Part shown: positions 1-64,000 of the stretch, one piece after another
How the letters are laid out: every line of letters begins with the position of its first letter
How positions within the stretch are numbered: the first letter of the stretch is position 1
Virus record (IMG/VR): IMGVR_UViG_3300027747_002198
Coordinates: 32,001 to 96,000 of that record
Reading direction: 5' to 3' (one strand)
Length of the DNA stretch: 64,000 bases
Origin: a virus
Notes under the pieces: model-generated
Seen by the model: the letters and a program-made list of their open reading frames with translations, nothing else
The model's database searches: none
Told to the model about the DNA's origin: nothing
Position numbers and translations under genes: made by a program

Positions 1-483
1 CTTTCGAGTGTAGTTGCAAACTCTGCATTTGTAACTGCGCCAGTACCATTTTCTAGTATGGTCATGAAAATTTCGGGAGATGATCCAAATACATATTATG
101 TTGTTAAAGGTTCTACTCCATTAGATGCTAAAGGAAATACAACAGTATCATTTGCAGTAAGCAATAATACCGTATTTGCCGATCAAACGCCGGTTTATTT
201 TTATCAACAAAGTCAGTTAAGAGCATCAGGACAAACTTTTGAATTTGTTGGTGCAGGCACAAACATTAATGCTATACCTAGATTAGGTGGCGTGGCAGAT
301 TCAACAAAACAAATTGTCGTATATAATGAAGGTTCTGTTTACGCCACAGCAACAGATGAAGCAGGTAACTTTACAGTTGGGGATTTAATATTAAATCAAG
401 CAACCGCAACCATTGCTGGCCGAACATTTAGTAAGAGTTTATTTGCGCAAATGACTCCATATATTTTAGCACTCGAAGGATAA
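1..483 (+). CDS. Virion/tail structural protein, C-terminal part (5' truncated by the window)
   Basis: Frame is open from base 1 through the listed ORF 58..483; first gene of the tail-fibre cluster. Confidence 0.55.
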   Translation, partial: LSSVVANSAFVTAPVPFSSMVMKISGDDPNTYYVVKGSTPLDAKGNTTVSFAVSNNTVFADQTPVYFYQQSQLRASGQTFEFVGAGTNINAIPRLGGVADSTKQIVVYNEGSVYATATDEAGNFTVGDLILNQATATIAGRTFSKSLFAQMTPYILALEG

Positions 484-486
484 AAA

Positions 487-831
487 ATGGCAGCACAATC
501 AATTCCATTAAATACGTTTAAAACAACAACCGCAACATTAACAACTAATTTTCAAACAATATATACTACACCTACTGGTGTAACTACTGTCGTTTTGTTG
601 GCACAAGTTTCAAATATAGATTCAGCAAATACTATTCAAGCTTCTGCTTATTTTGTAAGAGGTGGCGTTAACACTTCAATTATTCAAGGAACTATTATTC
701 CAACAAATGACGCAGCAACACTATTAACAGGCAAATTAATTTTACAAACAGGCGATTCATTTACTGCCAATTGTAGTATAAGTGGTTCTGGACAATTAAT
801 TTTGTCATATTTAGAAACAGCAAATCAATAA
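487..831 (+). CDS. Small virion protein (beta-rich, tail-fibre associated)
   Basis: 114 aa, GAAGGA SD, T/V-rich beta pattern; tail context. Confidence 0.5.
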   Translation: MAAQSIPLNTFKTTTATLTTNFQTIYTTPTGVTTVVLLAQVSNIDSANTIQASAYFVRGGVNTSIIQGTIIPTNDAATLLTGKLILQTGDSFTANCSISGSGQLILSYLETANQ

Positions 832-837
832 TAAAAT

Positions 838-3800
838 ATGACCAATAGAACTAGGCTAGTTAGCGGTCGTGTACCCACAAGTAATTCCGCTAACGTATCA
901 CTCTCACGTTACCAATTTTTAGATTTAAGTTCTGCGGAACCTAATCTAGGTACGGCCAATAACGGAGATGTTTTAAGTTACAATACAGCAAGTCCTGGTG
1001 GCCGGCAATGGATTCCTCAAAGTTATTTGGGTGGGTTAGGACTTGCTCAGCAAGCATACAATCAAGCTAACTCCGCTAATATTTTGGCACAATCTGCATA
1101 TACTCAATCCAATGTAGCATATAATCTTGCCAGTTATGCCTCCAATACTGCTAATAATGCGTTGCCAAATACTGGTCCTTTAATCACAGTAAATTCTACA
1201 TCAAGATTATATGTTTCTAATACAACAACAAGTACAAGTAATACTACAGGTGCTTTAACTGTTGCTGGTGGTGTTGGTATTTCTGGTAATTTATTTGTTG
1301 GTGGCACAAATATTACAATAGGTGAAGGACCTGGAAATGCAACAGTTAATATTGCATCAGGTGGATTAACAGGTAATACTATTGTAGTTAACATTGGAAC
1401 TCCAACTGCAGCATATCAATATCCAATAACGTACACTAATATTTTTGGAGGAGCAACTGTTGGGGGTAACCTCACAGTTCAAGGTGGATATAATCAAATT
1501 GGTAATGGTAATTATACCACCTATGTGTATTTGGGTAATGGTTATTCATTAGCAGGTGTTATTAAAACTGTTGAAATTGGTACGAATGCTTTTATTGGTT
1601 CAAATACTAATATAGCAATTGGTACATCAGGCGGTGGAAATACAACAGTAAAATTTGGTAGTAACACAATTACCAATTTTACAAATACGGCCATATCAAC
1701 ATCGAATACCACTGGTGCTTTAACTGTTGCTGGTGGTATTGGTGTAAAAGGTAATGTGTATGCTGATGCTGTTTACTCCAATAATGCTTTAGTTCTAACT
1801 TCTGAACCTATTGGTATTTCTGCTGCATCAAATACAGTTTATATTAAAGCTGGTTTAGATTCAGCTAACGCCAATATTGCTTTGTTACAAGCATCATTAG
1901 GTACCAGTAATGCTAATATTACATATATTCTTGGTATTGATGCAACTCAAAATTCTTGGATTATATCTGCTAATGCAAACTCTGCTTTAGCATTTTCTTA
2001 TATCAATTCAGCCAATGCTAACATTGCGTTACTCCAATCAGGTTTAATTACGGCTAATGCCAACGGTGTTGCTACCGATGGTAAAATGCAATCTGCTTAT
2101 AATCAAGCTAACGTAACTGCTGGTGGTTTAATAACGGCTAATGCTAATACAGTATACACACAAGCAGGTTTAAATACTGCAAACGGAAATATAAGTGCTT
2201 TACAAGGTGGTTTGATTGCAGCCAATGCCAATAGTTTTTACATACAATCTGGCCTCAATACCGCCAATGCCAACATATCAATTATTCAAGGTGTAGACTT
2301 AACACAGAACACTTGGATTACCAATACCGATGGTAAAATGCAATCTGCTTATAATCAAGCTAATATAACCGCTGGTGGCTTGATAACTGCTAATGCTAAT
2401 ACAGTTTATATTAAAGCAGGACTTGATAGTGCTAATGCCAATATTGGTATTTTATTTGGTATTGAAACAACACAAAATACAAATATTACATACACCGATG
2501 CTAAGATGCAATCGGCATATAACCAAGCCAACGTTACTGCTGGTGGCTTAATAACTGCTAATGCCAATACAGTCTATACGCAAGCAGGACTTAATACTGC
2601 CAATGGTAACATAAGTGCATTACAAGGCGGATTAATTGCAGCCAACGCTAACTCAGCATACATTTTAGCAGGATTAATATCGGCTAATGCAAACACAGCA
2701 ATCATTCAAGGTGTTGACTTAACACAAAACACTTGGATTACCAATACAGATGGCAAGATGCAATCGGCTTATAATCAAGCAAACGTAACTGCTGGTGGCT
2801 TGATAACTGCTAATGCTAATACAGTTTATACGCAAGCAGGTTTAAATTCAGCCAATGCTAGAATAACAATTATTGAAGGTGTGGATGCGACTCAAAACAC
2901 CAACATCTCCAATAAAGTAAATTTAACTGGATCATTAAATCAAACAATTTCTGGAAATGTGACCATCACACAAGATTTAGTTGTTTCAGGTAATTTAGTC
3001 CTCACAGGAAATATTTCATCACAAAACGTACAACAGTTAGCCGTAGCTGACCCGTTAATATTATTAGGTCTTGGTAACTATGTTAGCGATACCAAAGATA
3101 TTGGTTTTGCTGGACATTATAACGATGGTACCAATGCTCACGCTGGTTTGATTAGAGATTCTGGAACAAAAGAATTTTATTTATTCAAAGGTTACACACC
3201 AGAAGTAGATTCGAACAATAACATTGATATTACAGACGCATCATTTAGTAAAGCAAACTTAAACGCTAGTTATTTTAAAGGTAATTTAATTGTTACAACA
3301 GCAGTTGTTAATGGTATTGATATTTACACTTATTCAACTTCTGCTTGGACACAAGCCAATGTAACTGCTGGTGGTTTAATAACGGCCAATGGCAATATAT
3401 CTGCATTACAAGGTGGTTTGATTAGTGCAAATGCTAATTCATTTTATATTCAATCTGGATTAAATTCAGCAAATGCCAACATAGCTTTGTTACAAACAGG
3501 ACTTATAACTGCTAACGCAAATGGTGTTGCTACTGATGGTAAAATGCAGTCTGCCTATAATCAAGCAAACGTGGTTGCTGGTGGTTTGATAACGGCTAAT
3601 GCTAACACAGTTTACATTAAAGCAGGACTTGATAGTGCCAATGCTAATATTGCTTTGTTACAAGCAGGATTAGGTACCAGTAATGCCAACATTGCATATA
3701 TTCTTGGTATTGATGCAACTCAAAATTCTTGGATTATATCTGGAAACGCAAATTCAGCTCTAGCGTTTTCTTATATTAATTCTGCTAACGCCAATATAGC

Positions 3801-5544
3801 TTTACTTCAATCTGGACTTAATACTGCTAATGCAAACATAGCTTATATTCTTGGTGTTGACTTAACTCAGAATACTTGGATTACCAATACTGATGGTAAA
3901 ATGCAATCTGCTTACAATCAAGCAAACGTGGTTGCTGGAGGATTGATTACTGCTAATGCTAATACAGTTTATATTAAAGCTGGGTTAGATTCAGCCAATG
4001 CTAATATTGCTTTGTTGCAAGCAGGATTAGGTACCAGTAATGCCAACATTGCATATATTCTTGGTATTGATGCAACTCAAAATTCTTGGATTATATCTGG
4101 AAACGCAAATTCAGCTCTAGCGTTTTCTTATATCAATTCAGCGAATGCTAACATTTCTATTTTGTTTGGCATTGAAACAACTCAGAATACTTGGATTACT
4201 AATACTGATGGTAAGATGCAGTCTGCCTATAATCAGGCTAATGCGACCGCCGGTGGTTTAATAACTGCTAATGCTAATATTGTATCAACAGACGGTAAGA
4301 TGCAGTCGGCTTATAACCAAGCCAACGTAACTGCTGGTGGTTTAATTACCGCTAACGCTAATAGTTTCTATATTCAGTCTGGATTAAATTCAGCAAATGC
4401 CAACATAGCTTTGTTACAAGCAGGACTTATAACTGCTAATGCTAATATTGTATCAACAGATGGTAAAATGCAATCAGCTTATAACCAAGCCAATGTTACC
4501 GCTGGTGGACTTATAACGGCTAATGCTAATACAGTTTATATTCAGTCTGGATTAAATTCAGCCAATGCCAATATATCATATCTTTTTGGTGTAAATTTAA
4601 CACAAAATACTTGGATTACCAATACTGATGGTTTGACACAATCGGCATATGCTCAAGCAAATGCTATTAGTTCTTATGCAAACACCACACTAAGTTATTT
4701 AAGTGGAGCTTTAATTACTACTAATGCTAATACAGTTTATATTCAATCTGGATTAAATTCAGCTAATGCCAATATTGTTTCATTACAAGCATTGGCGAAT
4801 ACAGATTATACAACTGTAACATCTCCGACAGGAACATTTGGTAGTGCAACATTAGTTCCTGTAGTTACTGTTGCTGCTAACGGTCGTATTACTAATATCA
4901 GCACAACAACAATCACCGGTGGTGGTGCCGGTGCTAACACAAATAGTTTTTCTACTATCGTTGTTTCTGGTCAACCAAGAGTAATAGCAAATAGTACTTC
5001 TTCACCATTAACATTTGTTGCTGGTACTGGAATGACTATTACTACTGTTGGCACCAGTAACACAATTACTTTTGTTTCAACGGGAGGATTTAGTGGCGGT
5101 ACAATTCCTAATCCTTTGAACATCACAAGTACATTAGTGAGTACAAATACCACCACGGGTGCTTTAGTAGTTACTGGTGGTGTTGGTATTGGTGGCGCAC
5201 TAAATGCTACATCAAAATCATTTAATATTCCACATCCAACAAAACCAGGAAAAGATTTACGTTATGGATCGTTAGAAGGTCCCGAGTTTGGTGTGTATGT
5301 TCGTGGAAAATTGGTTAATAATAACACAATTGAATTGCCTGAATATTGGACAAAATTGGTTCATAAAGATAGCATAACTGTTCAATTAACTCCTATTGGT
5401 AAATTTCAAAAACTTTCTGTTAAAGAAATTAAAGATAACAGGATTACTATTGGTAATGATGCCTTATTAAGTAATGATATTAATTGTTTTTATATTGTGT
5501 TTGCAGAAAGAGCAGATATAGATAAGCTTGAAGTGGAAAGTTAA
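838..5544 (+). CDS. Long tail fibre protein with modular coiled-coil repeats and a C-terminal chaperone-like domain
   Basis: 1568 aa; TGALTVAGGVG fibre motifs; 9 copies of D(G/A)KMQSAYNQAN; many ANAN repeats; C-terminal KSFNIPHP...LRYGSLEGPE domain typical of fibre ends. Confidence 0.75.
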   Translation: MTNRTRLVSGRVPTSNSANVSLSRYQFLDLSSAEPNLGTANNGDVLSYNTASPGGRQWIPQSYLGGLGLAQQAYNQANSANILAQSAYTQSNVAYNLASYASNTANNALPNTGPLITVNSTSRLYVSNTTTSTSNTTGALTVAGGVGISGNLFVGGTNITIGEGPGNATVNIASGGLTGNTIVVNIGTPTAAYQYPITYTNIFGGATVGGNLTVQGGYNQIGNGNYTTYVYLGNGYSLAGVIKTVEIGTNAFIGSNTNIAIGTSGGGNTTVKFGSNTITNFTNTAISTSNTTGALTVAGGIGVKGNVYADAVYSNNALVLTSEPIGISAASNTVYIKAGLDSANANIALLQASLGTSNANITYILGIDATQNSWIISANANSALAFSYINSANANIALLQSGLITANANGVATDGKMQSAYNQANVTAGGLITANANTVYTQAGLNTANGNISALQGGLIAANANSFYIQSGLNTANANISIIQGVDLTQNTWITNTDGKMQSAYNQANITAGGLITANANTVYIKAGLDSANANIGILFGIETTQNTNITYTDAKMQSAYNQANVTAGGLITANANTVYTQAGLNTANGNISALQGGLIAANANSAYILAGLISANANTAIIQGVDLTQNTWITNTDGKMQSAYNQANVTAGGLITANANTVYTQAGLNSANARITIIEGVDATQNTNISNKVNLTGSLNQTISGNVTITQDLVVSGNLVLTGNISSQNVQQLAVADPLILLGLGNYVSDTKDIGFAGHYNDGTNAHAGLIRDSGTKEFYLFKGYTPEVDSNNNIDITDASFSKANLNASYFKGNLIVTTAVVNGIDIYTYSTSAWTQANVTAGGLITANGNISALQGGLISANANSFYIQSGLNSANANIALLQTGLITANANGVATDGKMQSAYNQANVVAGGLITANANTVYIKAGLDSANANIALLQAGLGTSNANIAYILGIDATQNSWIISGNANSALAFSYINSANANIALLQSGLNTANANIAYILGVDLTQNTWITNTDGKMQSAYNQANVVAGGLITANANTVYIKAGLDSANANIALLQAGLGTSNANIAYILGIDATQNSWIISGNANSALAFSYINSANANISILFGIETTQNTWITNTDGKMQSAYNQANATAGGLITANANIVSTDGKMQSAYNQANVTAGGLITANANSFYIQSGLNSANANIALLQAGLITANANIVSTDGKMQSAYNQANVTAGGLITANANTVYIQSGLNSANANISYLFGVNLTQNTWITNTDGLTQSAYAQANAISSYANTTLSYLSGALITTNANTVYIQSGLNSANANIVSLQALANTDYTTVTSPTGTFGSATLVPVVTVAANGRITNISTTTITGGGAGANTNSFSTIVVSGQPRVIANSTSSPLTFVAGTGMTITTVGTSNTITFVSTGGFSGGTIPNPLNITSTLVSTNTTTGALVVTGGVGIGGALNATSKSFNIPHPTKPGKDLRYGSLEGPEFGVYVRGKLVNNNTIELPEYWTKLVHKDSITVQLTPIGKFQKLSVKEIKDNRITIGNDALLSNDINCFYIVFAERADIDKLEVES
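3661..4133 (+). repeat. Perfect 116-nt direct repeat in the fibre gene (3661-3776 and 4018-4133; 357-nt, in-frame period)
   Basis: Direct comparison of the two stretches. Confidence 0.85.
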
Positions 5545-5546
5545 TT

Positions 5547-6617
5547 ATGGGTGTCAATTATAATTATAGCACTATAATGAATGGATTAACAGTTTGTATT
5601 GATGCCAACAATCCAAAAAGTTATTCTGGCTCAGGCAATACTTGGATTGATTTGATTAATAAAAACGCCAATTTTAATCTAGCAAATACTCCACCATATA
5701 CTCCGGCAAATACAACCAATGGAGCTCCAGCATATTTTAGTTTTTCAAATGTTGATGTTACTGGTGCAAACACGTTAACGTATGCAACTACCGGTAATAC
5801 AATTTGGCGTGGCACTGGATTGGATTATAATTTAAATATTGGAAAAATTGGAAGTACAAATTGCACCATAGAAATTGTTTGGCGACTTACTGCTTATCCG
5901 GCACCTGGCGGTACATTTTATATGATTGATGCAACAACTGCCGGTGATGGACTTCAATTAGTTTTTAGTAATACTGGAACTACTTACCAATATGGTAATT
6001 GGCGCTGGGCAAATGGTGGTGGAATAATTAATTATTATAGTAATTCTAATCCAACGGCTTTGGTACCTTTAGGTGTTTGGCGCCACGACATACTATCGTA
6101 TAGCCTTGAGAATGGAAGTACTTGGCGAATCAATGGAGGAAATAACAATTTATCAAATAAAGTTTTAGATCGTGGTACTGTTGTTTCAGCAACTGGCGGA
6201 AATTCTGGTGTTGCCAATACTATAACATTGCCGGCCAATTTTTCATCCGCCAATACTGATTATGTGAATGATTATGTTTCTATTCTTACAGGAACAGGAT
6301 ATGGAGATGTTATCCAAATTACTGCTTATGATGGTGTAGCCAAAATTGCCACGGTTTCTCGTAACTGGAAATATGGAACACCGGATACAACTTCAACATT
6401 TCAAATTTGTGTTCCGGGTACATCCGTAAACGTAGGGCGAAACAATAGTAGGTTTGCAGCTATTGGTACACAAGCGGTAGCAAGATATCAAGATCAATTC
6501 ATTGGTGATATTGCTCTAGTGCGTATGTGGAATCGTGAGTTAACCGACTTTGAAGCAAAAACGAGTTACAATATTTTAAACAAAAAATTTAATTTTGGTT
6601 CTAACGTTACTTTCTAA
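5547..6617 (+). CDS. LamG/concanavalin A-like lectin domain virion protein
   Basis: N-terminal GLTVCIDANNPKSYSGSGNTWIDL and C-terminal FIGDIALVRMWNRELT motifs of phage LamG proteins. Confidence 0.7.
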   Translation: MGVNYNYSTIMNGLTVCIDANNPKSYSGSGNTWIDLINKNANFNLANTPPYTPANTTNGAPAYFSFSNVDVTGANTLTYATTGNTIWRGTGLDYNLNIGKIGSTNCTIEIVWRLTAYPAPGGTFYMIDATTAGDGLQLVFSNTGTTYQYGNWRWANGGGIINYYSNSNPTALVPLGVWRHDILSYSLENGSTWRINGGNNNLSNKVLDRGTVVSATGGNSGVANTITLPANFSSANTDYVNDYVSILTGTGYGDVIQITAYDGVAKIATVSRNWKYGTPDTTSTFQICVPGTSVNVGRNNSRFAAIGTQAVARYQDQFIGDIALVRMWNRELTDFEAKTSYNILNKKFNFGSNVTF

Positions 6618-6619
6618 AA

Positions 6620-7375
6620 ATGTCTTTAACGCACTCTCCCACCCTCGCAAATACTGGATTAGTAATTTGTTTTGATCCTGGAAATAATAGGAGCTTTATT
6701 CCGGCCACAAGTACAACTACATGGATTAATATAGTTAATCCATTTCAAACAATTAATGTTGGTAATAATATTTCTGCTGATTTAAGATTAATTAGTAACA
6801 ATTGTTATCTAAGTGCAAATAGCGGAGGAACATTTGTTTTTGCAAATAACCAAATTACAGGCGTTAATCAGTACATTACTACTACAGGAATTCCCGATTC
6901 TTTTTGGCAAGGCAGTTATACAATATCCGCTTGGGCATATTTTAATCAAGTGAATAAAATTGGACGCACACCAACTGGAGGAAACGATTGGCCAAATACT
7001 TTAATTGCTCACGGGCAAGGTGTTACTGATTCAAGTTTTTCTATTGGCGAAAGATTTGGAAAATTAAATTTTGGATTTTATAATGATGATTTTAATAGTG
7101 CAACCACACTTTTACCGAACACTTGGTATAATTTAGTTGGTACTTATGATTCTTCTACATCCACAAGAACAATGTACATTAATACAATTTATGATAGCTC
7201 AAAATCTGGAGGTGCTTATATTGGTACAGGAAATAATACTATAATAGCCTCCGGTACAAATTCATATTATCAATTGTATGGAAATCTTGGTAGAATTGAT
7301 ATATACAATCGAGTGTTAACGCCAACAGAAATCCAAAGATATTACTTGACAAACAAAAGTAAATATGGATTATAA
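6620..7375 (+). CDS. LamG/concanavalin A-like lectin domain virion protein
   Basis: GLVICFDPGN, YTISAW, NTWYNLVGTYD, GNLGRIDIYNRVLTPTEI motifs. Confidence 0.75.
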   Translation: MSLTHSPTLANTGLVICFDPGNNRSFIPATSTTTWINIVNPFQTINVGNNISADLRLISNNCYLSANSGGTFVFANNQITGVNQYITTTGIPDSFWQGSYTISAWAYFNQVNKIGRTPTGGNDWPNTLIAHGQGVTDSSFSIGERFGKLNFGFYNDDFNSATTLLPNTWYNLVGTYDSSTSTRTMYINTIYDSSKSGGAYIGTGNNTIIASGTNSYYQLYGNLGRIDIYNRVLTPTEIQRYYLTNKSKYGL

Positions 7376-7381
7376 AAAAAT

Positions 7382-7663
7382 ATGCAAAACCCTACAACTT
7401 TAATTTTTGATATTTCTGAATTAGATAAAATTGATTCAACTAAAATTCTTTGGCAAAACATTAGTAATGATAATACTCAAGTAATGATTGCTTGGGAAGG
7501 TGACACACCGGACTTTGTTAACAATTTAACAACTAAAGGTGATTTTTTATCTTATGATGAAGCCACCACATTTGTTCAACAAAATTTTCACAATTGGGTA
7601 AAAATGCAAACCGCAACCGCAATAAGAAATGAAGATGGTAGTATCACTTATACTGACGAATAA
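7382..7663 (+). CDS. Hypothetical protein (tail cluster)
   Basis: 93-aa ORF in operon. Confidence 0.5.
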   Translation: MQNPTTLIFDISELDKIDSTKILWQNISNDNTQVMIAWEGDTPDFVNNLTTKGDFLSYDEATTFVQQNFHNWVKMQTATAIRNEDGSITYTDE

Positions 7664-7666
7664 ATA
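7659..7666 (+). promoter_or_regulatory. T4-type late promoter (AATAAATA)
   Basis: Near-consensus TATAAATA about 30 nt before the 7695 start. Confidence 0.5.
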
Positions 7667-7694
7667 CCACAGTACAACACAAGAATAGTAAAAA

Positions 7695-10600
7695 ATGGCA
7701 TATACCGATAAGAATATAGTAATTACACCCAATTCAGGATCGTCCACCGATGATCCTAAGATTGTTTTTACTTCAGCCAATAACACTATTGGTCCTCAGA
7801 GTATTACGCTTAGGACTTATCCTACGTCTAATGGGCTACTATCTTTTGAAAGTTCTGTTGGCCAATTATTCTCCATTAGTAATACCCTCACAGGTACCCT
7901 TTTCTCAGTTAATGATATTTCTGGTATTCCTAGTATTACGGTACAAGATACTGGTCAAGTTAACTTATCACCATATAACGGTAACGTTATTATTGGCACA
8001 GCAACGACCAATACTTCACCAGCAACCGCTAGCGCCCTTTTAGTTGTAAACGGCATGCATTATGCCGACCAAGAAATTGTGGCCAATAACGGCGTTATAG
8101 TTAGAAATGATAATAGAGATTTTACTGGTCTACAATCAAAAGTGGTGTGGCGTAAATATTCAACTTCTGGTTATGTATCAGTAAACTCAGAAGAAATGAC
8201 GGCCAATATTGCTGCGGCTTCATTAGTATCATCAGGAACATTTACTGCGGTTCAACAAAATATTGCAACTGGTTTTGGTAGCAATTATCTTATGGAAGTT
8301 GCTGGTTATTTTTACGCCAATACGGCAGGTGTTTATTCTTTTGGTGTTAACTCAGACGATAACTCAGATTTATTTGTTGATGGCAAACTAGTTGCAGATT
8401 GGTTCACATCAGGTGGTCACGGCGCAGCCGCATCGGGTACTCCTGGTGGCACACAAAGAACTGTTTATTTACAAAAAGGTTTTCATAGAATTTATGGAAG
8501 ATTAGTTCAAGGTGGTGTTGGTGAATCTTTAGAATGGTTATTTAAAAATCCTGGTGATACTAATTTTACTGTAATACCGGCAGGATTATTATACCACCAG
8601 GCAACCGATTCAATAATAGCCACGGCAAACGGAATTAGTATTACAGGCTTTGCTATGTCCAATGTTATAGCCGGTAACGTTTTGACTTCTAATGTGTTAA
8701 CAAATGGAGCAGAATTAACTCTTGGTGTATCTAGTGATACCTGGGGTCCAATATCTTTAAGATTACAAAATAGAGATAACCAAAACGGACCTTTATTTGA
8801 TGCTTCACAGAGTAGAGTAGCATTACTTGATTTTGGATTTAAAACGGCAACAGCACAAAAAAATATTCGATATGAAACTAGACCAACATATTCTATTATA
8901 CCTAATCAAACTACAGTAAATGAATTTCAAATTGGTGTACCAGGTAGTGCAGATTTAGCTATTGGAAATACTTCTGTTTATGTAAGACCAAGTACAGGAA
9001 GTACTCCTTCTACCAATACAACTTCGGGTGCTTTAATCGTTGCTGGTGGTGCAGGTATTTCTGGTAACATATATACTGCTGGTGTATACATTGTAGGTTC
9101 AAGCAATGGCGTAACTTTTGGTGATGGTACAATACAAACCACTGCGGTGTTAATTGACCAAACGGCAAGAAATTTAGCAAATACCACTGCTGGCGGTTTA
9201 ATAACTGCTAATGCAAATTCATTTTATATTAAAGCAGGATTGAATTCAGCCAATGCTAATATTATTTCTTTACAAACAAAAGCAAATACTTTATTACCAA
9301 ATATTGGTTCAGTAATTACAATAAATTCGGCATCACAATTATATGTTTCTAATAATCAACCAGGATTATCTTCTGCCGTAGGAGCCTTAACGGTTATGGG
9401 TGGAATTGGTGCGCAAGATAACGTATGGATTGATGGTAATTTGTCTATTACTAATCCTATTCCATTAATACAATTTACCGGATCAAATAGTTACGTTGCA
9501 TATACAGGTACAAATAATTTAACTTCTTGGGATCAAACACCAGTTCGTTATACGTTTACCAGTGATAATGCTCCACAAGGAATAACATTTAAACCTGACG
9601 GTACTGTAATATACATTGTTGGTACTACTGCACCACAAAGGGTGTATCAATTAAGATTGAATAGTGCATGGGATCAAAGCACTGCAATTAATACGGCAGC
9701 TTTTTCAGTTGCAACTCAAGATACTTCACCACAAGATATTTGGTTTAAACCTGATGGTTCAGAAATGTATATTTTGGGTAACACCAATAAAAGAGTATGG
9801 CAATACCATTTAAATACACCATGGGATATTAATACCGCCTCATTTATTGTAAACTCAAACACCGCTAACGGATTATTACAAACACAAGATTCAACTGTGA
9901 CGGGTTTGACATTTAAACCTGACGGCACTCAAATGTACGTTAACGGTTCAAGTAACAATGCAGTGTATCAGTATACATTAAGTACTCCTTGGAGTGTGAA
10001 CACCGCAACATACACAACAAACACACAGGTTGCCGGCATAACAAGTACCGCTTTTTCTACAGTAGCAGGAACATCTGTTGCTCATGCTTTTAATACTGAT
10101 GGTACCAGAATGTTTGTTGCTGGTACTGCTTATAGAGATATTGCTGAATTCAATTTAAATACCGCATGGAACGTAGCAACATCAAGTTACAGAACAAGAA
10201 GGAACGTTTATTGGGAAGATACCGGTATATCTGGAATGTATTATACCGATACGGCAAATTCTTTGTATACAATTGGTACTGCAACCAGAATAATATTTCA
10301 ATATACAACAAATAGTACTGCAGCAGAAACTATAGCCGATAATACGGTGTTAACCGGTAACACAACGGCTAACGGTTCTTTGTTTGTTGCTGGTAACTTT
10401 AAAGCCGATGGTAATGCTCTTTTTCCATTATCGTTAACAGCATTCACAACATCAGTTACCGGTACATTGACGGCTAGTGGTACATTAACGGCTACCGGTG
10501 CACTTGGTTTAAACGGCTCTGCAACTGGTGGTGTGAACCTCGGCACTTTAGTAACAACTGGTAACTTTACTGTTGGTACTACGTTGACAACAGGAACTTT

Positions 10601-11183
10601 CCTTTATGGTGGTGTATCACAAACCGGTAACACAGTATTTGGAAGATCAACACTTACAAGTAACCTTGAAATTGCTAACGGTATAGTAATTGCCGGTAGT
10701 ACCAAAACTGTTGGTATAGGAAACTACGGTACTACAGGATCATCCACAGTTATTAACATTGGTGTTGGTTCTTTAGGTAACACAACAATTAACTTTGGTG
10801 GTAATACTAATCCGGGTAATACAGTAGTTAACTTTGGCCAAAATACGGTAGTATATACAAACTCAGTATATGCAACAACAACTACGGGTGCAATCTATAC
10901 AGATAACTTGAGATATGCTTCTAACGGAACTCCATGGGTAATGGGTTCTGGTGGCGGTAGTTCTGTATCTACATATAGCACAACGATTGGTGACGGAACA
11001 AATACCAAGTATCAAGTGTTACATAATTTAGGAAAATCTAATATTATTACAACTGTTCGTGAAACAACTTCAGGTAACGTAGTGTATCCTTCTTTACAAT
11101 ATGCAAATACTAACCAAATGAACGTGAGTTTTGTTTCTGCTCCAGCATCAAGTTTCTATACAGTTTCAATAATAGGATTCTAA
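7695..11183 (+). CDS. Tail fibre/adhesin with PA14 domain and beta-propeller repeats
   Basis: PA14-like GYFYANTAGVYSFGVNSDDNSDLFVDG; repeated (I/L)xFKPDG...Y.L.T.W blades; shares fibre modules with ORF 838. Confidence 0.7.
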   Translation: MAYTDKNIVITPNSGSSTDDPKIVFTSANNTIGPQSITLRTYPTSNGLLSFESSVGQLFSISNTLTGTLFSVNDISGIPSITVQDTGQVNLSPYNGNVIIGTATTNTSPATASALLVVNGMHYADQEIVANNGVIVRNDNRDFTGLQSKVVWRKYSTSGYVSVNSEEMTANIAAASLVSSGTFTAVQQNIATGFGSNYLMEVAGYFYANTAGVYSFGVNSDDNSDLFVDGKLVADWFTSGGHGAAASGTPGGTQRTVYLQKGFHRIYGRLVQGGVGESLEWLFKNPGDTNFTVIPAGLLYHQATDSIIATANGISITGFAMSNVIAGNVLTSNVLTNGAELTLGVSSDTWGPISLRLQNRDNQNGPLFDASQSRVALLDFGFKTATAQKNIRYETRPTYSIIPNQTTVNEFQIGVPGSADLAIGNTSVYVRPSTGSTPSTNTTSGALIVAGGAGISGNIYTAGVYIVGSSNGVTFGDGTIQTTAVLIDQTARNLANTTAGGLITANANSFYIKAGLNSANANIISLQTKANTLLPNIGSVITINSASQLYVSNNQPGLSSAVGALTVMGGIGAQDNVWIDGNLSITNPIPLIQFTGSNSYVAYTGTNNLTSWDQTPVRYTFTSDNAPQGITFKPDGTVIYIVGTTAPQRVYQLRLNSAWDQSTAINTAAFSVATQDTSPQDIWFKPDGSEMYILGNTNKRVWQYHLNTPWDINTASFIVNSNTANGLLQTQDSTVTGLTFKPDGTQMYVNGSSNNAVYQYTLSTPWSVNTATYTTNTQVAGITSTAFSTVAGTSVAHAFNTDGTRMFVAGTAYRDIAEFNLNTAWNVATSSYRTRRNVYWEDTGISGMYYTDTANSLYTIGTATRIIFQYTTNSTAAETIADNTVLTGNTTANGSLFVAGNFKADGNALFPLSLTAFTTSVTGTLTASGTLTATGALGLNGSATGGVNLGTLVTTGNFTVGTTLTTGTFLYGGVSQTGNTVFGRSTLTSNLEIANGIVIAGSTKTVGIGNYGTTGSSTVINIGVGSLGNTTINFGGNTNPGNTVVNFGQNTVVYTNSVYATTTTGAIYTDNLRYASNGTPWVMGSGGGSSVSTYSTTIGDGTNTKYQVLHNLGKSNIITTVRETTSGNVVYPSLQYANTNQMNVSFVSAPASSFYTVSIIGF

Positions 11184-11184
11184 G

Positions 11185-12324
11185 ATGGCCAATACTTGGA
11201 TTATATCTCCAGATTGGCAAAACGAAATTACTGCTACAGTATACGGACAATTACCGGCGGCAGATAACAGTTCTATTGATACTGCAAACGTTGCCTTCTC
11301 ACAGTTACAAACTTTATTGAATAGAAGTGTTACTGCAAACACCACATTTTCTAACGGAATTGTATCAACTTATTCATTGGTGTATACTACTACTGGTGCA
11401 TATTCTGGTGGAGTCTTAGCGCCCAATGGCGATATACATTTTGTTCCATTTGCAGCTGCCAGAGGACAAAAAATATCAGCTGCTGGAGTAGTATCAACAT
11501 ATTCGCTAGTGTATACTGCTACTAGTGGTGCATATAGTGGTGGAGTCCTAGCACCTAATGGTGATATTCATTTTATACCAAGAAGTGCCGCAGTAGGTCA
11601 AAAAATATCAGCTGCTGGTGTAGTATCAACTTATTCATTAGTATATACAACATCTTCTGCTTATATTGGTGGAGTCCTAGCACCTAATGGAGATATACAT
11701 TTTATTCCAGCTAGTGCCAATAGAGGTCAAAAGATATCAGCTGCTGGAGTAGTATCAACATATTCATTGGTGTATACCACCAGTGGTGCATATTATGGTG
11801 GAGTATTAGCACCTAATGGTGACATACATTTTATTCTAGCTAGTGCCAATAGAGGTCAAAAGATATCATCTGCTGGTGTAGTATCAACTTATTCATTGGT
11901 GTACACCACCAGTGGTGGTGCATATTATGGTGGAGTATTAGCACCTAATGGTGACATACATTTTATTCCAAATGCTGCTAGCGTAGGACAAAAAATATCA
12001 GCTGCTGGAGTAGTATCAACATATTCATTAGTAAATACTGATACAAATGGTGCATATCAAGGTGGTGTATTAGCACCTAATGGTGATATTCATTTTGTTA
12101 TAGATGCTGCTAGTAAAGGTCAAAAAATATCATCTACAGGTACGGTGTCTACTTATTCTTTGGCGTATACTGTTGATAGTGCATATTATGGTGGAGTCCT
12201 GGCACCCAATGGAGATATACATTTCGTTCCATATGCTGCCTCAGTAGGCCAAGTTATTGTCACCGGTGCCGCACTGCCTTGGGATATTGGCACTTGTTGT
12301 TCACCATTTTTTAATAAGTTTTAA
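11185..12324 (+). CDS. Seven-repeat beta-propeller protein, paralog 1 (putative receptor-binding)
   Basis: 7 x 43-44 aa repeats VSTYSLVYT..YxGGVLAPNGDIHF..GQKISAAG; C-terminal CCSPFFNKF. Confidence 0.7.
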   Translation: MANTWIISPDWQNEITATVYGQLPAADNSSIDTANVAFSQLQTLLNRSVTANTTFSNGIVSTYSLVYTTTGAYSGGVLAPNGDIHFVPFAAARGQKISAAGVVSTYSLVYTATSGAYSGGVLAPNGDIHFIPRSAAVGQKISAAGVVSTYSLVYTTSSAYIGGVLAPNGDIHFIPASANRGQKISAAGVVSTYSLVYTTSGAYYGGVLAPNGDIHFILASANRGQKISSAGVVSTYSLVYTTSGGAYYGGVLAPNGDIHFIPNAASVGQKISAAGVVSTYSLVNTDTNGAYQGGVLAPNGDIHFVIDAASKGQKISSTGTVSTYSLAYTVDSAYYGGVLAPNGDIHFVPYAASVGQVIVTGAALPWDIGTCCSPFFNKF

Positions 12325-12326
12325 TT

Positions 12327-13451
12327 ATGCCAACATTTTTAAACGATCCTAATTTTGTATCAGAAACTCAGCAGAGAGCTTGGGGAACACTCATCACAGC
12401 TAATAATAGTTCGATGGCAACTGATAGTTCTTCTTGGTTTTATGGTATGAAAGGATTGATTGATAAAAGCGTTCAAGCAGGTCAAGCATTTAGTAACGGA
12501 ATTGTAAGTACATATTCATTGGTATATACTGCGGCTCCTTCACATTTTGGTGGTGTTTTAGCACCTAATGGAGATATTCATTTTATTCCACAATCTGCTA
12601 CCAGAGGACAAAAAATATCAGCTGCTGGTGTAGTATCAACATATAGTTTGATATATACTGCTGGTAATGCATATCAAGGTGGAGTTTTAGCACCCAATGG
12701 TGACATACATTTTGTTCCATATAGCGGTACTGTTGGACAAAAAATATCAGCTGCTGGTGTAGTATCAACATATTCATTGGTATATACCGGTGGTTCTTAT
12801 AGTGGTGCAGTTTTAGCACCCAATGGTGATATACATTTTGTTCCAACTGGCGCTCCTGTGGGGCAAAAAATATCATCCGCTGGAGTAGTATCAACATATT
12901 CATTGGTATATACTGCTGGTTCATATTATGGCGGAGTTTTAGCACCTAATGGAGATATACATTTTATTAATTTTACTGCTTCTGTAGGACAAAAAATATC
13001 ATCAGCTGGAGTAGTATCAACATATTCATTAATTTCTACTGGAAATAATTTCTATACTGGCGGAGTTTTAGCACCTAATGGAGATATACATTTTATTTCT
13101 TATAATGCTGGACAAGGACAAAAAATATCAGCTGCTGGTGTAGTATCAACTTATTCATTAATCAATGCACCGGGTGCTGGTTATGCTGGTGGAGTCCTAG
13201 CACCTAATGGTGATATTCATTTTGTTCCATTTAGTGCTTCTGTGGGACAAAAAGTATCAACAGCTGGAGTAGTATCAACATATTCATTAGTGTACACAAC
13301 AGCTTTTGCATACGCTGGTGGAGTTTTAGCACCTAATGGTGATATACATTTTATTCTATATAATGCTGCCAGAGGCCAAAAAATTTCCACGCTGCCTGCA
13401 ATACCTTTTAGTTCGGGTGTTTGCTTATCACCATTCTTCAATAAGTTCTAA
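12327..13451 (+). CDS. Seven-repeat beta-propeller protein, paralog 2
   Basis: Same 7-repeat architecture; ends CLSPFFNKF. Confidence 0.7.
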   Translation: MPTFLNDPNFVSETQQRAWGTLITANNSSMATDSSSWFYGMKGLIDKSVQAGQAFSNGIVSTYSLVYTAAPSHFGGVLAPNGDIHFIPQSATRGQKISAAGVVSTYSLIYTAGNAYQGGVLAPNGDIHFVPYSGTVGQKISAAGVVSTYSLVYTGGSYSGAVLAPNGDIHFVPTGAPVGQKISSAGVVSTYSLVYTAGSYYGGVLAPNGDIHFINFTASVGQKISSAGVVSTYSLISTGNNFYTGGVLAPNGDIHFISYNAGQGQKISAAGVVSTYSLINAPGAGYAGGVLAPNGDIHFVPFSASVGQKVSTAGVVSTYSLVYTTAFAYAGGVLAPNGDIHFILYNAARGQKISTLPAIPFSSGVCLSPFFNKF

Positions 13452-13453
13452 TC

Positions 13454-14581
13454 ATGGCAAATTATTCAATCGATCCCAATTTTGTAACTGAGGTTCAAGG
13501 TACCGCTTGGGGAACTTTACCTCAGGGAGATAATAGTACAATTGATTCTGGTGGAGTTGCGTTTGCAAACTTTCAAGATTTTTTAAATGAAGGTGTGAAT
13601 GGCGGACAACTTTTTAGTAATGCGGTGGTGAGTACATATTCATTGGTGTATACTGCTTCTACTGCATACTTTGGTGGAGTCCTAGCACCTAATGGTGATA
13701 TACATTTCGTTCCGTATGCTGCAACCGTAGGACAAAAAATATCAGCTGCTGGAGTAGTATCAACTTATTCATTGGTGTATACTGCTTCTCCTGCATATGG
13801 CGGTGGTGTTTTATCGCCTAATGGTGATATTCATTTTGTTCCATATTCTGCTAACAGGGGTCAAAAAATATCAGCTGCTGGAGTAGTATCAACTTATTCA
13901 TTGGTGTATACTGCTTCTACTGCATACTTTGGTGGAGTCCTAGCACCTAATGGAGATATTCATTTTATTCCACAAAATGCCAATAAAGGTCAAAAAATAT
14001 CAGCGGCGGGTGTCGTATCAACTTATTCATTGGTGTACACTACTACTAATGCACATGCTGGCGGAGTATTGGCAACCAATGGAGATATTCATTTTATTCC
14101 GTTTGGTGCCAATAGAGGTCAAAAAATATCAGCTGCCGGAGTAGTATCAACATATTCATTGGTATATACTGTTGCTAGTTCATATGGTGGTGGTGTTTTA
14201 GCACCAAACGGTGATATTTATTTTGTTCCTGCTTCCGCTACAGTAGGTCAAAAAATATCAGCTGCTGGTGTAGTATCCACATATTCATTGGTGTATACCA
14301 CTTCATTAGCATATTATGGTGGAGTACTAGCACCAAACGGTGATATTCATTTTGTTCCTTTTAGTGCTCCAGTAGGTCAAAAAATATCAGCTGCTGGAGT
14401 AGTATCAACTTATTCATTGGTGTATACTGCTTCTACTGCATATGTTGGTGGAATTCTAACTCCTAATGGTGATATGTATTTTGTTCCGTATGCGGCTCCA
14501 GTAGGTCAAAAAATAACACTAAATACAGGAGTGAATTTCAGTAAGGGCATTTGTATGCATCCTTATTTTAATAAATTTTAA
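13454..14581 (+). CDS. Seven-repeat beta-propeller protein, paralog 3
   Basis: Same 7-repeat architecture; ends CMHPYFNKF. Confidence 0.7.
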   Translation: MANYSIDPNFVTEVQGTAWGTLPQGDNSTIDSGGVAFANFQDFLNEGVNGGQLFSNAVVSTYSLVYTASTAYFGGVLAPNGDIHFVPYAATVGQKISAAGVVSTYSLVYTASPAYGGGVLSPNGDIHFVPYSANRGQKISAAGVVSTYSLVYTASTAYFGGVLAPNGDIHFIPQNANKGQKISAAGVVSTYSLVYTTTNAHAGGVLATNGDIHFIPFGANRGQKISAAGVVSTYSLVYTVASSYGGGVLAPNGDIYFVPASATVGQKISAAGVVSTYSLVYTTSLAYYGGVLAPNGDIHFVPFSAPVGQKISAAGVVSTYSLVYTASTAYVGGILTPNGDMYFVPYAAPVGQKITLNTGVNFSKGICMHPYFNKF

Positions 14582-14609
14582 TTATAGTAACTTTGAAAGG
14601 TGGTTTACA

Positions 14610-15956
14610 ATGTATAATCGTGATAAAATTATAGCAACAATGCAAGAAATTTATGATGGTTCCAAATCTATTGCTCCCTATGTTTTAATTGCCCAACCAA
14701 GGCGTGACCTAAACGAAACTCCCGCACAAAATTTTGATGGTTATGATAACCTTCATGTGGATTTACATGGGTTCTCTCACGGTTTCGTGCATATTGGCGG
14801 AGAAAAAGTTGATGTGGCTCGCAATTATTTAATTGAACAAGCATTAGAAAGTGGTGCAAAATATCTTTTGTTTATTGGTGAAGATACTGTTGTACCATAT
14901 GACGCATTTAAAATTCTACACAAGACAGCAGAAGAAAATCCAGGTCAAGTTATTACCGGAGTTTATTATATTAAACTTTCTGATGCAATGATTATGGTTC
15001 GCAATAACGATTGGATTACTATACCAAATGTGGATCCAGGTCAACTACTTGAAGCATGGCAGACCGGTATGGACATTATGTTAATACCAATTGATTTGCT
15101 CCGTCAAATGAAAGAAGAAGAACCAGAACTTCCTTTCTGTTGTATTGGTGTAAACATTAACGATGAAATTCCGTTTATCGGTGAAGATAATTTCTTTGTT
15201 CACCGTCTACACAAAAGAGGCACAAAACTTTTGGTAAACACAGATGTTCAATGTCTACATATGGATTTGGCATCAGGTAAATACACAGCTCATCCTGATG
15301 TTGATTTAAGAAAATACTTTACAACAATTAAACCTACTGAGCGTTTAGTTTTAGAAGATAAAGAATACATTGACCGCAGGTGGTCCGACAGATTACCCGA
15401 AGGTACTGGTGGTTCAAATAGCCTGTTACAAAAGAAAATTGAAGAAGGTAATCCTATTAAATTTAATATGGGTTGTGGTCGTGATAGAATTGATGGTTAC
15501 ATTGGAGTTGATTTACTTGGTGCTGGTGCCGACATCAAACAAGATATTATGGAATTAAAACTACCAGAAAATTGTGCGGATGAAATTTTTGGTTCACATG
15601 TAATTGAACATATTCCACAACATCGTGCAATCGGTGTTTTGACATCATGGTATAATACTCTTAAAGAAGGCGGCAAATTAGTATTAGAACTTCCCAATAT
15701 TGAAGAACTCTTTAAAGATTTTGCCGAAGCCGATGATGCAAAACGATATGAAATAACCCTCTGTGTTTACGGAGCATATCTTGGGGAAATAACGCCAGAA
15801 AGCATTAAACATGGCCAAGAAAGTCCGCATGTTTGGGGTTATTATCCAAAGATATTATCAGAAATTTTAGAGAATATTGGATACAAAGAAATTCAAGTTT
15901 TACCTGTTAAAGGTGTTCATCCAGGTAAAAACTTCAGGATTGAAGCAATTAAATAA
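14610..15956 (+). CDS. GT-A-like glycosyltransferase fused to class I SAM-dependent methyltransferase
   Basis: ARNYLIEQAL..YLLFIGED and GEDNFF..H (GT-A); NMGCG..GYIGVD..SHVIEH..LKEGG (methyltransferase). Confidence 0.75.
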   Translation: MYNRDKIIATMQEIYDGSKSIAPYVLIAQPRRDLNETPAQNFDGYDNLHVDLHGFSHGFVHIGGEKVDVARNYLIEQALESGAKYLLFIGEDTVVPYDAFKILHKTAEENPGQVITGVYYIKLSDAMIMVRNNDWITIPNVDPGQLLEAWQTGMDIMLIPIDLLRQMKEEEPELPFCCIGVNINDEIPFIGEDNFFVHRLHKRGTKLLVNTDVQCLHMDLASGKYTAHPDVDLRKYFTTIKPTERLVLEDKEYIDRRWSDRLPEGTGGSNSLLQKKIEEGNPIKFNMGCGRDRIDGYIGVDLLGAGADIKQDIMELKLPENCADEIFGSHVIEHIPQHRAIGVLTSWYNTLKEGGKLVLELPNIEELFKDFAEADDAKRYEITLCVYGAYLGEITPESIKHGQESPHVWGYYPKILSEILENIGYKEIQVLPVKGVHPGKNFRIEAIK

Positions 15957-15968
15957 TAAGAGGAAAAA

Positions 15969-16409
15969 ATGGCAAGTACAATATCATTAGATGGATTATC
16001 TTCTCCTGATGGAGAAACCAGAGCATTAGCTCACTTAACAGTAGAATACAATGGTAACACATACCAATGGAAATTTTTTATTCCACCAGATTCAGGTGAT
16101 TTAGGAACATTTATAGAAAATAGTAAATCCACAATTGAATCTCAAATTGATGCCAAAGAATCTGCATGGGAAAATTTGAATCCAAAAACAAGAACAATTT
16201 CCGATCCACTAGGAGAAGATGTTGTGGTCGATATTCAAAAAGAAGAAATAGTTCGACCAGACATTCCAGACTATTACGCTTTGAGGAGAAATGCTTATCC
16301 ACCTCTAGCTGAACAGATTGGTGCTTTTTGGAAAGGACCACAGGATCCAGACTATATTGCAATGCAAGCAAAAGTTTTGGCGGTTAAATCGCAATATCCA
16401 AAATCTTAA
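15969..16409 (+). CDS. Tail-fibre-associated small protein (assembly-chaperone-like C-terminus)
   Basis: C-terminal YYALRRNAYPPLAEQI..W..VKSQYPK motif common next to fibre genes. Confidence 0.5.
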   Translation: MASTISLDGLSSPDGETRALAHLTVEYNGNTYQWKFFIPPDSGDLGTFIENSKSTIESQIDAKESAWENLNPKTRTISDPLGEDVVVDIQKEEIVRPDIPDYYALRRNAYPPLAEQIGAFWKGPQDPDYIAMQAKVLAVKSQYPKS

Positions 16410-16425
16410 TTGATATCCACCATGG

Positions 16426-16433
16426 TATAAATA
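16426..16433 (+). promoter_or_regulatory. T4 late promoter TATAAATA
   Basis: Exact consensus upstream of gp13. Confidence 0.8.
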
Positions 16434-16454
16434 CCTCTATATTAGGAGGTTTTA

Positions 16455-17228
16455 ATGGCAACAATTACCAACCGACAAGATTTTATTACTTATTGCAAGC
16501 GCAGACTTGGGTTTCCTGTTATCGAAATCAACGTGGATGACGACCAGGTTAATGATCGCATTGATGACGCACTCCAATATTTTCAGGACTACCATTTTGA
16601 TGGACTTCAAAAGGTTTATTGGATCAAAGTTCTAGATAATAACGATATTGCAAATCGGTACTTGGATGCCAGCAAAGCAAAAGATTCTCAAGGAAACACA
16701 TTAGAAATTGCGGGCGTTTCTCGTATATTTCCCATTTCAGATTCTCAGGCAAACGTCAATATGTTTGACCTTAGATATCAACTCCGTTTAAATGAGTTAT
16801 ATGACTTTACCTCCGCATCGTACATCAATTATACCTTAACAAATCAACACTTACGTTCTCTAGAAATCATGTTTACTGGAGAAGTTCCTATTCGATTCCA
16901 ACGACACACACAAAGGTTGTATATTGATTGGAATTGGGGTAATTCAGAAGCACCTACTGGTACAGTTGTTATTGCCGAAGCATATGCTTTAATTAATCCG
17001 GATGTATATAATTTGGTATGGAATGACCGTTGGCTAAAAGAATATGCCACAGCACTTATCAAAAGAACTTGGGGCAATAATATGTCCAAATTTGACAATG
17101 TTCAATTACCGGGTGGAGTTACTTTGAATGGTGGAAGAATTTTTCAGGAAGCTACGACAGAAATCGAGCGGCTTGAAAGAGAGATGGAAAATAATTACGG
17201 AGCTCCGTTAGAATGGTTCATGAACTAA
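16455..17228 (+). CDS. gp13: Neck protein gp13
   Basis: RRLGFPVIEINVDDDQV..YHFDG, W..N..KF..VQLPGGVTLNG motifs; synteny. Confidence 0.9.
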   Translation: MATITNRQDFITYCKRRLGFPVIEINVDDDQVNDRIDDALQYFQDYHFDGLQKVYWIKVLDNNDIANRYLDASKAKDSQGNTLEIAGVSRIFPISDSQANVNMFDLRYQLRLNELYDFTSASYINYTLTNQHLRSLEIMFTGEVPIRFQRHTQRLYIDWNWGNSEAPTGTVVIAEAYALINPDVYNLVWNDRWLKEYATALIKRTWGNNMSKFDNVQLPGGVTLNGGRIFQEATTEIERLEREMENNYGAPLEWFMN

Positions 17229-17229
17229 T

Positions 17230-18114
17230 ATGGCAACTAACCACTATTTTAATAATTACAACAGCAAATACTCAGAACAAAGATTAGTTGAGGATTTAAT
17301 TGTTGAGTCCATTAAAATTATGGGCTTCGATTCATATTACTTGCCCAACAATAATGATGCTGCTCGTGATTTATTATATGGTGAAGATCCGGTTAAAAAA
17401 TTCAAATCTGCTTTTACTGTTGAAATGTATATGTCCAGTATTATGGAATATTCGGGTGAAAGAGAATTGTTTTCTAAATTTGGTTTAGAAATTAAAAACA
17501 ATATGGAAGTGATAGTATCAAAAAGGTCATTTTCAGAAAGAGTTCCACAAAATACTTTTACACGACCAAGAGAAGGGGATTTAATTTACATACCTTTTGG
17601 AAATGGTACTGGCGAATTGTTTGAAATTACTTTTGTTGAACAAAATAAAGATATGATGATGTTAGGTCGAAAATATCCTTTCTTTTATGAGATGCGTTTA
17701 GAGAAATTTAAGTATGCACAGGAATTCATTAATACTGGTATAGCTGATATTGATATGGTTATGGATAATTCGGCGTATTCTATTAACTTACAATTGAGTT
17801 CTGGTACAGGTAATTACGCAGCAAAAGAAATTGTATATCAATCACATGACGGCACTTTAGCTAATGCCGTCACTTCTGCTGTTGTACAGAGTTGGAATGA
17901 TCCTACAAATATGTTGGTGGTTACCAATATTGCCGGAGAATTTATAGACGGACTTACAATTATTGGTTCATCAACCGGTGCTGCTTATACTTTATCCACT
18001 TATGATGCGATGGCGCCAAGTATACATAACGAAATTTACGATAACAAGCTTATAGAAAATAATGCAAATTCAGTTATTGATTTTTCAGAATCTAATCCGT
18101 TTGGAAGCATATAA
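17230..18114 (+). CDS. gp14: Neck protein gp14
   Basis: EQRLVEDLIVESIKIMG, SKFGLEI, RPREGDLIY motifs; synteny. Confidence 0.9.
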   Translation: MATNHYFNNYNSKYSEQRLVEDLIVESIKIMGFDSYYLPNNNDAARDLLYGEDPVKKFKSAFTVEMYMSSIMEYSGERELFSKFGLEIKNNMEVIVSKRSFSERVPQNTFTRPREGDLIYIPFGNGTGELFEITFVEQNKDMMMLGRKYPFFYEMRLEKFKYAQEFINTGIADIDMVMDNSAYSINLQLSSGTGNYAAKEIVYQSHDGTLANAVTSAVVQSWNDPTNMLVVTNIAGEFIDGLTIIGSSTGAAYTLSTYDAMAPSIHNEIYDNKLIENNANSVIDFSESNPFGSI

Positions 18115-19205
18115 TGGCAGATACGTCATATAACCGAATTATTCGTAAACTGGTTGTTGGATTTGGCAACTTGTTTAATAATATTACTTTAGTTCGGTAT
18201 AATCCAGATAACACAGAGCAAGAACGTATGCTTGTTCCAATTATCTATGCGGCCAAAGAGTTATATGTAAAACGGTTAGAAGAAGATTATAATTTAGACA
18301 AAAAAGTTCAAATCACTTTACCAAGATTATCATTTGAAATGACTGGTTTATCTTATGATTCTTCTAGAAAACAAAATACAAATTGGAAATCTTTTGCAAA
18401 AACTACTAATGGAGTAGTATCACAATATAATCCAGTACCTTATGATTTTGATTTTTCGTTGTATCTTTACGTTAGAAATATTGAAGATGGTACTCAAATT
18501 ATAGAGCATATTCTTCCTTATTTTACTCCTGATTATACTATTAAATTAAATTTAATTCCTGAATTTGGTGTTGTCAAAGAAATTCCTGTTGTGTTGAAAG
18601 ATACCAACCAAGAAATTATCTATGAGGGTGATCGTAATAGTGGTACTAGAACAGTTATTTGGACTTTAAATTTTACAGTTAAAGGTTTTATATTTGGTAA
18701 AACTTCTGCAGCAGCATTAATTACAACATCAATTACAAATATTTTAGATAATATTAAATCTTCAGACGTAGTTCAGTTTAATATGACTACACCAGGAACA
18801 GGAACTTATCAAACAGGCGAAGGTGTTTATCAAGGTTTTTCTGCTGTTAATTCAACGGCTACAGCTAAAGTGGTTTCATTTAATAATAATGCATTACAAC
18901 TTACAAATATTAATGGCAATTTTGTATCTTCACAACCCATTTATGGCATAAAAACTAACGCCAGTTACACATTTGGATCATATCAAATTTTACCAGCTCA
19001 ATATGCACAAATTGTTACCGTTTCTAACCCAACTGATGCTAATGCTAACGTAATGTATACATACTCTACCACAGTACAAGAAGGTATTAATATTGTTAAA
19101 CCTGTACTTTCATCTAATGGATTTAATACTGATTTGAATACCAATGTATTTGGTATAGATGATTTGTTATCAGAACAAGAAAACTCAATCGATTTAGGAT
19201 CATAA
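18114..19205 (+). CDS. gp15: Tail sheath stabilizer/terminator gp15
   Basis: IRKLVVGFGNLFNNI, LPRLSFEM, PVPY, QIIEHILPYFTP motifs. Confidence 0.9.
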   Translation: MADTSYNRIIRKLVVGFGNLFNNITLVRYNPDNTEQERMLVPIIYAAKELYVKRLEEDYNLDKKVQITLPRLSFEMTGLSYDSSRKQNTNWKSFAKTTNGVVSQYNPVPYDFDFSLYLYVRNIEDGTQIIEHILPYFTPDYTIKLNLIPEFGVVKEIPVVLKDTNQEIIYEGDRNSGTRTVIWTLNFTVKGFIFGKTSAAALITTSITNILDNIKSSDVVQFNMTTPGTGTYQTGEGVYQGFSAVNSTATAKVVSFNNNALQLTNINGNFVSSQPIYGIKTNASYTFGSYQILPAQYAQIVTVSNPTDANANVMYTYSTTVQEGINIVKPVLSSNGFNTDLNTNVFGIDDLLSEQENSIDLGS

Positions 19206-19206
19206 A

Positions 19207-19962
19207 ATGTCAAGAACATTACAATTTAAACGATACGCCAATACAGTCCTTACAAATATAATAGGTGCGGATGGCGAATTAATTATTGACGAAACAAACC
19301 ATTATTTAACTATTCATGACGGAGTAACTCCGGGTGGAGTTACATCACTTGGAGCTCCAGCATCTGTTATTAGTAGTTTAAAAGCCGGAAGCAACACGGT
19401 TACGCTTAGTAATAATGGAAATTTAAATTTATCGAATGGATCGCTTGTTTTTATAGACCAAAGTTTACAAAATACGGCATTTAGTTCTTTTTATATTAAT
19501 GAACTTAATGAATCTGTTGCAAATATTGCAAATTTGCAATATGCTTTTATTGGATCCAATACTAACGTAACACGAGTTGCTAATACTTTAGCAATATCAA
19601 TACAATTAGCTTACAATCAAGCCAATTCGGCCGCCCAGACTATTCCACAAAATCCGCAAACATCAAATTATGTGTTACAAAATTCTGATGCCGGTAAATT
19701 TATTTACTATACCCAATCTGCAAATGCAACATTGTACATACCTTGGACATCAAATACAAATTGGGTAAATGGCACAAGTATTATGATTGTATCTCAAACT
19801 CCGGCAGGAGCTAATGTAAAAATATCTCCAAATAACGGAGTATCATTGTACCTTGCTGGTAATTCTGTAAGTTCTTCACGAAATGTGTCAACTTATGGCA
19901 CCGCTACATTATTAATGGTTAAAGCAAATACATGGTATATTAATGGTACTGGAGTAATATAA
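19207..19962 (+). CDS. Fibre-like protein with Mtd_N-like N-terminus
   Basis: LQFKR..GADGELIID..IHDGVTPGG N-terminal motif; C-terminal YVLQNSDAGK...WYINGTG module. Confidence 0.6.
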   Translation: MSRTLQFKRYANTVLTNIIGADGELIIDETNHYLTIHDGVTPGGVTSLGAPASVISSLKAGSNTVTLSNNGNLNLSNGSLVFIDQSLQNTAFSSFYINELNESVANIANLQYAFIGSNTNVTRVANTLAISIQLAYNQANSAAQTIPQNPQTSNYVLQNSDAGKFIYYTQSANATLYIPWTSNTNWVNGTSIMIVSQTPAGANVKISPNNGVSLYLAGNSVSSSRNVSTYGTATLLMVKANTWYINGTGVI

Positions 19963-20099
19963 TGTTAATGATGATGCATCATATGAATAGTGTGCAACAA
20001 TTGCCCATTATTACACTATTGGCTTTTGATATATCAATTAAAACTTCATATCCTTTTAGAGCAATTGATATTATGATGGACACAGCACCTACATATTAA
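19962..20099 (+). CDS. Unlisted 45-aa ORF MLMMMHHMNSVQQLP..., possibly a truncated gene
   Basis: TAATG coupling with upstream stop; open to TAA at 20097-20099. Confidence 0.35.
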   Translation: MLMMMHHMNSVQQLPIITLLAFDISIKTSYPFRAIDIMMDTAPTY

Positions 20100-20137
20100 A
20101 TAATAAATAAACACAAAGAAGAAACCGGAGAAACAAA

Positions 20138-23100
20138 ATGGCACGCAAAGCTATACTTGACACATACTATACATTCACACCTTCGACAAGAACTATTGTC
20201 ATTCCTAGGGCTATTCCTAAAGAACGTTTGGTATTAATTACTGATGTTACCACAAATCAGGTACTTTTTAATTTCTCTGATCCAAACCTAACAACAACAT
20301 CTTATACAATTGCCACGAGTGCCGATGGTTCTCAAACAACTACAACAATTGTATTAAACTATAATACCACTAGTTTATCATCAACTGATAAATTATCGAT
20401 TGTTGTTGACGAATATGATGAAAAATTTACTCCTTCTGAAACTTATTTGGATCCAATTAATAAGTTGCGGGTTTCTACACCACAATCATTAATTGATACC
20501 GACTACGAGTATTCAATTCAAACAACCAAATGGGAACAATTGGCTACAATTAACAATCGTCCATTTGGATATTACGTTACTGCTACTGGTGTTACTCCTT
20601 TAATTGACCTTCAAGCAGTTAATAATTCTAGAGTGTATACCGGTAATACAACAGGTACCGTATCTCCAGCAATTGGTACTCCTGTTACTATCTTGGATTC
20701 CACTTATAGTGGTGCTGATGGATTGTATATTGTTGATGCAAATAATAATCCAACATTGACCAACACAACTAATGCTGCAAATACATTCACTTACACAGGT
20801 AAATATTTTTATACCGGCACAACAGGATCAATTTACAATAACGGTGTAACGATTGCATATACCGGTCAAATTTTCAGTAATGCTTCAATTTCTATGGCTT
20901 CGGCTACTGTTGCTTCTGGCAATTTGGTTTCTGTTACAACTTCTGTGCCACATGGTTTAGCACTTGGTAATGAAATTGCTATGACTGGCGCTTCTGCTGC
21001 AAACGGATCATTTGCAGTTACAACCATTGTTAATCCTTATGTTTTTCAATATTCCACAACTGGTGCTTATTACACGCCTCCTGTTGGTGCGTTAACTCTC
21101 ACAAATGCAAATTTATATGTTCGACCACAAGGTTTAGCATTACATCGTCCATTTGACGGAGGTGTTCGTTTTTCAACAAACGCTTCATCACACAATCAAC
21201 AATATATTCGCCAAACAAGACGTTATTTCCGTTACCAATCTGGTAAAGGTATTCAAATGTCTACTGGCACAACTTTGAAACCACAGTTTAATTTAGATGG
21301 TGTTACATCTTCGGGAACACTCTGTACAGTAACAACCAAAGACCCACACAATATTACTTCTGCGATGACAATTACCGTTTCTGGTGCTAATGAAACTGCT
21401 TACAACGGAACATTTAGTGTAAACACAGTATTAAATCCTTATTCATTTACATACATTGCAAGTTCAATACCTTCTCAAACAGTAGCATCAGGTCCAGTTA
21501 ATTGCTCTGGTAATAGTTGGTATGGCGGTTATAACCGGGTTGGAATTTTTGATTCTCAAAACGGCATGTTTTGGGAATTTGACGGAACAATATTAAGTGC
21601 TGTAAAACGTAATTCAACATATCAAATTTATGGACAGGTTCAAGTTGCTGCTGGTTCTGCAACTGTTACTGCCATGCCACAATTTCCAACATATTTTAAT
21701 AAACAATTAGCCGTTGGTGATTTTATTGTTATTAAAGGCATGTCATACCGTGTTGCAGATATCTTGTCAGATAGTAAATTAACAATTCAACCTCCATATC
21801 GTGGCATGAATAATTTACAAAATGCTGTTGTTAGTAAAACAATTGATGTTCGTATACCACAATCTGCATTTAATATTGACCGTTTAGATGGAACAGGTCC
21901 TTCTGGTTATACAATTGATTTAACCAAAAACCAAATGTTCTACATTGATTATTCTTGGTATGGTGCTGGTTTTATTCGTTGGGGTGTTCGTGCTACTGAC
22001 GGTAACATTGTTTATTGTCATAAAGTTATTAATAATAACGTAAACTATTTGGCTTACATGCGTTCAGGTAATTTACCTGGTCGTTACGAAACAAATACAT
22101 TTAGCAAAACTACTTTCTTAACTGGTGGCGCAAGTGGTGTTGGTACAAACTTAAACGCATCCGATACATCACTTAACGCCGCTAGCACATCAGGATTCCC
22201 AACAACAGGAACAATTTGGATTAGAACTGCAAATAATGGCGGTTTAGGTTATGCTAACTCCGAATTTATAAACTACACAGGTATTTCGGGTAATACATTT
22301 ACCGGTTTAACCCGTGGCCAAGCAGGTTTAACTACAACCGGCAATACTGTTTTTGGTAATTCTTATATTAGTGTTTTATCAACATCAGGTGTTCAGATTG
22401 GCCAACAAGTTATTGGTGTTAATATACCTCCATCTTCTTTTGTGCAAAATATTGCAAACAGTACATCTGTTTTATTAAACTATGCGGCAACAGGTTCTAA
22501 TGTAGGATCTACTATAGTATTTGCCCCTATGTCAAATGTTGCTCAAACGTTTATTTCTTCAACAACTGCTCAAACTGCTATTGAGTTACATTCTCCAATA
22601 TTCAGTCCTGAAATTAATCATTGGGGAACTTCTGCAATTATGGATGGCGGATTTACGGCAGATAAATCATTTATTTTTACAAAAGGACAAACAACTTCCG
22701 TTAACGTAGCTCAAGGCGCCACACAAGCACTCATGAGTTTCCGTATTGCTCCAACAGCATCTAATGGTATTGGTAATTCAATGCTTGGTATGCGTGAAAT
22801 TGTTAACCGTATGCAACATTTACCATTTGAAACTGATATTTACTCAAATGGTTCTTTCTTGATTACTGTTTACTTAAATGCAACAACAAATAATTCAACA
22901 GAAATTTGGAATAGTGTTGGTGGTTCAAGTTTATCACAATATATTTTCCATAATCAAGGAACTACTGTTCAAAATAATACGGGTGAACCAGTATTTGGAT
23001 TCTATTTGAATGTACAACAAGGTATTTACCAAACAACACAACAAGATTTGACACAGTTGCTTGCTATTGGTTCTAGTATTCTTGGTGGTGGCGCTACAAA

Positions 23101-23218
23101 TGCAACTAGAGCAATTTATCCAGATGGTCCTGACGTATTGACGTTTGTTGCTCAAAATATTGATACTACATCTCGATCAATTCAAGCACGTTATTCTTGG
23201 AACGAAGCTCAGGCTTAA
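20138..23218 (+). CDS. Large virion structural protein
   Basis: 1026 aa; KLRVSTPQSLIDTD, RQTRRYFRYQSGKG, IDYSWYGAGFIRWG motifs seen in aquatic T4-like virion proteins; AATAAATA at 20102. Confidence 0.65.
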   Translation: MARKAILDTYYTFTPSTRTIVIPRAIPKERLVLITDVTTNQVLFNFSDPNLTTTSYTIATSADGSQTTTTIVLNYNTTSLSSTDKLSIVVDEYDEKFTPSETYLDPINKLRVSTPQSLIDTDYEYSIQTTKWEQLATINNRPFGYYVTATGVTPLIDLQAVNNSRVYTGNTTGTVSPAIGTPVTILDSTYSGADGLYIVDANNNPTLTNTTNAANTFTYTGKYFYTGTTGSIYNNGVTIAYTGQIFSNASISMASATVASGNLVSVTTSVPHGLALGNEIAMTGASAANGSFAVTTIVNPYVFQYSTTGAYYTPPVGALTLTNANLYVRPQGLALHRPFDGGVRFSTNASSHNQQYIRQTRRYFRYQSGKGIQMSTGTTLKPQFNLDGVTSSGTLCTVTTKDPHNITSAMTITVSGANETAYNGTFSVNTVLNPYSFTYIASSIPSQTVASGPVNCSGNSWYGGYNRVGIFDSQNGMFWEFDGTILSAVKRNSTYQIYGQVQVAAGSATVTAMPQFPTYFNKQLAVGDFIVIKGMSYRVADILSDSKLTIQPPYRGMNNLQNAVVSKTIDVRIPQSAFNIDRLDGTGPSGYTIDLTKNQMFYIDYSWYGAGFIRWGVRATDGNIVYCHKVINNNVNYLAYMRSGNLPGRYETNTFSKTTFLTGGASGVGTNLNASDTSLNAASTSGFPTTGTIWIRTANNGGLGYANSEFINYTGISGNTFTGLTRGQAGLTTTGNTVFGNSYISVLSTSGVQIGQQVIGVNIPPSSFVQNIANSTSVLLNYAATGSNVGSTIVFAPMSNVAQTFISSTTAQTAIELHSPIFSPEINHWGTSAIMDGGFTADKSFIFTKGQTTSVNVAQGATQALMSFRIAPTASNGIGNSMLGMREIVNRMQHLPFETDIYSNGSFLITVYLNATTNNSTEIWNSVGGSSLSQYIFHNQGTTVQNNTGEPVFGFYLNVQQGIYQTTQQDLTQLLAIGSSILGGGATNATRAIYPDGPDVLTFVAQNIDTTSRSIQARYSWNEAQA

Positions 23219-23233
23219 TTAATATATTATACT

Positions 23234-23647
23234 ATGAACAATTTTGATAAAAATATGGAACAAATATTTGATGTTGTTCCATCAAAAAAAGAGGAGTTGC
23301 CAGAAGTTAAAAAGGCAACTCCTCTTTATAATTCCCCAAATATTGAAGAAGATTTAGGTGATGCTTACCAACAATCTAGAGAAAATCTTCAAGGTATTAT
23401 TGACCAAGGCAAAGAAGCCATGGAAGAAATACTCAACATAGCCAAAGCAGGACAACACCCAAGAGCATTTGAAGTTTACGGAACGTTACTTAAAAATATG
23501 GTTGACGCCAATAAAGAGCTTCTAAATATTCAAAAGCAAATGCGTGAGATGGACAAAAAGAAAGAAGTAACCAATACAAATATTGATAAAGCCATTTTTG
23601 TTGGTTCTACCGCTGAGTTGAATAAGTTATTAAAAGGAAAAGAATGA
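23234..23647 (+). CDS. gp16: Terminase small subunit gp16
   Basis: SRENL..II..G..A...HPRAFEV, FVGSTAEL motifs. Confidence 0.9.
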   Translation: MNNFDKNMEQIFDVVPSKKEELPEVKKATPLYNSPNIEEDLGDAYQQSRENLQGIIDQGKEAMEEILNIAKAGQHPRAFEVYGTLLKNMVDANKELLNIQKQMREMDKKKEVTNTNIDKAIFVGSTAELNKLLKGKE

Positions 23648-24375
23648 AGCTTTGGGTGAATGTGTGTTTTCATTATGTGCCAGAAAGATTACCAAAATTC
23701 TATAATCTCATAGAAAACATCAATAAATTTAAAACAAAAGGCACCAAATTAATCATCAATTGTAATACTAATTTTGATGACAACTTACCAATTAAAGTAT
23801 CGGTTCTTGATGACCCATTTCATTTGACATGGGAACACAAAAAAGATATGCAAGCTTTTTTAGAATCTGATTATACACACTTTGTTTATCTTGAAGGTAA
23901 TTTAAGCTTTACTCAAAAGAATTTAAACTATTGGTGTAAGTATAGAGAACTTTTTAAACGGAATAATCTTAATTTTATACCGGCAATTCATCGAGTTGAA
24001 ATTGGTAAAGACGGCAAAAGTTATTCTTTAGATTCTACTCGTCACGTTAATAAAAAACTATCAATAGAAATTCAAGGCCAAAAGTTTATTTCTTTACCTG
24101 AACCTTATCAAGGTATGTTTATTATGGACCGTGAAATGGTACAAGAACACATCAATTCAGATTATTTTAATCTAGGTCAAAAAGGTTGGTTTGGAATTCG
24201 TGAATCTGCCAATTTAGGTAATATGTTTATAAATGTTCCACCAGGATATCCACACCGAGCATTAGTACCTTTAGATAATTTTGATGAATGTTGTGCTGTA
24301 CATAATGGTACTGACTACCATAATGATCCTAATTCTCCTCATGCCAAAATACCTGTTACAGAGTTATTTGTATGA
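23644..24375 (+). CDS. Hypothetical protein, possible glycosyltransferase-like
   Basis: LTWEHK..YTHFVYLEGN and PYQGMFI motifs resemble GT-A-like phage proteins; tentative. Confidence 0.4.
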   Translation: MKLWVNVCFHYVPERLPKFYNLIENINKFKTKGTKLIINCNTNFDDNLPIKVSVLDDPFHLTWEHKKDMQAFLESDYTHFVYLEGNLSFTQKNLNYWCKYRELFKRNNLNFIPAIHRVEIGKDGKSYSLDSTRHVNKKLSIEIQGQKFISLPEPYQGMFIMDREMVQEHINSDYFNLGQKGWFGIRESANLGNMFINVPPGYPHRALVPLDNFDECCAVHNGTDYHNDPNSPHAKIPVTELFV

Positions 24376-24830
24376 TATATCATAAACACCATATTATACC
24401 CAAACATGCCGGAGGTACCGATGATCCCTCAAATTTGGTTAAACTTACGGTTGAAGAACATGCAGAAGCTCATAAATTATTATTTGAACAACATGGACGT
24501 TGGCAAGATAAAGTTGCTTGGTTAACATTGTCTGGTCAGATGACTTGTGCGGAAGCTATAAAAATAACACAATCATTATCCAATAAAGGTGAGAAAAATC
24601 CTATGTATGGTAAAACGGGAAGTTTAAATTCAAATTATAAAAATAGAGGTAAAAATAGTCCTTTATATGGTAAAAAACAACCTATAGAATGGAATATAAA
24701 AAAAGCAAAAACTCTATCTGAAAATATGAAAGGTAAATGGGTTCCACCTAAAAAAGTTTGTAGGTTGTTTGATAAAAAAGAAATGGCAATGCAACAATAT
24801 ATGTGTTGGTTAAACTGGCAAAACAAATGA
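24372..24830 (+). mobile_element. Free-standing HNH homing endonuclease with NUMOD3-like motifs
   Basis: HKHHIIPKHAGGTDDPSNLVKLTVEEHAEAHKLL; KGEKNPMYGK repeats. Confidence 0.85.
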
Positions 24831-26506
24831 CAACCAATAAACAGTCATATCGGGATAACCCACGGCTCAAACGAGTTGGAGTCCAGATTAACTATACGGA
24901 AGAACAAATCTTAGAGTATCAGAGGTGCGCCAAAGATCCTGTTTATTTTTCAAAATATATTAGTATTGTATCTTTAGACCACGGTATTGTACCTTTTGAT
25001 ATGTATGATTTTCAAAAGGACATGATTAGAACTTTTAATGAAAATCGTTTTGTTATTGTTAAATGTCCTCGGCAAGTTGGTAAAACCACTACTGCAATTG
25101 CTTATCTTCTGTGGGTTATTTTATTTCAAGACGCTCAAAACATAGCCATTTTGGCCAACAAAGGTAAAACTTCTCGTGATATTTTAGGTAAGTTACAATT
25201 GGCCTATGAGAATCTTCCTATTTGGTTACAGCAAGGTGTAGTAGAATGGAACAAAGGTAAAATTGAATTAGAAAATGATTCTAAAATTACCGCAGACTCC
25301 ACATCAAGTTCTGCTGCTCGTTCTGGTTCTTATAACATTGTATTTTTAGACGAGTTTGCATTCGTACCTTCTAATATTGCCTATGAGTTTATGGCATCGG
25401 TTTATCCTGTTATTACTTCCGGTACTAAAACAAAGATTTTGATGGTATCAACTCCCAACGGAATGAATCTGTATTATAAAATGTGGATGGATGCCGTTGA
25501 AAAACGAAGCAATTATGTTCCGTTTGAAATTCATTGGTCACAAGTTCCAGGTCGAGACCAAGAATGGCGTGAAGAAACTATTCGTAATACTTCCGAAAGG
25601 CAATTCCAACAAGAATTTGAAACGGAATTCTTAGGTTCTTCGAATACCTTAATTGCTGGAGGCAAGTTACAGCAAATGCGGTATGGTAATCCTATTGCCA
25701 CGCATGACATGTTGAAGATATATGAAGAACCTATCAAAGAAGATGGAGAGAAGAACCTAAAAGATCATATGTATTGTTTAGTAGTCGACCCCTCAGAAGG
25801 CAAAGGCCTCGACTCCAGTGCGTTCTCCGTGATTGATATGTCAGAAACTCCATATAGACAGGTAGCAACTTACAAATCTTCTTCTATATCACCTATATTA
25901 TTTCCAACCGTTATCTATAATACGGCAAAGTTGTATAATGATGCTTATGTTTTATGTGAAATTAATAATACTCAACAAATTGCCGACACGCTTCATGCCG
26001 AATTGGAGTACGAGAATTTATGGAAAGTATTTACTGGTAACAAAAAACCTCAACAATTGTCTGCCGGTTTTGCTAGAGGTGTTCAGTTAGGTCTGAAAAT
26101 GTCACCACAAGTCAAACGAATTGGTTGTTCAAACCTAAAAGCTTTGATTGAAGGTGATAAATTACTGATTAATGACTTTGATACTTATTCTGAATTAACC
26201 ACCTTTGTAGCTCAAAAGAATTCTTTTGCGGCCGAGGCGGAATCAAATGATGATTTGGTGATGGGTTTAGTCATGTTTGGGTGGGTAACTACTCAGAAAT
26301 ATTTTAAAGAAATTGTTAATCATGACGTAAGAAAACAGATTCAGTTAGAAAATATGAATCAAATGGATGAAATTACCCCTCCGGCACCAATTATTGATGA
26401 CGGGTTGGAACATGATTTTATGGTTCAAGGCGGTGACGTTTGGGAAAAAGCAAGTTCGGGTGAAGTATATGCAGAATATTCCAGAGAATTCTGGAGAAAA
26501 ATGTAA
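24827..26506 (+). CDS. gp17: Terminase large subunit gp17 (start likely ATG 24827)
   Basis: PRQVGKTT Walker A, FLDEFAF Walker B, STPNG, nuclease DPSEG and DDLVM. Confidence 0.95.
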   Translation: MTTNKQSYRDNPRLKRVGVQINYTEEQILEYQRCAKDPVYFSKYISIVSLDHGIVPFDMYDFQKDMIRTFNENRFVIVKCPRQVGKTTTAIAYLLWVILFQDAQNIAILANKGKTSRDILGKLQLAYENLPIWLQQGVVEWNKGKIELENDSKITADSTSSSAARSGSYNIVFLDEFAFVPSNIAYEFMASVYPVITSGTKTKILMVSTPNGMNLYYKMWMDAVEKRSNYVPFEIHWSQVPGRDQEWREETIRNTSERQFQQEFETEFLGSSNTLIAGGKLQQMRYGNPIATHDMLKIYEEPIKEDGEKNLKDHMYCLVVDPSEGKGLDSSAFSVIDMSETPYRQVATYKSSSISPILFPTVIYNTAKLYNDAYVLCEINNTQQIADTLHAELEYENLWKVFTGNKKPQQLSAGFARGVQLGLKMSPQVKRIGCSNLKALIEGDKLLINDFDTYSELTTFVAQKNSFAAEAESNDDLVMGLVMFGWVTTQKYFKEIVNHDVRKQIQLENMNQMDEITPPAPIIDDGLEHDFMVQGGDVWEKASSGEVYAEYSREFWRKM

Positions 26507-26517
26507 ATCCTGTGATT

Positions 26518-26525
26518 CATAAATA
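26518..26525 (+). promoter_or_regulatory. T4-type late promoter (CATAAATA)
   Basis: Intergenic, upstream of gp18. Confidence 0.65.
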
Positions 26526-26578
26526 TCTGTATGGTATCATAACTGCCAAAAACATATAATAATTCAAGGAGAATTTAA

Positions 26579-28291
26579 ATGGCGATTCAACTCTCTCCAG
26601 GTGTAAACGTATCGGAAATTGACTTAACTACTGTCGTTCCTTCGGTACTTACAACTGCTGGCGCTTTTGCTGGAGCCTTTTCTTGGGGACCAGTAGGAAA
26701 AATCATATTAGTTAATAACGAAATTACATTAACACAACGATTTGGTAACCCAAACAATAATACAGCAACTTCATTTTTTACCGCAGCTGCTTTCTTGGCA
26801 TATGGTAATAATTTAAGTGTTGTCCGTGCCGCAAACAATTTGACTTACAATGCTGATGCAAACACTTCTAATCCAAATATTCAAGTTGGTAATTTAGATG
26901 TTTTTCAATATACATTGTTAAATCAAAATAATGCCAATTTATATGGCGCTTTCATGGCTCGCTATCCTGGCGCTTTAGGAAATTCTTTGGCTGTTTCTGT
27001 TTGTGATACTGCAAATCAATTTTCTTCATGGGCATATTCAGGTTCTTTTTCTTCTGCTCCAGGCACTTCTGCTTACACTTCTGCTGTAGGTGGTGCAAAT
27101 GACGAAATTCACGTTGTTGTTACTGACGTTAGTGGTTTGATATCAGGCTCTAAAGGTGCAGTATTAGAAACGTTCCCGTTCATGTCAAAAGCATTAGATG
27201 CAGAACTCAATGGTGTTTCAAACTATTATAAACAAGTTATTTTTAATAAATCACGTTACATTTATGCTGTAGATCCAGTAAATTATGCAAATAACGTAAC
27301 TAACGGCAATTGGGGTCAAATTGCTGCTAATACTAATTTTACATCTTCAAACGTAAATACCACTTTGGCTTTAAGTGGCGGTACTGATGTTGCATTAACA
27401 GAAGGTGATTATAAAAATGGTTATGGATTGTTTACAAACAAAGAAACTACAGACATTTCTTTAGTTATTACTGGTGACGCAAACGCAAACGTTCAATCGT
27501 ACATTATTGACAATATTGTTAATTCTCGTGCTGATTGCGTAGCATTTATTTCTCCTCCACAATCTGCCGTTGTAAATAACGCCGGCAACGAATCTGCAGC
27601 CATACTTAATTGGTTGAATAATACCTCAACTGGATTGCAACGTTCAACATCATTTGCTGTTGCCGACTCTGGTTGGAAATATTTTTACGACAAATACAAT
27701 CAAACATACCGTTGGATTCCATTAAATGGTGACATTGCTGGTTTGTGTGTTAATACCGACACAGTTCGTGATCCTTGGTATTCTCCAGCTGGTTTCAACC
27801 GTGGTGCAATCAAGAATGCTATTAAGTTGGCATGGAATCCAGCAAAAACATATCGTGACGCATTGTATTCAGCAGGCGTAAATCCTGTTGTATCTTTCCC
27901 TGGTCAAGGTATTGTTTTGTTTGGCGATAAAACTCTACAAGCTAAACCATCTGCTTTTGATCGTATCAATGTTCGTAGACTGTTTATTGTTCTTGAAAAG
28001 GCAATTGCCAAAGCTGCCCAATATTCACTTTTTGAATTTAACGATGACTTTACTCGTGCTCAGTTTGTTGCATTGGTAACTCCATTTCTTCGTGATGTGC
28101 AAGGTCGCCGTGGTATTACCGACTTCCGTGTTGTTTGTGATACTACAAATAATACAGCGCAAGTTATTGATTCTAATCAATTTGTGGGTGACATTTACAT
28201 TAAACCTGCTCGTTCCATCAATTACATTCAGTTGAATTTTGTGGCAGTTGGAACTGGTGTTGACTTCACAACAGTCGTTGGTGCTGTCTAA
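26579..28291 (+). CDS. gp18: Tail sheath protein gp18
   Basis: LSPGVNVSEIDLT, PWYSPAGFNRG, FDRINVRRLF, IKPARSINYIQLNF. Confidence 0.95.
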   Translation: MAIQLSPGVNVSEIDLTTVVPSVLTTAGAFAGAFSWGPVGKIILVNNEITLTQRFGNPNNNTATSFFTAAAFLAYGNNLSVVRAANNLTYNADANTSNPNIQVGNLDVFQYTLLNQNNANLYGAFMARYPGALGNSLAVSVCDTANQFSSWAYSGSFSSAPGTSAYTSAVGGANDEIHVVVTDVSGLISGSKGAVLETFPFMSKALDAELNGVSNYYKQVIFNKSRYIYAVDPVNYANNVTNGNWGQIAANTNFTSSNVNTTLALSGGTDVALTEGDYKNGYGLFTNKETTDISLVITGDANANVQSYIIDNIVNSRADCVAFISPPQSAVVNNAGNESAAILNWLNNTSTGLQRSTSFAVADSGWKYFYDKYNQTYRWIPLNGDIAGLCVNTDTVRDPWYSPAGFNRGAIKNAIKLAWNPAKTYRDALYSAGVNPVVSFPGQGIVLFGDKTLQAKPSAFDRINVRRLFIVLEKAIAKAAQYSLFEFNDDFTRAQFVALVTPFLRDVQGRRGITDFRVVCDTTNNTAQVIDSNQFVGDIYIKPARSINYIQLNFVAVGTGVDFTTVVGAV

Positions 28292-28316
28292 TAAATAAAC
28301 GATATAGGAGAAAACA

Positions 28317-28859
28317 ATGGCTTTTAATGTAAACGATTTTAGAGCGAATATGATTGGAGACGGTGCCCGTCCCAATCTATTCCAAGTGACTCTAACATTC
28401 CCAACTTTCACTACAAACGGTGCGGCTGCTGGTGCAAAAACCACTTTTATGGCTAAAGCGGCTCAGTTACCCGGTTCAACAATTGGTCAAGTAACTGTTC
28501 CATATTTTGGTCGTGAAGTAAAGTTTGCAGGTAACCGTACATTTACTGACTGGTCTTTGCAAATTATTAACGATGAAGATTTTGTAATTCGTAATGCACT
28601 TGAATCTTGGATGAATGCTATTAATAGTAATACCACCAATGTTCGTAATAGTGCAGCTGCTTCATCTACAAACTATACTGTTGATGCAACTGTTGATCAA
28701 TATGGTAAAACTGGCAACATTCTTAAATCATACAAATTTGTTGGTTTATTTCCTGTTGACATTGCTCCAATCGATTTAGGTTGGGATCAAAACGATGCTA
28801 TTGAAGAATACGGTGCAACATTTGCTTTCCAATATTGGGAATCAAATACTACTAGTTAA
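28317..28859 (+). CDS. gp19: Tail tube protein gp19
   Basis: GARPNLF, LPGST, GNRTFTDW motifs; AATAAATA at 28290. Confidence 0.95.
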   Translation: MAFNVNDFRANMIGDGARPNLFQVTLTFPTFTTNGAAAGAKTTFMAKAAQLPGSTIGQVTVPYFGREVKFAGNRTFTDWSLQIINDEDFVIRNALESWMNAINSNTTNVRNSAAASSTNYTVDATVDQYGKTGNILKSYKFVGLFPVDIAPIDLGWDQNDAIEEYGATFAFQYWESNTTS

Positions 28860-28873
28860 TATATTTTTAATAC

Positions 28874-28896
28874 GAGAGGACTCCGGTCCTCTCTTT
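28874..28896 (+). terminator. Intrinsic terminator after gp19
   Basis: GAGAGGAC-TCCG-GTCCTCTC followed by T-rich tract. Confidence 0.8.
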
Positions 28897-28926
28897 ATGT
28901 TTTTTTGAATTGGAAAAGTAAATAAT

Positions 28927-30570
28927 ATGGCAGCTCTTAATAAATTCTCTCTGTTTGGTTTTACAATTTCTCGAGCCAAGGACGAGGAAGATGGTGCTGT
29001 TGCTCCTTCGTTTTCGCCTCCCAATAATGACGATGGTGCTCTTACCATTACATCTGCTGCTTATTACGGCACTTATGTAGATTTAGATGGTACAGCTAAA
29101 AATGAAGTAGAACTTATTTCTCGTTATCGTGAAATGTCCATGCAGCCAGAGATTGAATCCGCTATTGATGATATTGTTGGTGAAGCAATATGCCAAGATG
29201 ATGATGGTAAAATTATTCAAATTGTTATGGATGATTTAAAGCAACCAGACAAAATTAAAGATGCCATTAGAGCAGAATTTGCCAATATTTGCCGCATGTT
29301 AAATTATAACAACATGGCACAAGATATTTTTCGCCGTTATTATGTTGATGGTAGAATGTATTACCATATTATTATTGACCGTGAAAAACCAATTGAAGGT
29401 ATTAAAGAATTACGTTATATTGATCCTCGTAAACTTCGTAAAGTTCGTGAAATTAAAAAGAAAAAAGATGATCGTACTGGCGTAGAGGCAATGCATGTCA
29501 TTAACGAATATTATATTTACAATGATAAAGTGGTTACTGGTTCTTCTAGTAACTTTGGTCCTGTTGGTGTTCGGATTACCACAGATTCCATTATCTCAGT
29601 TGTATCTGGTCTTATGGACTCTCGTAGGGCTGTAGTTTTGTCGTATCTACATAAAGCAATCAAACCACTCAACCAATTAAGGATGATTGAAGATGCTACT
29701 GTCATTTATCGTATCAGTCGTGCTCCCGAGCGCCGCATTTTCTATATTGATGTGGGTAACTTACCAAAGTTAAAAGCTGAACAATATCTCCGTGATATTA
29801 TGGTCAAGTATAAAAACAAACTTGTCTATGATGCAAATACCGGTGAAGTTCGTGATGACCGTAAATTCTTATCAATGATGGAAGATTTTTGGTTACCTCG
29901 CCGTGAAGGTGGAAAAGGCACAGAAATTGCTACTCTGCCAGGCGGCCAAAACTTAGGTGAATTAGAAGATGTTAAGTATTTTGAAAAGAAATTATACAAA
30001 GCCCTTAATGTTCCTGTTTCTCGTTTAAATCCAGAAAGTTCCGGATTTACTTTAGGCCGTACAAATGAAATTACTCGTGATGAATTAAAATTTGCTAAAT
30101 TTGTTGATCGTTTGCGTAACAAGTTTGCTGAAATGTTTGATCAAGCATTAAGAGTTCAATGTGTTCTTAAAGGTATTTGTACCGCAGAAGAATGGAATGA
30201 ATTTAAAGAGCACATTCATTATGACTTCATTAAAGATAATAACTTTACTGAACTTAAAGATGCCGAGTTGATGAAAGAAAGGCTTAGTTTGTTGCAAGAA
30301 GTTGATCCATACACCGGTCGTTATTTTTCACAAGCTTGGATTCAACGTCAAGTACTACGTTTAACTGATGACCAAATTAGAGAAATGCAAAGTGAAATTG
30401 ATGAAGAAAAAGCAAATGGGTTTGGTTTACCGGTTGGCGTCATCAATCAAGTAGCACAACAATCTATGATGCAACAAGTAGCATCCGATCCTGAACAAGG
30501 TGGTGGTGAAGAAATTGATGAACAACCACAATCACCAGGAACATTTACCAAATTGAAACAAATACTATAA
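28927..30570 (+). CDS. gp20: Portal protein gp20
   Basis: YRISRAPERRIFYIDVGNLPK, EDFWLPRREGGKGTEI. Confidence 0.97.
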   Translation: MAALNKFSLFGFTISRAKDEEDGAVAPSFSPPNNDDGALTITSAAYYGTYVDLDGTAKNEVELISRYREMSMQPEIESAIDDIVGEAICQDDDGKIIQIVMDDLKQPDKIKDAIRAEFANICRMLNYNNMAQDIFRRYYVDGRMYYHIIIDREKPIEGIKELRYIDPRKLRKVREIKKKKDDRTGVEAMHVINEYYIYNDKVVTGSSSNFGPVGVRITTDSIISVVSGLMDSRRAVVLSYLHKAIKPLNQLRMIEDATVIYRISRAPERRIFYIDVGNLPKLKAEQYLRDIMVKYKNKLVYDANTGEVRDDRKFLSMMEDFWLPRREGGKGTEIATLPGGQNLGELEDVKYFEKKLYKALNVPVSRLNPESSGFTLGRTNEITRDELKFAKFVDRLRNKFAEMFDQALRVQCVLKGICTAEEWNEFKEHIHYDFIKDNNFTELKDAELMKERLSLLQEVDPYTGRYFSQAWIQRQVLRLTDDQIREMQSEIDEEKANGFGLPVGVINQVAQQSMMQQVASDPEQGGGEEIDEQPQSPGTFTKLKQIL

Positions 30571-30573
30571 ATA
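30566..30573 (+). promoter_or_regulatory. T4 late promoter TATAAATA
   Basis: Exact consensus at the gp20 stop. Confidence 0.75.
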
Positions 30574-30590
30574 CTTTATTGGAGATTAAA

Positions 30591-30785
30591 ATGACAGATA
30601 AAACAAGAGCAATTATTGATTACGCTTATGATGACAATGGTAAAGAAATGCGTGATGCTGTTTATGGCGCTATTCACGATAAAGTGATGGCACATATTGA
30701 TTCACATAAAAAAGAAATTGCACACAGTTTAATTGCTCCAGAAAGTCGTATGGCTTTACAAGAACCTCAGCAAGATGCGGAATAA
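30591..30785 (+). CDS. Prohead core protein (gp67-like position)
   Basis: Small ORF after portal; GGAG SD favours ATG 30591. Confidence 0.55.
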   Translation: MTDKTRAIIDYAYDDNGKEMRDAVYGAIHDKVMAHIDSHKKEIAHSLIAPESRMALQEPQQDAE

Positions 30786-30789
30786 TTAA

Positions 30790-31077
30790 GTGAAAACTTT
30801 TGACGAATTTAAAACTTCTGTTGTTACAGATGAACCAGAAATTGTTGTTGAAAATCTGGAACCAGAAGTATTGGAAGTTGAAGAATTACCTAACCTTCTA
30901 GGTGAAGCAGTTAAAAGAAAGCCTTTAGATCCGCCGGCGGTTTTGTTGATGAAACGTAAATCGGTTCGTCAATATCCAAATGGACAAAGAGTGGCATTAT
31001 ACTATGTGGATAAAATAGATAAATATGTAACCGTACCTTATACAGATATGCAATGGTCAGCAGAAGAAACAAAATAG
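30790..31077 (+). CDS. Prohead core-associated protein (gp68-like position)
   Basis: Acidic N-terminus, synteny between gp20 and gp21. Confidence 0.5.
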   Translation: MKTFDEFKTSVVTDEPEIVVENLEPEVLEVEELPNLLGEAVKRKPLDPPAVLLMKRKSVRQYPNGQRVALYYVDKIDKYVTVPYTDMQWSAEETK

Positions 31078-31085
31078 GATAAAAA

Positions 31086-31652
31086 ATGGCAAATAAATTT
31101 ACTTACCAAGTATTACGAGATACTACAACAGATTGTGTTATTAAATTAACAGGACAGTTTGATGGTGTTTCAGGAAATGAATCTAATACTTCCAAAATTC
31201 AAGCAAATACTTTGTATGGAGCTTTAGATGCCAATAATGTTCCATTATACACTAGTTTAAGCCTTAGTAATACTGCAAAACCATATTACAATTTACAGTT
31301 AACTTCAGCACAATATTTTGTCAGTATGTCAACCGCTTCTCCTCCCGGTTCTATTGAACTTTTTTGGACTGGTGCAGGAGCCAATCAAAGTGCTCAATAT
31401 GCTAACTCAGCAACCATTTTCTATTTAAACGGAAACGGCGAATACGGTAGTCAACAAAATCCTGCTATTTTAAATAATGCTTCGGGTGGAAATGGAAATT
31501 TAGGAATTAATAGTTATGGTGCAACTACAAACACCGCATACACATTAATTCTTTCTTTCCGTAAGGATAACGCTTATTACCAACGTGGTCAGTTTAATGA
31601 TCCAGCTGCATTTAACTATGGTTCTTATTCTGTATCCGGCGTTAGACAGTAA
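31086..31652 (+). CDS. Head-region hypothetical structural protein
   Basis: 188 aa between gp20 and gp21. Confidence 0.5.
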   Translation: MANKFTYQVLRDTTTDCVIKLTGQFDGVSGNESNTSKIQANTLYGALDANNVPLYTSLSLSNTAKPYYNLQLTSAQYFVSMSTASPPGSIELFWTGAGANQSAQYANSATIFYLNGNGEYGSQQNPAILNNASGGNGNLGINSYGATTNTAYTLILSFRKDNAYYQRGQFNDPAAFNYGSYSVSGVRQ

Positions 31653-31672
31653 AAAAGAAAGGTATTAGTAAT

Positions 31673-32317
31673 ATGAAACTAATCAAAGAAGTTACCGAAA
31701 CAGTTAGTTATCTAGCTGAAGAAAAAGACGGTAAAAAGTCATTATACATTCAAGGTCCATTTCTCCAAGCAGAAGTGGTAAATCGAAATGGTCGCAAATA
31801 TCTTAGAGAAGTAATGCAAAAAGAAGTTCAGCGTTACAACGAAAACTATGTACACAAAAACCGTGCCTTTGGTGAATTGGGTCATCCTGATACACCAACA
31901 ATCAATCTTGATAGAGTTTCACATTTAACTACGGAACTTTACCAAGAAGGTAATAATTGGATAGGCAAAGCAAAAATTCTTGACACACCTATGGGTACTA
32001 TTGTTAAGAACCTTATTGAGGGAGGTGCACAAATCGGTGTTTCTTCTCGTGGTATGGGTTCTTTAAAAAATGTTAACGGTGTAAATGTAGTTCAAGACGA
32101 TTTTCATCTGGCCACAGCGGCGGATATAGTAGCAGACCCTTCAGCACCTGATGCTTTTGTACAAGGTATCATGGAGGGTAAAGAATGGATGTTAGTCAAT
32201 GGCGTATGGACTGAACAAGATTACTCTCAAGCGGTATCACAAATCCGCAAAGCTTCACAGAGAGATATTGAACAAGTTAGCATGCGTATCTTTGAAAACT
32301 TCCTGAAAAAACTTTAA
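31673..32317 (+). CDS. gp21: Prohead protease gp21
   Basis: NRNGRKY, GELGHP, GVSSRGMGS, DIVADPSAPDA. Confidence 0.95.
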   Translation: MKLIKEVTETVSYLAEEKDGKKSLYIQGPFLQAEVVNRNGRKYLREVMQKEVQRYNENYVHKNRAFGELGHPDTPTINLDRVSHLTTELYQEGNNWIGKAKILDTPMGTIVKNLIEGGAQIGVSSRGMGSLKNVNGVNVVQDDFHLATAADIVADPSAPDAFVQGIMEGKEWMLVNGVWTEQDYSQAVSQIRKASQRDIEQVSMRIFENFLKKL

Positions 32318-32318
32318 A

Positions 32319-32326
32319 TATAAATA
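32319..32326 (+). promoter_or_regulatory. T4 late promoter TATAAATA
   Basis: Exact consensus upstream of gp22. Confidence 0.8.
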
Positions 32327-32354
32327 TCCATATCAAATCAAGGAGATTTTCAAA

Positions 32355-33584
32355 ATGGGAAAATTAACAGAAGCCGCTCAGTCAGTAATTTTGGGTGAAG
32401 ATTCAAAATCAATGTTTGACAGCAACATTCGTGCTAAAGCTGGTCAGCGTGAATTAACCAATCCTTTAAAAGTTGGTTCTAGCAAATTACCTACATCTAC
32501 TGTTGCTGGTCAACAAGATGTTGGCATGATTGGTCAGTCACCAGAACGTGGTTTGGTTGACGAATTACCAGATTATTTAAAAGGTGTTCCAACAGCAACT
32601 CCTCCAGGTGCTACTCCTCCACAAGGTAGTGAAAAAGAAGGCGTTGGCATTACTAAATCACATGGCCCACAAGATACAGAAGGACGCAAAGATATTATGT
32701 ACCCAGCCAAATCCGATGCAACCGATTACGAGGACATTCGTGATCGTAAACCTGCTAAGTTGCCTACCAATACTTTTGGTATGAACAAAGGCGCTACATT
32801 TCAACATTACGATGGTACAACAGTTGCCGGTACACAATCTATCTCTTACGGTTCTTATGGTGAAGATGTTGAAGCCATGTTACAAGGTGAGGATCTTTCC
32901 GAAGAATTCAAATCTAAAGCTGCTACAATTTTTGAAGCTGCCGTTGTTGCTCGTGCTGAAGCAGTTATTGCTGAAGCTGAAGAGCAATTAATTGAAGAAT
33001 TTGAACAAGCTGTAGAAGAAGTCAAAGAAGATTTGGCTGCTAAAGTTGATGACTATCTTAACTACATGGTTGAAGAATGGGTTAAAGAAAACGAAATCGC
33101 TATTAATTCTGGATTAAAATCTGAAATTGTAGAAGATTTTATTAAAGGTTTAAAAGGTTTGTTTGAAGAGCATTACATTGATATTCCAGATGAGCAAGTT
33201 GATGTTGTTGAAGAATTGACTGCTAAAGTTGAAGAATTGGAAGAATCTTTAAACGAACAAATTAATACTGCTGTTCAAATGAAAAAAGAATTGAATGAGC
33301 ATAAAAAAATTGAGGCTATCTACACAGCGTGTGAAGGCCTAACGCAGACCCAAGTAGAAAAAATGAAATCACTTGCAGAAGGTGTTGAATTTGCTACTGA
33401 GGAAGAGTTTGTGTCTAAGTTGGAAGTTATTAAAGAATCTTACTTTAAGAATTCCGTTAAGACCGCAGACAGTTCTGCTTTGGATGATGAAGTTCAAATT
33501 GAAGAAGAAACTAAGAAATCAGTTCATTCTCAGGACGCTTTAATTGAACAAGTCGCAAGAACCATTTCACAAACTAAGAAATAA
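32355..33584 (+). CDS. gp22: Prohead scaffold protein gp22
   Basis: LSEEFKSKAATIFEAAV, VDDYLNYMVEEW, LFEEHYIDIP. Confidence 0.92.
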   Translation: MGKLTEAAQSVILGEDSKSMFDSNIRAKAGQRELTNPLKVGSSKLPTSTVAGQQDVGMIGQSPERGLVDELPDYLKGVPTATPPGATPPQGSEKEGVGITKSHGPQDTEGRKDIMYPAKSDATDYEDIRDRKPAKLPTNTFGMNKGATFQHYDGTTVAGTQSISYGSYGEDVEAMLQGEDLSEEFKSKAATIFEAAVVARAEAVIAEAEEQLIEEFEQAVEEVKEDLAAKVDDYLNYMVEEWVKENEIAINSGLKSEIVEDFIKGLKGLFEEHYIDIPDEQVDVVEELTAKVEELEESLNEQINTAVQMKKELNEHKKIEAIYTACEGLTQTQVEKMKSLAEGVEFATEEEFVSKLEVIKESYFKNSVKTADSSALDDEVQIEEETKKSVHSQDALIEQVARTISQTKK

Positions 33585-33609
33585 AAAGTACCATAATAAG
33601 GAGAATTAA

Positions 33610-34944
33610 ATGTACTTAACAGAAGAACTACAATCTAAATGGGGCGCAGTTCTGGATCATCCAGAATTAGATTCCATTAAGGATCCATACAAGCGTGCCG
33701 TTACAACATTAGTGTTGGAAAACCAAGCACAAGCAATGCGTCAAGATCGTCAACAATTGAACGAATTAAGCGATACTGGTCCTACCAACGTTGCTAGTGG
33801 TGTTCAAAACTTTGACCCAATTTTGATTTCTTTAGTACGCCGTGCTCTACCAAACTTGATCGCTTATGACGTTGCTGGTGTTCAGCCAATGACAGGCCCT
33901 ACAGGTTTGATTTTTGCAATGCGTGCTCGTTACGCTAACCAGACTGGTTCTGAGGCATTCTTCAACGAAGCCAATACAATCTTCTCTGGTAATACTTCAC
34001 AGTATGCACCATACAATAACTATGGTTTCAAAGGTAACTCAACATCTGATACAAATACCAATCCAGTAGCAACTTTAGGTGCTAACAACGTAACAACTGG
34101 TATTGGCATGACAACAGCTAAGGCTGAATTGTTAGGTGCTGACGGTGCTGATGCATTCCAACAGATGGCCTTCTCAATTGAGAAAGTTACTGTAACTGCT
34201 CAATCCCGTGCCTTGAAAGCTGAATACTCTTTAGAGTTGGCACAAGACTTGAAAGCAATTCATGGTCTTGACGCTGAAACAGAATTGTCAAACATTCTGT
34301 CTACAGAAATTTTGGCTGAAATTAACCGTGAAGTTATCCGTACTATCTACAACACTGCTGTTCCAGGTGCTCAGTATGGTACAACAACTGCTGGTTACTT
34401 TGACCTTGATACCGATTCAAACGGTCGTTGGTCTGTTGAGCGTTTCAAAGGTTTGATTTTCCAAATCGAGCGTGACGCTAACGTTATTGCCAAGCAGACT
34501 CGTAGAGGTAAAGGTAATGTGTTGATCGTTTCTTCTGACGTTGCTTCAGCAATGGCAATGGCTGGTGTTCTTTCTTATACACCTGCTCTCCAGTCTGATT
34601 TGCAAGTAGATGACACAGGCAATACATTTGCTGGTATGCTCCACGGTCGTATCAAAGTTTACATCGACCCATACTTTGGTGGATATACATCTAACCAAGA
34701 ATTGGTAACTGTAGGCTACAAAGGTACTTCACCATACGATGCTGGTTTGTTCTATTGCCCATACGTTCCATTGCAAATGGTTCGTGCTGTAGACCAATTC
34801 ACATTCCAACCAAAGATTGGATTTAAGACACGTTATGGAATGGTTGCAAACCCATTCGCACAAGGTCTCAATCCATCTGACGGTATTATTCGTGCTCAAC
34901 AGAACGTTTACTACAGGATTTTTGGAGTTAAAAATTTAATGTAA
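33610..34944 (+). CDS. gp23: Major capsid protein gp23
   Basis: GVQPMTGPTGLIFAMR, SRALKAEYSLELAQDLKAIHGLDAE, QPKIGFKTRYG. Confidence 0.98.
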   Translation: MYLTEELQSKWGAVLDHPELDSIKDPYKRAVTTLVLENQAQAMRQDRQQLNELSDTGPTNVASGVQNFDPILISLVRRALPNLIAYDVAGVQPMTGPTGLIFAMRARYANQTGSEAFFNEANTIFSGNTSQYAPYNNYGFKGNSTSDTNTNPVATLGANNVTTGIGMTTAKAELLGADGADAFQQMAFSIEKVTVTAQSRALKAEYSLELAQDLKAIHGLDAETELSNILSTEILAEINREVIRTIYNTAVPGAQYGTTTAGYFDLDTDSNGRWSVERFKGLIFQIERDANVIAKQTRRGKGNVLIVSSDVASAMAMAGVLSYTPALQSDLQVDDTGNTFAGMLHGRIKVYIDPYFGGYTSNQELVTVGYKGTSPYDAGLFYCPYVPLQMVRAVDQFTFQPKIGFKTRYGMVANPFAQGLNPSDGIIRAQQNVYYRIFGVKNLM

Positions 34945-34982
34945 GCAAAAAGAAAAGTAAATCACCTCAGAGTGATATTTTT

Positions 34983-35010
34983 AGAGACCTCTTCGGAGGT
35001 CTCTTTTTTT
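34983..35010 (+). terminator. Intrinsic terminator after gp23 (UUCG loop)
   Basis: AGAGACCTC-TTCG-GAGGTCTCT followed by T run. Confidence 0.92.
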
Positions 35011-35027
35011 GGCTCCTAAATAATAGT

Positions 35028-35558
35028 ATGACTGCCTTAACTAGAACACCTCAAAACACCAACTATGCACAACCGACAAAATTCATGTTGTCGTTTGATA
35101 GATTACCCACGGTTACATACTTCTGTACAGCTGTAAACGTACCAGGGGTGAGTGTAGGACAGGCCCCAATCGCTTTTCCATCGCTGACTGTATACTCGCC
35201 TGGTAACCAGTTGTCCTACAATAATTTTAATATTGATTTTAATGTGGATGAATCTTTGGAAACATGGAAAGAACTGTATAATTGGTTTAAATCTTTTGCC
35301 AGTCCTAATGGTACTGAAGAAAGGAATCGTTTAGGTTCTCAATCCAATCAATATAAAAATACCACAAAACCATGGTATTCAGATGCCACTTTGACTGTTT
35401 TAAATGCTCTTAATAATCCTGTAGTACGAATACAGTTTACCAATATGTTTCCTGTAGGATTATCTGATCTTAATTTTGACACCCAACAATCAGCGGATAC
35501 TATCATGACAGGTACCGCCAACTTTGTATACCAACAATTTGAATTTGTACCAGTTTAA
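35028..35558 (+). CDS. gp3: Tail tube terminator/completion protein gp3
   Basis: YFCTAVNVPG, F.VDE.LETW.ELYNW, SDATL; CCTAAATA at 35015. Confidence 0.85.
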   Translation: MTALTRTPQNTNYAQPTKFMLSFDRLPTVTYFCTAVNVPGVSVGQAPIAFPSLTVYSPGNQLSYNNFNIDFNVDESLETWKELYNWFKSFASPNGTEERNRLGSQSNQYKNTTKPWYSDATLTVLNALNNPVVRIQFTNMFPVGLSDLNFDTQQSADTIMTGTANFVYQQFEFVPV

Positions 35559-35632
35559 TGTAACATAACTATTGCCTTTTAACATGGAGTGTGTTACCGT
35601 GTAGAAAAGCATGTTAACTCTTTGAAATTATT

Positions 35633-36067
35633 ATGGAAAATCTAGAACAAGTATTAGAAAATTGGAAGCGTGATGCAGAAATTGACCAGACCGAACCTGG
35701 TAAAGAACTCATTCGTATTCCACTTCTTCACAACAAATATCTCACAATTCTCACTAAACACAAAATTGCTTCCAAGAAGGCACATTTTGATTATCTCCGT
35801 ATGCGGAAGATTAAATGGGAATACTATACTGGTAAAATGTCGCAAGAAGAATTAGAAGAATATGGATGGCAGCCTTTTCAATTTACCCTCAAATCCGACA
35901 TTACTACATACTTAGAAGCTGATGCAGATTTGATTAAACTACTTGAAAAGAAAGTTTATCATGAAGAAGTAGTATCGGTAATTGAATCAATAATGAGCGA
36001 ATTAAAATCAAGAACATTTCAGTTAAAAGATTTTATTTCTTGGGAAAAATTTATAGGAGGACAATAA
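35633..36067 (+). CDS. uvsY: Recombination mediator UvsY
   Basis: IPLLHNKYL, WEYYTGK, YLEADADL, WEKFIGG. Confidence 0.9.
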   Translation: MENLEQVLENWKRDAEIDQTEPGKELIRIPLLHNKYLTILTKHKIASKKAHFDYLRMRKIKWEYYTGKMSQEELEEYGWQPFQFTLKSDITTYLEADADLIKLLEKKVYHEEVVSVIESIMSELKSRTFQLKDFISWEKFIGGQ

Positions 36068-36246
36068 TGAGCAATGATGATTATGAACATTATATAACTC
36101 ACAACAACAAAAAATATCGTTATGATCCAGATTTTGATTGTTTTTATCCAGTAAATCCTCCTATGAGCCTTTGGGATAAAATTAGTCCTCTTGTAATTTT
36201 TTTGATATTATTAGCGGCATCATTAACAATTGATTATTTTAAATAA
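36067..36246 (+). CDS. Small protein with C-terminal TM helix (start likely ATG 36067)
   Basis: TAATG overlap with uvsY, GGAGG SD; hydrophobic tail. Confidence 0.5.
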   Translation: MSNDDYEHYITHNNKKYRYDPDFDCFYPVNPPMSLWDKISPLVIFLILLAASLTIDYFK

Positions 36247-36261
36247 TTTTAGGAGAAAAGT

Positions 36262-36798
36262 ATGTCATCATTAGCGGAAATTTATAAAGAAAATATTGCA
36301 CGACATCCGTATCCATCCGACAAAGGTAGAACACATTGTTATATTGACGAATATTATAACAACGCCTTTGAGTCGTGGCGAAATACCACAAACAACGTTT
36401 TAGAAATTGGTATTCACCATGGTTCTTGTATGGAAATCTGGCGTGAATATTTTGCCAAGGCCAACAAAGTATATGGTGTGGATATTCTAGACCATGGTGT
36501 CCATGTTGAAGGATGTACTTTGGTTTATGGTGATGCTACAAAGCCAGAAACTTTTACTGGCATGGGTAACTTTGATGTAATCATTGATGATGGTTCACAT
36601 TTAACTCCAGATCAAATTAAAACATTTGAAATTTTATTTCCAATGTTAAACAAAGGCGGTGTTTATGTTATTGAAGATATACAAAAATTGGATGAGGAGC
36701 GGCAACAATACCTTTCTTTGTACCCAAATGTTAATATTGTTGATTTGCGTAGCGTCAATGGTTGGTATGATGATGTTATTATAGAATATATTAAATGA
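36262..36798 (+). CDS. Class I SAM methyltransferase (sugar O-methyltransferase-like)
   Basis: SDKG..H.Y, VLEIGI..G, FDVIIDDGSH, GGVYVIED. Confidence 0.8.
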   Translation: MSSLAEIYKENIARHPYPSDKGRTHCYIDEYYNNAFESWRNTTNNVLEIGIHHGSCMEIWREYFAKANKVYGVDILDHGVHVEGCTLVYGDATKPETFTGMGNFDVIIDDGSHLTPDQIKTFEILFPMLNKGGVYVIEDIQKLDEERQQYLSLYPNVNIVDLRSVNGWYDDVIIEYIK

Positions 36799-38288
36799 CA
36801 TTCGATATTACTGTAAATAAAAAAGATGAAGTACATGCCAAAATAAATTGTGAAAAACATATAGCAAAAGAGTTATCTGAGTATTTTACATTCTTTGTTC
36901 CAGGCTATCAATTTGTTCCTGCCTATCGTAATCGAATTTGGGATGGAAAGATAAGACTTTTTAATTTACAGAGTTCCACTTTATATCTTGGACTCATGCA
37001 TTATTTGCAATTGTTTTGTGAAGAGCGTGAATATTCTATTGAGTACCAAGATAACATTGATGTTGAAAATGAATATTCATTATATCACGCCAAAAAATTT
37101 ATTCAAGATTTAAACATACATTCTCGTGGTGAACAAATAGAAGTAAGAGATTATCAAATAGATTCGTTTGTTCATGCCATGCAACGTAAGCGAGCATTGT
37201 TGTTATCTCCTACCGCTTCTGGTAAATCCCTCATCATATATCTTATTTTTCGTCAATTATGCCAATATCAAAAACTTAAAGGTCTTATAATTGTTCCCAC
37301 CACTTCTTTGGTTGAGCAGTTATTTTCTGACTTTGGTGATTATAATGATGGCAGTATGGAGGAACAAATTCATCGTATTTACCAAGGCAAAGAAAAAACC
37401 ACAGACAAACCTTTGACAATATCCACTTGGCAGTCATTGTATAAAATGCCAAAAGAATATTTTGAACAATTTGATTATGTAATTGGTGATGAGGCACATA
37501 ACTTTAAAGCACAGTCACTTACCTCTATACTTACATCCTGTGTAAATGCTAAATATAGAATAGGACTTACAGGTACTTTAGATGGCACTAAAACACACAA
37601 ATTGGTATTAGAAGGTTTATTTGGTCCAGTTAAAAAAGTTATTAGTACTAAAGAATTAATTGATAATCAACAAGTATCGCAGTTTGAAATTAAATGTTTA
37701 GTATTAAAACATTCAGATGAAATTGCCAAAGAGTATAAACAAAAGTCGTATCAAGATGAAATACAGTATCTAATTTCTAATGAAGGACGAAATAAATTCA
37801 TTAAGAATCTTGCGGTTAGCCTTGGTAATAATACATTAATATTATATCAAATGGTTGAAAAGCACGGAGAGGTCCTGTATAATATGATAAAGGATACAAA
37901 GAAAATTGGCAACAGAAAAGTTTTCTTTGTCCACGGTGGAACAGAAACTTCTGACCGTGAAGAAATCAGAAGAATTATGGAGATAGAAAATGATGCAATT
38001 ATCGTGGCCTCTTTTGGTACTTTTTCTACTGGAATTAATATTAGGAATCTTCATAATATTATATTCGCTATGCCAACTAAGTCCACAATTAGGACTTTGC
38101 AAAGCATTGGAAGAGGCCTTAGACAAGCTGATGGAAAAGATATAGCAACATTATATGATATTGCTGACGACATGAGAGTTGGTAAACATATGAACTTTAC
38201 ACTTAAACATTTTGTGGAAAGAGTAAAAATTTATAATGAAGAAAAGTTTCCGTATAAAATGTATAAGATAGGACTAAAAGATGAGTAA
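36795..38288 (+). CDS. uvsW: SF2 helicase UvsW
   Basis: WDGKIRLF, SPTASGKS, DEAH, QSIGRGLR. Confidence 0.95.
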   Translation: MTFDITVNKKDEVHAKINCEKHIAKELSEYFTFFVPGYQFVPAYRNRIWDGKIRLFNLQSSTLYLGLMHYLQLFCEEREYSIEYQDNIDVENEYSLYHAKKFIQDLNIHSRGEQIEVRDYQIDSFVHAMQRKRALLLSPTASGKSLIIYLIFRQLCQYQKLKGLIIVPTTSLVEQLFSDFGDYNDGSMEEQIHRIYQGKEKTTDKPLTISTWQSLYKMPKEYFEQFDYVIGDEAHNFKAQSLTSILTSCVNAKYRIGLTGTLDGTKTHKLVLEGLFGPVKKVISTKELIDNQQVSQFEIKCLVLKHSDEIAKEYKQKSYQDEIQYLISNEGRNKFIKNLAVSLGNNTLILYQMVEKHGEVLYNMIKDTKKIGNRKVFFVHGGTETSDREEIRRIMEIENDAIIVASFGTFSTGINIRNLHNIIFAMPTKSTIRTLQSIGRGLRQADGKDIATLYDIADDMRVGKHMNFTLKHFVERVKIYNEEKFPYKMYKIGLKDE

Positions 38289-38901
38289 TGTTGATTTACC
38301 AACCGATTCTGGTGATTATGATTTATTATTTCGAGCGGCCACACAAATTGATAATGTGCCAGGAATTGTTTGTGAAATTGGTACTCGCCGTGGTGGAAGT
38401 TTAAAATATATTATTGACGGACTACTAAGTGTTGGAGATAATAATCGTAATGTTATTTGCATTGATCCTTATGGTAATATTGAATACGCAGATTCCGAAG
38501 GACATAAAATTGTAACCGATTACACCAATGATATGAGAAATGAATCTTGGGCAAACATTAATCAATATGTTCAAGGTAAACCGGTTAATGTGGTATTTTA
38601 TTGTTTAGAAGATACCGAATTTTTTAATAGATTTAGTGATGGTGTTCCTTTTTATAATACACATAAAGAAATATTAAATCAATATAGTTTAGTGTTTTTT
38701 GATGGACCACACGACACACCGAGTCTATTTAAAGAATTGGAGTTTTTTTACCCTAGAAGTATTGTAGGTACAAGATACGTTTTTGATGATGTTGCAGGTT
38801 ATCCGCATGATTTGATTCACGATGATTTATTAAAAAATGATTTTGAATTAGTAGAATCAGGACCAGAAAACCGAAAGAAAAGTTACATCAAAATAAAATA
38901 G
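38281..38901 (+). CDS. Class I SAM methyltransferase (TylF/Methyltransf_24-like)
   Basis: CEIGTRRGGS, IDPYG, FFDGPH, VFDD. Confidence 0.75.
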   Translation: MSNVDLPTDSGDYDLLFRAATQIDNVPGIVCEIGTRRGGSLKYIIDGLLSVGDNNRNVICIDPYGNIEYADSEGHKIVTDYTNDMRNESWANINQYVQGKPVNVVFYCLEDTEFFNRFSDGVPFYNTHKEILNQYSLVFFDGPHDTPSLFKELEFFYPRSIVGTRYVFDDVAGYPHDLIHDDLLKNDFELVESGPENRKKSYIKIK

Positions 38902-38909
38902 GACTAAAA

Positions 38910-39290
38910 ATGGAAAATAATATAAAAATAGTTCGTTTAAAAAATGGTGAAGATATCATTGGCAACTTGTGTAGTAAAGAAAATGGTAACATGGACATTA
39001 CAGAACCTATGAGTGTCCAAATTGTTGAACAAGGTGAACGTAGACCAGGTTTGGTAATGTCACATTGGTTGCCAGTGCAATTAATTAAGAAAAATGAAAT
39101 CACGATTAATTCTCGTGATGTGCTTACGATGTTTGATCCTAATGAAGAATTTTGTGAGTACTATAGCAATACGGTAGAGAAGTTACATGCCGTATTAAAA
39201 GTAAGGGAGTATACAGATTCGTTAACGGATGAAGAACTAGAGGACATTATGGATTCTCTGGAAGAATCTAGAGGACAATCTATTCATTAA
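38910..39290 (+). CDS. Conserved T4-like protein between uvsW and gp55 (Sm-like fold suspected)
   Basis: IKIVRLKNGEDII motif; synteny. Confidence 0.6.
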   Translation: MENNIKIVRLKNGEDIIGNLCSKENGNMDITEPMSVQIVEQGERRPGLVMSHWLPVQLIKKNEITINSRDVLTMFDPNEEFCEYYSNTVEKLHAVLKVREYTDSLTDEELEDIMDSLEESRGQSIH

Positions 39291-39373
39291 TTTCAAAGGG
39301 GGACATACTCGATAATACATCTTGTCAAGCCCTTTGTCAACAACTTTTTGTGGTAAACTTGAATGAGAATAAA

Positions 39374-39910
39374 ATGGCAAAACAAAAACACTATATTAAT
39401 AACGCTGACTTTTTAAAAGCTTTGGTCGATTACAAAGAAGCAACCAAACTTGCTAAGAGTAATAATACAGCACTTCCTCCAATTCCTAATTACATTGGAG
39501 AATGTTTTATGAAGATAGCAGAAGGTTTATCACACAAACCTAATTTCATAAATTACACCTATCGTGATGAAATGATGTCGGATGGTATTGAGAATTGCCT
39601 ACAATACTTTGACAACTTTGATCCTGCCAAATCCAAAAATCCATTTGCCTATTTTACTCAAGTCATTTACTTTGCCTTTTTACGGAGAATTTCCAAAGAA
39701 AAGAAACAAACATACGTTAAATACAAAGCTACCGAACAAATGGGTATTTTGGATGAACACGAAATGATGGAGTTTGAAGATGGTACCTCAGTACAGTTTG
39801 AATTATATGACAACATTGCTGAATTTATTGAAACTTATGAAGGTACCAAAAAAGCCAAAAAAGATGCGGCAAACAAGAAAAAAGGTGTTGAAAAGTTTTT
39901 AGGAGAATGA
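39374..39910 (+). CDS. gp55: Late-transcription sigma factor gp55 (start likely ATG 39374)
   Basis: HYINNADFL, NFINYTYRDEM, NPFAYFTQ..AFLRRI.KEK. Confidence 0.95.
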   Translation: MAKQKHYINNADFLKALVDYKEATKLAKSNNTALPPIPNYIGECFMKIAEGLSHKPNFINYTYRDEMMSDGIENCLQYFDNFDPAKSKNPFAYFTQVIYFAFLRRISKEKKQTYVKYKATEQMGILDEHEMMEFEDGTSVQFELYDNIAEFIETYEGTKKAKKDAANKKKGVEKFLGE

Positions 39911-39937
39911 TATAATGAAATTTAGGAGATTAATACT

Positions 39938-40810
39938 ATGAAAATTGTTGAAAATTTTATGTTTTATAATGAGTTTGATATTTTAGAAATCAGACTTAAT
40001 ATTATGGGTGACTATGTTGACCGTTTTAACATTGTTGAAACCGACAGAACACATAGTGGATTACCAAAAGAATTCAATTTAGAAAAACAATGGGATCGGT
40101 TTGCCAAGTGGCATAATAAAATTAATTACATTAAGGTGTCAGGTTTTGAATCCCAACCAAATGCGTGGGATAATGAACGAGCCAATCGTAATCTTGCCAC
40201 ATTAGGTTGGGACGATCTGACTGATGAAGATGTTGTTATCATTTCCGACTGTGATGAAATTACACGACCAGAAGCACTACAGTATATCAGAGAAACAAAC
40301 TTTGATTATTATGCTTTGAAAATGCCAATCTTTTATTTCAAGTTTAACTATATGTTAACCAACGACATGGATGGATTTACCGTGTGGCCCATTGCATATC
40401 GTGGTATTAAAAGTAAAGGTTTAGTGCCATCACAAATGCGTAGGGGTTGGAATGAAACATCTAATCGAGATAGAAGTCATTTTAAAAATGGCGTAGTTGT
40501 CAATCATGCTGGTTGGCACTTTAGTTGGTATGGCGAGAAAGAAGATATTGAACGTAAGATTAAGAGTTATGCTCATACTGAATTTAATAACGATAATGTT
40601 CTAGGAACCTTAGATGTTGATGACTGCATCGCTCGTGGCGATGACCATTTAAAACGAGGTATGATTAAATGGAAAAAAATTCAATTTGATGATTATTTCC
40701 CACAATATTTACGAGATAATAAAGAGAAATATTCAAAGTATATTCTTGAGGATGGTGAACCCATATCCAATTTTATTGAACAAAAATTATTAACTGTTGA
40801 AGGTATGTGA
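39938..40810 (+). CDS. GT17-like N-acetylglucosaminyltransferase
   Basis: FYNEFDILEIRL, VET..THSGLPK, ISDCDEI, GWHFSW..KIKSYAHTE. Confidence 0.8.
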   Translation: MKIVENFMFYNEFDILEIRLNIMGDYVDRFNIVETDRTHSGLPKEFNLEKQWDRFAKWHNKINYIKVSGFESQPNAWDNERANRNLATLGWDDLTDEDVVIISDCDEITRPEALQYIRETNFDYYALKMPIFYFKFNYMLTNDMDGFTVWPIAYRGIKSKGLVPSQMRRGWNETSNRDRSHFKNGVVVNHAGWHFSWYGEKEDIERKIKSYAHTEFNNDNVLGTLDVDDCIARGDDHLKRGMIKWKKIQFDDYFPQYLRDNKEKYSKYILEDGEPISNFIEQKLLTVEGM

Positions 40811-41880
40811 TGAAAGTGGCTATTATCACCGACCAACATTTTGGTGCTAGGAATGATTCGATCCATTTTTTGGATTATTATGACAAATTCTATACGAATA
40901 CTTTCTTTCCTATTATCGATAGTAATAACATCGGTACTGTTCTCATACTTGGTGACACATTTGACCGAAGAAAATATATTAATTTCTATTCTTACAAAAG
41001 AGCAAGAGAAATGTTTTTTGATAAACTCGCTCAGCGGAATATCAAAGTCCACATGCTTGCCGGTAACCATGATACCTACTACAAAAATACCAACGAAGTA
41101 AATTCTCCAGAACTTCTATTACAAGAATATACCAATATTGAAGTAATCGATTCACCAAAAACAATTGAAGTATACGATACTAAAATTTGCATGATGCCTT
41201 GGATTTGTCCAGAAAATTATGAAGATAGTATGAGAGAACTGAAGGAGACCGATGCCGAAATTTGTATGGGTCATTTTGAAATTGCTGGTTTTGCCATGAT
41301 GCGTGGCATGCCATCACATGAAGGATTAGATCGTGAACTTTTCAAACAATTTGATATGGTCTTTAGTGGCCACTATCATCATCGTTCAGCTGACGCAAAC
41401 ATTCGTTATCTTGGTAACCCGTATGAGCTCACATGGCAGGACTATAATGATACTCGTGGTTTCCATTTATTTGACTTATCTACTCGTGATTTGGAGTTTA
41501 TTCAAAACCCTAATGTAATGTTTCATCGAATTGTTTATGATGACAAAAAAGAAACTATTACCGAGATTACCAATAAAGATTTAAACAAGTATACCAATAC
41601 TTATGTTAAAGTGGTTGTAATCAACAAAACTAATCCTTATCTGTTTGACCGGTTTATGGAAAATCTTTATAAGGTTAATCCAATCGATATTACCATTGCC
41701 GAGGACTTTACTGACTTGACAGAAGGTGTAGAAGATGATATAATTAATCAAGCAGAAGATACTTTAACCATCATTAACAAATATGTGGATGGTATTTCTG
41801 AAGATAACATTGATAACAATAAACTTAAAAACGTTCTCAAAGAATTATATGTTGAGGCATTGAATACAGAACAGGCATGA
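40807..41880 (+). CDS. gp47: Recombination nuclease gp47 (Mre11/SbcD-like)
   Basis: TDQHFG, LGDTFDRR, GNHD, SGHYH. Confidence 0.95.
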   Translation: MMKVAIITDQHFGARNDSIHFLDYYDKFYTNTFFPIIDSNNIGTVLILGDTFDRRKYINFYSYKRAREMFFDKLAQRNIKVHMLAGNHDTYYKNTNEVNSPELLLQEYTNIEVIDSPKTIEVYDTKICMMPWICPENYEDSMRELKETDAEICMGHFEIAGFAMMRGMPSHEGLDRELFKQFDMVFSGHYHHRSADANIRYLGNPYELTWQDYNDTRGFHLFDLSTRDLEFIQNPNVMFHRIVYDDKKETITEITNKDLNKYTNTYVKVVVINKTNPYLFDRFMENLYKVNPIDITIAEDFTDLTEGVEDDIINQAEDTLTIINKYVDGISEDNIDNNKLKNVLKELYVEALNTEQA

Positions 41881-43592
41881 TACATTTTCATACTTTACGG
41901 TGGAAAAATATTTTATCCACCGGCAATAGTTTTACCGAAATCAAATTAGATAAATCACCAAATACATTGATAGTTGGCCATAACGGGGCCGGCAAGTCCA
42001 CTATATTGGATGCTTTGTGTTTTGGTTTGTTTGGCAAACCATTTCGTAAAATTAATAAACCCAATTTACTAAACTCAATCAACAACCAAAATGGTGTAGT
42101 TGAGATTGAATTCTCTATTGGCAAAAAAGAATATAAAATCATTCGTGGTATTAAACCTAATGTATTTGAAATTTATCTTAATGGTGTTCTACTAAATCAA
42201 GATGCCGCTTCTAAAGATTATCAAGAGATATTAGAGAAATCAATTCTCAAATTAAACTTTAAATCATTTACTCAAGTTGTTATTCTTGGTTCAGCATCAT
42301 TTGTTCCTTTCATGCAATTATCTCCTGCTGATCGTAGATTGATTATTGAAGATTTACTAGACATTGGTATCTTTTCATCAATGAACGGATTAGTTAAAGA
42401 GAAAGTATCTACAATCAAAGATGCCAACCAAAAAATTAAGTATGAAATGGACTTAACAGCAGAAAAGATTAAACTTCAAAAAGAATCTATTGAAGAACAT
42501 AAGAATCGTAATGATGAAGAAATTACCAAAAAGAAATCTGAAATTGCTACCAGTATAGACCAGAACTTTAAATTACAAAAAGACATTGAGTTGATTCAAA
42601 AACACATTGATGTTCTTCAGAAAAAAATTCAAGATAAACTTTCTGTAGAAAAGAAAAGTAAGAAGTTATTGCAATTAGAATCCAAGATTGAAACCAACAT
42701 TAAGAAAAACGAAAAGGACATTGCTTTCTATGAAGAACACGACAATTGCCCAACCTGTAAACAAATCATTGACGGAGAATTCAAATCAGAACAAGTTGCC
42801 GAAAGAAAATCAAAAGTCAATACTCAACGGGAAGGCCTTACGGAAATCTCCGCGGAGATTACTAAAGCAAACCAGCGAATAGAAGAAATTAATGGAATCA
42901 TCAAACACATCACCAGTCATAACAACGAAATTGTTAAACACACTTCAACCATATCAGCGGTACATGCTTTCATTAATAAACTCCAAAGAGAAGTTGAAGC
43001 TTTGTCTGCCCACAAGGACACACTTGAGGAAGACAATGCTAAACTCCGAGAACTTAGAGAAGAACTTGGAACTTTGGTTAAAAAACAAGAAGAACTAGCA
43101 ACAGAAAAACAATACTACGATTACGCATCTACATTATTAAAAGATACTGGCATTAAAACAAGAATCATAAAACAATACTTGCCTATCATGAATAAGTTGA
43201 TTAATAAGTATTTGACTGCCATGGATTTCTTTGTAAACTTCAATATCAATGAATCGTTTGAGGAAACTATTAAATCTAGGCACCGTGATGAGTTTTCGTA
43301 TGCCAATTTCTCCGAAGGTGAGAAGATGCGTATTGATTTGGCATTGTTATTCACATGGCGTCAGATTGCTAAATTAAAGAATAGTACCAATACCAATCTA
43401 TTAATCCTCGATGAAGTATTTGATTCTAGTTTAGATACAGTTGGTACTGATGAGTTTTTGAAATTGATCTATGAAATGGGTAAAGAAACCAATGTGTTTG
43501 TGATCTCACACAAAGGTGATGTATTATATGATAAATTCCGGAGCATGATCCGGTTTGAAAAGAAAAATAATTTTAGTCAGGTGGCAAAATGA
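41877..43592 (+). CDS. gp46: Recombination ATPase gp46 (Rad50/SbcC-like)
   Basis: GHNGAGKST, CPTC hook, FSEGEK, LDEVFD. Confidence 0.95.
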   Translation: MIHFHTLRWKNILSTGNSFTEIKLDKSPNTLIVGHNGAGKSTILDALCFGLFGKPFRKINKPNLLNSINNQNGVVEIEFSIGKKEYKIIRGIKPNVFEIYLNGVLLNQDAASKDYQEILEKSILKLNFKSFTQVVILGSASFVPFMQLSPADRRLIIEDLLDIGIFSSMNGLVKEKVSTIKDANQKIKYEMDLTAEKIKLQKESIEEHKNRNDEEITKKKSEIATSIDQNFKLQKDIELIQKHIDVLQKKIQDKLSVEKKSKKLLQLESKIETNIKKNEKDIAFYEEHDNCPTCKQIIDGEFKSEQVAERKSKVNTQREGLTEISAEITKANQRIEEINGIIKHITSHNNEIVKHTSTISAVHAFINKLQREVEALSAHKDTLEEDNAKLRELREELGTLVKKQEELATEKQYYDYASTLLKDTGIKTRIIKQYLPIMNKLINKYLTAMDFFVNFNINESFEETIKSRHRDEFSYANFSEGEKMRIDLALLFTWRQIAKLKNSTNTNLLILDEVFDSSLDTVGTDEFLKLIYEMGKETNVFVISHKGDVLYDKFRSMIRFEKKNNFSQVAK

Positions 43593-44140
43593 GTGTATTG
43601 AATGAATATACAAAAGAAAAACATCGTGAAGTAGAATCACATCCATTTGTGCAACATCTATTGACTGGAGAAATTACTCCAGAACATTATGCTTTATTTC
43701 TACAACAGATGTCTATTGTATATTCAAATATTGAATATTTTGCTGAAATATCGCTTTTGTTACAAGATTTGCCTGGTATTAAAAGATCAGATAATATTTC
43801 TGCTGATATAATGGAATTAAATTATAGCGTTGAAAATTCAAAATTTGGATTGCCGGCCACAGAAAAATATAGACAACACATTGTTGATTTATATTATGGT
43901 AATAAAAAGTCATTAATACTTGCTCATGTGTATGTGCGTCACATGGGAGATTTATATGGCGGTAAAGTAATTGCCAAACGAGTTCCTGGTTCAGGTAAAA
44001 TGTACCAGTTTGAAGATAGACCAGGTTTAATCAAAGCATTAAATGCAAAATTATCTATCGATATTGTTGATGAGGCGTTATTAGGATTTGATTTGTCGGC
44101 AGCAATATTTGATGAAATATGGGAGAAAATAAATGAGTGA
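43589..44140 (+). CDS. Heme oxygenase
   Basis: TKEKHREVE proximal His, AHVYVRHMGDLYGG signature. Confidence 0.85.
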   Translation: MSVLNEYTKEKHREVESHPFVQHLLTGEITPEHYALFLQQMSIVYSNIEYFAEISLLLQDLPGIKRSDNISADIMELNYSVENSKFGLPATEKYRQHIVDLYYGNKKSLILAHVYVRHMGDLYGGKVIAKRVPGSGKMYQFEDRPGLIKALNAKLSIDIVDEALLGFDLSAAIFDEIWEKINE

Positions 44141-44747
44141 TGTGTTTAAATTTAATACGGAAGATTCTTTAAAAATAGAAACGGCACCGGCACCAAAAGT
44201 CACGGTTCCTATTTTTAATTTGGTATCAGAAAATGATCCAATCTTAAAAGAAGTGATGCCTGAATTTGATTTTGAGAATCCACCAACCGATCCAAATCAA
44301 TTAGCATCTTCATTGGTTGAAACTTGCATTAAACACAATGGTTATGGTTTATCGGCAAATCAATGTGGTTTAAAATATAGAGTATTTGTAATGGGCGCCG
44401 TCAATGATTATGTGGCATTTTTTAATCCAAAGGTTGTGGCAATGTATGATGAAACGCATATGGTGGAAGGTTGTCTTTCTTTCCCAATGTTGGCATTAGG
44501 TATTACTAGACCGGCAGCTATTGATGTTGAATACCAAGATTATACTGGTGCCTTTAAATCGGCACATTATAGTGGCATAAGTGCAAGGTGTTTCTTGCAT
44601 GAATTGGATCATATGAATGGAATAGTGTATACTAGTCGTGCTAAGCCAATGGCATTACAATCCGGCATGAAGAAACGTGGCAAAATTAATAAATTAATTC
44701 AAAAATCACACAAAAGTATTAATAAACTTGAGGCAATATTAAAATAA
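44133..44747 (+). CDS. def: Peptide deformylase
   Basis: GYGLSANQ, EGCLS, HELDH motifs. Confidence 0.92.
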   Translation: MSDVFKFNTEDSLKIETAPAPKVTVPIFNLVSENDPILKEVMPEFDFENPPTDPNQLASSLVETCIKHNGYGLSANQCGLKYRVFVMGAVNDYVAFFNPKVVAMYDETHMVEGCLSFPMLALGITRPAAIDVEYQDYTGAFKSAHYSGISARCFLHELDHMNGIVYTSRAKPMALQSGMKKRGKINKLIQKSHKSINKLEAILK

Positions 44748-46072
44748 TGGCTACACCAATTGAATATGTAGAAGAACAATGGCAAAAATGGCAGGAAAAT
44801 AATCCTGTCGATAAGTTTGAACACATCGATGAAGAATCAATGAAAGAAATCCTAATTAAGGATTTGACATACGCTTCTCAAATGGATGTTCGTGAATATA
44901 CCTTATATCAAAAATGGTGTGAGATAAAAGAAAAATATCCTTGTATTGAAAAACAAACACTTTTTGGTATTGAGTATGAACCCAATCAGGAAGATAAAAA
45001 ACGCATTGAAAAAATTAAAAATAACATTTGGATTCCAAAAAGTCCTGATGACTATTTAAATCTTAAACCAACATTAGTTTATACTGACGATTCTAAAATA
45101 GAAAAAGAAGTTAATGCTTTAGGATATGAAATTGAAAACAAAACTAAAAGAAGTGACTTGGCTGAAGAATGGAACACTATTCGTGATTTTATTTCCACAA
45201 TGAAAAACAACTCAAACATCGGCCGTAATTTAAATTTTATTGTTAAAGATGAAGTTACCGGTAAGTATCTTGGTGTAATTTGTATTAGCTCCGATTTTTT
45301 AGATTTAACTCCTAGAGATAAAACAATTGGTTGGTCCCGTGACGTTAAAACACAACAAGGCATGATTAACCATACGGCAATTGGTTCGACCATTGTTCCG
45401 TTTCAACCACTAGGATTTAATTACATGGGTGGCAAACTGTTGGCCCTATTGTGTTTATCTGATGATATTCAAAAATTATGGAAAGAAAAATATGATGATG
45501 TTCTTGTTGGTGTAACGACTACAAGTTTATATGGCAATACTAAATCCAACGGACTTAGCCAATATGATAACCTTGAACATTGGAACAAAATGGGATTCTC
45601 CTCAGGTTCAGTTGCATTTGAACCATCAAGATCAACCAAAAGATTAGTGTTTGATTGGATAAAAGAAAACCACACTCGTAAATATTTTGAATGGTGGGAC
45701 GCAAAAAACAAACAAGGCCTTCCACTTAAACGTGACCACAAAAATCGTTCTTTGAATTTTGCCTATTCTAAACTTGCAATACCTAAAGATAAAATTCGTA
45801 CCGAACATCAACGTGGCATTTATTTCTCTCCTTTGTATAATAATACAAATGAATTTCTCTGTAAACAGATTACAGAAGATAAACTGGTAAAATCATTTGA
45901 TACCAGTAATGAAGCATTATCCAATATATGGAAAGAAAAATATGCCAAAGGCCGTATTCGGCAATTACAAAAAAAGAATACGGTATCCTACGAAACTCTT
46001 TTCTATGACGATTTGATCTATCTGTCATGGGAAGATACCAAAGCGAAATATTTACCACAAGTTGGTCGATAA
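44747..46072 (+). CDS. DUF4338/DruA-like domain protein
   Basis: GR.L.F.V.D..TGKYLGVI, RD..IGW, PLGFNY.GGKLLAL, TTSLYG..SQY motifs. Confidence 0.65.
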   Translation: MATPIEYVEEQWQKWQENNPVDKFEHIDEESMKEILIKDLTYASQMDVREYTLYQKWCEIKEKYPCIEKQTLFGIEYEPNQEDKKRIEKIKNNIWIPKSPDDYLNLKPTLVYTDDSKIEKEVNALGYEIENKTKRSDLAEEWNTIRDFISTMKNNSNIGRNLNFIVKDEVTGKYLGVICISSDFLDLTPRDKTIGWSRDVKTQQGMINHTAIGSTIVPFQPLGFNYMGGKLLALLCLSDDIQKLWKEKYDDVLVGVTTTSLYGNTKSNGLSQYDNLEHWNKMGFSSGSVAFEPSRSTKRLVFDWIKENHTRKYFEWWDAKNKQGLPLKRDHKNRSLNFAYSKLAIPKDKIRTEHQRGIYFSPLYNNTNEFLCKQITEDKLVKSFDTSNEALSNIWKEKYAKGRIRQLQKKNTVSYETLFYDDLIYLSWEDTKAKYLPQVGR

Positions 46073-46076
46073 ACGC

Positions 46077-46106
46077 TTGACAATACACATATATAAATGA
46101 TATACT
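46077..46106 (+). promoter_or_regulatory. Sigma70-type early promoter
   Basis: TTGACA-18-TATACT with TGn extension. Confidence 0.7.
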
Positions 46107-46157
46107 GTGTGAACTTGCTAAAGCAAGGATTTTTTAACTTTACTATGGAGTATTACT

Positions 46158-46427
46158 ATGAGCAAGAATTTATCTGCTAAAGAAAAGATGTTGGCTGCTT
46201 TACAAAAGCAAGAAGGTTACAACACTTTTACTGTCAAACAAGCACAACGCCGTTTCGGCATTACCAATGTTACAGCACGCATTGACGAACTCCGTCAAGA
46301 AGGTCATGTAATTTACACCAACAAGAAAATTGTTGATGGTAAGAAAGTTGCTTTCTACCGTATGGGTAAGCCAACCAAAGCTTTGGTTAAGGCAGCACTC
46401 AAGTCTGGTTATTCACTAGCTGCTTAA
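46158..46427 (+). CDS. Small winged-helix DNA-binding protein
   Basis: Basic 89 aa; FGITNVTARIDELRQEGH.I motif. Confidence 0.65.
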   Translation: MSKNLSAKEKMLAALQKQEGYNTFTVKQAQRRFGITNVTARIDELRQEGHVIYTNKKIVDGKKVAFYRMGKPTKALVKAALKSGYSLAA

Positions 46428-46432
46428 GTTGT

Positions 46433-46458
46433 AAGAGGGGATAATACCCCTCTTTTTT
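46433..46458 (+). terminator. Intrinsic terminator
   Basis: AAGAGGGG-ATAATA-CCCCTCTT followed by T run. Confidence 0.85.
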
Positions 46459-46476
46459 ATTATTTTTGGAGAACAA

Positions 46477-47295
46477 ATGGAAATTTCAATTAAAAAAGAA
46501 GAACTACAAAAGAAAAGTTTGTTTGTAGCTACACCAATGTATGGTGGCATGAATCATGGACTATACATGAAAGCATGTTTAGATTTACAAGGCCTTTGCA
46601 TGCAGTATGGTATTCAGGTGAAATTTTCATTTCTTTTCAACGAATCATTAATCACTCGTGCTCGTAATTATTTGGTTGATGAGTTTATTCACCGTTCAGA
46701 TTGTACTCACCTATTGTTTATCGATTCTGATATTCATTTTAACCCACAAGATGTGGTTGCTTGTTTAGCATTAGACAAAGATGTTATTGGTGGTCCTTAT
46801 CCTAAGAAGGCAATCAAATGGCGTTCAGTAAAACGTGCCGTTGAAAAGAATCCTGATATTGATCCAGGTATGTTGGAAAAAGTTACTGGTGATTATGTTT
46901 TCAATCCAGTTAAAGGCACCGCACAATTCTCAGTAACAGAACCACTTGATGTATTAGAAATTGGTACTGGTTTCATGATGGTCAAACGTGAAGTATTTGC
47001 AAAGATGGAAGAAGCATATCCTTCTATTCGTTATAAACCAGACCATGTAGGTCAAGCACACTTTGACGGTTCTCGTTATATCCACGCTTTCTTTGATACA
47101 GTTATTGATACAAAAGAATCGATTACTGGTGGCGGCTCGGATCGTTACCTATCAGAAGATTATATGTTCTGTCAGATGTGGCGTAAAATCGGTGGTCAAA
47201 TCTTCTTGTGTCCTTGGATGAAAACATCACACATTGGTACATATCACTTCCAAGGAGATATGCCAGCTGTGGCTAATTTTGTTGGAGAAATGTAA
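46477..47295 (+). CDS. GT-A fold glycosyltransferase-like protein
   Basis: VATPMYGG, ESLITRARN, LFIDSDI (DxD), GTGFM, LSEDY.FC, HIG. Confidence 0.8.
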   Translation: MEISIKKEELQKKSLFVATPMYGGMNHGLYMKACLDLQGLCMQYGIQVKFSFLFNESLITRARNYLVDEFIHRSDCTHLLFIDSDIHFNPQDVVACLALDKDVIGGPYPKKAIKWRSVKRAVEKNPDIDPGMLEKVTGDYVFNPVKGTAQFSVTEPLDVLEIGTGFMMVKREVFAKMEEAYPSIRYKPDHVGQAHFDGSRYIHAFFDTVIDTKESITGGGSDRYLSEDYMFCQMWRKIGGQIFLCPWMKTSHIGTYHFQGDMPAVANFVGEM

Positions 47296-47783
47296 TGTCG
47301 TATCAAGATATTAAACCTGGTGATGTTTTTAAAAAAGTAGAACCTAATCACAAGTATAATTATTTTAGTGATGATACGGCTCTATTAGTTAAAGAAGCTC
47401 CTTATCATCCAGGTTATGAAAGTGCATCTTCACAAGATATAATTAAATCATCACAAACTGCCACAACAGGCGGCCGTAAATTTGATGGAGGCAAGTTACA
47501 ATATGGTTTGCTTCCACCAAACGCATTAAAGGCAACAGTAGAGATTTTAACTTTTGGTGCAGAGAAGTATGAGCCAGATAATTGGAAATGGGTACCCGAT
47601 TCTAAGCGTAGATATTTTGATGCCATGCAACGGCATATGTGGGCTTGGAAATCTGGTGAACAAAATGACCAAGAAACTGGTAAGAATCACTTAGCACACG
47701 CAATGTGCTGCTTGATGTTTTTGTATGAACATGATACAATTGATTTTTTAAATAATGGAGAAGCAAATGAAGTTGTCAAATGA
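47295..47783 (+). CDS. DUF5664-like dATP/dGTP diphosphohydrolase domain protein
   Basis: GRKFDGGK, VEILTFGAEKY..DNW, AMQRH, ETG.NHLAHAMC. Confidence 0.75.
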   Translation: MSYQDIKPGDVFKKVEPNHKYNYFSDDTALLVKEAPYHPGYESASSQDIIKSSQTATTGGRKFDGGKLQYGLLPPNALKATVEILTFGAEKYEPDNWKWVPDSKRRYFDAMQRHMWAWKSGEQNDQETGKNHLAHAMCCLMFLYEHDTIDFLNNGEANEVVK

Positions 47784-48447
47784 AACACTATCCGTATTAC
47801 AAAACTTTGCCAAATTAAATTCAGGTATTGAATTTAAACAAGGTAGTAATATTAAAACTATCTCAACTGGTAAAACAGTTCTTGCCAAGGCAACACTAAA
47901 AGATTCTTTTCCACAAGACTTTTGTGTATATGATTTGAATCAATTTTTGGTTGTTTATAATCTTAGCAAAGATACTGAAATTGATTTTGATGATAAGAAT
48001 GTTATTTTCAAATCAGGAAAAGATGGTCGTAGTAAAACCAAATATCGTAAATCACAACGTGATGTTATTGTTGTTCCACCAGAAAAAGAATTAACTTTAC
48101 CTTCTGTTGATGTGGCCTTTACCTTATCACAAGAAGATTACGAAAGTATCTTAAAAACGGCAAGTACATTACAATCACCACACATTGTAGTTGAATCTGA
48201 TGGCGACAAAGTTTATTTGTCTGCTGGTGATGCCACAAATGATGCCGCTCACGTTAGTTCCATTGAAGTTGCTGAAGGTAATGGTAAGAAGTATAAGATG
48301 GTTTTTATTACAGAAAATTTACGAATGATTACAGGCAGTTATGATGTAGAAATTTCGTTTAAGGGTCTTGCTTATTTTAAAAATAAGAATCAAGATATTC
48401 AATATTGGGTTGCAACAGAATCCAAATACTCAAAATCAGGAGAATAA
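47767..48447 (+). CDS. gp45: Sliding clamp gp45 (start likely ATG 47767)
   Basis: MKLSNETLSVLQNF..NSGI, F.VYDLNQFL, YWVATE. Confidence 0.92.
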   Translation: MKLSNETLSVLQNFAKLNSGIEFKQGSNIKTISTGKTVLAKATLKDSFPQDFCVYDLNQFLVVYNLSKDTEIDFDDKNVIFKSGKDGRSKTKYRKSQRDVIVVPPEKELTLPSVDVAFTLSQEDYESILKTASTLQSPHIVVESDGDKVYLSAGDATNDAAHVSSIEVAEGNGKKYKMVFITENLRMITGSYDVEISFKGLAYFKNKNQDIQYWVATESKYSKSGE

Positions 48448-48448
48448 G

Positions 48449-48640
48449 ATGTTAGTATATTTTACAGACGCAGTTACAGAACAACAGATTGCAGTTAATC
48501 CAACCTATGTTACAGCAGTTTTTGTTGCTACTGAGGGTGAGATGAAAGGTAAAACGGTTATTGGTTTAATCAATGGGTCAGTTGTAGTTAAAGAAAGTCA
48601 AATTGATGTAGTTGGTGTAATTCAAGGTCAATTAAAATAA
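48449..48640 (+). CDS. Small protein, FlbD-like pattern (start likely ATG 48449)
   Basis: GGAG SD; IAVNP..V...TVIGL.NG.VVVKES pattern. Confidence 0.45.
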   Translation: MLVYFTDAVTEQQIAVNPTYVTAVFVATEGEMKGKTVIGLINGSVVVKESQIDVVGVIQGQLK

Positions 48641-48918
48641 TGAGTTTAACTATTCAGACCATTTATGGCACCCTTGATGAGAAAAAACTCAAGGAACTCA
48701 AAGGTGCTATTGAAGAAGTAAATAATTATATGAATGAGATTGAGCATCGCCAAAAACTCATTAAAGAAATTATTGAACTTGCCGCAGATAATTCTAGTAT
48801 TCCCAAAAAGATTGTTAGTCGCATGGCTAAAGTTTATCACAAACAATCCTTTCAAGAAGAAGTTGCGGCACACAAAGAATTTGAATCTTTGTTTGAAGGT
48901 ATTACAGAAGTAAAATAA
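48640..48918 (+). CDS. Putative T4 DsbA-like dsDNA-binding protein
   Basis: Helical 92 aa, KK.VSRMAKVYHKQ.F.EE....EFESL motif. Confidence 0.6.
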   Translation: MSLTIQTIYGTLDEKKLKELKGAIEEVNNYMNEIEHRQKLIKEIIELAADNSSIPKKIVSRMAKVYHKQSFQEEVAAHKEFESLFEGITEVK

Positions 48919-48945
48919 TGTTGTTTTATATTATGGGAGTTGTGA

Positions 48946-49878
48946 ATGAATCATATGCTATGGGTCGAAAAATATCGACCAGCCAAAGTGGAAGATTGCA
49001 TCTTACCGGATGCAATCAAATCCACATTTCAAGAGTATGTCAATAGAAAAGAAATACCGAATTTATTATTATCTGGTACTGCCGGCGTTGGCAAAACTAC
49101 AATCGCAAAAGCTCTCTGTGAGGAAGTTGGTTGCGACTATATTGTTATCAATGGTTCTGATGAGTCTGGTATTGATGTTCTTCGTAATAAAATCAAAAAC
49201 TACGCTTCAGCGGTTTCTCTCATGGGCGGCCGCAAGGTCATCATCATAGATGAAGCAGATTATCTAAATCCTAATTCGACACAACCAGCATTGCGTGGTG
49301 CAATTGAGGAGTTTTCTGGTAACTGTTCTTTCATCTTCACTTGTAACTTCAAAAATCGTATCATCGATCCAATCCATTCTCGGTGTTCTGTCATTGACTT
49401 TAAAATCAATGGTAGTAAACCAAAGATGGCTGCACAATTTTTTAAACGTGTGGAATGGATACTTGAACAAGAGAAAATAACCTATGATAAATCTGTCGTT
49501 GCCGCAGTCATTACGAAACACTTTCCGGACAATCGCCGTGTTCTTAATGAACTTCAGCGATATTCTGTTTCAGGTACAATTGATAAAGGTATACTTTCTA
49601 ATGTTGCTGATATACAACTTGATGATTTATTTAAAGCCTTAAAATCAAAAGATTTTGCATCTACTCGTAAATGGGTAACCTCTAATCTCGATAACGATCC
49701 TGTTAAAATCTATCGTAAACTTTATGATGGTTTGTATGATGTATTGACACCAAATTCTGTACCACAATTGGTTCTTATTTTGGCCAAATATCAATATCAA
49801 GCTGCTTTTGTGGCAGACCATGAAATTAATATGGTTGCTTGTTTAACTGAAATTATGGTAGACTGCGAGTTTAAGTGA
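48946..49878 (+). CDS. gp44: Clamp loader large subunit gp44
   Basis: LWVEKYRP, GTAGVGKTT, IIDEAD, HSRC. Confidence 0.95.
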   Translation: MNHMLWVEKYRPAKVEDCILPDAIKSTFQEYVNRKEIPNLLLSGTAGVGKTTIAKALCEEVGCDYIVINGSDESGIDVLRNKIKNYASAVSLMGGRKVIIIDEADYLNPNSTQPALRGAIEEFSGNCSFIFTCNFKNRIIDPIHSRCSVIDFKINGSKPKMAAQFFKRVEWILEQEKITYDKSVVAAVITKHFPDNRRVLNELQRYSVSGTIDKGILSNVADIQLDDLFKALKSKDFASTRKWVTSNLDNDPVKIYRKLYDGLYDVLTPNSVPQLVLILAKYQYQAAFVADHEINMVACLTEIMVDCEFK

Positions 49879-50261
49879 TGCCTGATCTATTCAAAGAGAT
49901 CCTGCCGTCAATCCTTGAAACCAAAAAATCTGTATTCCGTGATGAACTAGATTACAAGGATTACAAGCCTTTTATCGTCAACCGAGCCTTGTCCTATCAC
50001 ATGGATTGTGTTCTTTATGTTAATGAATTGAATAAGAACCCATCCATTGATTCGGACATGCAATATTCGTATCTTCTAAATAGTATTAGACCTATGAAAC
50101 GGAAATTTCAACCGTGGCAGAAATCAGAGGTCGATAAGAACCTAGATTGCGTCAAAGAGTTTTTTGGCTATTCAAACGAGAAAGCCAAAGAAGCACTTCG
50201 TATTCTAAATGATGAACAAATCGCTGAAATAAAAAGAAGAACAGATAAAGGCGGAAGATGA
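49875..50261 (+). CDS. gp62: Clamp loader small subunit gp62
   Basis: PFIVNRALS, KRKF..W.K, FGYSNEKA..AL.IL. Confidence 0.9.
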   Translation: MMPDLFKEILPSILETKKSVFRDELDYKDYKPFIVNRALSYHMDCVLYVNELNKNPSIDSDMQYSYLLNSIRPMKRKFQPWQKSEVDKNLDCVKEFFGYSNEKAKEALRILNDEQIAEIKRRTDKGGR

Positions 50262-50665
50262 TTAATATTACAGATTTGGTTGAGGTGACACTAGAACAAC
50301 AGGATGATTTCCTCAAGGTTCGGGAAACTCTTACCCGTATCGGTGTTGCATCCAAAAAAGATAAAACTTTATTTCAATCTTGCCACATTTTACATAAGCA
50401 AGGTCGTTATTATATCGTACACTTTAAAGAGTTATTTGCTTTAGATGGTAAACCTACAGACCTTACCGAAAACGACCTTTCTCGTAGAAATGCCATTGCT
50501 AATCTTTTGCAAGATTGGGGTTTGGTAAAATTGGTTAATCCCCACTCCACCAAAATACCAGAACCTATTTTCTTATCTCAAGTTAAGATACTATCCCACA
50601 AAGAAAAACACGATTGGCAATTAGTACCAAAATATAACATTGGTAATAAAGCAAGAAAAGATTGA
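50258..50665 (+). CDS. regA: Translational repressor RegA
   Basis: DDFLKVRETLTRIGVAS, QSCHILHKQG.YYIVHFKELF. Confidence 0.96.
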   Translation: MINITDLVEVTLEQQDDFLKVRETLTRIGVASKKDKTLFQSCHILHKQGRYYIVHFKELFALDGKPTDLTENDLSRRNAIANLLQDWGLVKLVNPHSTKIPEPIFLSQVKILSHKEKHDWQLVPKYNIGNKARKD

Positions 50666-50692
50666 CAACCAGTTAGGTTTATGTTATAAATA
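50662..50692 (+). promoter_or_regulatory. Overlapping sigma70 (TTGACA-17-TATAAA) and late (TATAAATA) promoter
   Basis: TTGACA 50662-67, TATAAATA 50685-92. Confidence 0.7.
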
Positions 50693-50748
50693 TACTTGTG
50701 ATATGCTTTATTATCACATTTTAAACACACACACACAAAGGAAATAAA

Positions 50749-51015
50749 ATGTTAAAAACATCAACAATGCCAGAAGTTAAGTTCAGCAAAAACGGATATG
50801 AAATCCGCACAGAAGTCCTCGATATGGCCAAAGGTCTTATCACCGAAGAATACCACTCCAAGTTTGCCGGTTGGGAAATGAGTGCTAAACGTGATGAAAA
50901 AACTGGTCAAATCGTTACTACAGTTGGTATGCCAACATTCCCAGGTCTTGATGAGGTATTAACTGCCGCAGAAAAGATGTATGCGTTTGTTAATACCGGA
51001 TCTAGTAAGAAATGA
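50749..51015 (+). CDS. Hypothetical protein
   Basis: 88 aa, AAGGA SD. Confidence 0.65.
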   Translation: MLKTSTMPEVKFSKNGYEIRTEVLDMAKGLITEEYHSKFAGWEMSAKRDEKTGQIVTTVGMPTFPGLDEVLTAAEKMYAFVNTGSSKK

Positions 51016-51113
51016 AAACTATCAAAAAATTTATTCTTGCCGTTCTTGAGGTTATCCAAGATGCTAGGCAACTACAAACTGAAGAAATGAAAAAGAGGTA
51101 TTTTCAAAGATGA
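51012..51113 (+). CDS. Unlisted 33-aa ORF MKTIKKFILAVLEVIQDARQLQTEEMKKRYFQR
   Basis: ATGA overlaps at both ends. Confidence 0.5.
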   Translation: MKTIKKFILAVLEVIQDARQLQTEEMKKRYFQR

Positions 51114-51175
51114 ACAACTGGTGGCCTGTAACCGATGAAGAATGGGAAGAATTAAACTTCCCAAACGGTAAATAG
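51110..51175 (+). CDS. Unlisted 21-aa ORF MNNWWPVTDEEWEELNFPNGK
   Basis: ATGA overlap, GAGGT SD, ends just before a terminator. Confidence 0.45.
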   Translation: MNNWWPVTDEEWEELNFPNGK

Positions 51176-51176
51176 T

Positions 51177-51205
51177 AAAAGGGACCTTGACTGGTCCCTT
51201 TCTTT
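51177..51205 (+). terminator. Intrinsic terminator whose loop is a -35 box
   Basis: AAAGGGACC-TTGACT-GGTCCCTTT then CTTT. Confidence 0.75.
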
Positions 51206-51215
51206 ATGTTATAAT
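51187..51215 (+). promoter_or_regulatory. Sigma70-type promoter
   Basis: TTGACT-17-TATAAT with TGn. Confidence 0.75.
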
Positions 51216-51224
51216 GGATATATT

Positions 51225-51461
51225 ATGAAAACTTTGAACAAAACTCGACCTGGATATATTGCTAGTACAACTGGTGGTAAAGCTATTCTCAAAAAGGTTC
51301 GTTCTAAAACGAATTCTGACATTTATTATACCTATTCAAATTGGGCAACTAATGAGATTGACGGTATAACTTTTATCCCTGTAGTAAAATCATTGCCCGA
51401 TCCAAAGAAAAATCAGGTAATTCATTATATGCGTAAAGATAATATGGAGTTTATCAAGTGA
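51225..51461 (+). CDS. Hypothetical protein
   Basis: 78-aa ORF after promoter. Confidence 0.55.
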   Translation: MKTLNKTRPGYIASTTGGKAILKKVRSKTNSDIYYTYSNWATNEIDGITFIPVVKSLPDPKKNQVIHYMRKDNMEFIK

Positions 51462-51667
51462 ATAAGATTCAAAATTGGAATGTGTATCAACGTAGATTAT
51501 TTGAAGCTGGTAGTAAAGACGATATGAAAATTGCTAGAAAATTTTTTCATAATAATAAATGGGAAAATGGATGTCCATTTTTCCTAGAATGGCCTTATTT
51601 GGACATTCCGTCAATGCTGAAAGATAAAATTACACAATATGCTCTAAAAGGACTATATCATGATTGA
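51458..51667 (+). CDS. Hypothetical protein
   Basis: 69 aa, GGAG SD, CPFFLEWPY motif. Confidence 0.55.
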   Translation: MNKIQNWNVYQRRLFEAGSKDDMKIARKFFHNNKWENGCPFFLEWPYLDIPSMLKDKITQYALKGLYHD

Positions 51668-51833
51668 TTGGTTAATGTATTCGGGTTGTAATATTACTTT
51701 GAAACTAAATCCATTTCATTGGAGAATTTCCTTTAAATATAATAAAACAAATGAAGTATGGGAACAAGATGCTTTAGTAATTGAGCTATTGCCCATCACA
51801 ATTCGTATTTGGTTTGATAATGGTGAATGGTAA
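51660..51833 (+). CDS. Unlisted 57-aa Trp-rich ORF (MIDWLMYSGC...FDNGEW)
   Basis: AAGGA SD; fills the gap between neighbours; TAATG coupling downstream. Confidence 0.5.
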   Translation: MIDWLMYSGCNITLKLNPFHWRISFKYNKTNEVWEQDALVIELLPITIRIWFDNGEW

Positions 51834-52435
51834 TGATACCAAGAAAAATAAACAATTTTCTCGATAAAGAAAATTTAGAATTACATTTTTTAAAAGATAT
51901 TGTTGATAATGATAGGCGTCTGCGTTTTGGTGGTTCTCTTAGTGATGATGCTATTAAAACATATTTAAAATCTTCTTTTGTGGATTTTGGTATTAACAAT
52001 ATGTGGTTCATTATTGATGTGGAATCACCAGAAACTTTTGGTCGTAAAGTTGTAGCTACTTGCCATGTGAATTATGATTACCGAACAAATACAGCTGAAT
52101 TAGGATTAACTGTTAGTACCGATTATCGTAACCAAAAAATTGGCCAAGAACTGTATAATCGGGGAGTTACATGGGCTCGAATGAAAGGAGCTGAAATTAT
52201 CTTCATGCATTGTTTATCCGAAAATACTACAATGCAACACATTGCTCGTAAGAATGGTATGTCAGTAGTTACGATTGATCCTACAGAAAAACAATCTTCA
52301 ATTAAGGTTGCTAAGAATCCAATTACTGCCGGATATGAAGATACTATCTATGAACAGATGGCTGTTTTTGATATGGTTGTAAGAAACCAAAAATGGTTTT
52401 TTAAGAGTTTTATGAAAGCATTTGGTGTAAAATAA
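51827..52435 (+). CDS. GNAT-family acetyltransferase
   Basis: AELGLTVSTDYRNQKIG, CLSEN..MQHIARK.GM. Confidence 0.8.
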   Translation: MVMIPRKINNFLDKENLELHFLKDIVDNDRRLRFGGSLSDDAIKTYLKSSFVDFGINNMWFIIDVESPETFGRKVVATCHVNYDYRTNTAELGLTVSTDYRNQKIGQELYNRGVTWARMKGAEIIFMHCLSENTTMQHIARKNGMSVVTIDPTEKQSSIKVAKNPITAGYEDTIYEQMAVFDMVVRNQKWFFKSFMKAFGVK

Positions 52436-53002
52436 ATGTTTATAAAATTAAAAAACAAATTTATCGTTGATGGAAATAAATTCAATACAGGTAATGAAAT
52501 AGTTAATTATGGTTATAATGTTGATGGCCAATTTAAAGGAATTTCATATTTTAAAGTTGAGGGAAATATCTTTCAGGAAGTTTTAAAAGTTGTTCCGGAA
52601 AGGTATAGAAAAAATTTTGCAATTTCATATATGAAAATTAACGATTTGGTTCCTGCACACACAGATAATAATATATTAACTTCTATTAATTTTTATATTA
52701 AGCCTGGAAATTGTTTGACTCAATTTTATGAACTTAAATATAAAAATATAATTAAAAAAAAACATCCAAGTACAATTAAAAATTATATTGCCGGTGATGG
52801 ATTAACTTTTGATGAAAAAGATTTAAATCCAACGAAAAGTTTTATTGCTGAAGAAAATGACGTGTGGTTATTGGATGTTACAAAACCACATGCAGTTAAA
52901 CCTTTAGGAGAAAATACGGAAAGAATTGCAATTACAGTAGCTTCATTAATTTATGATTATAATTTGGTATGTAAAATGTTAAAAGAAACCGGTAATTTAT
53001 AA
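52436..53002 (+). CDS. Hypothetical protein, possible 2OG-Fe(II)/cupin fold
   Basis: PAHTD...PHAV....R motif; very AT-rich. Confidence 0.5.
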   Translation: MFIKLKNKFIVDGNKFNTGNEIVNYGYNVDGQFKGISYFKVEGNIFQEVLKVVPERYRKNFAISYMKINDLVPAHTDNNILTSINFYIKPGNCLTQFYELKYKNIIKKKHPSTIKNYIAGDGLTFDEKDLNPTKSFIAEENDVWLLDVTKPHAVKPLGENTERIAITVASLIYDYNLVCKMLKETGNL

Positions 53003-53628
53003 TGGAAAGTTTTAGAACTTTTACCATGTACGGAACATCAGAATCAAACACTTCAATTCAAGTTATGGTCGATGGTGTTATTTGTAAAAATGGAGTAGTT
53101 GAGGGTAATAACTTATTTTCTTTTCAGAATAATGTTAAAACCCACGGCAAAGTAGAAGTCAAAATACAGGTAAATAGTGGTAGTATAACACTTGGAAAAA
53201 CCATGGTAACATATCCTACATTATATGCAAAAAATGCATTTGCAAAATATAACAAAGGAACGATAACTTTTCCACAACCTTTTCAATCAAAATATGTATT
53301 TAATTCTGGTATATTAACTAAATTTGATCCGAATACAATTACCATAAAAGACCATTTTCAATTTGACCATGTAACATTTAATGGTCCTAATAATTTTTTA
53401 TTGTTATCAGAGAATGATTTGGAACCAAATTTAAATTTAGATAATTTTTATTTTTATAATAGTGATGATAGTAAAAATTTAAAAATTTTACCAATCTATA
53501 ATTATAAAAATGTTTATGTAAGTTGGTCATCAAAACAAGATAATTTAAAGTGTTTAGATATATTATTAACTGAAATATATGGAACATTTGGGCCGGTAGC
53601 TCAGTTGGTTAGAGCAGAGGACTCATAA
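53002..53628 (+). CDS. Hypothetical protein overlapping the 5' half of a tRNA
   Basis: 208 aa, AT-rich; stop codon in the tRNA anticodon loop. Confidence 0.45.
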   Translation: MESFRTFTMYGTSESNTSIQVMVDGVICKNGVVEGNNLFSFQNNVKTHGKVEVKIQVNSGSITLGKTMVTYPTLYAKNAFAKYNKGTITFPQPFQSKYVFNSGILTKFDPNTITIKDHFQFDHVTFNGPNNFLLLSENDLEPNLNLDNFYFYNSDDSKNLKILPIYNYKNVYVSWSSKQDNLKCLDILLTEIYGTFGPVAQLVRAEDS

Positions 53629-53666
53629 TCCTTTGGTCGAAGGTTCAAATCCTTCTCGGCCCACCA
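53590..53666 (+). tRNA. tRNA with CAT anticodon, Ile2 (lysidine)-like; Met-elongator not excluded
   Basis: Cloverleaf GGGCCGG/TCGGCCC-A-CCA, loop CTCATAA, T loop TTCAAAT. Confidence 0.85.
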
Positions 53667-53690
53667 TAAATAATACAAAAAAGGAAAAAG

Positions 53691-54053
53691 ATGGAACATT
53701 GGGGAAAACACCTAATTATCGATGCCAAAGGCTGCGATATACAAAGAGCAAATGATCCAGAATATATCAAACATTTTACCAAAGAATTGGTAAGATTGAT
53801 TGAGATGGTTCCTTTTGGTGAACCACAAGTTGTCCATTTTGCGGATGGTGGCGACAAATCTGGATGGACTATGATACAGTTGATTGAAACATCAAACGTC
53901 ATAGGGCACTTCCTAGACCATAATGGAGACCTTTACCTTGATGTATTCAGTTGTAAAGATTTTTCGGAGCATACGGTTATAGGCGCTTTAAAGATGTTCT
54001 TTTCACCAGGTGAAATTAAACATCAAGTCATTTGGAGAGATGCTCGTAACTAA
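53691..54053 (+). CDS. speD: S-adenosylmethionine decarboxylase proenzyme-like
   Basis: GKHLIIDAKGC, LIETSNV.GH, LYLDVFSCKDF; CATAAATA at 53665. Confidence 0.75.
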   Translation: MEHWGKHLIIDAKGCDIQRANDPEYIKHFTKELVRLIEMVPFGEPQVVHFADGGDKSGWTMIQLIETSNVIGHFLDHNGDLYLDVFSCKDFSEHTVIGALKMFFSPGEIKHQVIWRDARN

Positions 54054-54122
54054 ATAAGTATGTGTGAGTAGTAACGGATTAATGCAATTATTGGGTCAAC
54101 TTATTAGAAGGAGAGACCTAAA

Positions 54123-54635
54123 ATGCAGTTAAGTATAGTCGGTTGTCCCGATAAAAAACATTTCCGGCCGTATGTTAAAAGAGCGGCGCTATTTTACGCA
54201 CAAGAACTTATAAAACCTAAGATGTTGGAAAACATCTTTTTAAGAATTAAATTCAATAGTAAAATGAATGTATACGGATATGCTGAGATTTTAGAGTATA
54301 ATGAAAGCCGTAAAGCAAGAGAATTTCAAATAGAATTAAATCCAAACATTGGTGCGGCAGAAATATTAAAGTGTTTGGCACATGAAATGACCCATATTAA
54401 ACAATACGCTTACAATGAAACCAACGAAACCTTAACTCGTTGGAAAGGTATAAGAGTTGATTCTGATGTGGTAGATTATTGGGTTCAACCATGGGAAATA
54501 GAAGCATTTGGTAGAGAAGTCGGTCTATTTGCCAAGTTTGCAATTAAAGAAAAACTTTGGGATGTATTTTATGGAGTACAAAATCCTGATGGAGCAATAG
54601 AAATTGAAGAATTAGGTTGGAAAGAGCCTATATAA
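54123..54635 (+). CDS. HEXXH zinc metallopeptidase-like protein
   Basis: LAHEMTHIKQ and Y..QPWEIEAF motifs; ACTAAATA at 54049. Confidence 0.7.
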   Translation: MQLSIVGCPDKKHFRPYVKRAALFYAQELIKPKMLENIFLRIKFNSKMNVYGYAEILEYNESRKAREFQIELNPNIGAAEILKCLAHEMTHIKQYAYNETNETLTRWKGIRVDSDVVDYWVQPWEIEAFGREVGLFAKFAIKEKLWDVFYGVQNPDGAIEIEELGWKEPI

Positions 54636-54642
54636 AAGAACA

Positions 54643-54717
54643 ATGAAAAATTTACACATAACAACTTCCAATTATTATAATACATCAGGAACATGGTGTA
54701 GTGGGGTTCGTTTGTAA
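54643..54717 (+). CDS. Putative attenuator leader peptide MKNLHITTSNYYNTSGTWCSGVRL (24 aa)
   Basis: ATG 7 nt after the upstream stop; its 3' end forms the 5' strand of an antiterminator. Confidence 0.6.
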   Translation: MKNLHITTSNYYNTSGTWCSGVRL

Positions 54718-54772
54718 ATTTTTAAGTAACACAGATTTATACGAACCCAAGTCTAAACAACTTGGGTTTTTT
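54704..54772 (+). promoter_or_regulatory. Transcription attenuator: antiterminator (54704-54721/54734-54748) versus terminator (54744-54772)
   Basis: GGGTTCGT/ACGAACCC competes with AACCCAAGT-CTAAACA-ACTTGGGTT-TTTT. Confidence 0.7.
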
Positions 54773-54781
54773 GTTTTCCGT

Positions 54782-54855
54782 GGCCTGCTGGTGTAATGGT
54801 AGCACAAGGCACTCCAAACGCCTTGGTCGGGGTTCGATTCCCTGGTGGGACGCCA
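54782..54855 (+). tRNA. trnW: tRNA-Trp (CCA), non-canonical pairs
   Basis: Loop CTCCAAA, G73 discriminator, encoded CCA, T loop TTCGATT. Confidence 0.85.
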
Positions 54856-54858
54856 ATG

Positions 54859-54934
54859 ATTGTAAAGTTAAAAAACTTTATTGTAAAGTTATTCGTAGTT
54901 GATTGTAAAGTTAAGGTGTTGTGTGGAAACAACA
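54859..54934 (+). repeat. Three phased ATTGTAAAGTTA repeats plus TGTTG-N8-CAACA palindrome
   Basis: Copies at 54859, 54880, 54902; palindrome 54917-54934. Confidence 0.8.
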
Positions 54935-54949
54935 GTATCAAAATGTTAC

Positions 54950-54978
54950 TTGACAGAAAATAGTTTGTCTAGTATAAT
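54950..54978 (+). promoter_or_regulatory. Consensus sigma70 promoter for tRNA-Tyr onward
   Basis: TTGACA-17-TATAAT. Confidence 0.85.
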
Positions 54979-54990
54979 AGTAGTTCAATT

Positions 54991-55074
54991 GGGGTAGAAG
55001 AATCAACGGTGATTCAGCGGCCTGTAAAGCCGCCGCCTCTGGCATGCTTGGTTCGATCCCAAGATACCCCACCA
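54991..55074 (+). tRNA. trnY: tRNA-Tyr (GTA)
   Basis: GCGGC-CTGTAAA-GCCGC arm, long variable arm, A-CCA end. Confidence 0.88.
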
Positions 55075-55161
55075 GATTGTTGTATCAAGTGTAATGATTG
55101 GGTTGAGGACTTCTCGGCCGACAACAACGGAGGTGGCCGTCCCGTTTACATAACGAGCCCC
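55075..55161 (+). ncRNA. Candidate structured RNA (multi-stem, possible pseudoknots)
   Basis: GC-rich non-coding segment with several complementary blocks. Confidence 0.45.
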
Positions 55162-55181
55162 ATATTTTTAAGGAGAGTATT

Positions 55182-55400
55182 ATGAAAAAGAAAAATACTC
55201 CCCAACCTCGGAACTATCTTGTCAAATTGGCATTGTTTCGAAAAGCAGGGAGCCATCGTAAGAGTAACAAAGCAGTAAGGCGTAGTGAGAAGTCAAAAAG
55301 AAGTTATTATAGTGAAGTATACTGCCACTTAATACATATATGTGGAGTCCGGCCGGCGCACCTTCCACGGGTCAGCAATAGGTTCGAAACTATTGTGTAG
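55182..55400 (+). CDS. Small basic protein with arfA-like gene architecture
   Basis: AAGGAG SD; K/R-rich aa 1-40; 3' half inside a 24-bp RNA stem. Confidence 0.55.
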   Translation: MKKKNTPQPRNYLVKLALFRKAGSHRKSNKAVRRSEKSKRSYYSEVYCHLIHICGVRPAHLPRVSNRFETIV

Positions 55401-55420
55401 TGTGCTTCACTATAATAATT
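55302..55420 (+). other. 24-bp RNA stem (4 G-U pairs), putative RNase III substrate, with two internal hairpins
   Basis: 55302-55325 pairs with 55397-55420. Confidence 0.7.
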
Positions 55421-55433
55421 TTGGTCCGCCAAT

Positions 55434-55508
55434 GCCCTTTTAGCACAGCGGTAGTGCAGTGGTTTTGTAAACCAAAGGTCGGGAGTTCAAATCTCTCAGA
55501 GGGCACCA
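55434..55508 (+). tRNA. trnT: tRNA-Thr (TGT)
   Basis: GCCCTTT/AGAGGGC-A-CCA, loop TTTGTAA. Confidence 0.9.
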
Positions 55509-55527
55509 AGTATACCGCACAATGTTC

Positions 55528-55556
55528 TTGACAATGTGTATAAGTAATGTTATAGT
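55528..55556 (+). promoter_or_regulatory. Sigma70-type promoter
   Basis: TTGACA-17-TATAGT with TGn. Confidence 0.75.
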
Positions 55557-55565
55557 ATTGAATAT

Positions 55566-55632
55566 GCGGTGTGTAATAGTACGATGTGAGATACCCTCTT
55601 ATATTATCTGAGCAAAGCAGACCACCGCTCCA
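55566..55632 (+). ncRNA. 67-nt tRNA-like RNA with Gly identity elements (loop triplet ACC), lacking canonical D and T loops
   Basis: GCGGTG/CACCGC-T-CCA acceptor and three hairpin arms. Confidence 0.6.
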
Positions 55633-55652
55633 AATTTTATTAGGGATTTATA

Positions 55653-55814
55653 ATGGCAACTAAAGATAAAACAAAAAAATCTTCAATGACAACCAAAACA
55701 GGTAAGCCTCGTTTAGGTCCTTTAAATGTTGAACAGTTAACTAAATTATTAGATGGTGCTCGTAAGAAACACAAACCAAAAATTTTGAAAGCAATTGCTC
55801 GAAAAGCAGCATGA
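55653..55814 (+). CDS. Unlisted 53-aa basic protein (MATKDKTKK...IARKAA)
   Basis: AGGGA SD, open frame. Confidence 0.55.
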   Translation: MATKDKTKKSSMTTKTGKPRLGPLNVEQLTKLLDGARKKHKPKILKAIARKAA

Positions 55815-55912
55815 GTTCAAATACAAATCCTTCTTGGGGCAAAACACTAACCAAGAAAGAATTGTTGGATATGCTTGACAGAATTTATGCCAAGCAAAAA
55901 AAAGAAAAGTAA
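55811..55912 (+). CDS. Unlisted 33-aa ORF MSSNTNPSWGKTLTKKELLDMLDRIYAKQKKEK
   Basis: ATGA overlap. Confidence 0.4.
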   Translation: MSSNTNPSWGKTLTKKELLDMLDRIYAKQKKEK

Positions 55913-55916
55913 CCTT

Positions 55917-55990
55917 GCGGGATTAGTTTAATGGTAAAACTACAGATTTCCAATCTGTTGTCATCGGTTCGATTCCGTTATCCCGCTCCA
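55917..55990 (+). tRNA. trnG: tRNA-Gly (TCC)
   Basis: GCGGGAT/ATCCCGC-T-CCA, loop TTTCCAA. Confidence 0.92.
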
Positions 55991-55991
55991 T

Positions 55992-56067
55992 TCCTCGATA
56001 GCTCAGTCGGTAGAGCAGCAGACTGTTAATCTGTTGGTCCGTGGTTCAAGTCCACGTTGGGGAGCCA
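55992..56067 (+). tRNA. trnN: tRNA-Asn (GTT)
   Basis: TCCTCGA/TTGGGGA-G-CCA, loop CTGTTAA. Confidence 0.92.
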
Positions 56068-56269
56068 TTGTTGAGAATGTGTGAAAAAGAGTAAGCAATC
56101 CTAACTGTTAAGGAATATCATCACCCTTGAGGTGTCCATCCGAGATCCGGAGATGACTGCTGGCTGAAGCAGTATGAAAGGTGTAATCAAGGGGAGGTCA
56201 GAGCATAGGACGGGTTAAAGACCGCACCGGCGAGAGCCTTTTAAACATAAAACAGTATTCTCAACAATG
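56066..56269 (+). ncRNA. Candidate ~200-nt structured ncRNA
   Basis: 14-bp closing stem CATTGTTGAGAATG/TATTCTCAACAATG and several internal helices. Confidence 0.55.
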
Positions 56270-56299
56270 ACTATATACTTTATTACATAAGGAATTGAT

Positions 56300-56554
56300 A
56301 TGATAATCGTAGATGAAATGACACCAACAAAAGATAACATCATTGTGGATCGTATTGCTGGTGAAAAAGAAACAGAATCAGGAATTATTTTAAAATCATC
56401 CGATGGACCAGACCGTGCAAAAGTGATTGCTATTGGTCCTAAAGTTGATGAAGTTGAAGTTGGTGATGAAGTATTACTTAACTGGAATGGTGCAGTGAAA
56501 ATTGCTAATGAACGTTATGTAATCAAAATTGAACACGTTGTTTTAATTTATTAA
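56300..56554 (+). CDS. groES: GroES/Cpn10-like co-chaperonin
   Basis: P..D.IIV, ETESGIIL mobile loop, AKVIAIGP, VEVGDEVL. Confidence 0.85.
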   Translation: MIIVDEMTPTKDNIIVDRIAGEKETESGIILKSSDGPDRAKVIAIGPKVDEVEVGDEVLLNWNGAVKIANERYVIKIEHVVLIY

Positions 56555-56559
56555 TCTTG

Positions 56560-56634
56560 CGCGGAGTAGTTCAGAGGTAGAACGCTGGACTCATAATCCA
56601 GAGGCCGTTGGTTCGATTCCATCCTCCGCAACCA
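56560..56634 (+). tRNA. Initiator-type tRNA-fMet (CAT)
   Basis: C1-A72 mismatch, CGCGGAG/CTCCGCA-A-CCA, loop CTCATAA. Confidence 0.85.
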
Positions 56635-56647
56635 ACAAGGAGATAAT

Positions 56648-56791
56648 ATGAGTGTGGTTAAATCAAATACTAAAAAAGTTCCTAATGTTCCTAATATTAA
56701 AAATATAGGACCAAAACCAAACATCAAACCTAAAGGTCCTGTTGCGGCCAAATCTTCAGCACCAATGCGTAAAAGTGGGAGAGGACGATGA
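56648..56791 (+). CDS. Unlisted 47-aa K/P-rich basic peptide ending RKSGRGR
   Basis: AAGGAG SD immediately after tRNA-fMet. Confidence 0.55.
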   Translation: MSVVKSNTKKVPNVPNIKNIGPKPNIKPKGPVAAKSSAPMRKSGRGR

Positions 56792-56934
56792 TACAATCAA
56801 AAGGTGTTGATGAGTCAGATCCAGTAAAGAAACAAGATTCTGAAAATGAAGATGCCGAATTCAAACGAATTGAAGATGAGCAATATCGCCAAAAACAATT
56901 AGAAAAAGTTAGAAACTTGACACGTTGGCCATAA
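56788..56934 (+). CDS. Unlisted 48-aa ORF (MIQSKGVDE...LTRWP)
   Basis: ATGA overlap, GGAGAGG SD. Confidence 0.5.
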   Translation: MIQSKGVDESDPVKKQDSENEDAEFKRIEDEQYRQKQLEKVRNLTRWP

Positions 56935-57007
56935 TGGCATAAGGCGTATAATACGCCATCAGCATTAGATACACATTATAATCTACCATGTAATCTATGG
57001 GTGTCAT
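56909..57007 (-). CDS. Unlisted 32-aa antisense ORF MTPIDYMVDYNVYLMLMAYYTPYAIMANVSSF
   Basis: Minus-strand GAAAGG SD and ATAAATA late-promoter motif (57041-57035). Confidence 0.4.
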   Translation of the reverse strand: MTPIDYMVDYNVYLMLMAYYTPYAIMANVSSF

Positions 57008-57099
57008 AATTGAACCTTTCTTTTGGTATATAAGTATTTATCTCTTTACAACCTTTTCTGGTTGTTATATAATAATGAAATATTTTGAAAGGAAATAAC

Positions 57100-57414
57100 A
57101 TGGCAGATATTAAATTATTTAAACTATTCACCAATGAAGAAATCTTGGCTGAAATTGAATCTGAATCTGAAACCGAATATGTATTATCTAATACTGTAGG
57201 CGTTTCAGTTGTTCGTCAAAAAGATGGAACACCAGGTGTTGGTTTTATTCCATTCCCTCTACACGCAGAACAAAAAACAAATTCCACATTTGTATTGAAT
57301 AAGAAAAGTGTATCTTATTCTTATGTTCCTGCTCAAGATTTTATTGATAATTATAATTCTATTTTTGGATCAGGCATCGTCCTTCCACCAGCAAAAACTT
57401 TAATCAAAGGTTAA
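57100..57414 (+). CDS. Conserved T4-like protein upstream of gp43 (Sm-like fold suspected; start likely ATG 57100)
   Basis: IKLFKLFTNEEILAEI, YNSIFGSGIVLP; AAGGA SD. Confidence 0.6.
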   Translation: MADIKLFKLFTNEEILAEIESESETEYVLSNTVGVSVVRQKDGTPGVGFIPFPLHAEQKTNSTFVLNKKSVSYSYVPAQDFIDNYNSIFGSGIVLPPAKTLIKG

Positions 57415-57415
57415 A

Positions 57416-59950
57416 TTGAGTAACTTCTACACTAATGTACAATGCTTTGGTAGTAATATTCTCTATCGAGGCATTAAAGATGGTAAAAGAATAAAAGCAA
57501 GGATCGAGTATTCTCCATCTTTGTTTTTGCCGTCTAAAAGAATCACCAACTTCACCTCACTCGAAGGTGATTATCTCGACCAAAAAATCTTTGGTACCAT
57601 CCGTGAAGCGAGAGATTACATCAAGCAATTTGAAGGTGTTTCTGGTGGTGTGAAGATTTATGGTCAAACCCGTTTTGAGTATGCGTATATTGCAGACCAA
57701 CACACAGGTATGGTTGATTACGACCAAGATAAAGTTCTTATTGCTGTAGTCGATATTGAGGTCGGTTCTGAAAATGGATTCCCTGATCCATACAAAGCAA
57801 ACGAACCAATCACAGCTATTTGTATCAAATATGTCAATGGTCCAACTTATGTGTTTGCTTGTGGTGATTATGTTAAACAAGGTGATGAGAATTATGTGAA
57901 ATGTAAAGACGAATATTCTATTTGCAAACAATTTATGGCTTTGTGGACAAATAAATGTCCTGATATTCTAACTGGTTGGAATACTAAGTTTTTTGATGAG
58001 CCTTATTTGATTAATCGTTTCCGTAAAATTCTTGGTGAAGATGAAACCAAGAAACTTTCTCCATGGAATTATATTGGCGAGCGTAAAACAACAATCAATG
58101 GACGCCAGTTAATTGCCTATAACCTGATGGGTGTTGAATCACTCGATTATATTGAATTGTATAAGTGGTATGCTCCTGGCGGAAAGTCACAAGAATCCTA
58201 TCGTTTAGATGCCATTGCTCAAGTCGAATTGGGTGAAGGCAAAATCTCTTATGATGAATATGATAACTTGCACTCATTGTATCGATTAAACTTCCAAAAA
58301 TTTATTGAGTATAATATCAAAGACGTTGAACTCATTATTAAACTTGAAGAAAAGTTAAAGTTACTCGAATTGGGAATAACTTTGGCCTATGATACCAAAA
58401 CAAACTTTGAAGATATCTTTGCTCAAACTCGTATGTGGGATTCTCTAACATATTCTTATCTGTTTGAAAAGAATATTATTGTTCCTCCTAGAATTACCAA
58501 AGAAAAAGATGGTATGTTTGAAGGTGCTTATGTTAAAGTACCACAAGTTGGTTTACATAATTGGGTTGCATCGTTTGACCTGAATAGTTTGTATCCGCAT
58601 TTGATGATGCAATACAATATTTCTCCTGAAACTTTGATTGAGCCTGAAAATTATTCAGATGAAATGCGTGAGATTTTATCTCAAGGTGTTTCTGTTGATA
58701 AGATGCTGTACAAAAATGTGGATACTTCCAAACTTAAAGGTGCAACTCTAACCCCTAATGGACAATTCTTCCGTACCGATATTCAAGGTTTCTTGCCCAA
58801 AATGATGGAAGAAATGTATACTGATAGAAAGAAGTTTAAGAAGTTAATGTTGCAGGCAAAACAGGAATATGAAAATGAAACTGATGAATCTAAAAAATAT
58901 GAAATTGAAAAGCGAATTGCTAAGTACAACAATATTCAGTTGGCCAAAAAAGTGTCCCTTAATAGTGCTTATGGTGCTTTGGGCTCTCAGTACTTCCGTT
59001 TTTATGATTTGCGTATGGCACTTGGTGTTACTACTGCTGGCCAACTTTCCATCAGGTGGATTGAAAATAAACTTAACGATTGGATGAACAATCTATTAAA
59101 AAGTGAGAAAGATTATGTTATTGCGTCCGATACTGATTCGATTTACCTCAACCTTGGTCCATTGGTTAATAGCATTGTTAAATCAAAGATTGAAACTCCT
59201 AAAGTTATCTCCATCATGGACCGTATTTGTGAGGATAAGATTCAACCTTATATTGACAAGAGTTATCAGGAGTTGGCAGAGTATGTGTGTGCATATTCTC
59301 AAAAGATGGAAATGAAACGTGAGGGTTTGTCCGATAAAGGAATCTGGACCGCCAAGAAGCGATATATTCTAAATGTTTATAACAATGAAGGTGTTCAATA
59401 TAACGAACCACAACTCAAGGTGATGGGTTTGGAGATGATTAAATCGTCTACACCATCGGTTGTTCGTGATAAGATGAAATCGCTTATTAAGATTCTTGTA
59501 TCTGGCACAGAAGATGATGTACAATCATTTATTGCAGAGTTTAGAGAACAATTTAAACATCTACCTGTAGAGGAGATATCTTTTCCTCGTGGTCTGAATG
59601 GGCTAAATACCTATTCACATGCGGTGACCTTATACACTAAAGGTACACCAATCCATGTAAAAGGTGCAATTCTATATAATCATAAATTGAAACAAATGGA
59701 ACTCACCAAAAAGTACCCACTCATTCAAGAAGGCGAGAAAGTTAAGTTTACTTATCTAAAAATGCCAAACACATTTAAAGATAGTGTTGTTTCATTTCCT
59801 AGTAGATTACCTGTCGAATTTGATTTACAAAAGTTTATTGATTATGATACACAATTCGAAAAAACATTCTTGGAACCGATCAAAGTAATTCTTGATTGTA
59901 TGGGATGGAAAACAGAAAAATGTAGTTCAATAGAGGACTTTTTCTCATGA
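57416..59950 (+). CDS. gp43: Family B DNA polymerase gp43
   Basis: DIEV exonuclease, SFDLNSLYP, KVSLNSAYG, SDTDS, C-terminal clamp-binding IEDFF. Confidence 0.97.
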   Translation: MSNFYTNVQCFGSNILYRGIKDGKRIKARIEYSPSLFLPSKRITNFTSLEGDYLDQKIFGTIREARDYIKQFEGVSGGVKIYGQTRFEYAYIADQHTGMVDYDQDKVLIAVVDIEVGSENGFPDPYKANEPITAICIKYVNGPTYVFACGDYVKQGDENYVKCKDEYSICKQFMALWTNKCPDILTGWNTKFFDEPYLINRFRKILGEDETKKLSPWNYIGERKTTINGRQLIAYNLMGVESLDYIELYKWYAPGGKSQESYRLDAIAQVELGEGKISYDEYDNLHSLYRLNFQKFIEYNIKDVELIIKLEEKLKLLELGITLAYDTKTNFEDIFAQTRMWDSLTYSYLFEKNIIVPPRITKEKDGMFEGAYVKVPQVGLHNWVASFDLNSLYPHLMMQYNISPETLIEPENYSDEMREILSQGVSVDKMLYKNVDTSKLKGATLTPNGQFFRTDIQGFLPKMMEEMYTDRKKFKKLMLQAKQEYENETDESKKYEIEKRIAKYNNIQLAKKVSLNSAYGALGSQYFRFYDLRMALGVTTAGQLSIRWIENKLNDWMNNLLKSEKDYVIASDTDSIYLNLGPLVNSIVKSKIETPKVISIMDRICEDKIQPYIDKSYQELAEYVCAYSQKMEMKREGLSDKGIWTAKKRYILNVYNNEGVQYNEPQLKVMGLEMIKSSTPSVVRDKMKSLIKILVSGTEDDVQSFIAEFREQFKHLPVEEISFPRGLNGLNTYSHAVTLYTKGTPIHVKGAILYNHKLKQMELTKKYPLIQEGEKVKFTYLKMPNTFKDSVVSFPSRLPVEFDLQKFIDYDTQFEKTFLEPIKVILDCMGWKTEKCSSIEDFFS

Positions 59951-60879
59951 CATATCTAGTATTTCTTGCCGCATTTCTGTTGTCAGGAATATCGGCATAT
60001 TATTCCGTTATCGGTTTAGCAGCGATATTTTCTGGTGCGTTTTGGCCTGTAGTTTTTATGGGTTCTGCATTAGAATTTTCCAAACTCGTAACCGCCTCTT
60101 GGTTATATCGTAATTGGAAAACAATACCAATATTATTAAAAACTTATCTAACTATTGCCGTAGTAGTCCTTATGCTCATCACCTCGATGGGCATTTTTGG
60201 CTTCTTGGCTAAATCTCATATTGATTCTACATTAGATGCTGGCGCAAATACAGTAGAACTCAAAACATTAAATCAACAACAGAAAATTGCAGAAGATAGA
60301 TTAAACTACCTTCTTGCTCGTGCCAAGGATCCATCAACGGCAAGTAATCGTTTAGATAAACAAATTCAGGACACACAAAAAGAACTTACCGATATTAACA
60401 AGAAACGCTTGCCACTTTTAAAAGAATCCAATAAACTTGTAGCAGATGTTGGCCCAATTAAATATGTGGCAGATATGTTCTTTGGTGATGGAGATGGTGC
60501 ATTGGACAAAGCAGTACGAATGGTAATCTTTGCTATTATGCTTGTGTTTGACCCGCTGGCTGTGTTATTATTGATAGCAGGAAATATATCATTAAAGGCA
60601 AAAGATGAGAAAGAAGAGGTTTCAATTCCCGTTTCGGTATCTGAACCTGTTGAGTTGCATAACGAAGCAATTCAAAGAGATGAGGAACGGGAGAGTGATA
60701 AGATTGAAATACCCAAAGAAAACATTACTTCAATCGAGGAGAATGGCCAACAGGAATTTGAAAAGGTAACAATACAAGTAGGACCAGGCAGATATGAAGA
60801 ACACATACTTCCAAAAAAATTAGAACCTAAGTATGATTATAACGATGAATTTGCATTTCGTGAAAAGGAAAATAAATGA
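59947..60879 (+). CDS. Membrane protein with coiled coil
   Basis: About four TM segments, FGFLAKSH and VFDPLAV motifs. Confidence 0.6.
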   Translation: MTYLVFLAAFLLSGISAYYSVIGLAAIFSGAFWPVVFMGSALEFSKLVTASWLYRNWKTIPILLKTYLTIAVVVLMLITSMGIFGFLAKSHIDSTLDAGANTVELKTLNQQQKIAEDRLNYLLARAKDPSTASNRLDKQIQDTQKELTDINKKRLPLLKESNKLVADVGPIKYVADMFFGDGDGALDKAVRMVIFAIMLVFDPLAVLLLIAGNISLKAKDEKEEVSIPVSVSEPVELHNEAIQRDEERESDKIEIPKENITSIEENGQQEFEKVTIQVGPGRYEEHILPKKLEPKYDYNDEFAFREKENK

Positions 60880-61955
60880 GTATTCTTGATAAAATTAAAA
60901 AGAATAGTAGTATTAAAGATTCTGCTATTCTATCCAAGTCAAAATTCTTTACAAATAAAGATATGATACCTACCGCAATTCCCATTATTAATGTGGCGTT
61001 GTCTGGTAAATTGGACGGTGGTTTAACACCAGGTCTTACAATGTGGGCAGGTCCATCAAAACATTTTAAGACCGCTTTTTCACTTTTGATGGCAAAATCT
61101 TATTTAGACAAATATCCCGATGCGGCTCTTTTATTCTACGATAGTGAGTTTGGTACTCCTCAGAGTTATTTTGACAGTTTTGGTATCGATACCGAGCGTG
61201 TATTGCACACTCCCCTTACAGATATTGAACAACTCAAATCCGACATTATGCAACAACTTTCGAATATTGATAGGGGTGACCGATTAATTATTGTTGTCGA
61301 TTCTATTGGTAATTTGGCATCAATCAAAGAAGTCAATGATGCACTCGATGGCAAAACTGTTGCTGATATGACTAGAGCTAAATCAGTTAAATCATTATTC
61401 AGAATGGTTACACCACATCTTTCAATCAAAGATATTCCAATGATTGTAGTAAATCACACTTACATGGAAATTGGAATGTTCCCTAAAGCAATCGTTGGTG
61501 GTGGAACCGGTTCATATTATTCTGCTGATAACATTTTCGTATTAGGTCGTCAACAAGAAAAGGAAGGTACCGAAGTTGTTGGATATAATTTTATCATTAA
61601 TGTTGAAAAGTCTAGATATGTTCGTGAAAAGTCTAAAATTCCTGTTACCGTATCTTTTGATGGTGGTATTAGTAAGTGGTCTGGTCTACTTGATATTGCC
61701 TTGGATTCTGGCCATGTGGTTAAACCCACTAACGGGTGGTATGCCAAAGTTGATTTAGAAACTGGTGAAGTTGATGAAAAGAAATATCGAATCAAAGATA
61801 CCGACACTAAAGAATTTTGGTTACCAATTTTAAAACAAAAATCCTTCAGAGATTATATTGAAAAAACATATAGTATTTCTAATGGAAATATTATACAAGG
61901 CGATATTGATGAAGCGTTTGAAATTGAAACAACAAACGGAGTAGAAGATGATTGA
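60876..61955 (+). CDS. uvsX: RecA-like recombinase UvsX
   Basis: GPSKHFKT, YDSEFG, DSIGNLAS, GGTGSYYSAD. Confidence 0.95.
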   Translation: MSILDKIKKNSSIKDSAILSKSKFFTNKDMIPTAIPIINVALSGKLDGGLTPGLTMWAGPSKHFKTAFSLLMAKSYLDKYPDAALLFYDSEFGTPQSYFDSFGIDTERVLHTPLTDIEQLKSDIMQQLSNIDRGDRLIIVVDSIGNLASIKEVNDALDGKTVADMTRAKSVKSLFRMVTPHLSIKDIPMIVVNHTYMEIGMFPKAIVGGGTGSYYSADNIFVLGRQQEKEGTEVVGYNFIINVEKSRYVREKSKIPVTVSFDGGISKWSGLLDIALDSGHVVKPTNGWYAKVDLETGEVDEKKYRIKDTDTKEFWLPILKQKSFRDYIEKTYSISNGNIIQGDIDEAFEIETTNGVEDD

Positions 61956-62268
61956 AGGTGTTGATTATTGTTTCATCTATCCCAAAGATGATGCAAGCTC
62001 GGTACATATTAAATTCTTAGAAGGACCTTATAAAGACACCATGTTCAAATATGGCAAAGTAAAGTTTGAGGAAAAGAATGATTTAGTCTATTTACTTTTT
62101 GGTTACGATGTGTTAGAATCCACCGTAGATAAACCAAAGAAATTGGAAAAAGATGAAACATTTAAGAATTACATTGGTGATTTACTTGTCGAACTTATGT
62201 CGGCTAACATTGAGCAGGAAATAATTGATGAAACTGGAACAGACGATATTAAAAACCCTGATTTATAA
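61948..62268 (+). CDS. Small protein between uvsX and gp41 (gp40-like position)
   Basis: Synteny only. Confidence 0.5.
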   Translation: MIEGVDYCFIYPKDDASSVHIKFLEGPYKDTMFKYGKVKFEEKNDLVYLLFGYDVLESTVDKPKKLEKDETFKNYIGDLLVELMSANIEQEIIDETGTDDIKNPDL

Positions 62269-63619
62269 TGAAGATTATTTACGGAAAGTTTTACCATTCC
62301 TAAAATCTGATTATTTTTCGGATAGTGTTGAGAAAGTATTATACCATGAGATTACATCATTCACAGAAACTTATAATAACTCACCATCGATTGAAGCAAT
62401 TAGTATTGCCATCAAAGAAAGGCGTAATCTTACGGCTGACGAAGTTGAGAGATGTGAAACTTATCTACAAGAAATTGAGGTTAATAGTAAAACAGAAGCC
62501 GAGATTCAATGGCTTGTTGATAAGACAGAGAAGTTTTGCCAAGAGAAGGCCATATACAATGCAGTATTGGGGTCTATTTCAATTCTCGATGGCAAGGACA
62601 AAAATCATGACAAAGGTCAGATTCCCAAGATATTATCGGACGCCTTGGCCATTTCATTCGATAACTCAGTAGGACACGATTACTTACAGGACTCAGATGA
62701 TCGATTTGAATTCTATCATAGAAAAGAGGAACGAATTCCTTTCGACTTGGAATACTTCAACAAGATTACAAAAGGTGGTCTGCCAACTAAAACTCTCAAT
62801 ATTGCTCTTGCTGGGACTGGTGTTGGTAAATCACTTTTTATGTGTCATGTGGCTGCAGGAGCAATGGTACAAGGCAAAAACGTATTGTATATTACGCTTG
62901 AAATGGCTGAAGAAAAGATTGCTGAACGTATTGACGCAAATCTTCTCAATGTATCACTAGATGATTTAATGGACTTACCAAAGGATATGTATGACAAAAA
63001 AGTTAATCGTGTTCGTGAAAAGTGTACTGGTAAACTTATCATTAAGGAATATCCAACCGCTTCAGCGTCTGTCACTCATTTTAGGACTTTACTAAATGAA
63101 CTTAATCTCAAGCGTTCTTTTGTACCTGACATTATATTTGTTGATTATCTTAATATCTGTTGTTCTTCCCGTATTAAGGCTGGTGCGAATATTAATTCCT
63201 ACACTTATGTCAAGAGCATCGCTGAAGAGCTTAGAGGATTGGCGGTTGAGTATAATGTTCCTATTGTATCTGCTACACAGACTACCAGAAGCGGATTTAC
63301 GAGCAGTGATCCAGGACTTGAAGATACGAGTGAAAGCTTCGGACTTCCCGCCACGGCAGACTTAATGTTCGCTTTGATTTCTTCTGAAGAACTAGAAGAA
63401 CTTGGGCAGATTATGGTGAAACAATTAAAGAATCGATATAATGACCCAACATTCCATAAACGATTTACTGTTGGTGTTGACCGAGCAAAGATGAAATTAT
63501 ACGATATTGAACAATCAGCACAAAAAGGCATTGCAGATGCTGGCCACGACAAACCTCTAAACACATTTGGTACCAGAGAAGAAAAATCTAAAAAATCATT
63601 TGATGGATTTAAAGTATGA
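62228..63619 (+). CDS. gp41: Replicative helicase gp41 (DnaB-like)
   Basis: AGTGVGKS, YITLEM, IIKEYPT, DYLNI, SESFGLPATAD, QLKNRY. Confidence 0.96.
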   Translation: MKLEQTILKTLIYNEDYLRKVLPFLKSDYFSDSVEKVLYHEITSFTETYNNSPSIEAISIAIKERRNLTADEVERCETYLQEIEVNSKTEAEIQWLVDKTEKFCQEKAIYNAVLGSISILDGKDKNHDKGQIPKILSDALAISFDNSVGHDYLQDSDDRFEFYHRKEERIPFDLEYFNKITKGGLPTKTLNIALAGTGVGKSLFMCHVAAGAMVQGKNVLYITLEMAEEKIAERIDANLLNVSLDDLMDLPKDMYDKKVNRVREKCTGKLIIKEYPTASASVTHFRTLLNELNLKRSFVPDIIFVDYLNICCSSRIKAGANINSYTYVKSIAEELRGLAVEYNVPIVSATQTTRSGFTSSDPGLEDTSESFGLPATADLMFALISSEELEELGQIMVKQLKNRYNDPTFHKRFTVGVDRAKMKLYDIEQSAQKGIADAGHDKPLNTFGTREEKSKKSFDGFKV

Positions 63620-63828
63620 GAGAAACACACAAAAGAACAATAGTAAGAATGCTTAGTTATAGAATTACAGCTTGGTTATTTACTATTCTGTGGACATATT
63701 TAATTACCGGTGATATTGGTAAATCGACAGGATTTGCTACAATATTACATATTTTATTAAGTGTAGATTATTATATTCATGAACGAATTTGGTTAAAAAT
63801 CAAATGGGGTACAAATGATTCTAACTAG
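63616..63828 (+). CDS. DUF2061-like small membrane protein
   Basis: ET.KRT....SYRI..., YY.HERIW..IKWG. Confidence 0.7.
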   Translation: MRETHKRTIVRMLSYRITAWLFTILWTYLITGDIGKSTGFATILHILLSVDYYIHERIWLKIKWGTNDSN

Positions 63829-64000
63829 AGAACAAGCACTACATGTATCAAAAGTATTCCATGATTATTTTAGTAACATGGGAAGTACCGAAGAATACAT
63901 GCGTGACGAGAAGTTGAAGAATCTTGATAATATACCATCCTCATTATTTCCACCAGAAGATGATTTGTTCTCTGACTTCTCTATGCACCCAAAAGATATG
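63815..64000 (+). CDS. N-terminus of a gene truncated by the window end (MILTREQALH...)
   Basis: Open frame to 64000. Confidence 0.55.
   Translation, partial: MILTREQALHVSKVFHDYFSNMGSTEEYMRDEKLKNLDNIPSSLFPPEDDLFSDFSMHPKDM

What the first reader, a model, noticed from the sequence alone, without database searches (positions are those of the whole stretch)
53590..57041. System view: a translation-surveillance island between regA and gp43
Within ~3.5 kb are 7 tRNAs, a leader-peptide attenuator, an arfA-like gene, a tRNA-Gly-like RNA, two unexplained structured RNAs, GroES and several tiny basic ORFs; peptide deformylase is elsewhere in the window. Inference: a coordinated module that senses stalled or damaged translation and supplies replacement tRNAs, rescue and decoys, possibly countering tRNA-targeting abortive-infection systems.
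Basis: inference. Interest (0 to 1): 0.75.

Follow-up and report, generated by a model that had tools for sequence, protein, structure and literature searches.

The report
Mosaic tRNA island with odd gadgets
The stretch is a fast-shuffling tRNA island of an uncultured T4-like phage, not one fixed "system", but it holds a well-supported glycine-tRNA mimic, a second conserved RNA, a likely attenuator in front of the tRNA genes and a widespread unnamed 40-residue basic protein that are each worth testing.

Summary
Nearly everything listed is there. I confirmed 7 tRNAs (all the genome has), GroES, four small ORFs under purifying selection, regA, gp43 and a peptide deformylase 9 kb upstream. One of the two "structured RNAs" is real; the other could not be placed.

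The system reading is only partly supported. In 17 complete regA-gp43 islands of relatives, only an HExxH zincin-like protein and the ORF before gp43 are constant. Those islands hold 1-14 tRNAs (0-24 across all loci). GroES is in 5/17, the "arfA-like" ORF in 8/17 and AdoMetDC in 5/17. Two complete relatives keep GroES but lack the arfA-like ORF. This is a hyperplastic region of promoter/stem-loop cassettes, a known kind.

Four parts stand out:
- **tRNA mimic:** a 67-nt cloverleaf with the glycine identity set, encoded CCA and its own promoter; 10 of 20 pairs covary.
- **Second RNA:** about 200 nt, with covariation.
- **Leader ORF:** 22-25 codons, overlapping an antiterminator/terminator before the tRNA array, enriched in codons read by the island's tRNAs.
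- **Basic protein:** a 40-residue domain in 406 unnamed clusters, not detectably homologous to ArfA, followed at codon ~40 by a long stem or by tRNA-Lys(UUU).

The scan noted similar islands on other DNA.

The parts
53590..53666 (+). tRNA with anticodon CAU (called Met). Acceptor positions C4 and C5 suggest it may be an Ile2-type tRNA (inference). The upstream 208-aa ORF (53002-53628) reads 39 nt into it.
53691..54053 (+). S-adenosylmethionine decarboxylase. Present in 5 of 17 islands.
54123..54635 (+). HExxH zincin-like protein of unknown substrate. Present in 17 of 17 islands.
54643..54717 (+). 24-codon leader ORF. Its last codons (54703-54711) are complementary to the 5' arm of the terminator (54741-54748).
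54743..54775 (+). Intrinsic terminator (10-bp stem plus U run) placed directly before the tRNA array. The stem covaries among relatives.
54782..54855 (+). tRNA-Trp (CCA)
54950..54978 (+). Perfect sigma-70-type promoter (12 of 12 consensus positions) before tRNA-Tyr
54991..55074 (+). tRNA-Tyr (GUA)
55182..55400 (+). 72-aa ORF ('arfA-like'). Only codons 1-40 are conserved, and they are under purifying selection.
55300..55422 (+). 24-26-bp stem that starts at codon 40 of the ORF, holds its stop codon and ends 11 nt before tRNA-Thr
55434..55508 (+). tRNA-Thr (UGU)
55528..55556 (+). Sigma-70-type promoter (11 of 12 positions, with an extended -10 TG), conserved before the tRNA-like RNA in relatives
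55566..55632 (+). 67-nt tRNA-Gly-like cloverleaf RNA with encoded CCA
55653..55912 (+). Two overlapping small ORFs of 53 and 33 aa, basic and coding
55917..56067 (+). tRNA-Gly (UCC) and tRNA-Asn (GUU)
56068..56270 (+). ~200-nt structured RNA of unknown class with a 12-bp closing stem. It always abuts the 3' end of a tRNA or of the tRNA mimic.
56300..56554 (+). GroES/Cpn10 co-chaperonin. In the island in 5 of 17 relatives.
56560..56634 (+). tRNA with anticodon CAU and a C1-A72 mismatch, which makes it initiator-like (inference). One of the most widely kept tRNAs in relatives (with tRNA-Gly).
56648..56934 (+). Two overlapping small ORFs: 47 aa (very basic) and 48 aa (acidic). Both are coding.

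Best explanation
The stretch is the tRNA-bearing part of a hyperplastic region inserted between regA and gene 43 of an uncultured T4-like myovirus.

It is a mosaic of small, independently shuffling cassettes: tRNA genes, stable RNAs, mini-ORFs and auxiliary genes. Sigma-70-type early promoters drive these cassettes, and stem-loops and tRNA structures punctuate them. This is the arrangement described as promoter/stem-loop (PeSL) cassettes in other T4-like phages. It is not one co-inherited system.

Shown here:
- the mosaic content of the region;
- that the tRNA mimic and the ~200-nt RNA are real structured RNAs;
- that the mini-ORFs are coding.

Inferred:
1. Transcripts are cut at tRNA ends, which frees the mini-mRNAs and RNAs.
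2. The leader ORF and terminator form an attenuator. A ribosome that reaches the leader's end covers the antiterminator arm, so transcription stops before tRNA-Trp. A ribosome stalled earlier, on Thr, Ser, Asn or Tyr codons, leaves that arm free, so transcription reads into the tRNA genes.
3. The 40-residue basic protein is made from an mRNA whose end is set by RNA processing at about codon 40, and it acts on the ribosome or on RNA.
4. The mimic is recognised by glycyl-tRNA synthetase or by a factor that binds tRNA-Gly.
For: - **Mosaic content:** blastn and tblastn of every element against 80 relatives' loci show 0-24 tRNAs and shuffled order. The 17 complete regA-gp43 islands span 4.2-8.7 kb and hold 1-14 tRNAs, and only two genes are constant. 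Few element pairs are associated.
- **Whole-genome check:** two complete relatives have GroES but no member of the orf72 family.
- **Promoter and stem-loop design:** there are consensus promoters at 54950, 55528 and 57045. Stems lie next to or around promoters at the end of orf72 in relatives. PeSL cassettes are described in PMC2839356 and PMC4122927.
- **tRNA mimic:** 98.9% of cells are paired, 10 of 20 pairs have changes on both sides, and 0 of 500 shuffles reach the observed values.
- **~200-nt RNA:** 10 of 25 predicted pairs are compensatory.
- **Leader ORF:** across 15 distinct leaders the reading frame has 0 stop codons, against 20 and 19 in the other two frames. Of 206 leader core codons in 11 leaders before arrays of at most 14 tRNA species, 94 are cognate to the island's tRNAs, against 51.8 expected.
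- **orf72:** third-position differences number 127, against 32 and 30 at positions 1 and 2. The profile finds 406 clusters. A structure or tRNA-Lys starts at nt 115-138 of the ORF in all 36 distinct contexts.
Against: - Several cassettes share a translation theme and always sit in the same genomic slot. Some functional linkage, short of obligate co-inheritance, is therefore not excluded.
- Presence or absence was scored inside the island for mostly incomplete contigs, so an element may sit elsewhere in those genomes.
- Only 17 related islands were complete, and they are not independent samples.
- The antiterminator pairing is invariant, so it has no covariation support. Part of the leader set was fetched with a pattern that required both arms.
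- No expression data could be obtained.
Confidence: 0.7

Rival explanations
1. The elements form one coordinated module that senses stalled or damaged translation. It answers with replacement tRNAs, a rescue factor and decoy RNAs, so as to defeat host nucleases that cut tRNAs.
For: - All elements lie on one strand in one slot of the genome.
- The leader ORF is enriched in codons that the island's tRNAs read.
- Across divergent phage lineages the basic protein sits directly before tRNA-Lys(UUU), the target of PrrC-type nucleases: 14 of 24 tails that are recognisably tRNA-derived.
- The tRNA mimic carries the glycine identity set.
- Phage tRNAs as a counter to tRNA-targeting defences is a published hypothesis (PMC10264068).
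Against: - The elements assort independently.
- The region has at least three promoters and an internal terminator, so it is not one operon.
- There are no tRNA repair or rescue enzymes.
- This genome has no tRNA-Lys at all.
- GroES, AdoMetDC, the zincin-like protein and the deformylase are not surveillance parts.
Confidence: 0.12
2. The 40-residue basic protein is a phage analogue of ArfA, BrfA or ArfT. It is made from an mRNA that loses its stop codon through processing, either RNase P at tRNA-Lys or RNase III in the long stem. It accumulates when trans-translation is saturated and recruits a release factor to stalled ribosomes. Such ribosomes would be frequent because cutting at tRNAs leaves stop-less mini-mRNAs.
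For: - The conserved domain ends at codon ~40, where a 15-26-bp stem or a tRNA-Lys gene starts. The stop codon lies inside or after that structure.
- The tails after the domain are hypervariable, and 54 of 203 are translated tRNA genes.
- The domain is very basic, with 17 invariant residues within the clade, and is under purifying selection.
- ORFs that stay open up to a tRNA 5' end are common in these islands: 26 of 296 tRNA contexts, including the window's own 208-aa ORF. Stop-less mRNAs are therefore likely.
Against: - No homology to ArfA was found. PF03889 hits none of 134 members. hhalign gives probabilities of 0.5% and 0.1%. A profile search of PDB sequences finds nothing.
- 28 of 118 distant members have an ordinary stop just after the domain. 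Acidovorax phage ACP17 has a copy with a normal stop and no tRNA nearby.
- Reading into a tRNA is not special to this ORF.
- In this clade the stems sit beside or around promoters, like PeSL terminator/promoter cassettes.
Confidence: 0.2
3. The island is an ordinary codon-supplement tRNA cluster. The small ORFs, the hairpins and the 'RNAs' are incidental spacer sequence without function.
For: tRNA clusters with small ORFs and stable RNAs of unknown role are long known in T4 (own knowledge). Island content is highly variable.
Against: - Both RNAs keep their pairs through compensatory changes.
- The mini-ORFs show purifying selection.
- The tRNA mimic has its own conserved promoter and reaches up to 99% identity across relatives whose gp43 is only about 80% identical.
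- The orf72 domain is found in 406 clusters across unrelated phage contigs.
Confidence: 0.05

Closest known systems
Hyperplastic regions with promoter-early/stem-loop (PeSL) cassettes in T4-like phages (Arbiol 2010, PMC2839356; Comeau 2014, PMC4122927)
   Same: A variable block lies between conserved core genes. Small ORFs are flanked by composite stem-loop and sigma-70-type promoter motifs. Insertions, deletions and reshuffling occur between close relatives.
   Different: Here the cassettes are mostly tRNA genes and structured RNAs. Stems begin inside a conserved ORF, at a fixed codon. No recombination junctions were mapped here.
The phage T4 tRNA gene cluster with its stable RNAs C and D (own knowledge)
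   Same: Clustered early-transcribed tRNA genes are interspersed with small ORFs and with stable RNAs of unknown function. These RNAs are released by tRNA-processing enzymes.
   Different: The location in the genome differs. The RNAs here have no match in Rfam 15. One is a cloverleaf with glycine identity elements. No sequence comparison with T4 RNA C or D was made.
ArfA (PF03889) and its analogues BrfA and ArfT
   Same: A small basic protein whose gene carries an RNA structure before or over the stop codon. The functional product could therefore come from a truncated, stop-less mRNA.
   Different: No sequence homology was found. In other lineages the structure is a tRNA-Lys gene rather than an RNase III hairpin or a terminator. 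Many members have ordinary stop codons. Rescue activity is untested.
Leader-peptide transcription attenuators (trp, his, pheST type)
   Same: A short ORF lies just before an intrinsic terminator. The end of the ORF is complementary to the terminator's 5' arm. The ORF is enriched in the codons of the pathway that it would control.
   Different: It has three pairing segments rather than four. It would control a tRNA gene array rather than biosynthetic or synthetase genes. It would sense several amino acids at once. No experimental support exists.
Non-proteinogenic tRNA-Gly species and tRNA mimics (staphylococcal cell-wall tRNA-Gly; the tRNA-like domain of bacterial Y RNAs)
   Same: An RNA of tRNA shape that keeps synthetase identity elements or an acceptor end, but lacks the elements used in ribosomal decoding.
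   Different: The acceptor stem has 6 bp, the anticodon-like stem 7 bp and the D-like arm 3 bp. There is no GG in the D loop and no T-loop consensus. The genome encodes no Ro protein. Charging with glycine is untested.

Membership tests
ArfA (PF03889) | Sequence match to the family profile | tested here: not met
   There is no Pfam hit at E<=1 for orf72 and none among 134 family members at E<=0.01. NCBIfam and PHROGs give nothing. hhalign against E. coli ArfA gives probabilities of 0.5% and 0.1%.
ArfA (PF03889) | Small basic protein with an RNA structure inside the ORF that can remove the stop codon | tested here: inconclusive
   A 15-26-bp stem or tRNA-Lys starts at codon 39-46 in 36 distinct contexts, and the stop lies inside the stem-loop in 19 of the 24 stem contexts. 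Cleavage itself was not observed. Some members have ordinary stops.
ArfA (PF03889) | Recruits RF2 to non-stop ribosomes | not testable with these tools
   This needs an in vitro release assay or genetic complementation.
Canonical tRNA (RF00005) | Match to the tRNA covariance model or to ARAGORN. This implies a 7-bp acceptor stem, GG in the D loop, the T-loop consensus and a 5-bp anticodon stem. | tested here: not met
   For 55566-55632 there is no Rfam tRNA hit at E<=5. ARAGORN finds nothing at that place, even at lowered thresholds. The alignment shows a 6-bp acceptor stem, a 3-bp D-like arm, a 7-bp anticodon-like stem and a non-consensus T-like loop.
tRNA-Gly identity set (bacterial GlyRS: G1:C72, C2:G71, G3:C70, U73, C35, C36; own knowledge) | These nucleotides are present at the equivalent positions | tested here: met
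   The first four acceptor pairs, the U before CCA and the CCC in the 7-nt loop are invariant in 33 sequences. Charging itself was not tested.
Leader-peptide attenuator | A conserved short ORF just upstream of an intrinsic terminator | tested here: met
   15 distinct leaders of 22-25 codons are open only in one frame. The terminator covaries and is followed by a tRNA within 8-131 nt in the 14 leaders whose locus reaches one.
Leader-peptide attenuator | Mutually exclusive antiterminator and terminator pairing that depends on ribosome position | tested here: inconclusive
   An 8-bp complementarity exists between 54703-54710 and 54741-54748. Both arms are invariant, so there is no covariation. 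Part of the set was selected for these arms.
Leader-peptide attenuator | The leader is enriched in codons of the controlled function | tested here: met
   94 of 206 core codons are cognate to the island's tRNAs, against 51.8 expected. The test that swaps tRNA sets among loci is only marginal (P = 0.07).
PeSL-type hyperplastic region | A variable block between core genes, with composite stem-loop and early-promoter motifs at cassette borders | tested here: met
   compared with the description in PMC4122927. Recombination at these motifs was not shown.
GroES / Cpn10 (PF00166) | Profile match above the curated cut-off | tested here: met
   37.9 bits against a cut-off of 21.1. PHROG 3188 matches at E 4e-13.

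The most novel reading that the evidence does not exclude
The island carries feedback devices coupled to translation, of kinds not described for phages:
- an attenuator whose leader peptide senses the very tRNAs that it switches on;
- a phage-wide 40-residue basic protein made from mRNA truncated by tRNA processing, which rescues or modulates stalled ribosomes (a functional analogue of ArfA without homology to it);
- a glycylatable tRNA mimic that serves as a decoy or cofactor.
Probability: 0.2. Interest if true: 0.85.

Novelty: new variant of a known kind. Interest (0 to 1): 0.55.

Why it matters
What phage tRNA clusters are for has been an open question for 50 years.

This island family gives three small parts that can be cloned and tested directly: the leader-terminator switch, the 40-residue protein and the tRNA-Gly mimic. 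If the switch works as proposed, it would be the first attenuator known to control tRNA genes. It would also show that phages measure tRNA supply. If the basic protein rescues ribosomes, it would define a new and widespread viral rescue factor.

The negative result also matters. The elements are separate cassettes, so each should be studied on its own rather than as one defence-evasion system.

Tried and rejected
- **Complex prediction.** A prediction of the 40-residue domain with E. coli RF2 gave no verdict (score 0.00, controls not run). It is not used as evidence either way.
- **Searches with the orf72 family.**
  - The genome-contig scan failed because the alignment had no stretch conserved enough.
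  - A profile search of PDB sequences found nothing.
  - The protein atlas gave only weak unnamed clusters and a 0.83 hit to DUF7230, which Pfam scans did not bear out.
  - tblastn against cultured phages with the window's own domain found nothing.
  - A more distant member found only Acidovorax phage ACP17 at E 1e-4, plus two weak hits.
- **ArfA family alignment.** The ArfA homologues fetched (the 120 listed of 730) were all close enterobacterial sequences, so no deeper profile-profile test was made.
- **Fold search for the HExxH protein.** It gave only weak zincin-like rows (leishmanolysin, selecase, Wss1/SPRTN, YbeY) and none at E<=1e-3. Its function stays open.
- **Readings of the ~200-nt RNA that were considered.**
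  - tmRNA: no hit.
  - Y RNA: no Ro protein in the genome. The weak YrlA hit lies on tRNA-Gly/Asn, not on this RNA.
  - Riboswitch or ribozyme: nothing in Rfam at E<=5.
- **Second structured RNA.** The stretch 55075-55181 was rejected because it folds no better than shuffles and is conserved in only 3 loci.
- **Abandoned script.** It was redone from stored files.

Full report
**Where the window lies.** The window is bases 32001-96000 of a complete 161.8-kb IMG/VR viral contig with terminal repeats. The gene order is gp45, dsbA, gp44, gp62, regA (50258-50665), then gp43 (57416-59950). This marks a T4-like myovirus. Its gp43 is only about 50% identical to that of cyanomyoviruses. About 570 IMG/VR contigs encode a relative of it, and the best 80 are 78-97% identical. 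In T4 (own knowledge), regA and gene 43 are adjacent. Here 6.7 kb lies between them.

**The observation.**
- ARAGORN finds seven tRNAs at 53590-56634. The Rfam tRNA model finds six of them in the window at gathering score and all seven at E<=5, and a whole-genome scan finds tRNAs nowhere else in the genome.
- Pfam identifies AdoMet decarboxylase at 53691-54053 and Cpn10/GroES at 56300-56554.
- An HExxH protein lies at 54123-54635. Its model is confident (pLDDT 86) and zincin-like, but it has no significant match among solved structures.
- Peptide deformylase is at 44133-44747.
- The four mini-ORFs (53, 33, 47 and 48 aa) and the first 40 codons of the 72-aa ORF show a clear excess of third-position changes, so they are coding.
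- Rfam 15 finds nothing but tRNAs.

**Test of the system claim.** I compared every element with the relatives' loci. I then scored presence within the 17 loci that hold both regA and gp43.
- These islands measure 4.2-8.7 kb and hold 1-14 tRNAs. Other loci have 0 to 24.
- Only the HExxH protein and the 104-aa ORF before gp43 are constant.
- Frequencies among the 17 islands:

| Element | Islands |
|---|---|
| tRNA mimic | 13 |
| 48-aa ORF | 11 |
| 72-aa ORF | 8 |
| ~200-nt RNA | 6 |
| GroES | 5 |
| AdoMetDC | 5 |
| Leader/terminator | 5 |

- Few pairs of elements are associated.
- Two complete relatives (168 and 164 kb) carry GroES and 14-24 tRNAs but no member of the 72-aa ORF family.
- The genome has no tmRNA, RF-1/ArfB domain, T4 RNA ligase 1, RtcB or Ro.
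- The region has at least three strong sigma-70-type promoters and one internal terminator, so it is not one operon.

This is the behaviour of a hyperplastic region. The stem-loop and promoter composites at cassette borders match the PeSL cassettes described for other T4-like phages (PMC2839356, PMC4122927).

**The tRNA-Gly-like RNA (55566-55632).** This is the most widely conserved non-coding piece. It was found in 30 loci of the first set, at up to 99% identity, although gp43 is only about 80% identical.
- Thirty-three distinct sequences fit a cloverleaf of four helices. 98.9% of cells are paired, 10 of 20 pairs change on both sides, and no shuffle or slid register comes near these values.
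- It has a 6-bp acceptor stem whose first three pairs are G:C, C:G and G:C. A U precedes an encoded CCA. A 7-nt loop holds an invariant CCC, read as anticodon A/U-C-C.
- This is the bacterial glycine identity set (own knowledge).
- It lacks the D-loop and T-loop consensus, and neither ARAGORN nor the Rfam tRNA model calls it.
- It has its own conserved promoter.
- It often sits 6-9 nt before tRNA-Gly(UCC).
- It is single-copy in this genome and absent from 51 unrelated phage loci.
- Its function is unknown. A decoy or cofactor that GlyRS can charge is an inference.

**The ~200-nt RNA (56068-56270).** Sixteen sequences share nearly invariant ends and a variable middle. The closing stem and three inner helices keep pairing through compensatory changes, in 10 of 25 pairs. 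It always starts right after a tRNA or the tRNA mimic. It is not tied to GroES. Its class is unknown.

**The leader ORF and terminator (54643-54775).**
- Fifteen distinct relatives keep a 22-25-codon ORF. That frame has no stop codons, against 20 and 19 in the other two frames.
- The ORF ends 25 nt before a terminator whose stem covaries, and a tRNA array follows in the 14 relatives whose locus reaches one.
- The last codons are complementary to the terminator's 5' arm. A ribosome at the end of the leader would therefore block an antiterminator.
- The leader core is rich in Ser, Thr, Asn, Tyr, Pro and Trp. In 11 leaders before arrays of at most 14 tRNA species, 94 of 206 codons are read by the island's own tRNAs, against 51.8 expected.
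- Leaders that contain Ala or Pro tend to precede arrays that contain tRNA-Ala or tRNA-Pro. Linkage could explain this, and the swap test is marginal (P = 0.07).
- Caveats: both antiterminator arms are invariant, and part of the set was fetched with a pattern that required them.

**The 72-aa ORF (55182-55400).**
- Only residues 1-40 are conserved, with 17 invariant positions in the clade. The tails are hypervariable.
- An exhaustive profile search finds 406 clusters of mostly 40-100 residues. None has a Pfam family or a name.
- The contigs examined look like phage DNA and are rich in tRNAs.
- It is not detectably homologous to ArfA.
- In 24 distinct relatives of this clade, a 15-26-bp stem starts at codon 39-42, holds the stop codon in 19 of the 24, and often ends exactly at the next tRNA.
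- In the other 12 distinct contexts, from other phage lineages and from two members of this clade, the gene is followed at nt 115-138 by a tRNA-Lys gene, anticodon UUU in 11 of the 12.
- At least 54 of 203 tails are translated tRNA genes.
- Three facts temper that reading:
  1. 28 of 118 distant members have an ordinary stop, as does a copy in Acidovorax phage ACP17 that has no tRNA nearby.
  2. ORFs open up to a tRNA 5' end are common in these islands (26 of 296 contexts), including the window's own 208-aa ORF and the 53-aa ORF family.
  3. In this clade the stems look like PeSL terminator/promoter elements.
- I put a rescue-factor function at about 0.2.

**Verdict.** The list of parts is largely right. 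The 'system' is a known kind of mosaic tRNA island. Four of its cassettes are new or unnamed and can be tested. First readers of this scan noted similar islands and the same ORF design on other DNA. These are leads, not support.

Noticed in passing
window 53002-53628: The 208-aa ORF has no stop codon before tRNA-Met. Its last 13 codons are a translation of the tRNA's 5' part, so RNase P cutting would leave this mRNA without a stop codon. Across relatives, 26 of 296 tRNA contexts have an ORF of at least 35 codons that stays open up to the tRNA 5' end. These include an HNH-like 177-179-aa ORF and the 53-aa ORF family.
   Followed up: partly
window 54857-54914: There are three 15-nt direct repeats (core of 12 nt, exact) spaced 21-22 nt apart, between tRNA-Trp and the perfect promoter of tRNA-Tyr. 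They are possible binding sites for a regulator. The core motif is exact only here in the window.
   Followed up: partly
window 56560-56634 and 53590-53666: The two CAU-anticodon tRNAs differ. The second has a C1-A72 mismatch typical of bacterial initiator tRNA, and with tRNA-Gly it is one of the most widely kept tRNAs of the island. The first has C4 and C5 in the acceptor stem, as tRNA-Ile2 does. Both readings are inferences.
   Followed up: no
window 54123-54635: The HExxH protein is the only island gene, besides the ORF before gp43, that is present in all 17 complete islands. It sits directly before the leader/terminator where that element is present (5 of the 17 islands). Its confident model is zincin-like, with weak likeness to selecase, Wss1/SPRTN and YbeY.
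   Followed up: partly
L230 2525-2632 (Acidovorax phage ACP17, KY979132.2 151787-151894): A cultured phage carries an unannotated member of the 40-residue basic protein family, lying between annotated genes. It could serve as an experimental handle.
   Followed up: partly
window 57045-57414: A sigma-70-type promoter (11 of 12 positions) and a 104-aa ORF (PHROG 527, unknown function) immediately precede gp43. The ORF was found by blastn in 78 of the 80 related loci.
   Followed up: no

What the first reader, a model, noticed from the sequence alone, without database searches (positions are those of the whole stretch)
54643..54855. Leader-peptide attenuator gating a phage tRNA array: candidate sensor of tRNA depletion
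Seen: an unannotated 24-codon ORF (54643-54717, MKNLHITTSNYYNTSGTWCSGVRL) whose last codons and stop form the 5' strand of a ~16-bp antiterminator (GGGTTCGT-tt-GTAAATTT 54704-54721 with AGATTTAT-ACGAACCC 54734-54748). This shares AACCC with a terminator (AACCCAAGT-CTAAACA-ACTTGGGTT-TTTT, 54744-54772) ending 9 nt before tRNA-Trp. Codons 6-18 are ATA ACA ACT TCC AAT TAT TAT AAT ACA TCA GGA ACA TGG: 11 of 13 are for Ile(AUA), Thr, Asn, Tyr, Gly or Trp, the amino acids of the tRNAs in this island (assuming the 53590 CAT tRNA is Ile2). TGG ends 7 nt before the antiterminator. Established: this layout matches trp/his/thr-type ribosome-mediated attenuators, which control amino-acid biosynthesis operons. 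Inference: complete translation melts the antiterminator and stops transcription, while stalling (starvation, or tRNA cleavage by host anticodon nucleases) lets transcription from the upstream late promoters (53665, 54049) read into tRNA-Trp and beyond. I know of no described phage attenuator of this kind. Caveats: weak SD (likely coupled to the upstream stop); a separate promoter at 54950 also drives tRNA-Tyr onward; the Ile2-like tRNA lies upstream.
Basis: partly seen in the sequence, partly recalled or inferred. Interest (0 to 1): 0.93.

Follow-up and report, generated by a model that had tools for sequence, protein, structure and literature searches.

The report
Leader-peptide attenuator gating phage tRNA genes
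An uncultured freshwater T4-like phage puts a tiny translated "test gene" and a stop/go RNA switch directly in front of its tRNA genes, and in its relatives the amino acids of the test gene tend to match the tRNAs that follow, so the phage probably makes these tRNAs when ribosomes run short of them, a control I found described for amino-acid genes but not for tRNA genes.

Summary
The 24-codon ORF (54643-54717), a 16-bp antiterminator (54704-54721 with 54733-54748), an overlapping intrinsic terminator (54743-54769 plus T-run) and tRNA-Trp 9 nt later are all present.

- I found 24 distinct variants in relatives, all before tRNA arrays: 20 of type A and 4 of type B. There is also one divergent variant, L068.
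- All 24 keep the frame despite length changes, and the ORF ends inside the antiterminator 5' arm.
- Between close variants, amino-acid changes far outnumber silent ones (29 to 3). The ORF appears to be translated, but its peptide is not conserved.
- The terminator shows compensatory changes. L068 changes five antiterminator pairs on both sides.
- The first tRNA starts 6-10 nt after the T-run in most type-A variants that keep downstream sequence, so it can only be made by read-through.
- Leader composition follows each phage's tRNA set (permutation p=5e-5). A cruder test on independent pairs gives only p=0.055.
- Leaders prefer ACA, GGA and ATA, the codons matching the phage anticodons.

There are no expression data, the window's own promoter is unclear, and there are exceptions (Glu, Arg, L263, L053). 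This scan has noted the same kind of element in many other phages, and I found no publication on it. I rate it a new variant of leader-peptide attenuation.

The parts
54631..54636 (+). -10-like hexamer TATAAA, overlapping the stop codon of the upstream 170-aa gene. It is TATAAT in most relatives, usually 6 nt before the ATG. No -35 is present in this window.
   Evidence: Alignment A1. Six relatives carry TTGACA-17-TATAAT-6 nt-ATG.
54643..54717 (+). Leader ORF of 24 codons, MKNLHITTSNYYNTSGTWCSGVRL, with stop TAA at 54715-54717 inside the antiterminator 5' arm.
   Evidence: The frame is kept in 24 variants of 22-26 or 33 codons; the other two frames carry 42 and 31 stops. Close pairs differ by 29 amino-acid changes and 3 silent ones.
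54647..54669 (+). Region 1 (codons 2-9). It can pair with region 2 and so act as an anti-antiterminator.
   Evidence: Minimum-energy folds. The 1:2 duplex is better than codon-shuffled leaders in all 20 type-A variants, z -0.1 to -4.4. The window's register is not conserved.
54681..54700 (+). Small hairpin UACAUCA/UGGUGUA holding the Trp codon in its 3' arm. Possibly a pause or timing hairpin (inference).
   Evidence: 86.7% of cells are paired across 20 variants, with C:G to U:G changes.
54704..54721 (+). Region 2: antiterminator 5' arm, GGGTTCGT-tt-GTAAATTT.
   Evidence: Fold at -15.3 kcal/mol, z=-4.2. Lower stem invariant; upper stem 94% paired.
54733..54748 (+). Region 3: antiterminator 3' arm, AGATTTAT-ACGAACCC. 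Its last 6 nt are also the start of the terminator 5' arm.
   Evidence: L068 changes five pairs on both sides relative to type B.
54743..54772 (+). Intrinsic terminator: 10-bp stem, 7-nt loop, T-run.
   Evidence: Scan hit. Fold at -12.6 kcal/mol. 98.5% paired, with two pairs switching A:U to U:A in 7 and 8 variants.
54782..54855 (+). tRNA-Trp (CCA), the gated gene. There is no room for a promoter between the T-run and the tRNA.
   Evidence: The first tRNA lies 6-10 nt after the T-run in most type-A variants with downstream sequence.

Best explanation
This is a ribosome-mediated (leader-peptide) transcription attenuator that controls read-through from the leader into the phage's own tRNA genes.

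Shown:
- A short ORF whose frame and end point are conserved runs into the 5' arm of a hairpin (region 2:3).
- The 3' arm of that hairpin shares GAACCC with an intrinsic terminator (region 3:4).
- The terminator lies 9 nt before tRNA-Trp.

Inferred:
- A ribosome that reads to the stop unwinds and covers region 2, so the terminator forms and transcription stops.
- With no ribosome, region 1 pairs with region 2 and the terminator again forms.
- A ribosome held up on the early or middle leader codons frees region 2 to pair with region 3. RNA polymerase then reads into the tRNA gene or genes.

The leader is written in the amino acids, and largely in the exact codons (ACA, GGA, ATA, AAT, TAT, TGG), served by the tRNAs downstream. 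The signal sensed is therefore most likely a shortage of those charged tRNAs. That would give a negative feedback: tRNA genes are on when decoding of the phage's codons is slow, and off when supply suffices.
For: Anatomy and folding
- Anatomy confirmed.
- Antiterminator -15.3 against terminator -12.6 kcal/mol. The antiterminator wins when its 5' arm is free, and the terminator wins when the arm is masked.

Conservation
- Six homologs were found through the neighbouring protein alone, and all keep the ORF, stop position and switch.
- Pattern scans raised this to 20 type-A and 4 type-B leaders, plus the divergent L068. All lie before tRNA arrays.
- ORF lengths differ by whole codons. The ORF frame is open in 24 of 24 variants, against about 17% for shuffled leaders.
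- Close pairs show 3 silent and 29 amino-acid changes, spread evenly over codon positions. The ORF is translated but its peptide is not conserved.
- The terminator has two compensatory pairs. L068's arms GGGTTTTGTG/CACAAAACCC against type B's GGGTTCGTGT/ACACGAACCC give five compensatory pairs.
- The upstream neighbour varies while the tRNAs always follow.

Leader matches array
- Shuffling arrays among 14 leaders: amino-acid level 120 against 99.4±4.7 (p=5e-5); codon level 103 against 90.3±3.7 (p=6.5e-4).
- When a tRNA is present, its amino acid is in the leader: Ala 3/3, Pro 4/4, Ser 4/4, His 2/2, Cys 1/1, Tyr 9/9, Asn 10/10, Thr 12/12.
- L216's variable region uses only T, S, N, Y, G, E, W, and its near-contiguous block is Ser, Trp, Glu, Tyr, Thr, Gly, Asn.
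- Its sister L307 uses only T, N, L, W, and its tRNAs are Leu, Trp, Thr, Asn (plus Met).
- Type-B leaders hold 19 of 20 amino acids in 33 residues (P about 0.005), before arrays of 8-20 tRNAs (three of the four have 18-20).

Codon choice in leaders against the phage's long ORFs
- ACA is 53 of 65 Thr codons, against 39%.
- GGA+GGG are 10 of 11 Gly codons, against 26%.
- ATA is 18 of 24 Ile codons, against 19%.

Same switch in bacteria
- The same GGGGTTCGT/ACGAACCCC switch follows Leu-rich leader ORFs in front of leuA (2-isopropylmalate synthase) in Planctomycetia.
Against: - There are no transcript, terminator-efficiency or ribosome data.
- The window's leader has no Shine-Dalgarno sequence and no -35 element, so how it is transcribed and translated here is unclear.
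- The permutation tests ignore relatedness. A crude test on independent pairs gives 8 concordant against 2 discordant changes, p=0.055.
- Exceptions: tRNA-Glu is in 9 arrays but E is in only 2 leaders, and tRNA-Arg is in 3 arrays and never in the leader.
- Ser, His and Pro often occur in leaders without a matching tRNA.
- L307's Leu codons are CTA and TTA, but its tRNA-Leu anticodon is CAG.
- L263 has the Trp codon but no tRNA-Trp within 3.8 kb.
- L053 keeps the terminator and tRNA-Trp without any leader.
- The antiterminator lower stem is invariant in type A, partly because the scans required it.
- The 1:2 pairing is not conserved in one register and is absent in type B.
- With a ribosome on codons 11-18, the equilibrium model favours the terminator if region 1 can re-pair behind the ribosome.
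- In this window a consensus promoter at 54950 drives the later tRNAs, so only tRNA-Trp is gated.
Confidence: 0.7

Rival explanations
1. The switch is a general sensor of translation capacity. It responds to overall ribosome availability or translation speed (for example host shut-off, or coupling of ribosome and polymerase) rather than to particular tRNAs. On this view the leader composition is incidental or inherited.
For: The architecture only requires that a ribosome reach, or fail to reach, the stop. Leader and array mismatch for Glu, Arg, L263 and the L307 Leu codons. The phylogeny-controlled test is only p=0.055.
Against: Leaders avoid the phage's commonest residues and its preferred GGT Gly codon, and use ACA, GGA and ATA far above proteome usage. 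The sister leaders L216 and L307 each match their own arrays exactly. Type-B leaders before the larger arrays (three of four have 18-20 tRNAs) carry 19 of 20 amino acids.
Confidence: 0.13
2. The ORF encodes a nascent regulatory (arrest) peptide that senses a small molecule, as TnaC senses free tryptophan. The invariant Trp would then be part of the sensor rather than a codon that tests tRNA supply.
For: Trp is the only invariant residue before the stem in all 24 leaders. In type A it always lies 6 codons before the stop. The N-terminus MKNLHI resembles TnaC's MNILHI (my own recollection, not tested). The first 20 codons of type B are nearly invariant, and L068 keeps KPLSMQ..SEYR..NW through silent changes.
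Against: The distance from Trp to the stop differs between types (6 and 13 codons). The residues after Trp vary (C/Q/R/F, then S/G/A/R/E/V/D). The type-A middle region evolves mostly by amino-acid changes. A sensor of this kind does not explain why leaders follow the tRNA arrays.
Confidence: 0.07
3. The ORF is an ordinary small gene or a chance ORF, followed by a constitutive terminator that merely insulates upstream transcription. On this view the tRNAs are made by leaky read-through and the long hairpin is an RNA stability element.
For: L053, L006 and L007 keep the terminator without the leader. L022 and L024 place a promoter over the terminator's 5' arm, showing that the hairpin can serve as a plain insulator. 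Sigma-70-like hits lie inside the ORF at 54651-54681.
Against: The frame is conserved across whole-codon indels without conservation of the peptide. The stop always lies in or just past the antiterminator 5' arm. The overlap of antiterminator and terminator persists through five compensatory changes in L068. Leaders follow arrays. The internal TATAAT is lost in close relatives.
Confidence: 0.1

Closest known systems
Leader-peptide attenuators of enterobacterial amino-acid operons (trpL, hisL, leuL, pheL, thrL, and the multivalent ilvGMEDA/ilvBN leaders). Textbook knowledge, recalled from memory.
   Same: A short ORF, alternative antiterminator and terminator hairpins that share nucleotides, a stop codon placed so that a terminating ribosome blocks the antiterminator, a possible 1:2 pairing, and sensor codons for several amino acids as in thrL and the ilv leaders.
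   Different: The element controls tRNA genes rather than biosynthetic enzymes, and it is phage-borne. The leader has no runs of one codon; instead it is a mosaic of single codons for up to 7-19 amino acids that mirrors the tRNA set. The ORF runs 3 codons into the stem. It is probably leaderless in relatives. Rfam gave no match other than tRNAs.
Leu-rich leader attenuators upstream of leuA in Planctomycetia. Found here; I know of no description, and Rfam has no match.
   Same: The same switch core: GGGGTTCGT, about 25-35 nt, ACGAACCC(C), overlapping a terminator and T-run, immediately after a leader ORF.
   Different: The leaders are M..NLLPLLLLALLERRP-type with Leu runs, and the stop lies just before the stem rather than inside it. 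The DNA is GC-rich and bacterial, and the gene that follows is leuA. Whether the shared 9-mer reflects descent (capture from a host) or chance is open. I found these elements by searching for that very pattern.
pheM leader of the E. coli pheST operon (from memory).
   Same: Leader-peptide attenuation applied to a component of the translation apparatus, giving feedback through charged tRNA.
   Different: It controls an aminoacyl-tRNA synthetase rather than tRNA genes, senses a single amino acid, and is chromosomal.
T-box riboswitches (from memory).
   Same: They sense tRNA status and choose between an antiterminator and a terminator.
   Different: T-boxes bind uncharged tRNA directly and need no translation. 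No T-box match was found here, and this element has a conserved ORF.
Leader-ORF plus terminator elements before tRNA blocks in other phages, noted earlier by this scan. One example is phiCbK gp083 with an annotated terminator.
   Same: A short ORF rich in the amino acids of the following tRNAs, then a terminator, then a tRNA block.
   Different: The sequences and phage lineages are unrelated. The earlier entries are unchecked AI notes. For phiCbK I checked only the composition (S, L, P, K-rich 45-aa ORF before Pro, Pro, Lys, Lys, Leu x3, Ser x2) and the annotated terminator, not an antiterminator.

Membership tests
Leader-peptide (ribosome-mediated) transcription attenuator | A short translated ORF upstream of the regulated gene | tested here: met
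   ORF at 54643-54717. The frame is open in 24 of 24 variants despite lengths of 22-26 and 33 codons, while the other frames are closed. The substitution pattern fits an ORF that is translated but whose peptide is not conserved. Translation itself was not observed.
Leader-peptide (ribosome-mediated) transcription attenuator | An intrinsic terminator between the leader and the regulated gene | tested here: met
   Scan hit at 54743-54769 plus T-run. Fold at -12.6 kcal/mol. 98.5% paired, with two compensatory pairs. tRNA-Trp starts 9 nt after the T-run.
Leader-peptide (ribosome-mediated) transcription attenuator | An antiterminator hairpin mutually exclusive with the terminator | tested here: met
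   The two share GAACCC (54743-54748). The antiterminator folds at -15.3 kcal/mol and wins when its 5' arm is free. Five compensatory pairs separate L068 from type B. The lower stem is invariant within type A.
Leader-peptide (ribosome-mediated) transcription attenuator | A stop codon placed so that a terminating ribosome masks the antiterminator 5' arm | tested here: met
   GGG GTT CGT TTG TAA: the stop lies 3 nt past the 8-bp lower stem in all type-A variants and directly after the 10-bp stem in type B. Footprint modelling gives the terminator alone from codon 19 onward.
Leader-peptide (ribosome-mediated) transcription attenuator | Leader enriched in codons tied to the regulated function | tested here: met
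   Window: 11 of 17 codons against a 22.5% background, p=2e-4. Family: permutation p=5e-5 at amino-acid level and 6.5e-4 at codon level. ACA, GGA and ATA are preferred. Independent pairs give only p=0.055.
Leader-peptide (ribosome-mediated) transcription attenuator | An anti-antiterminator (1:2) pairing that gives termination without translation | tested here: inconclusive
   Present in the window's minimum-energy fold. The duplex beats shuffles in 20 of 20 type-A variants, but often weakly. The register is not conserved, and z is about 0 in type B.
Leader-peptide (ribosome-mediated) transcription attenuator | Read-through rises when ribosomes stall on the sensor codons | not testable with these tools
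   This needs reporter, Term-seq or coupled in vitro assays.
Leader-peptide (ribosome-mediated) transcription attenuator | A way to start transcription and translation of the leader | tested here: inconclusive
   Six relatives have TTGACA-17-TATAAT-6 nt-ATG, which predicts a leaderless mRNA. The window has only TATAAA at 54631-54636, with no -35 and no Shine-Dalgarno sequence.
Curated Rfam leader families (Trp_leader, His_leader, Leu_leader, Thr_leader, T-box and others) | A match to a covariance model | tested here: not met
   cmscan of 52000-58000 at E<=1 found only tRNAs and chance-level hits.
TnaC-type arrest peptide | Conserved sensor residues at fixed spacing from the stop | tested here: not met
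   Trp is invariant, but its distance to the stop is 6 codons in type A and 13 in type B. The residues between vary.

The most novel reading that the evidence does not exclude
Phage tRNA arrays may be under homeostatic feedback. A leader whose codons mirror the array would measure, through ribosome speed, how well those codons are being decoded in the current host. It would switch the phage's tRNA genes on only when supply is short. That would include shortage caused by a mismatch between host and phage codon usage, or by host nucleases that cut tRNAs as an anti-phage defence. Leader and array would then co-evolve as a cassette. This family's switch may also have been captured from a bacterial leuA attenuator of the Planctomycetia type.
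Probability: 0.45. Interest if true: 0.9.

Novelty: new variant of a known kind. Interest (0 to 1): 0.82.

Why it matters
Many large phages carry tRNA genes. Why they do, and how these genes are regulated, is still debated: codon-usage compensation, replacement of degraded host tRNAs, or escape from tRNA-cutting defences.

An attenuator whose leader spells out the amino acids of the tRNAs behind it would show that the phage measures decoding of those codons directly and makes tRNAs on demand. This turns a long-standing question into one that simple reporters can test. It extends a classic bacterial control principle to tRNA genes and to viruses. It also offers a compact, reprogrammable sensor of the supply of specific charged tRNAs.

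Five library searches found no description of such control. Earlier notes of this scan report similar elements in many other phages, so the principle may be widespread.

Tried and rejected
- Rfam scan of 52000-58000: only tRNAs were found.
- A promoter inside the ORF (TACACA-17-TATAAT, 54653-54681) making a small RNA: rejected, because the TATAAT is lost in close relatives.
- Search of cultured phages by DNA and by the neighbouring protein: no relative with this element. Caulobacter phage Cr30 has the neighbouring gene but no tRNAs beside it.
- A scan anchored on the promoter and start (TATATAAWAGAACAATGAA) gave no new family members, only four unrelated hits.
- A scan for L068-like variants returned only L068's own contig.
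- tRNA mimicry by the leader's 3' part (TGGTGTAGTGG + GGGGTTCG, resembling the D and T arms of tRNA-Trp): rejected as not conserved, because the two codons after Trp vary.
- My recollection that E. coli pheV has a leader-peptide attenuator: checked and not borne out. A promoter directly precedes pheV.
- Identity of the CAT-anticodon tRNAs (Met or Ile2) by similarity to E. coli: uninformative.
- One fold call failed on a length limit and was repeated.
Full report
**1. What is in the window**

The window lies in a 161.8-kb uncultured virus genome with terminal repeats. It has 35% G+C and a T4-type DNA polymerase about 50% identical to those of cyanomyoviruses.

- ARAGORN finds seven tRNAs between 53590 and 56634.
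- The ORF at 54643-54717 (MKNLHITTSNYYNTSGTWCSGVRL) is real.
- The terminator at 54743-54769 with its T-run is one of only two terminator-like sites in 6 kb. It ends 9 nt before tRNA-Trp.
- The proposed antiterminator folds as described at -15.3 kcal/mol (z=-4.2). The terminator folds at -12.6 kcal/mol.
- The only correction is that the 3' arm starts at 54733, not 54734.
- Rfam recognises nothing here except tRNAs.
- The element occurs once in the genome.

**2. Folding logic**

- The free leader RNA folds best as a region 1:2 pairing plus the terminator (-31 to -32 kcal/mol).
- When region 2 is free but region 1 is not, the antiterminator wins over the terminator.
- I masked a ribosome footprint of 15 nt 5' and 9 nt 3' of the A-site codon.
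  - A site on codons 1-10: the antiterminator is favoured.
  - Codons 11-13: the two are about equal.
  - Codons 14-18: the terminator is favoured, but only if region 1 can re-pair behind the ribosome.
  - Codon 19 to the stop: only the terminator can form.
- This is the logic of the trp leader. The calculation is at equilibrium and says nothing about kinetics.

**3. Relatives**

- The 170-aa gene upstream (54123-54635) retrieved 80 loci from IMG/VR, mostly with tRNA arrays downstream.
- In L001/L002, L008, L009/L011, L013 and L040 the intergenic region is homologous. The ORF is kept in frame with whole-codon length changes and always ends ...W-x-x-G-V-R-L-stop.
- L004, L005 and L080 carry a different 33-codon ORF, MLFVTKPLSMQSEYRTPSNWSAIGFDHVFGVRV. 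It has its own promoter, runs in the same frame into GGGGTTCGTGT...ACACGAACCC plus a terminator, and precedes an array of 15 or more tRNAs.
- Pattern scans of IMG/VR and metagenomes raised the count to 20 distinct type-A and 4 type-B leaders.
- All true family members have the ORF. The ORF frame is open in 24 of 24 variants, while the other frames hold 42 and 31 stops. Shuffled leaders are open about 17% of the time.
- Among close pairs there are 3 silent and 29 amino-acid differences, spread evenly over codon positions. The frame matters and the peptide does not, which fits a leader peptide and argues against a functional micro-protein.

**4. Structure support**

- On the 20-sequence alignment A1, the terminator is 98.5% paired. 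Two of its pairs switch A:U to U:A in 7 and 8 sequences.
- The antiterminator upper stem is 94% paired, with wobble changes.
- The lower stem is invariant, partly because the scans required it.
- Independent support comes from L068, which was found through the protein. Its leader (MLVCLKPLSMQHGSEYRSNW...) is homologous to type B, with silent changes in KPLS.
- L068's arms are GGGTTTTGTG/CACAAAACCC instead of GGGTTCGTGT/ACACGAACCC. That is five pairs changed on both sides, and the overlap with the terminator is kept.
- A 1:2 duplex better than codon-shuffled controls is seen in all 20 type-A leaders (z -0.1 to -4.4). It is not in one conserved register and is absent in type B. I treat it as likely in the window's clade only.

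**5. Gating**

- In most type-A variants that keep downstream sequence, the first tRNA begins 6-10 nt after the T-run, which leaves no room for a promoter.
- The upstream neighbour varies while the tRNAs always follow.
- Six relatives have TTGACA-17-TATAAT followed 6 nt later by the ATG. This predicts an mRNA that starts at or next to the AUG.
- The window keeps only the -10-like TATAAA, which overlaps the upstream stop codon. How its leader is transcribed and translated remains open.
- In this window a 12/12 consensus promoter at 54950 drives tRNA-Tyr onward, so only tRNA-Trp is gated. In L287, L212 and L216, six or seven tRNAs follow closely packed, most only 1-20 nt apart.

**6. Does the leader follow the tRNA set?**

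- In the window, 11 of 17 codons from codon 2 to Trp are read by the array's tRNAs, against 22.5% of codons in the phage's long ORFs (p=2e-4).
- Across 14 type-A leaders with at least 1.2 kb downstream, each leader fits its own array better than shuffled arrays.

| Level | Observed | Shuffled | p |
|---|---|---|---|
| Amino acid | 120 | 99.4 ± 4.7 | 5e-5 |
| Codon | 103 | 90.3 ± 3.7 | 6.5e-4 |

- Whenever the array holds a tRNA for Ala, Pro, Ser, His, Cys, Tyr, Asn or Thr, that residue is in the leader: 3/3, 4/4, 4/4, 2/2, 1/1, 9/9, 10/10 and 12/12.
- The sister leaders are the clearest case.
  - L216 has ...TTSNYGTSSNEW before Ser, Trp, Glu, Tyr, Thr, Gly, Asn.
  - L307 has ...TTNLNTLLNLW before Leu, Trp, Thr, Asn.
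- Type-B leaders hold 19 of 20 amino acids in 33 residues (P about 0.005). L068 holds all 20 in 38. They precede arrays of 8-20 tRNAs; three of the four type-B arrays have 18-20.
- Codon choice points the same way.

| Codons in leaders | Count | Share in the phage's long ORFs |
|---|---|---|
| ACA among Thr | 53 of 65 | 39% |
| GGA+GGG among Gly | 10 of 11 | 26% |
| ATA among Ile | 18 of 24 | 19% |

- These codons match the anticodons UGU and UCC, and a CAU tRNA if that is Ile2. The Ile2 identity is an assumption I could not test.

**7. Limits**

- The sequences are related, so the permutation p-values are too optimistic. A greedy set of seven independent pairs gives 8 concordant and 2 discordant changes (p=0.055).
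- There are exceptions.
  - Glu: tRNA in 9 arrays, E in 2 leaders.
  - Arg: tRNA in 3 arrays, never in the leader.
  - Ser, His and Pro often occur in leaders without a matching tRNA.
  - L307's Leu codons CTA and TTA do not match the anticodon CAG.
  - L263 has no tRNA-Trp within 3.8 kb, only a weak tRNA-His-like gene (30.2 bits) behind the terminator.
  - L053 has the terminator and tRNA-Trp without a leader.
- No transcript or ribosome data could be obtained.

**8. Comparison with what is known**

- The design is that of classical leader-peptide attenuators, and closest to the multivalent thr and ilv leaders.
- What is regulated (tRNA genes) and where (a phage) are new to me. They are also new to the held library: five searches found nothing.
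- My recollection of an attenuator at E. coli pheV was wrong. A promoter directly precedes the gene.
- The pattern scans also returned a coherent bacterial family.
  - In Planctomycetia, Leu-rich leader ORFs (for example MIATNLLPLLLLALLERRP) end right at GGGGTTCGT...ACGAACCCC, followed by a terminator.
  - They sit 60-250 nt upstream of 2-isopropylmalate synthase.
  - They fold as 1:2 plus terminator and have no Rfam match.
- This shows the same switch core in a setting that looks like a textbook attenuator. It may hint at the origin of the phage element or at its host. But I found this family by searching for that core, so common descent is not established.
- Earlier notes of this scan describe the same kind of element in many other phages.
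- I checked one cultured example only in part. In phiCbK, the 45-aa gp083 is rich in S, L, P and K. An annotated terminator follows it, and then Pro, Pro, Lys, Lys, Leu x3, Ser x2.

**9. Verdict**

- Most likely (about 0.7) this is a ribosome-mediated attenuator that lets transcription read into the phage's tRNA gene or genes when decoding of the leader is slow. The leader is tuned to the tRNAs it controls.
- The anatomy, the conservation and the association with the tRNA set are shown.
- The direction of control, the signal sensed and any role against tRNA-targeting host defences are inferred.
- It is a new variant of a known mechanism and is of high interest.

Noticed in passing
L240:1350-1495 (- strand); also L246, L247, L250, L265, L282, L290, L300, L306 and L313-L347: An apparently undescribed family of leuA leader-peptide attenuators in Planctomycetia. 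Leu-rich leaders of 18-20 aa (for example MIATNLLPLLLLALLERRP) end at GGGGTTCGT...ACGAACCCC plus a terminator, 60-250 nt before 2-isopropylmalate synthase. There is no Rfam match.
   Followed up: partly
window 54859-54934: Three direct repeats of ATTGTAAAGTTA at about 21-22 bp spacing, between tRNA-Trp and the consensus promoter at 54950. They could be a protein-binding array.
   Followed up: no
L022:4990-5050 and L024:4990-5050: A TTGATA-17-TATAAT promoter sits directly on the 5' arm of a terminator 14 nt before tRNA-Trp. Transcripts starting there would lack part of the stem and escape termination, while upstream transcripts would stop. This is a different solution to the same gating problem.
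   Followed up: no
L053:3500-3570: The terminator and tRNA-Trp are kept directly after the 170-aa gene, with no leader ORF or antiterminator. This is either a decayed copy or a tRNA made only by leaky read-through.
   Followed up: no
L263:351-419; L040:3655-3725: A tRNA-His-like gene (anticodon GTG) lies right after the terminator and is missed by ARAGORN. It scores 30.2 bits against the Rfam tRNA model in L263. The L040 copy falls below the Rfam tRNA threshold and looks degenerate.
   Followed up: partly
L006/L007 about 3580-3610; L061 about 3590-3620; L040 about 3845-3875: Promoters of the form TTGACATATTGT(G/A)TGGTT(C/T)GTGTATAAT carry GGTTCGTG in their spacer. This is the same motif as the antiterminator 5' arm, and type B reads GGGGTTCGTGTATAG. 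The meaning is unknown.
   Followed up: no
L307:3860-3937 (- strand): tRNA-Leu with anticodon CAG is the first gene behind a leader that has three CTA and one TTA Leu codons before the Trp codon. The amino acid matches but the codons do not.
   Followed up: partly
L357:2541-2770 (phiCbK 49540-49769): In the cultured Caulobacter phage phiCbK, the 45-aa gp083 (MFALSHNSLSTKAASPASLSLAPLATATKPSTKPTTSASHSTDHL) and an annotated rho-independent terminator precede a block of Pro, Pro, Lys, Lys, Leu x3, Ser x2 tRNAs. Two more annotated terminators sit before other tRNA blocks.
   Followed up: partly
L004 (IMGVR_UViG_3300002098_000029) compared with the window: Phages whose neighbouring 170-aa gene is 90% identical carry different cassettes at the same site. 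One has a type-A leader with about 6 tRNAs, the other a type-B leader with 15 or more. This suggests that leader and array are exchanged as a unit.
   Followed up: partly

What the first reader, a model, noticed from the sequence alone, without database searches (positions are those of the whole stretch)
55182..55420. arfA-like gene architecture: basic mini-protein with a 24-bp RNase III-type stem over its 3' half
Seen: a 72-aa ORF with a strong SD. Residues 1-40 are very basic (PRNYLVKLALFRKAGSHRKSNKAVRR), and at codon 41 a 24-bp stem begins (55302-55325/55397-55420, four G-U pairs, consistent with RNA-level selection) that contains the stop codon. Established: E. coli arfA mRNA is cut by RNase III in a 3' hairpin, giving a non-stop mRNA whose product is tmRNA-tagged and degraded unless trans-translation is saturated; Bacillus brfA uses similar non-stop logic. 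Inference: a phage ribosome-rescue or ribosome-binding factor made only when host rescue is overloaded. Similarity to ArfA is only local (N...LFR, basic tail), so the family call is tentative.
Basis: partly seen in the sequence, partly recalled or inferred. Interest (0 to 1): 0.8.

Follow-up and report, generated by a model that had tools for sequence, protein, structure and literature searches.

The report
Phage micro-protein with processed-away stop codon
A widespread, unannotated phage gene for a 41-residue very basic peptide sits inside tRNA operons so that RNA processing (a tRNA or a long hairpin right after codon 41) should cut off its stop codon, the same design bacteria use to make emergency ribosome-rescue factors only when the main rescue system is overloaded.

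Summary
The ORF at 55182-55400, its strong Shine-Dalgarno site and a 26-bp stem (55300-55325/55397-55422, z -5.9) are real, and the stop lies in the 3' arm.

In about 150 close homologs and 401 clusters found by profile search, residues 1-41 are nearly invariant and under protein-level selection. The tail varies in sequence, length and frame.

In 73 non-redundant loci the conserved core is followed directly by one of two elements:
- A tRNA, almost always tRNA-Lys, in 33 loci. The first stop lies inside or beyond the tRNA.
- A perfect 15-26-bp hairpin in 32 loci. There are at least three unrelated stem sequences and many compensatory changes, and the stop never lies before or in the 5' arm.

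So a stop-less mini-mRNA released by tRNA-operon processing is the best reading (about 0.6).

Homology to ArfA is not supported by Pfam, hhalign or PDB sequence searches. Ribosome rescue is an inference from the gene design, the peptide's size and charge, and its tRNA context (about 0.3). A minority of members have ordinary stops.

The family is phage-specific and has no Pfam or PHROG family, and I found no description in the literature searched. First readers of this scan flagged the same family in another genome.

The parts
54950..54978 (+). Sigma-70-type promoter (TTGACA, 17 nt, TATAAT) that drives tRNA-Tyr, the micro-ORF, the hairpin and tRNA-Thr
   Evidence: 12 of 12 consensus match. No other good promoter and no terminator-like site lies between it and tRNA-Thr.
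54991..55074 (+). tRNA-Tyr (GTA), the upstream tRNA of the unit
   Evidence: ARAGORN and Rfam tRNA at 33.3 bits.
55075..55169 (+). Conserved GC-rich 5' leader of the micro-ORF, function unknown
   Evidence: At least 90% identical in 7 related loci (alignment A7). Too little variation to test a structure.
55170..55175 (+). Shine-Dalgarno sequence AAGGAG, 6 nt before the ATG
   Evidence: Read. An SD-like motif is present in 63 of 67 distinct upstream contexts of homologs.
55182..55304 (+). Conserved core of the gene: codons 1-41 of a very basic micro-protein
   Evidence: Residues 1-41 are nearly invariant in 40 homologs. Across 66 unique loci, codon-position differences are 0.23/0.13/0.52 and invariant Arg, Ser and Gly use up to 5 synonymous codons. 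The AF2 model has pLDDT 85, with helix 13-20, loop 21-28 and helix 29-45.
55305..55400 (+). Non-conserved run-on tail (codons 42-72) and stop TAG 55398-55400; probably not part of the functional product
   Evidence: Tails differ in sequence, length (0 to about 37 aa among close homologs; longer among the distant profile-search hits) and frame among close relatives. Frameshifted tails occur with the RNA stem kept (L028, P0016).
55300..55325 (+). 5' arm of the 26-bp stem; predicted site of endonucleolytic truncation (RNase III-type)
   Evidence: Stems of 15-26 bp begin 14-29 nt after the Arg33 codon in 32 non-redundant loci. 11 of 26 stem positions show compensatory double changes within this stem type.
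55326..55396 (+). 71-nt insert in the loop: inner hairpin 55342-55368 and a T-arm-like hairpin 55375-55396
   Evidence: Other phages carry unrelated inserts, or none, at the same place. No Rfam or ARAGORN call at normal thresholds.
55397..55422 (+). 3' arm of the stem; contains the stop codon
55434..55508 (+). tRNA-Thr (TGT), the downstream tRNA. It has no promoter of its own, so transcription must read through the hairpin.

Best explanation
Only the first 41 or so codons of the 72-codon ORF (55182-55304) are the gene proper. They encode a phage-specific, Lys/Arg-rich micro-protein with a short hydrophobic helix, an invariant FRKAG-x-H turn and a long basic helix.

Directly after codon 40-41, nearly every lineage places an RNA structure that host endonucleases cut. 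In half the family it is a tRNA gene, almost always tRNA-Lys, cut at its 5' end by RNase P. In this window's lineage it is a perfect 15-26-bp hairpin, a typical RNase III substrate. The first in-frame stop lies inside or beyond that structure.

Processing of the tRNA operon should therefore release a short message that has lost its stop codon. Ribosomes would run to its 3' end. While trans-translation has spare capacity the peptide would be tmRNA-tagged and degraded. When tmRNA is saturated, for example by phage- or defence-induced mRNA or tRNA cleavage, the peptide would accumulate. This is the arfA/brfA design.

The most likely job of the peptide is to act on stalled, mRNA-free ribosomes, either as an alternative rescue factor or as another mRNA-channel binder.

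Shown: the gene is real, the core/tail split, and the conserved abutting structure. Inferred: cleavage (about 0.6), tmRNA gating, and the rescue function (about 0.3). It is not a detectable homolog of ArfA.
For: The gene is real:
- A strong SD in the window and in 63 of 67 distinct homolog contexts.
- A third-position excess of differences, and synonymous codon switching at invariant residues.

Core and tail split:
- Residues 1-41 are nearly invariant and the tail is unalignable.
- 401 clusters at 50% identity all match through the N-terminal 40 or so residues, with total lengths of 38-176 aa.
- Many tails are translated tRNA genes.

Abutting structure in 73 non-redundant loci:
- In 33 loci tRNA-Lys starts 16-26 nt after the Arg33 codon. 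The stop lies inside the tRNA (29) or beyond it (4), never before it.
- In 32 loci a perfect hairpin starts 14-29 nt after Arg33. The stop lies in the loop (6), the 3' arm (17) or after the hairpin (9), never before it or in the 5' arm.
- Divergent members from other sources show the same (L003, L166, L167, L173-L175, L182, L183).

The hairpin is selected as RNA:
- At least three unrelated stem sequences occupy the same position, with 11 of 26 and 9 of 28 positions showing compensatory changes.
- The window stem has z -5.9.
- The window genome has no tRNA-Lys. Where the tRNA is absent, the site holds another structure, not a stop codon.

Other points:
- tRNA-Thr has no promoter of its own, so the hairpin is not an efficient terminator.
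- Stop completion by polyadenylation is excluded.
- From established knowledge: arfA (RNase III hairpin) and brfA (internal terminator) are made from non-stop mRNAs and repressed by tmRNA. ArfA, BrfA, ArfB and SmpB all use basic C-terminal tails in the empty mRNA channel (PMC8012679, PMC6881298). ArfT is only 40 aa (PMC6299226).
Against:
- A minority of members have ordinary stops and no tRNA or hairpin: Acidovorax phage ACP17, Variovorax phage V45v66, L170 and L184. Stop-less expression is therefore not obligatory for the peptide.
- A ribosome that follows RNA polymerase closely could reach the stop before cleavage.
- In loci where the hairpin abuts the next tRNA, RNase P alone would leave the stop in the message.
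- There is no sequence or profile similarity to ArfA, ArfB or any solved chain, and the KGKGS motif is absent.
- Many of the loci are related phages, so the counts overstate the number of independent events.
Confidence: 0.4

Rival explanations
1. An ordinary small basic protein whose C-terminal tail is simply unconstrained. The overlap with a tRNA or hairpin reflects tight packing of tRNA operons. The hairpin is a processing or 3'-stabilising signal, and the stop is used on unprocessed or hairpin-ended messages. The peptide would then be a constitutive tRNA-, rRNA- or ribosome-binding helper, for example an RNA chaperone for phage tRNAs or a protector against anticodon nucleases.
For: Some members have plain stops and no adjacent structure. 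The link to tRNA clusters is very strong, which fits a tRNA-related job. In hairpin-plus-tRNA loci, RNase P cleavage alone leaves the stop in place.
Against: In 33 of 33 tRNA-abutting loci no stop precedes the tRNA, although 3 nt would suffice. In GC-rich members the frame runs through a whole tRNA and beyond. When tRNA-Lys was lost, a long perfect hairpin took its place at the same codon, not a stop.
Confidence: 0.3
2. The truncation is real but is made by transcription termination at the hairpin, as in Bacillus brfA or Neisseria arfA, not by RNase III.
For: The stems are followed by 3-4 U. brfA uses an internal terminator (PMC6881298). In several loci a new promoter follows the hairpin directly (L010, L014, L018, L019).
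Against: A transcript ending after the hairpin would still contain stops that lie in the loop or 3' arm, which is the case in 23 of 32 loci. The stems are A/U-rich with short U runs, and the terminator scan does not call them. tRNA-Thr in the window depends on read-through.
Confidence: 0.1
3. A Lys-codon-rich leader peptide that couples translation to maturation of the downstream tRNA-Lys. Ribosomes that run into the tRNA would block its folding when Lys-tRNA is plentiful.
For: The specific partner is tRNA-Lys in 33 of 33 abutting loci. The ORF starts M-K-K/R-K and carries about 10 Lys codons.
Against: Non-Lys residues (Arg10, Asn11, Phe19, Gly23, His25, Arg33) are invariant through synonymous changes. 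The window lineage keeps the peptide unchanged without any tRNA-Lys in the genome. Other members abut tRNA-Met or stand alone.
Confidence: 0.08
4. A true but very divergent member of the ArfA family (PF03889).
For: Local resemblance at Asn...Leu-Phe-Arg followed by a basic Gly-Ser-aromatic/His stretch. The protein Atlas feature search puts DUF7230 at 0.89, and DUF7230 weakly resembles ArfA (E 0.11). hhalign aligns a PRNP-x-V motif between the phage family and DUF7230.
Against: No Pfam hit even at E 10 for 68 members. hhalign gives probabilities of 0.1% against ArfA and 2.6% against DUF7230. No PDB chain matches, ArfA entries included. The spacing between Asn and Phe-Arg differs by 3 residues, and KGKGS is absent.
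Confidence: 0.05

Closest known systems
E. coli ArfA (arfA/yhdL, PF03889)
   Same: A small basic protein of 72 codons of which only about 55 are used. The 3' coding hairpin holds the stop, and the tail is non-conserved. The message becomes stop-less, so the product is repressed by tmRNA. The hydrophobic patch followed by a basic tail has the same order along the chain.
   Different: No detectable sequence or profile similarity. No KGKGS motif. It is phage-encoded, the functional core is only 41 residues, and in half the family the truncating element is a tRNA gene (RNase P) instead of an RNase III hairpin.
Bacillus subtilis BrfA (PMC6881298)
   Same: A rescue factor made from a non-stop mRNA, with a helical N-terminal part and a basic C-terminus in the mRNA channel. 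It shows that this design evolved independently more than once.
   Different: Truncation is by an internal intrinsic terminator. No sequence similarity: the profile finds no PDB chain, and a BrfA-ribosome structure has been published. BrfA is chromosomal and restricted to Bacillus.
Francisella ArfT (PMC6299226)
   Same: About 40 residues, basic, with a Lys-Lys-Gly-Gly-Ser-type stretch that resembles the Arg-Lys-Ala-Gly-Ser stretch here.
   Different: ArfT is reported not to be controlled through a non-stop mRNA. No ArfT sequence was at hand, so the resemblance is at motif level only and untested.
Mitochondrial 'tRNA punctuation' of polycistronic transcripts (own knowledge)
   Same: Coding regions abut tRNA genes without a complete stop, and mRNAs are released by RNase P and RNase Z excision of the tRNAs.
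   Different: In mitochondria, polyadenylation completes U or UA to UAA. Here the last partial codons (GA, TT, GT, AT, CT, C) cannot be completed in that way, so the message stays stop-less.
Pfam DUF7230 (PF23876), small proteins of Betaproteobacteria
   Same: It shares a Pro-Arg-Asn-Pro-x-Val/Ala N-terminal motif. It is the nearest named cluster in the Atlas feature search (0.89). Its centre resembles the region of ArfA that contacts RF2.
   Different: hhalign probability is only 2.6%. It has an acidic tail, is chromosomal and is not linked to tRNAs.

Membership tests
ArfA (PF03889) | Match to the family profile above its gathering score | tested here: not met
   No PF03889 hit at E <= 10 for the ORF, its 45-aa core or three distant homologs. 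None at E <= 1 for 68 family members. None in the six-frame search of the whole phage genome. E. coli ArfA itself scores 89.5 bits.
ArfA (PF03889) | Profile-profile similarity to ArfA | tested here: not met
   hhalign of A3 against A4 aligns 3 columns (LFR) at probability 0.1%. BLASTP finds no alignment. Caveat: the ArfA alignment used was enterobacterial only.
ArfA (PF03889) | Conserved KGKGS stretch that lies in the mRNA channel | tested here: not met
   The corresponding stretch is Lys-Ala-Gly-[Ser/Ala/Val]-His, invariant at Gly23 and His25.
ArfA (PF03889) | Recruits RF2 to non-stop ribosomes and releases the peptide | not testable with these tools
   Needs biochemistry or genetics.
Non-stop-mRNA-encoded factors (arfA/brfA design) | Conserved N-terminal core followed by a non-conserved tail that is encoded but not needed | tested here: met
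   Frameshifted tails occur among close relatives.
Non-stop-mRNA-encoded factors (arfA/brfA design) | An RNA element that truncates the message lies between the core and the stop | tested here: met
   65 of 73 non-redundant loci have a tRNA (33) or a perfect hairpin of at least 15 bp (32) starting 14-29 nt after the Arg33 codon, with the stop never upstream of it. Covariation in the stems supports this.
Non-stop-mRNA-encoded factors (arfA/brfA design) | The message is truncated in vivo and the product is tmRNA-tagged | not testable with these tools
ArfB / ICT1 C-terminal tail | Sequence similarity to the basic tail, or a GGQ peptidyl-hydrolase domain | tested here: not met
   hhalign against E. 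coli ArfB aligns 8 columns at probability 0.3%. The phage genome has no PF00472.
DUF7230 (PF23876) | Match to the family profile | tested here: not met
   No hit in the phage genome at E <= 10 and none among 68 members. hhalign probability is 2.6% over 10 columns.
tRNA / tRNA-like RNA (for the hairpin element 55300-55422) | Cloverleaf recognised by ARAGORN or the Rfam tRNA model | tested here: not met
   No call at normal thresholds. The only call, at an 80% threshold, needs a 33-nt intron and draws poorly.

The most novel reading that the evidence does not exclude
Large phages carry their own alternative ribosome-rescue factor, a fourth, independently evolved Arf-type peptide. Its synthesis is gated by the host's trans-translation capacity through 'tRNA punctuation': RNase P excision of the adjoining tRNA-Lys, or RNase III cleavage of a substitute hairpin, removes the stop codon. 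The cassette of rescue peptide plus replacement tRNA-Lys would be a counter-measure to host mRNA decay and to defence nucleases that cut tRNA-Lys or mRNA and strand ribosomes.
Probability: 0.28. Interest if true: 0.9.

Novelty: new variant of a known kind. Interest (0 to 1): 0.8.

Why it matters
Programmed non-stop messages are known for only two bacterial rescue factors, ArfA and BrfA. This family would add several things:
- The design would exist in viruses.
- tRNA 5' processing by RNase P would be a new way to make such a message.
- It would be a large family: 401 clusters at 50% identity, only 7 hits (all in metagenome-assembled genomes) in 185,579 bacterial and archaeal species genomes, and no Pfam or PHROG entry.
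- It would give a function to some of the unexplained small ORFs in phage tRNA clusters.
- It would link phage tRNA arrays to ribosome quality control and possibly to counter-defence.

The idea can be tested directly with a 41-residue synthetic peptide and standard E. coli ssrA and arfA genetics. Even if the peptide is not a rescue factor, a coding gene whose stop lies inside a tRNA gene in dozens of lineages is a rule that gene annotators miss. Two of the three cultured phages that carry the gene leave it unannotated.

Tried and rejected
- Complex prediction of the peptide alignment with E. coli RF2 returned 'no answer' (score 0.00, controls not run). I do not count it for or against binding.
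- Foldseek of the AF2 model against the PDB found no match. A 46-residue helix-loop-helix is too small for this to be informative.
- Sequence profiles A2 and A3 against all PDB chains gave no hit at E <= 10.
- PHROGs and NCBIfam gave nothing.
- Reading the hairpin as a tRNA or tmRNA-like gene was rejected. ARAGORN calls it only at an 80% threshold, as an intron-bearing tRNA-Ile with an unconvincing drawing, and Rfam finds nothing at E <= 1.
- Mitochondria-style completion of the stop by poly(A) was rejected, because the partial codons before the tRNA are not U or UA.
- Reading the ORF as spurious over a structured RNA was rejected on codon-position statistics.
- The chain from the phage family through DUF7230 to ArfA was followed. 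Every link is below significance, so I keep it only as a lead.
- An attempt to centre a genome search on E. coli through a locus failed. A scan of genome contigs with the broad alignment A3 also failed and was repeated with the narrower A5.

Full report
**What is in the window.**
The finding lies in the tRNA cluster of a complete 161,799-bp phage genome. The genome has 35% G+C, direct terminal repeats and 7 tRNAs, with no tRNA-Lys and no tmRNA. Its neighbours include a family-B DNA polymerase, a Cpn10 co-chaperonin and an AdoMet decarboxylase.

A perfect sigma-70-type promoter at 54950-54978 is followed in order by:
- tRNA-Tyr (54991-55074);
- a 95-nt GC-rich leader;
- AAGGAG at 55170-55175;
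- the 72-codon ORF at 55182-55400;
- tRNA-Thr at 55434-55508.

The next promoter is at 55528. tRNA-Thr must therefore be transcribed through the ORF and its stem.

**The observation.**
Folding 55295-55428 gives one uninterrupted 26-bp helix, 55300-55325 with 55397-55422. Its energy is -47.2 kcal/mol against -27.8 +/- 3.3 for shuffles (z -5.9). The same helix appears when the whole inter-tRNA spacer is folded. The stop TAG at 55398-55400 sits in the 3' arm.

**The ORF is a real gene, but only its first 41 codons are.**
- Pfam, PHROGs and NCBIfam give nothing.
- The large protein collection holds 153 close homologs of 42-79 aa.
- A profile search finds 401 clusters at 50% identity, 38-176 aa long. 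Nearly all match through their N-terminal 40 or so residues.
- In an alignment of 40 homologs, residues 1-41 are almost invariant and the rest cannot be aligned at all.
- For codons 10-33 in 66 distinct loci, mean pairwise differences at codon positions 1, 2 and 3 are 0.23, 0.13 and 0.52.
- Synonymous codon differences outnumber non-synonymous ones by 21,295 to 9,202.
- Invariant Arg, Ser and Gly residues are written with up to five synonymous codons, including AGY/TCN serine switches.
- A Shine-Dalgarno motif precedes the ATG in 63 of 67 distinct contexts.

This is protein-level selection on a 41-residue peptide. An AlphaFold model from 68 diverse members has pLDDT 85, with a short helix at 13-20, a loop at 21-28 that carries the invariant Gly and His, and a basic helix from residue 29.

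**What follows the core is the real finding.**
I fetched 80 viral loci, 7 loci from bacterial metagenome-assembled genomes, 3 cultured phages and 6 contigs of divergent members. I then related the reading frame to tRNAs and to folds.

Among 73 non-redundant loci:
- **tRNA abuts the core (33 loci).** The tRNA starts 16-26 nt after the Arg33 codon, which is at codon 39-42. It is tRNA-Lys in all 33. The first in-frame stop lies inside the tRNA (29 loci, often the U8-A9-R10 triplet) or beyond it (4), never before it.
- **Hairpin abuts the core (32 loci, including the window).** A perfect helix of 15-26 bp starts 14-29 nt after Arg33. The stop lies in the loop (6), the 3' arm (17) or after the hairpin (9), never before it or in the 5' arm.
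- **Neither (8 loci).**

Two members that looked like plain 42-43-aa ORFs also have their stop inside a tRNA, called tRNA-Met and tRNA-Leu.

The hairpins come in at least three unrelated sequences at the same codon. Within one stem type, 11 of 26 (or 9 of 28) positions show compensatory double changes. The loop carries unrelated inserts of 50-92 nt, or none. Close relatives of the window have frameshifted tails with the stem intact (L028, P0016).

The conserved feature is therefore where the structure begins, not that the stem contains the stop.

**How it most likely works.**
RNase P cuts at the first nucleotide of a tRNA. A long perfect helix is the classical RNase III substrate. I state both from established knowledge; neither was tested here. 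Either cut would leave a message of about 20-110 nt of leader plus about 41 codons and no stop.
- Poly(A) completion of a stop, as in mitochondria, is excluded. The partial codons before the tRNA are GA, TT, GT, AT, CT or C.
- The window genome has no tRNA-Lys. Where the tRNA is missing, the site holds another cleavable structure, not a stop codon. I regard this as the strongest argument that loss of the stop is the selected property.

This is the design of arfA and brfA, whose products are tagged by tmRNA and degraded unless trans-translation is saturated (PMC8012679, PMC6881298). I put the stop-less message at about 0.6.

**What the peptide does.**
This part is inference. The points in favour of a peptide that acts on ribosomes with an empty mRNA channel are:
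- Its size. ArfT is 40 aa (PMC6299226).
- Its charge.
- The order of a hydrophobic patch followed by a basic tail.
- Its place among translation genes.
- A stop-less message makes most sense for a product that can release itself.

A rescue factor is my best guess, at about 0.3. The specific pairing with tRNA-Lys suggests a cassette against nucleases that strand ribosomes at Lys codons. That is speculation.

**Comparison with known families.**

*ArfA:*
- BLASTP finds no alignment.
- hhalign aligns only 'LFR' at probability 0.1%.
- PF03889 does not hit the ORF, 68 relatives or the phage genome.
- KGKGS is absent.
- No solved chain matches.

*ArfB tail:* probability 0.3%.

*DUF7230:* the protein Atlas points at score 0.89 to DUF7230.
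- Its profile has E. coli arfA as its only six-frame hit in the K-12 chromosome (E 0.96; hmmscan E 0.11).
- Its betaproteobacterial members have an ArfA-like centre.
- Both hhalign links are weak: phage family to DUF7230 at 2.6%, and ArfA to DUF7230 at 3.3%.

The peptide is therefore not a demonstrable member of any known family, although its gene is built like arfA.

**Limits.**
- A minority of members have ordinary stops and no adjoining structure: Acidovorax phage ACP17, Variovorax phage V45v66, L170 and L184.
- Many loci are related phages, so the counts are not independent events.
- No RNA-end data could be obtained.
- A ribosome coupled to transcription could reach the stop before cleavage.

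**Distribution and novelty.**
- Only 7 hits, all in metagenome-assembled genomes, were found in 185,579 species genomes.
- Only three cultured phages carry the gene, and two of them leave it unannotated.
- Five literature searches found no description of a phage-encoded Arf-type factor or of stop loss through tRNA processing.
- First readers of this scan flagged the same family in another genome, as a 15-bp hairpin abutting tRNA-Cys. My loci L011, L021 and L023 show exactly that.

Noticed in passing
window 55075-55169: The GC-rich leader between tRNA-Tyr and the Shine-Dalgarno site is at least 90% identical in seven related phages, about as conserved as the coding core. It could be a processed small RNA or a regulatory 5' UTR. 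There is too little variation to test a fold.
   Followed up: partly
window 55326-55396; L004, L006, L007, L013, L032 at the same position: The loop of the post-core hairpin holds at least four unrelated inserts of 50-92 nt in different phages, and none in others. The window's insert has a T-arm-like hairpin (55375-55396, loop GTTCGAAA). ARAGORN calls it tRNA-like only at an 80% threshold and unconvincingly.
   Followed up: partly
L179:1480-1710 (+), L180:1438-1635 (-); proteins P0385-P0489: Pfam DUF7230 (small proteins of Betaproteobacteria with acidic tails) has a centre that resembles the RF2-contacting part of ArfA. E. coli arfA is the only six-frame hit of this profile in the K-12 chromosome (E 0.96; hmmscan E 0.11). 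This may be an unrecognised relative of ArfA.
   Followed up: partly
L045-L083, e.g. L046:1624-1700: The tRNA-Lys(UUU) genes that abut the peptide gene have an unusual A/U-rich D-arm, with TAA or TAG at positions 8-10. That triplet doubles as the ORF's stop in one frame.
   Followed up: no
L010, L014, L018, L019 (about 60-95 nt after the core): In phages with the insert-free hairpin, a consensus TTGACA...TATAAT promoter starts immediately after the 3' arm. There the hairpin marks the end of one transcription or processing unit and the start of the next.
   Followed up: no
window 55653-55814 and 56648-56791: Two further small, very basic ORFs (53 and 47 aa) lie between tRNAs of the same cluster. 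They have no Pfam family, and I did not check whether they follow the same stop-in-structure rule.
   Followed up: no
L003 (Synechococcus phage BUCT-ZZ01, ON615601.1) 1498-1644 and 1624-1697: The deposited annotation has a 48-aa hypothetical CDS that overlaps tRNA-Lys by 21 nt. In ACP17 and V45v66 the homologous ORF is not annotated at all.
   Followed up: partly
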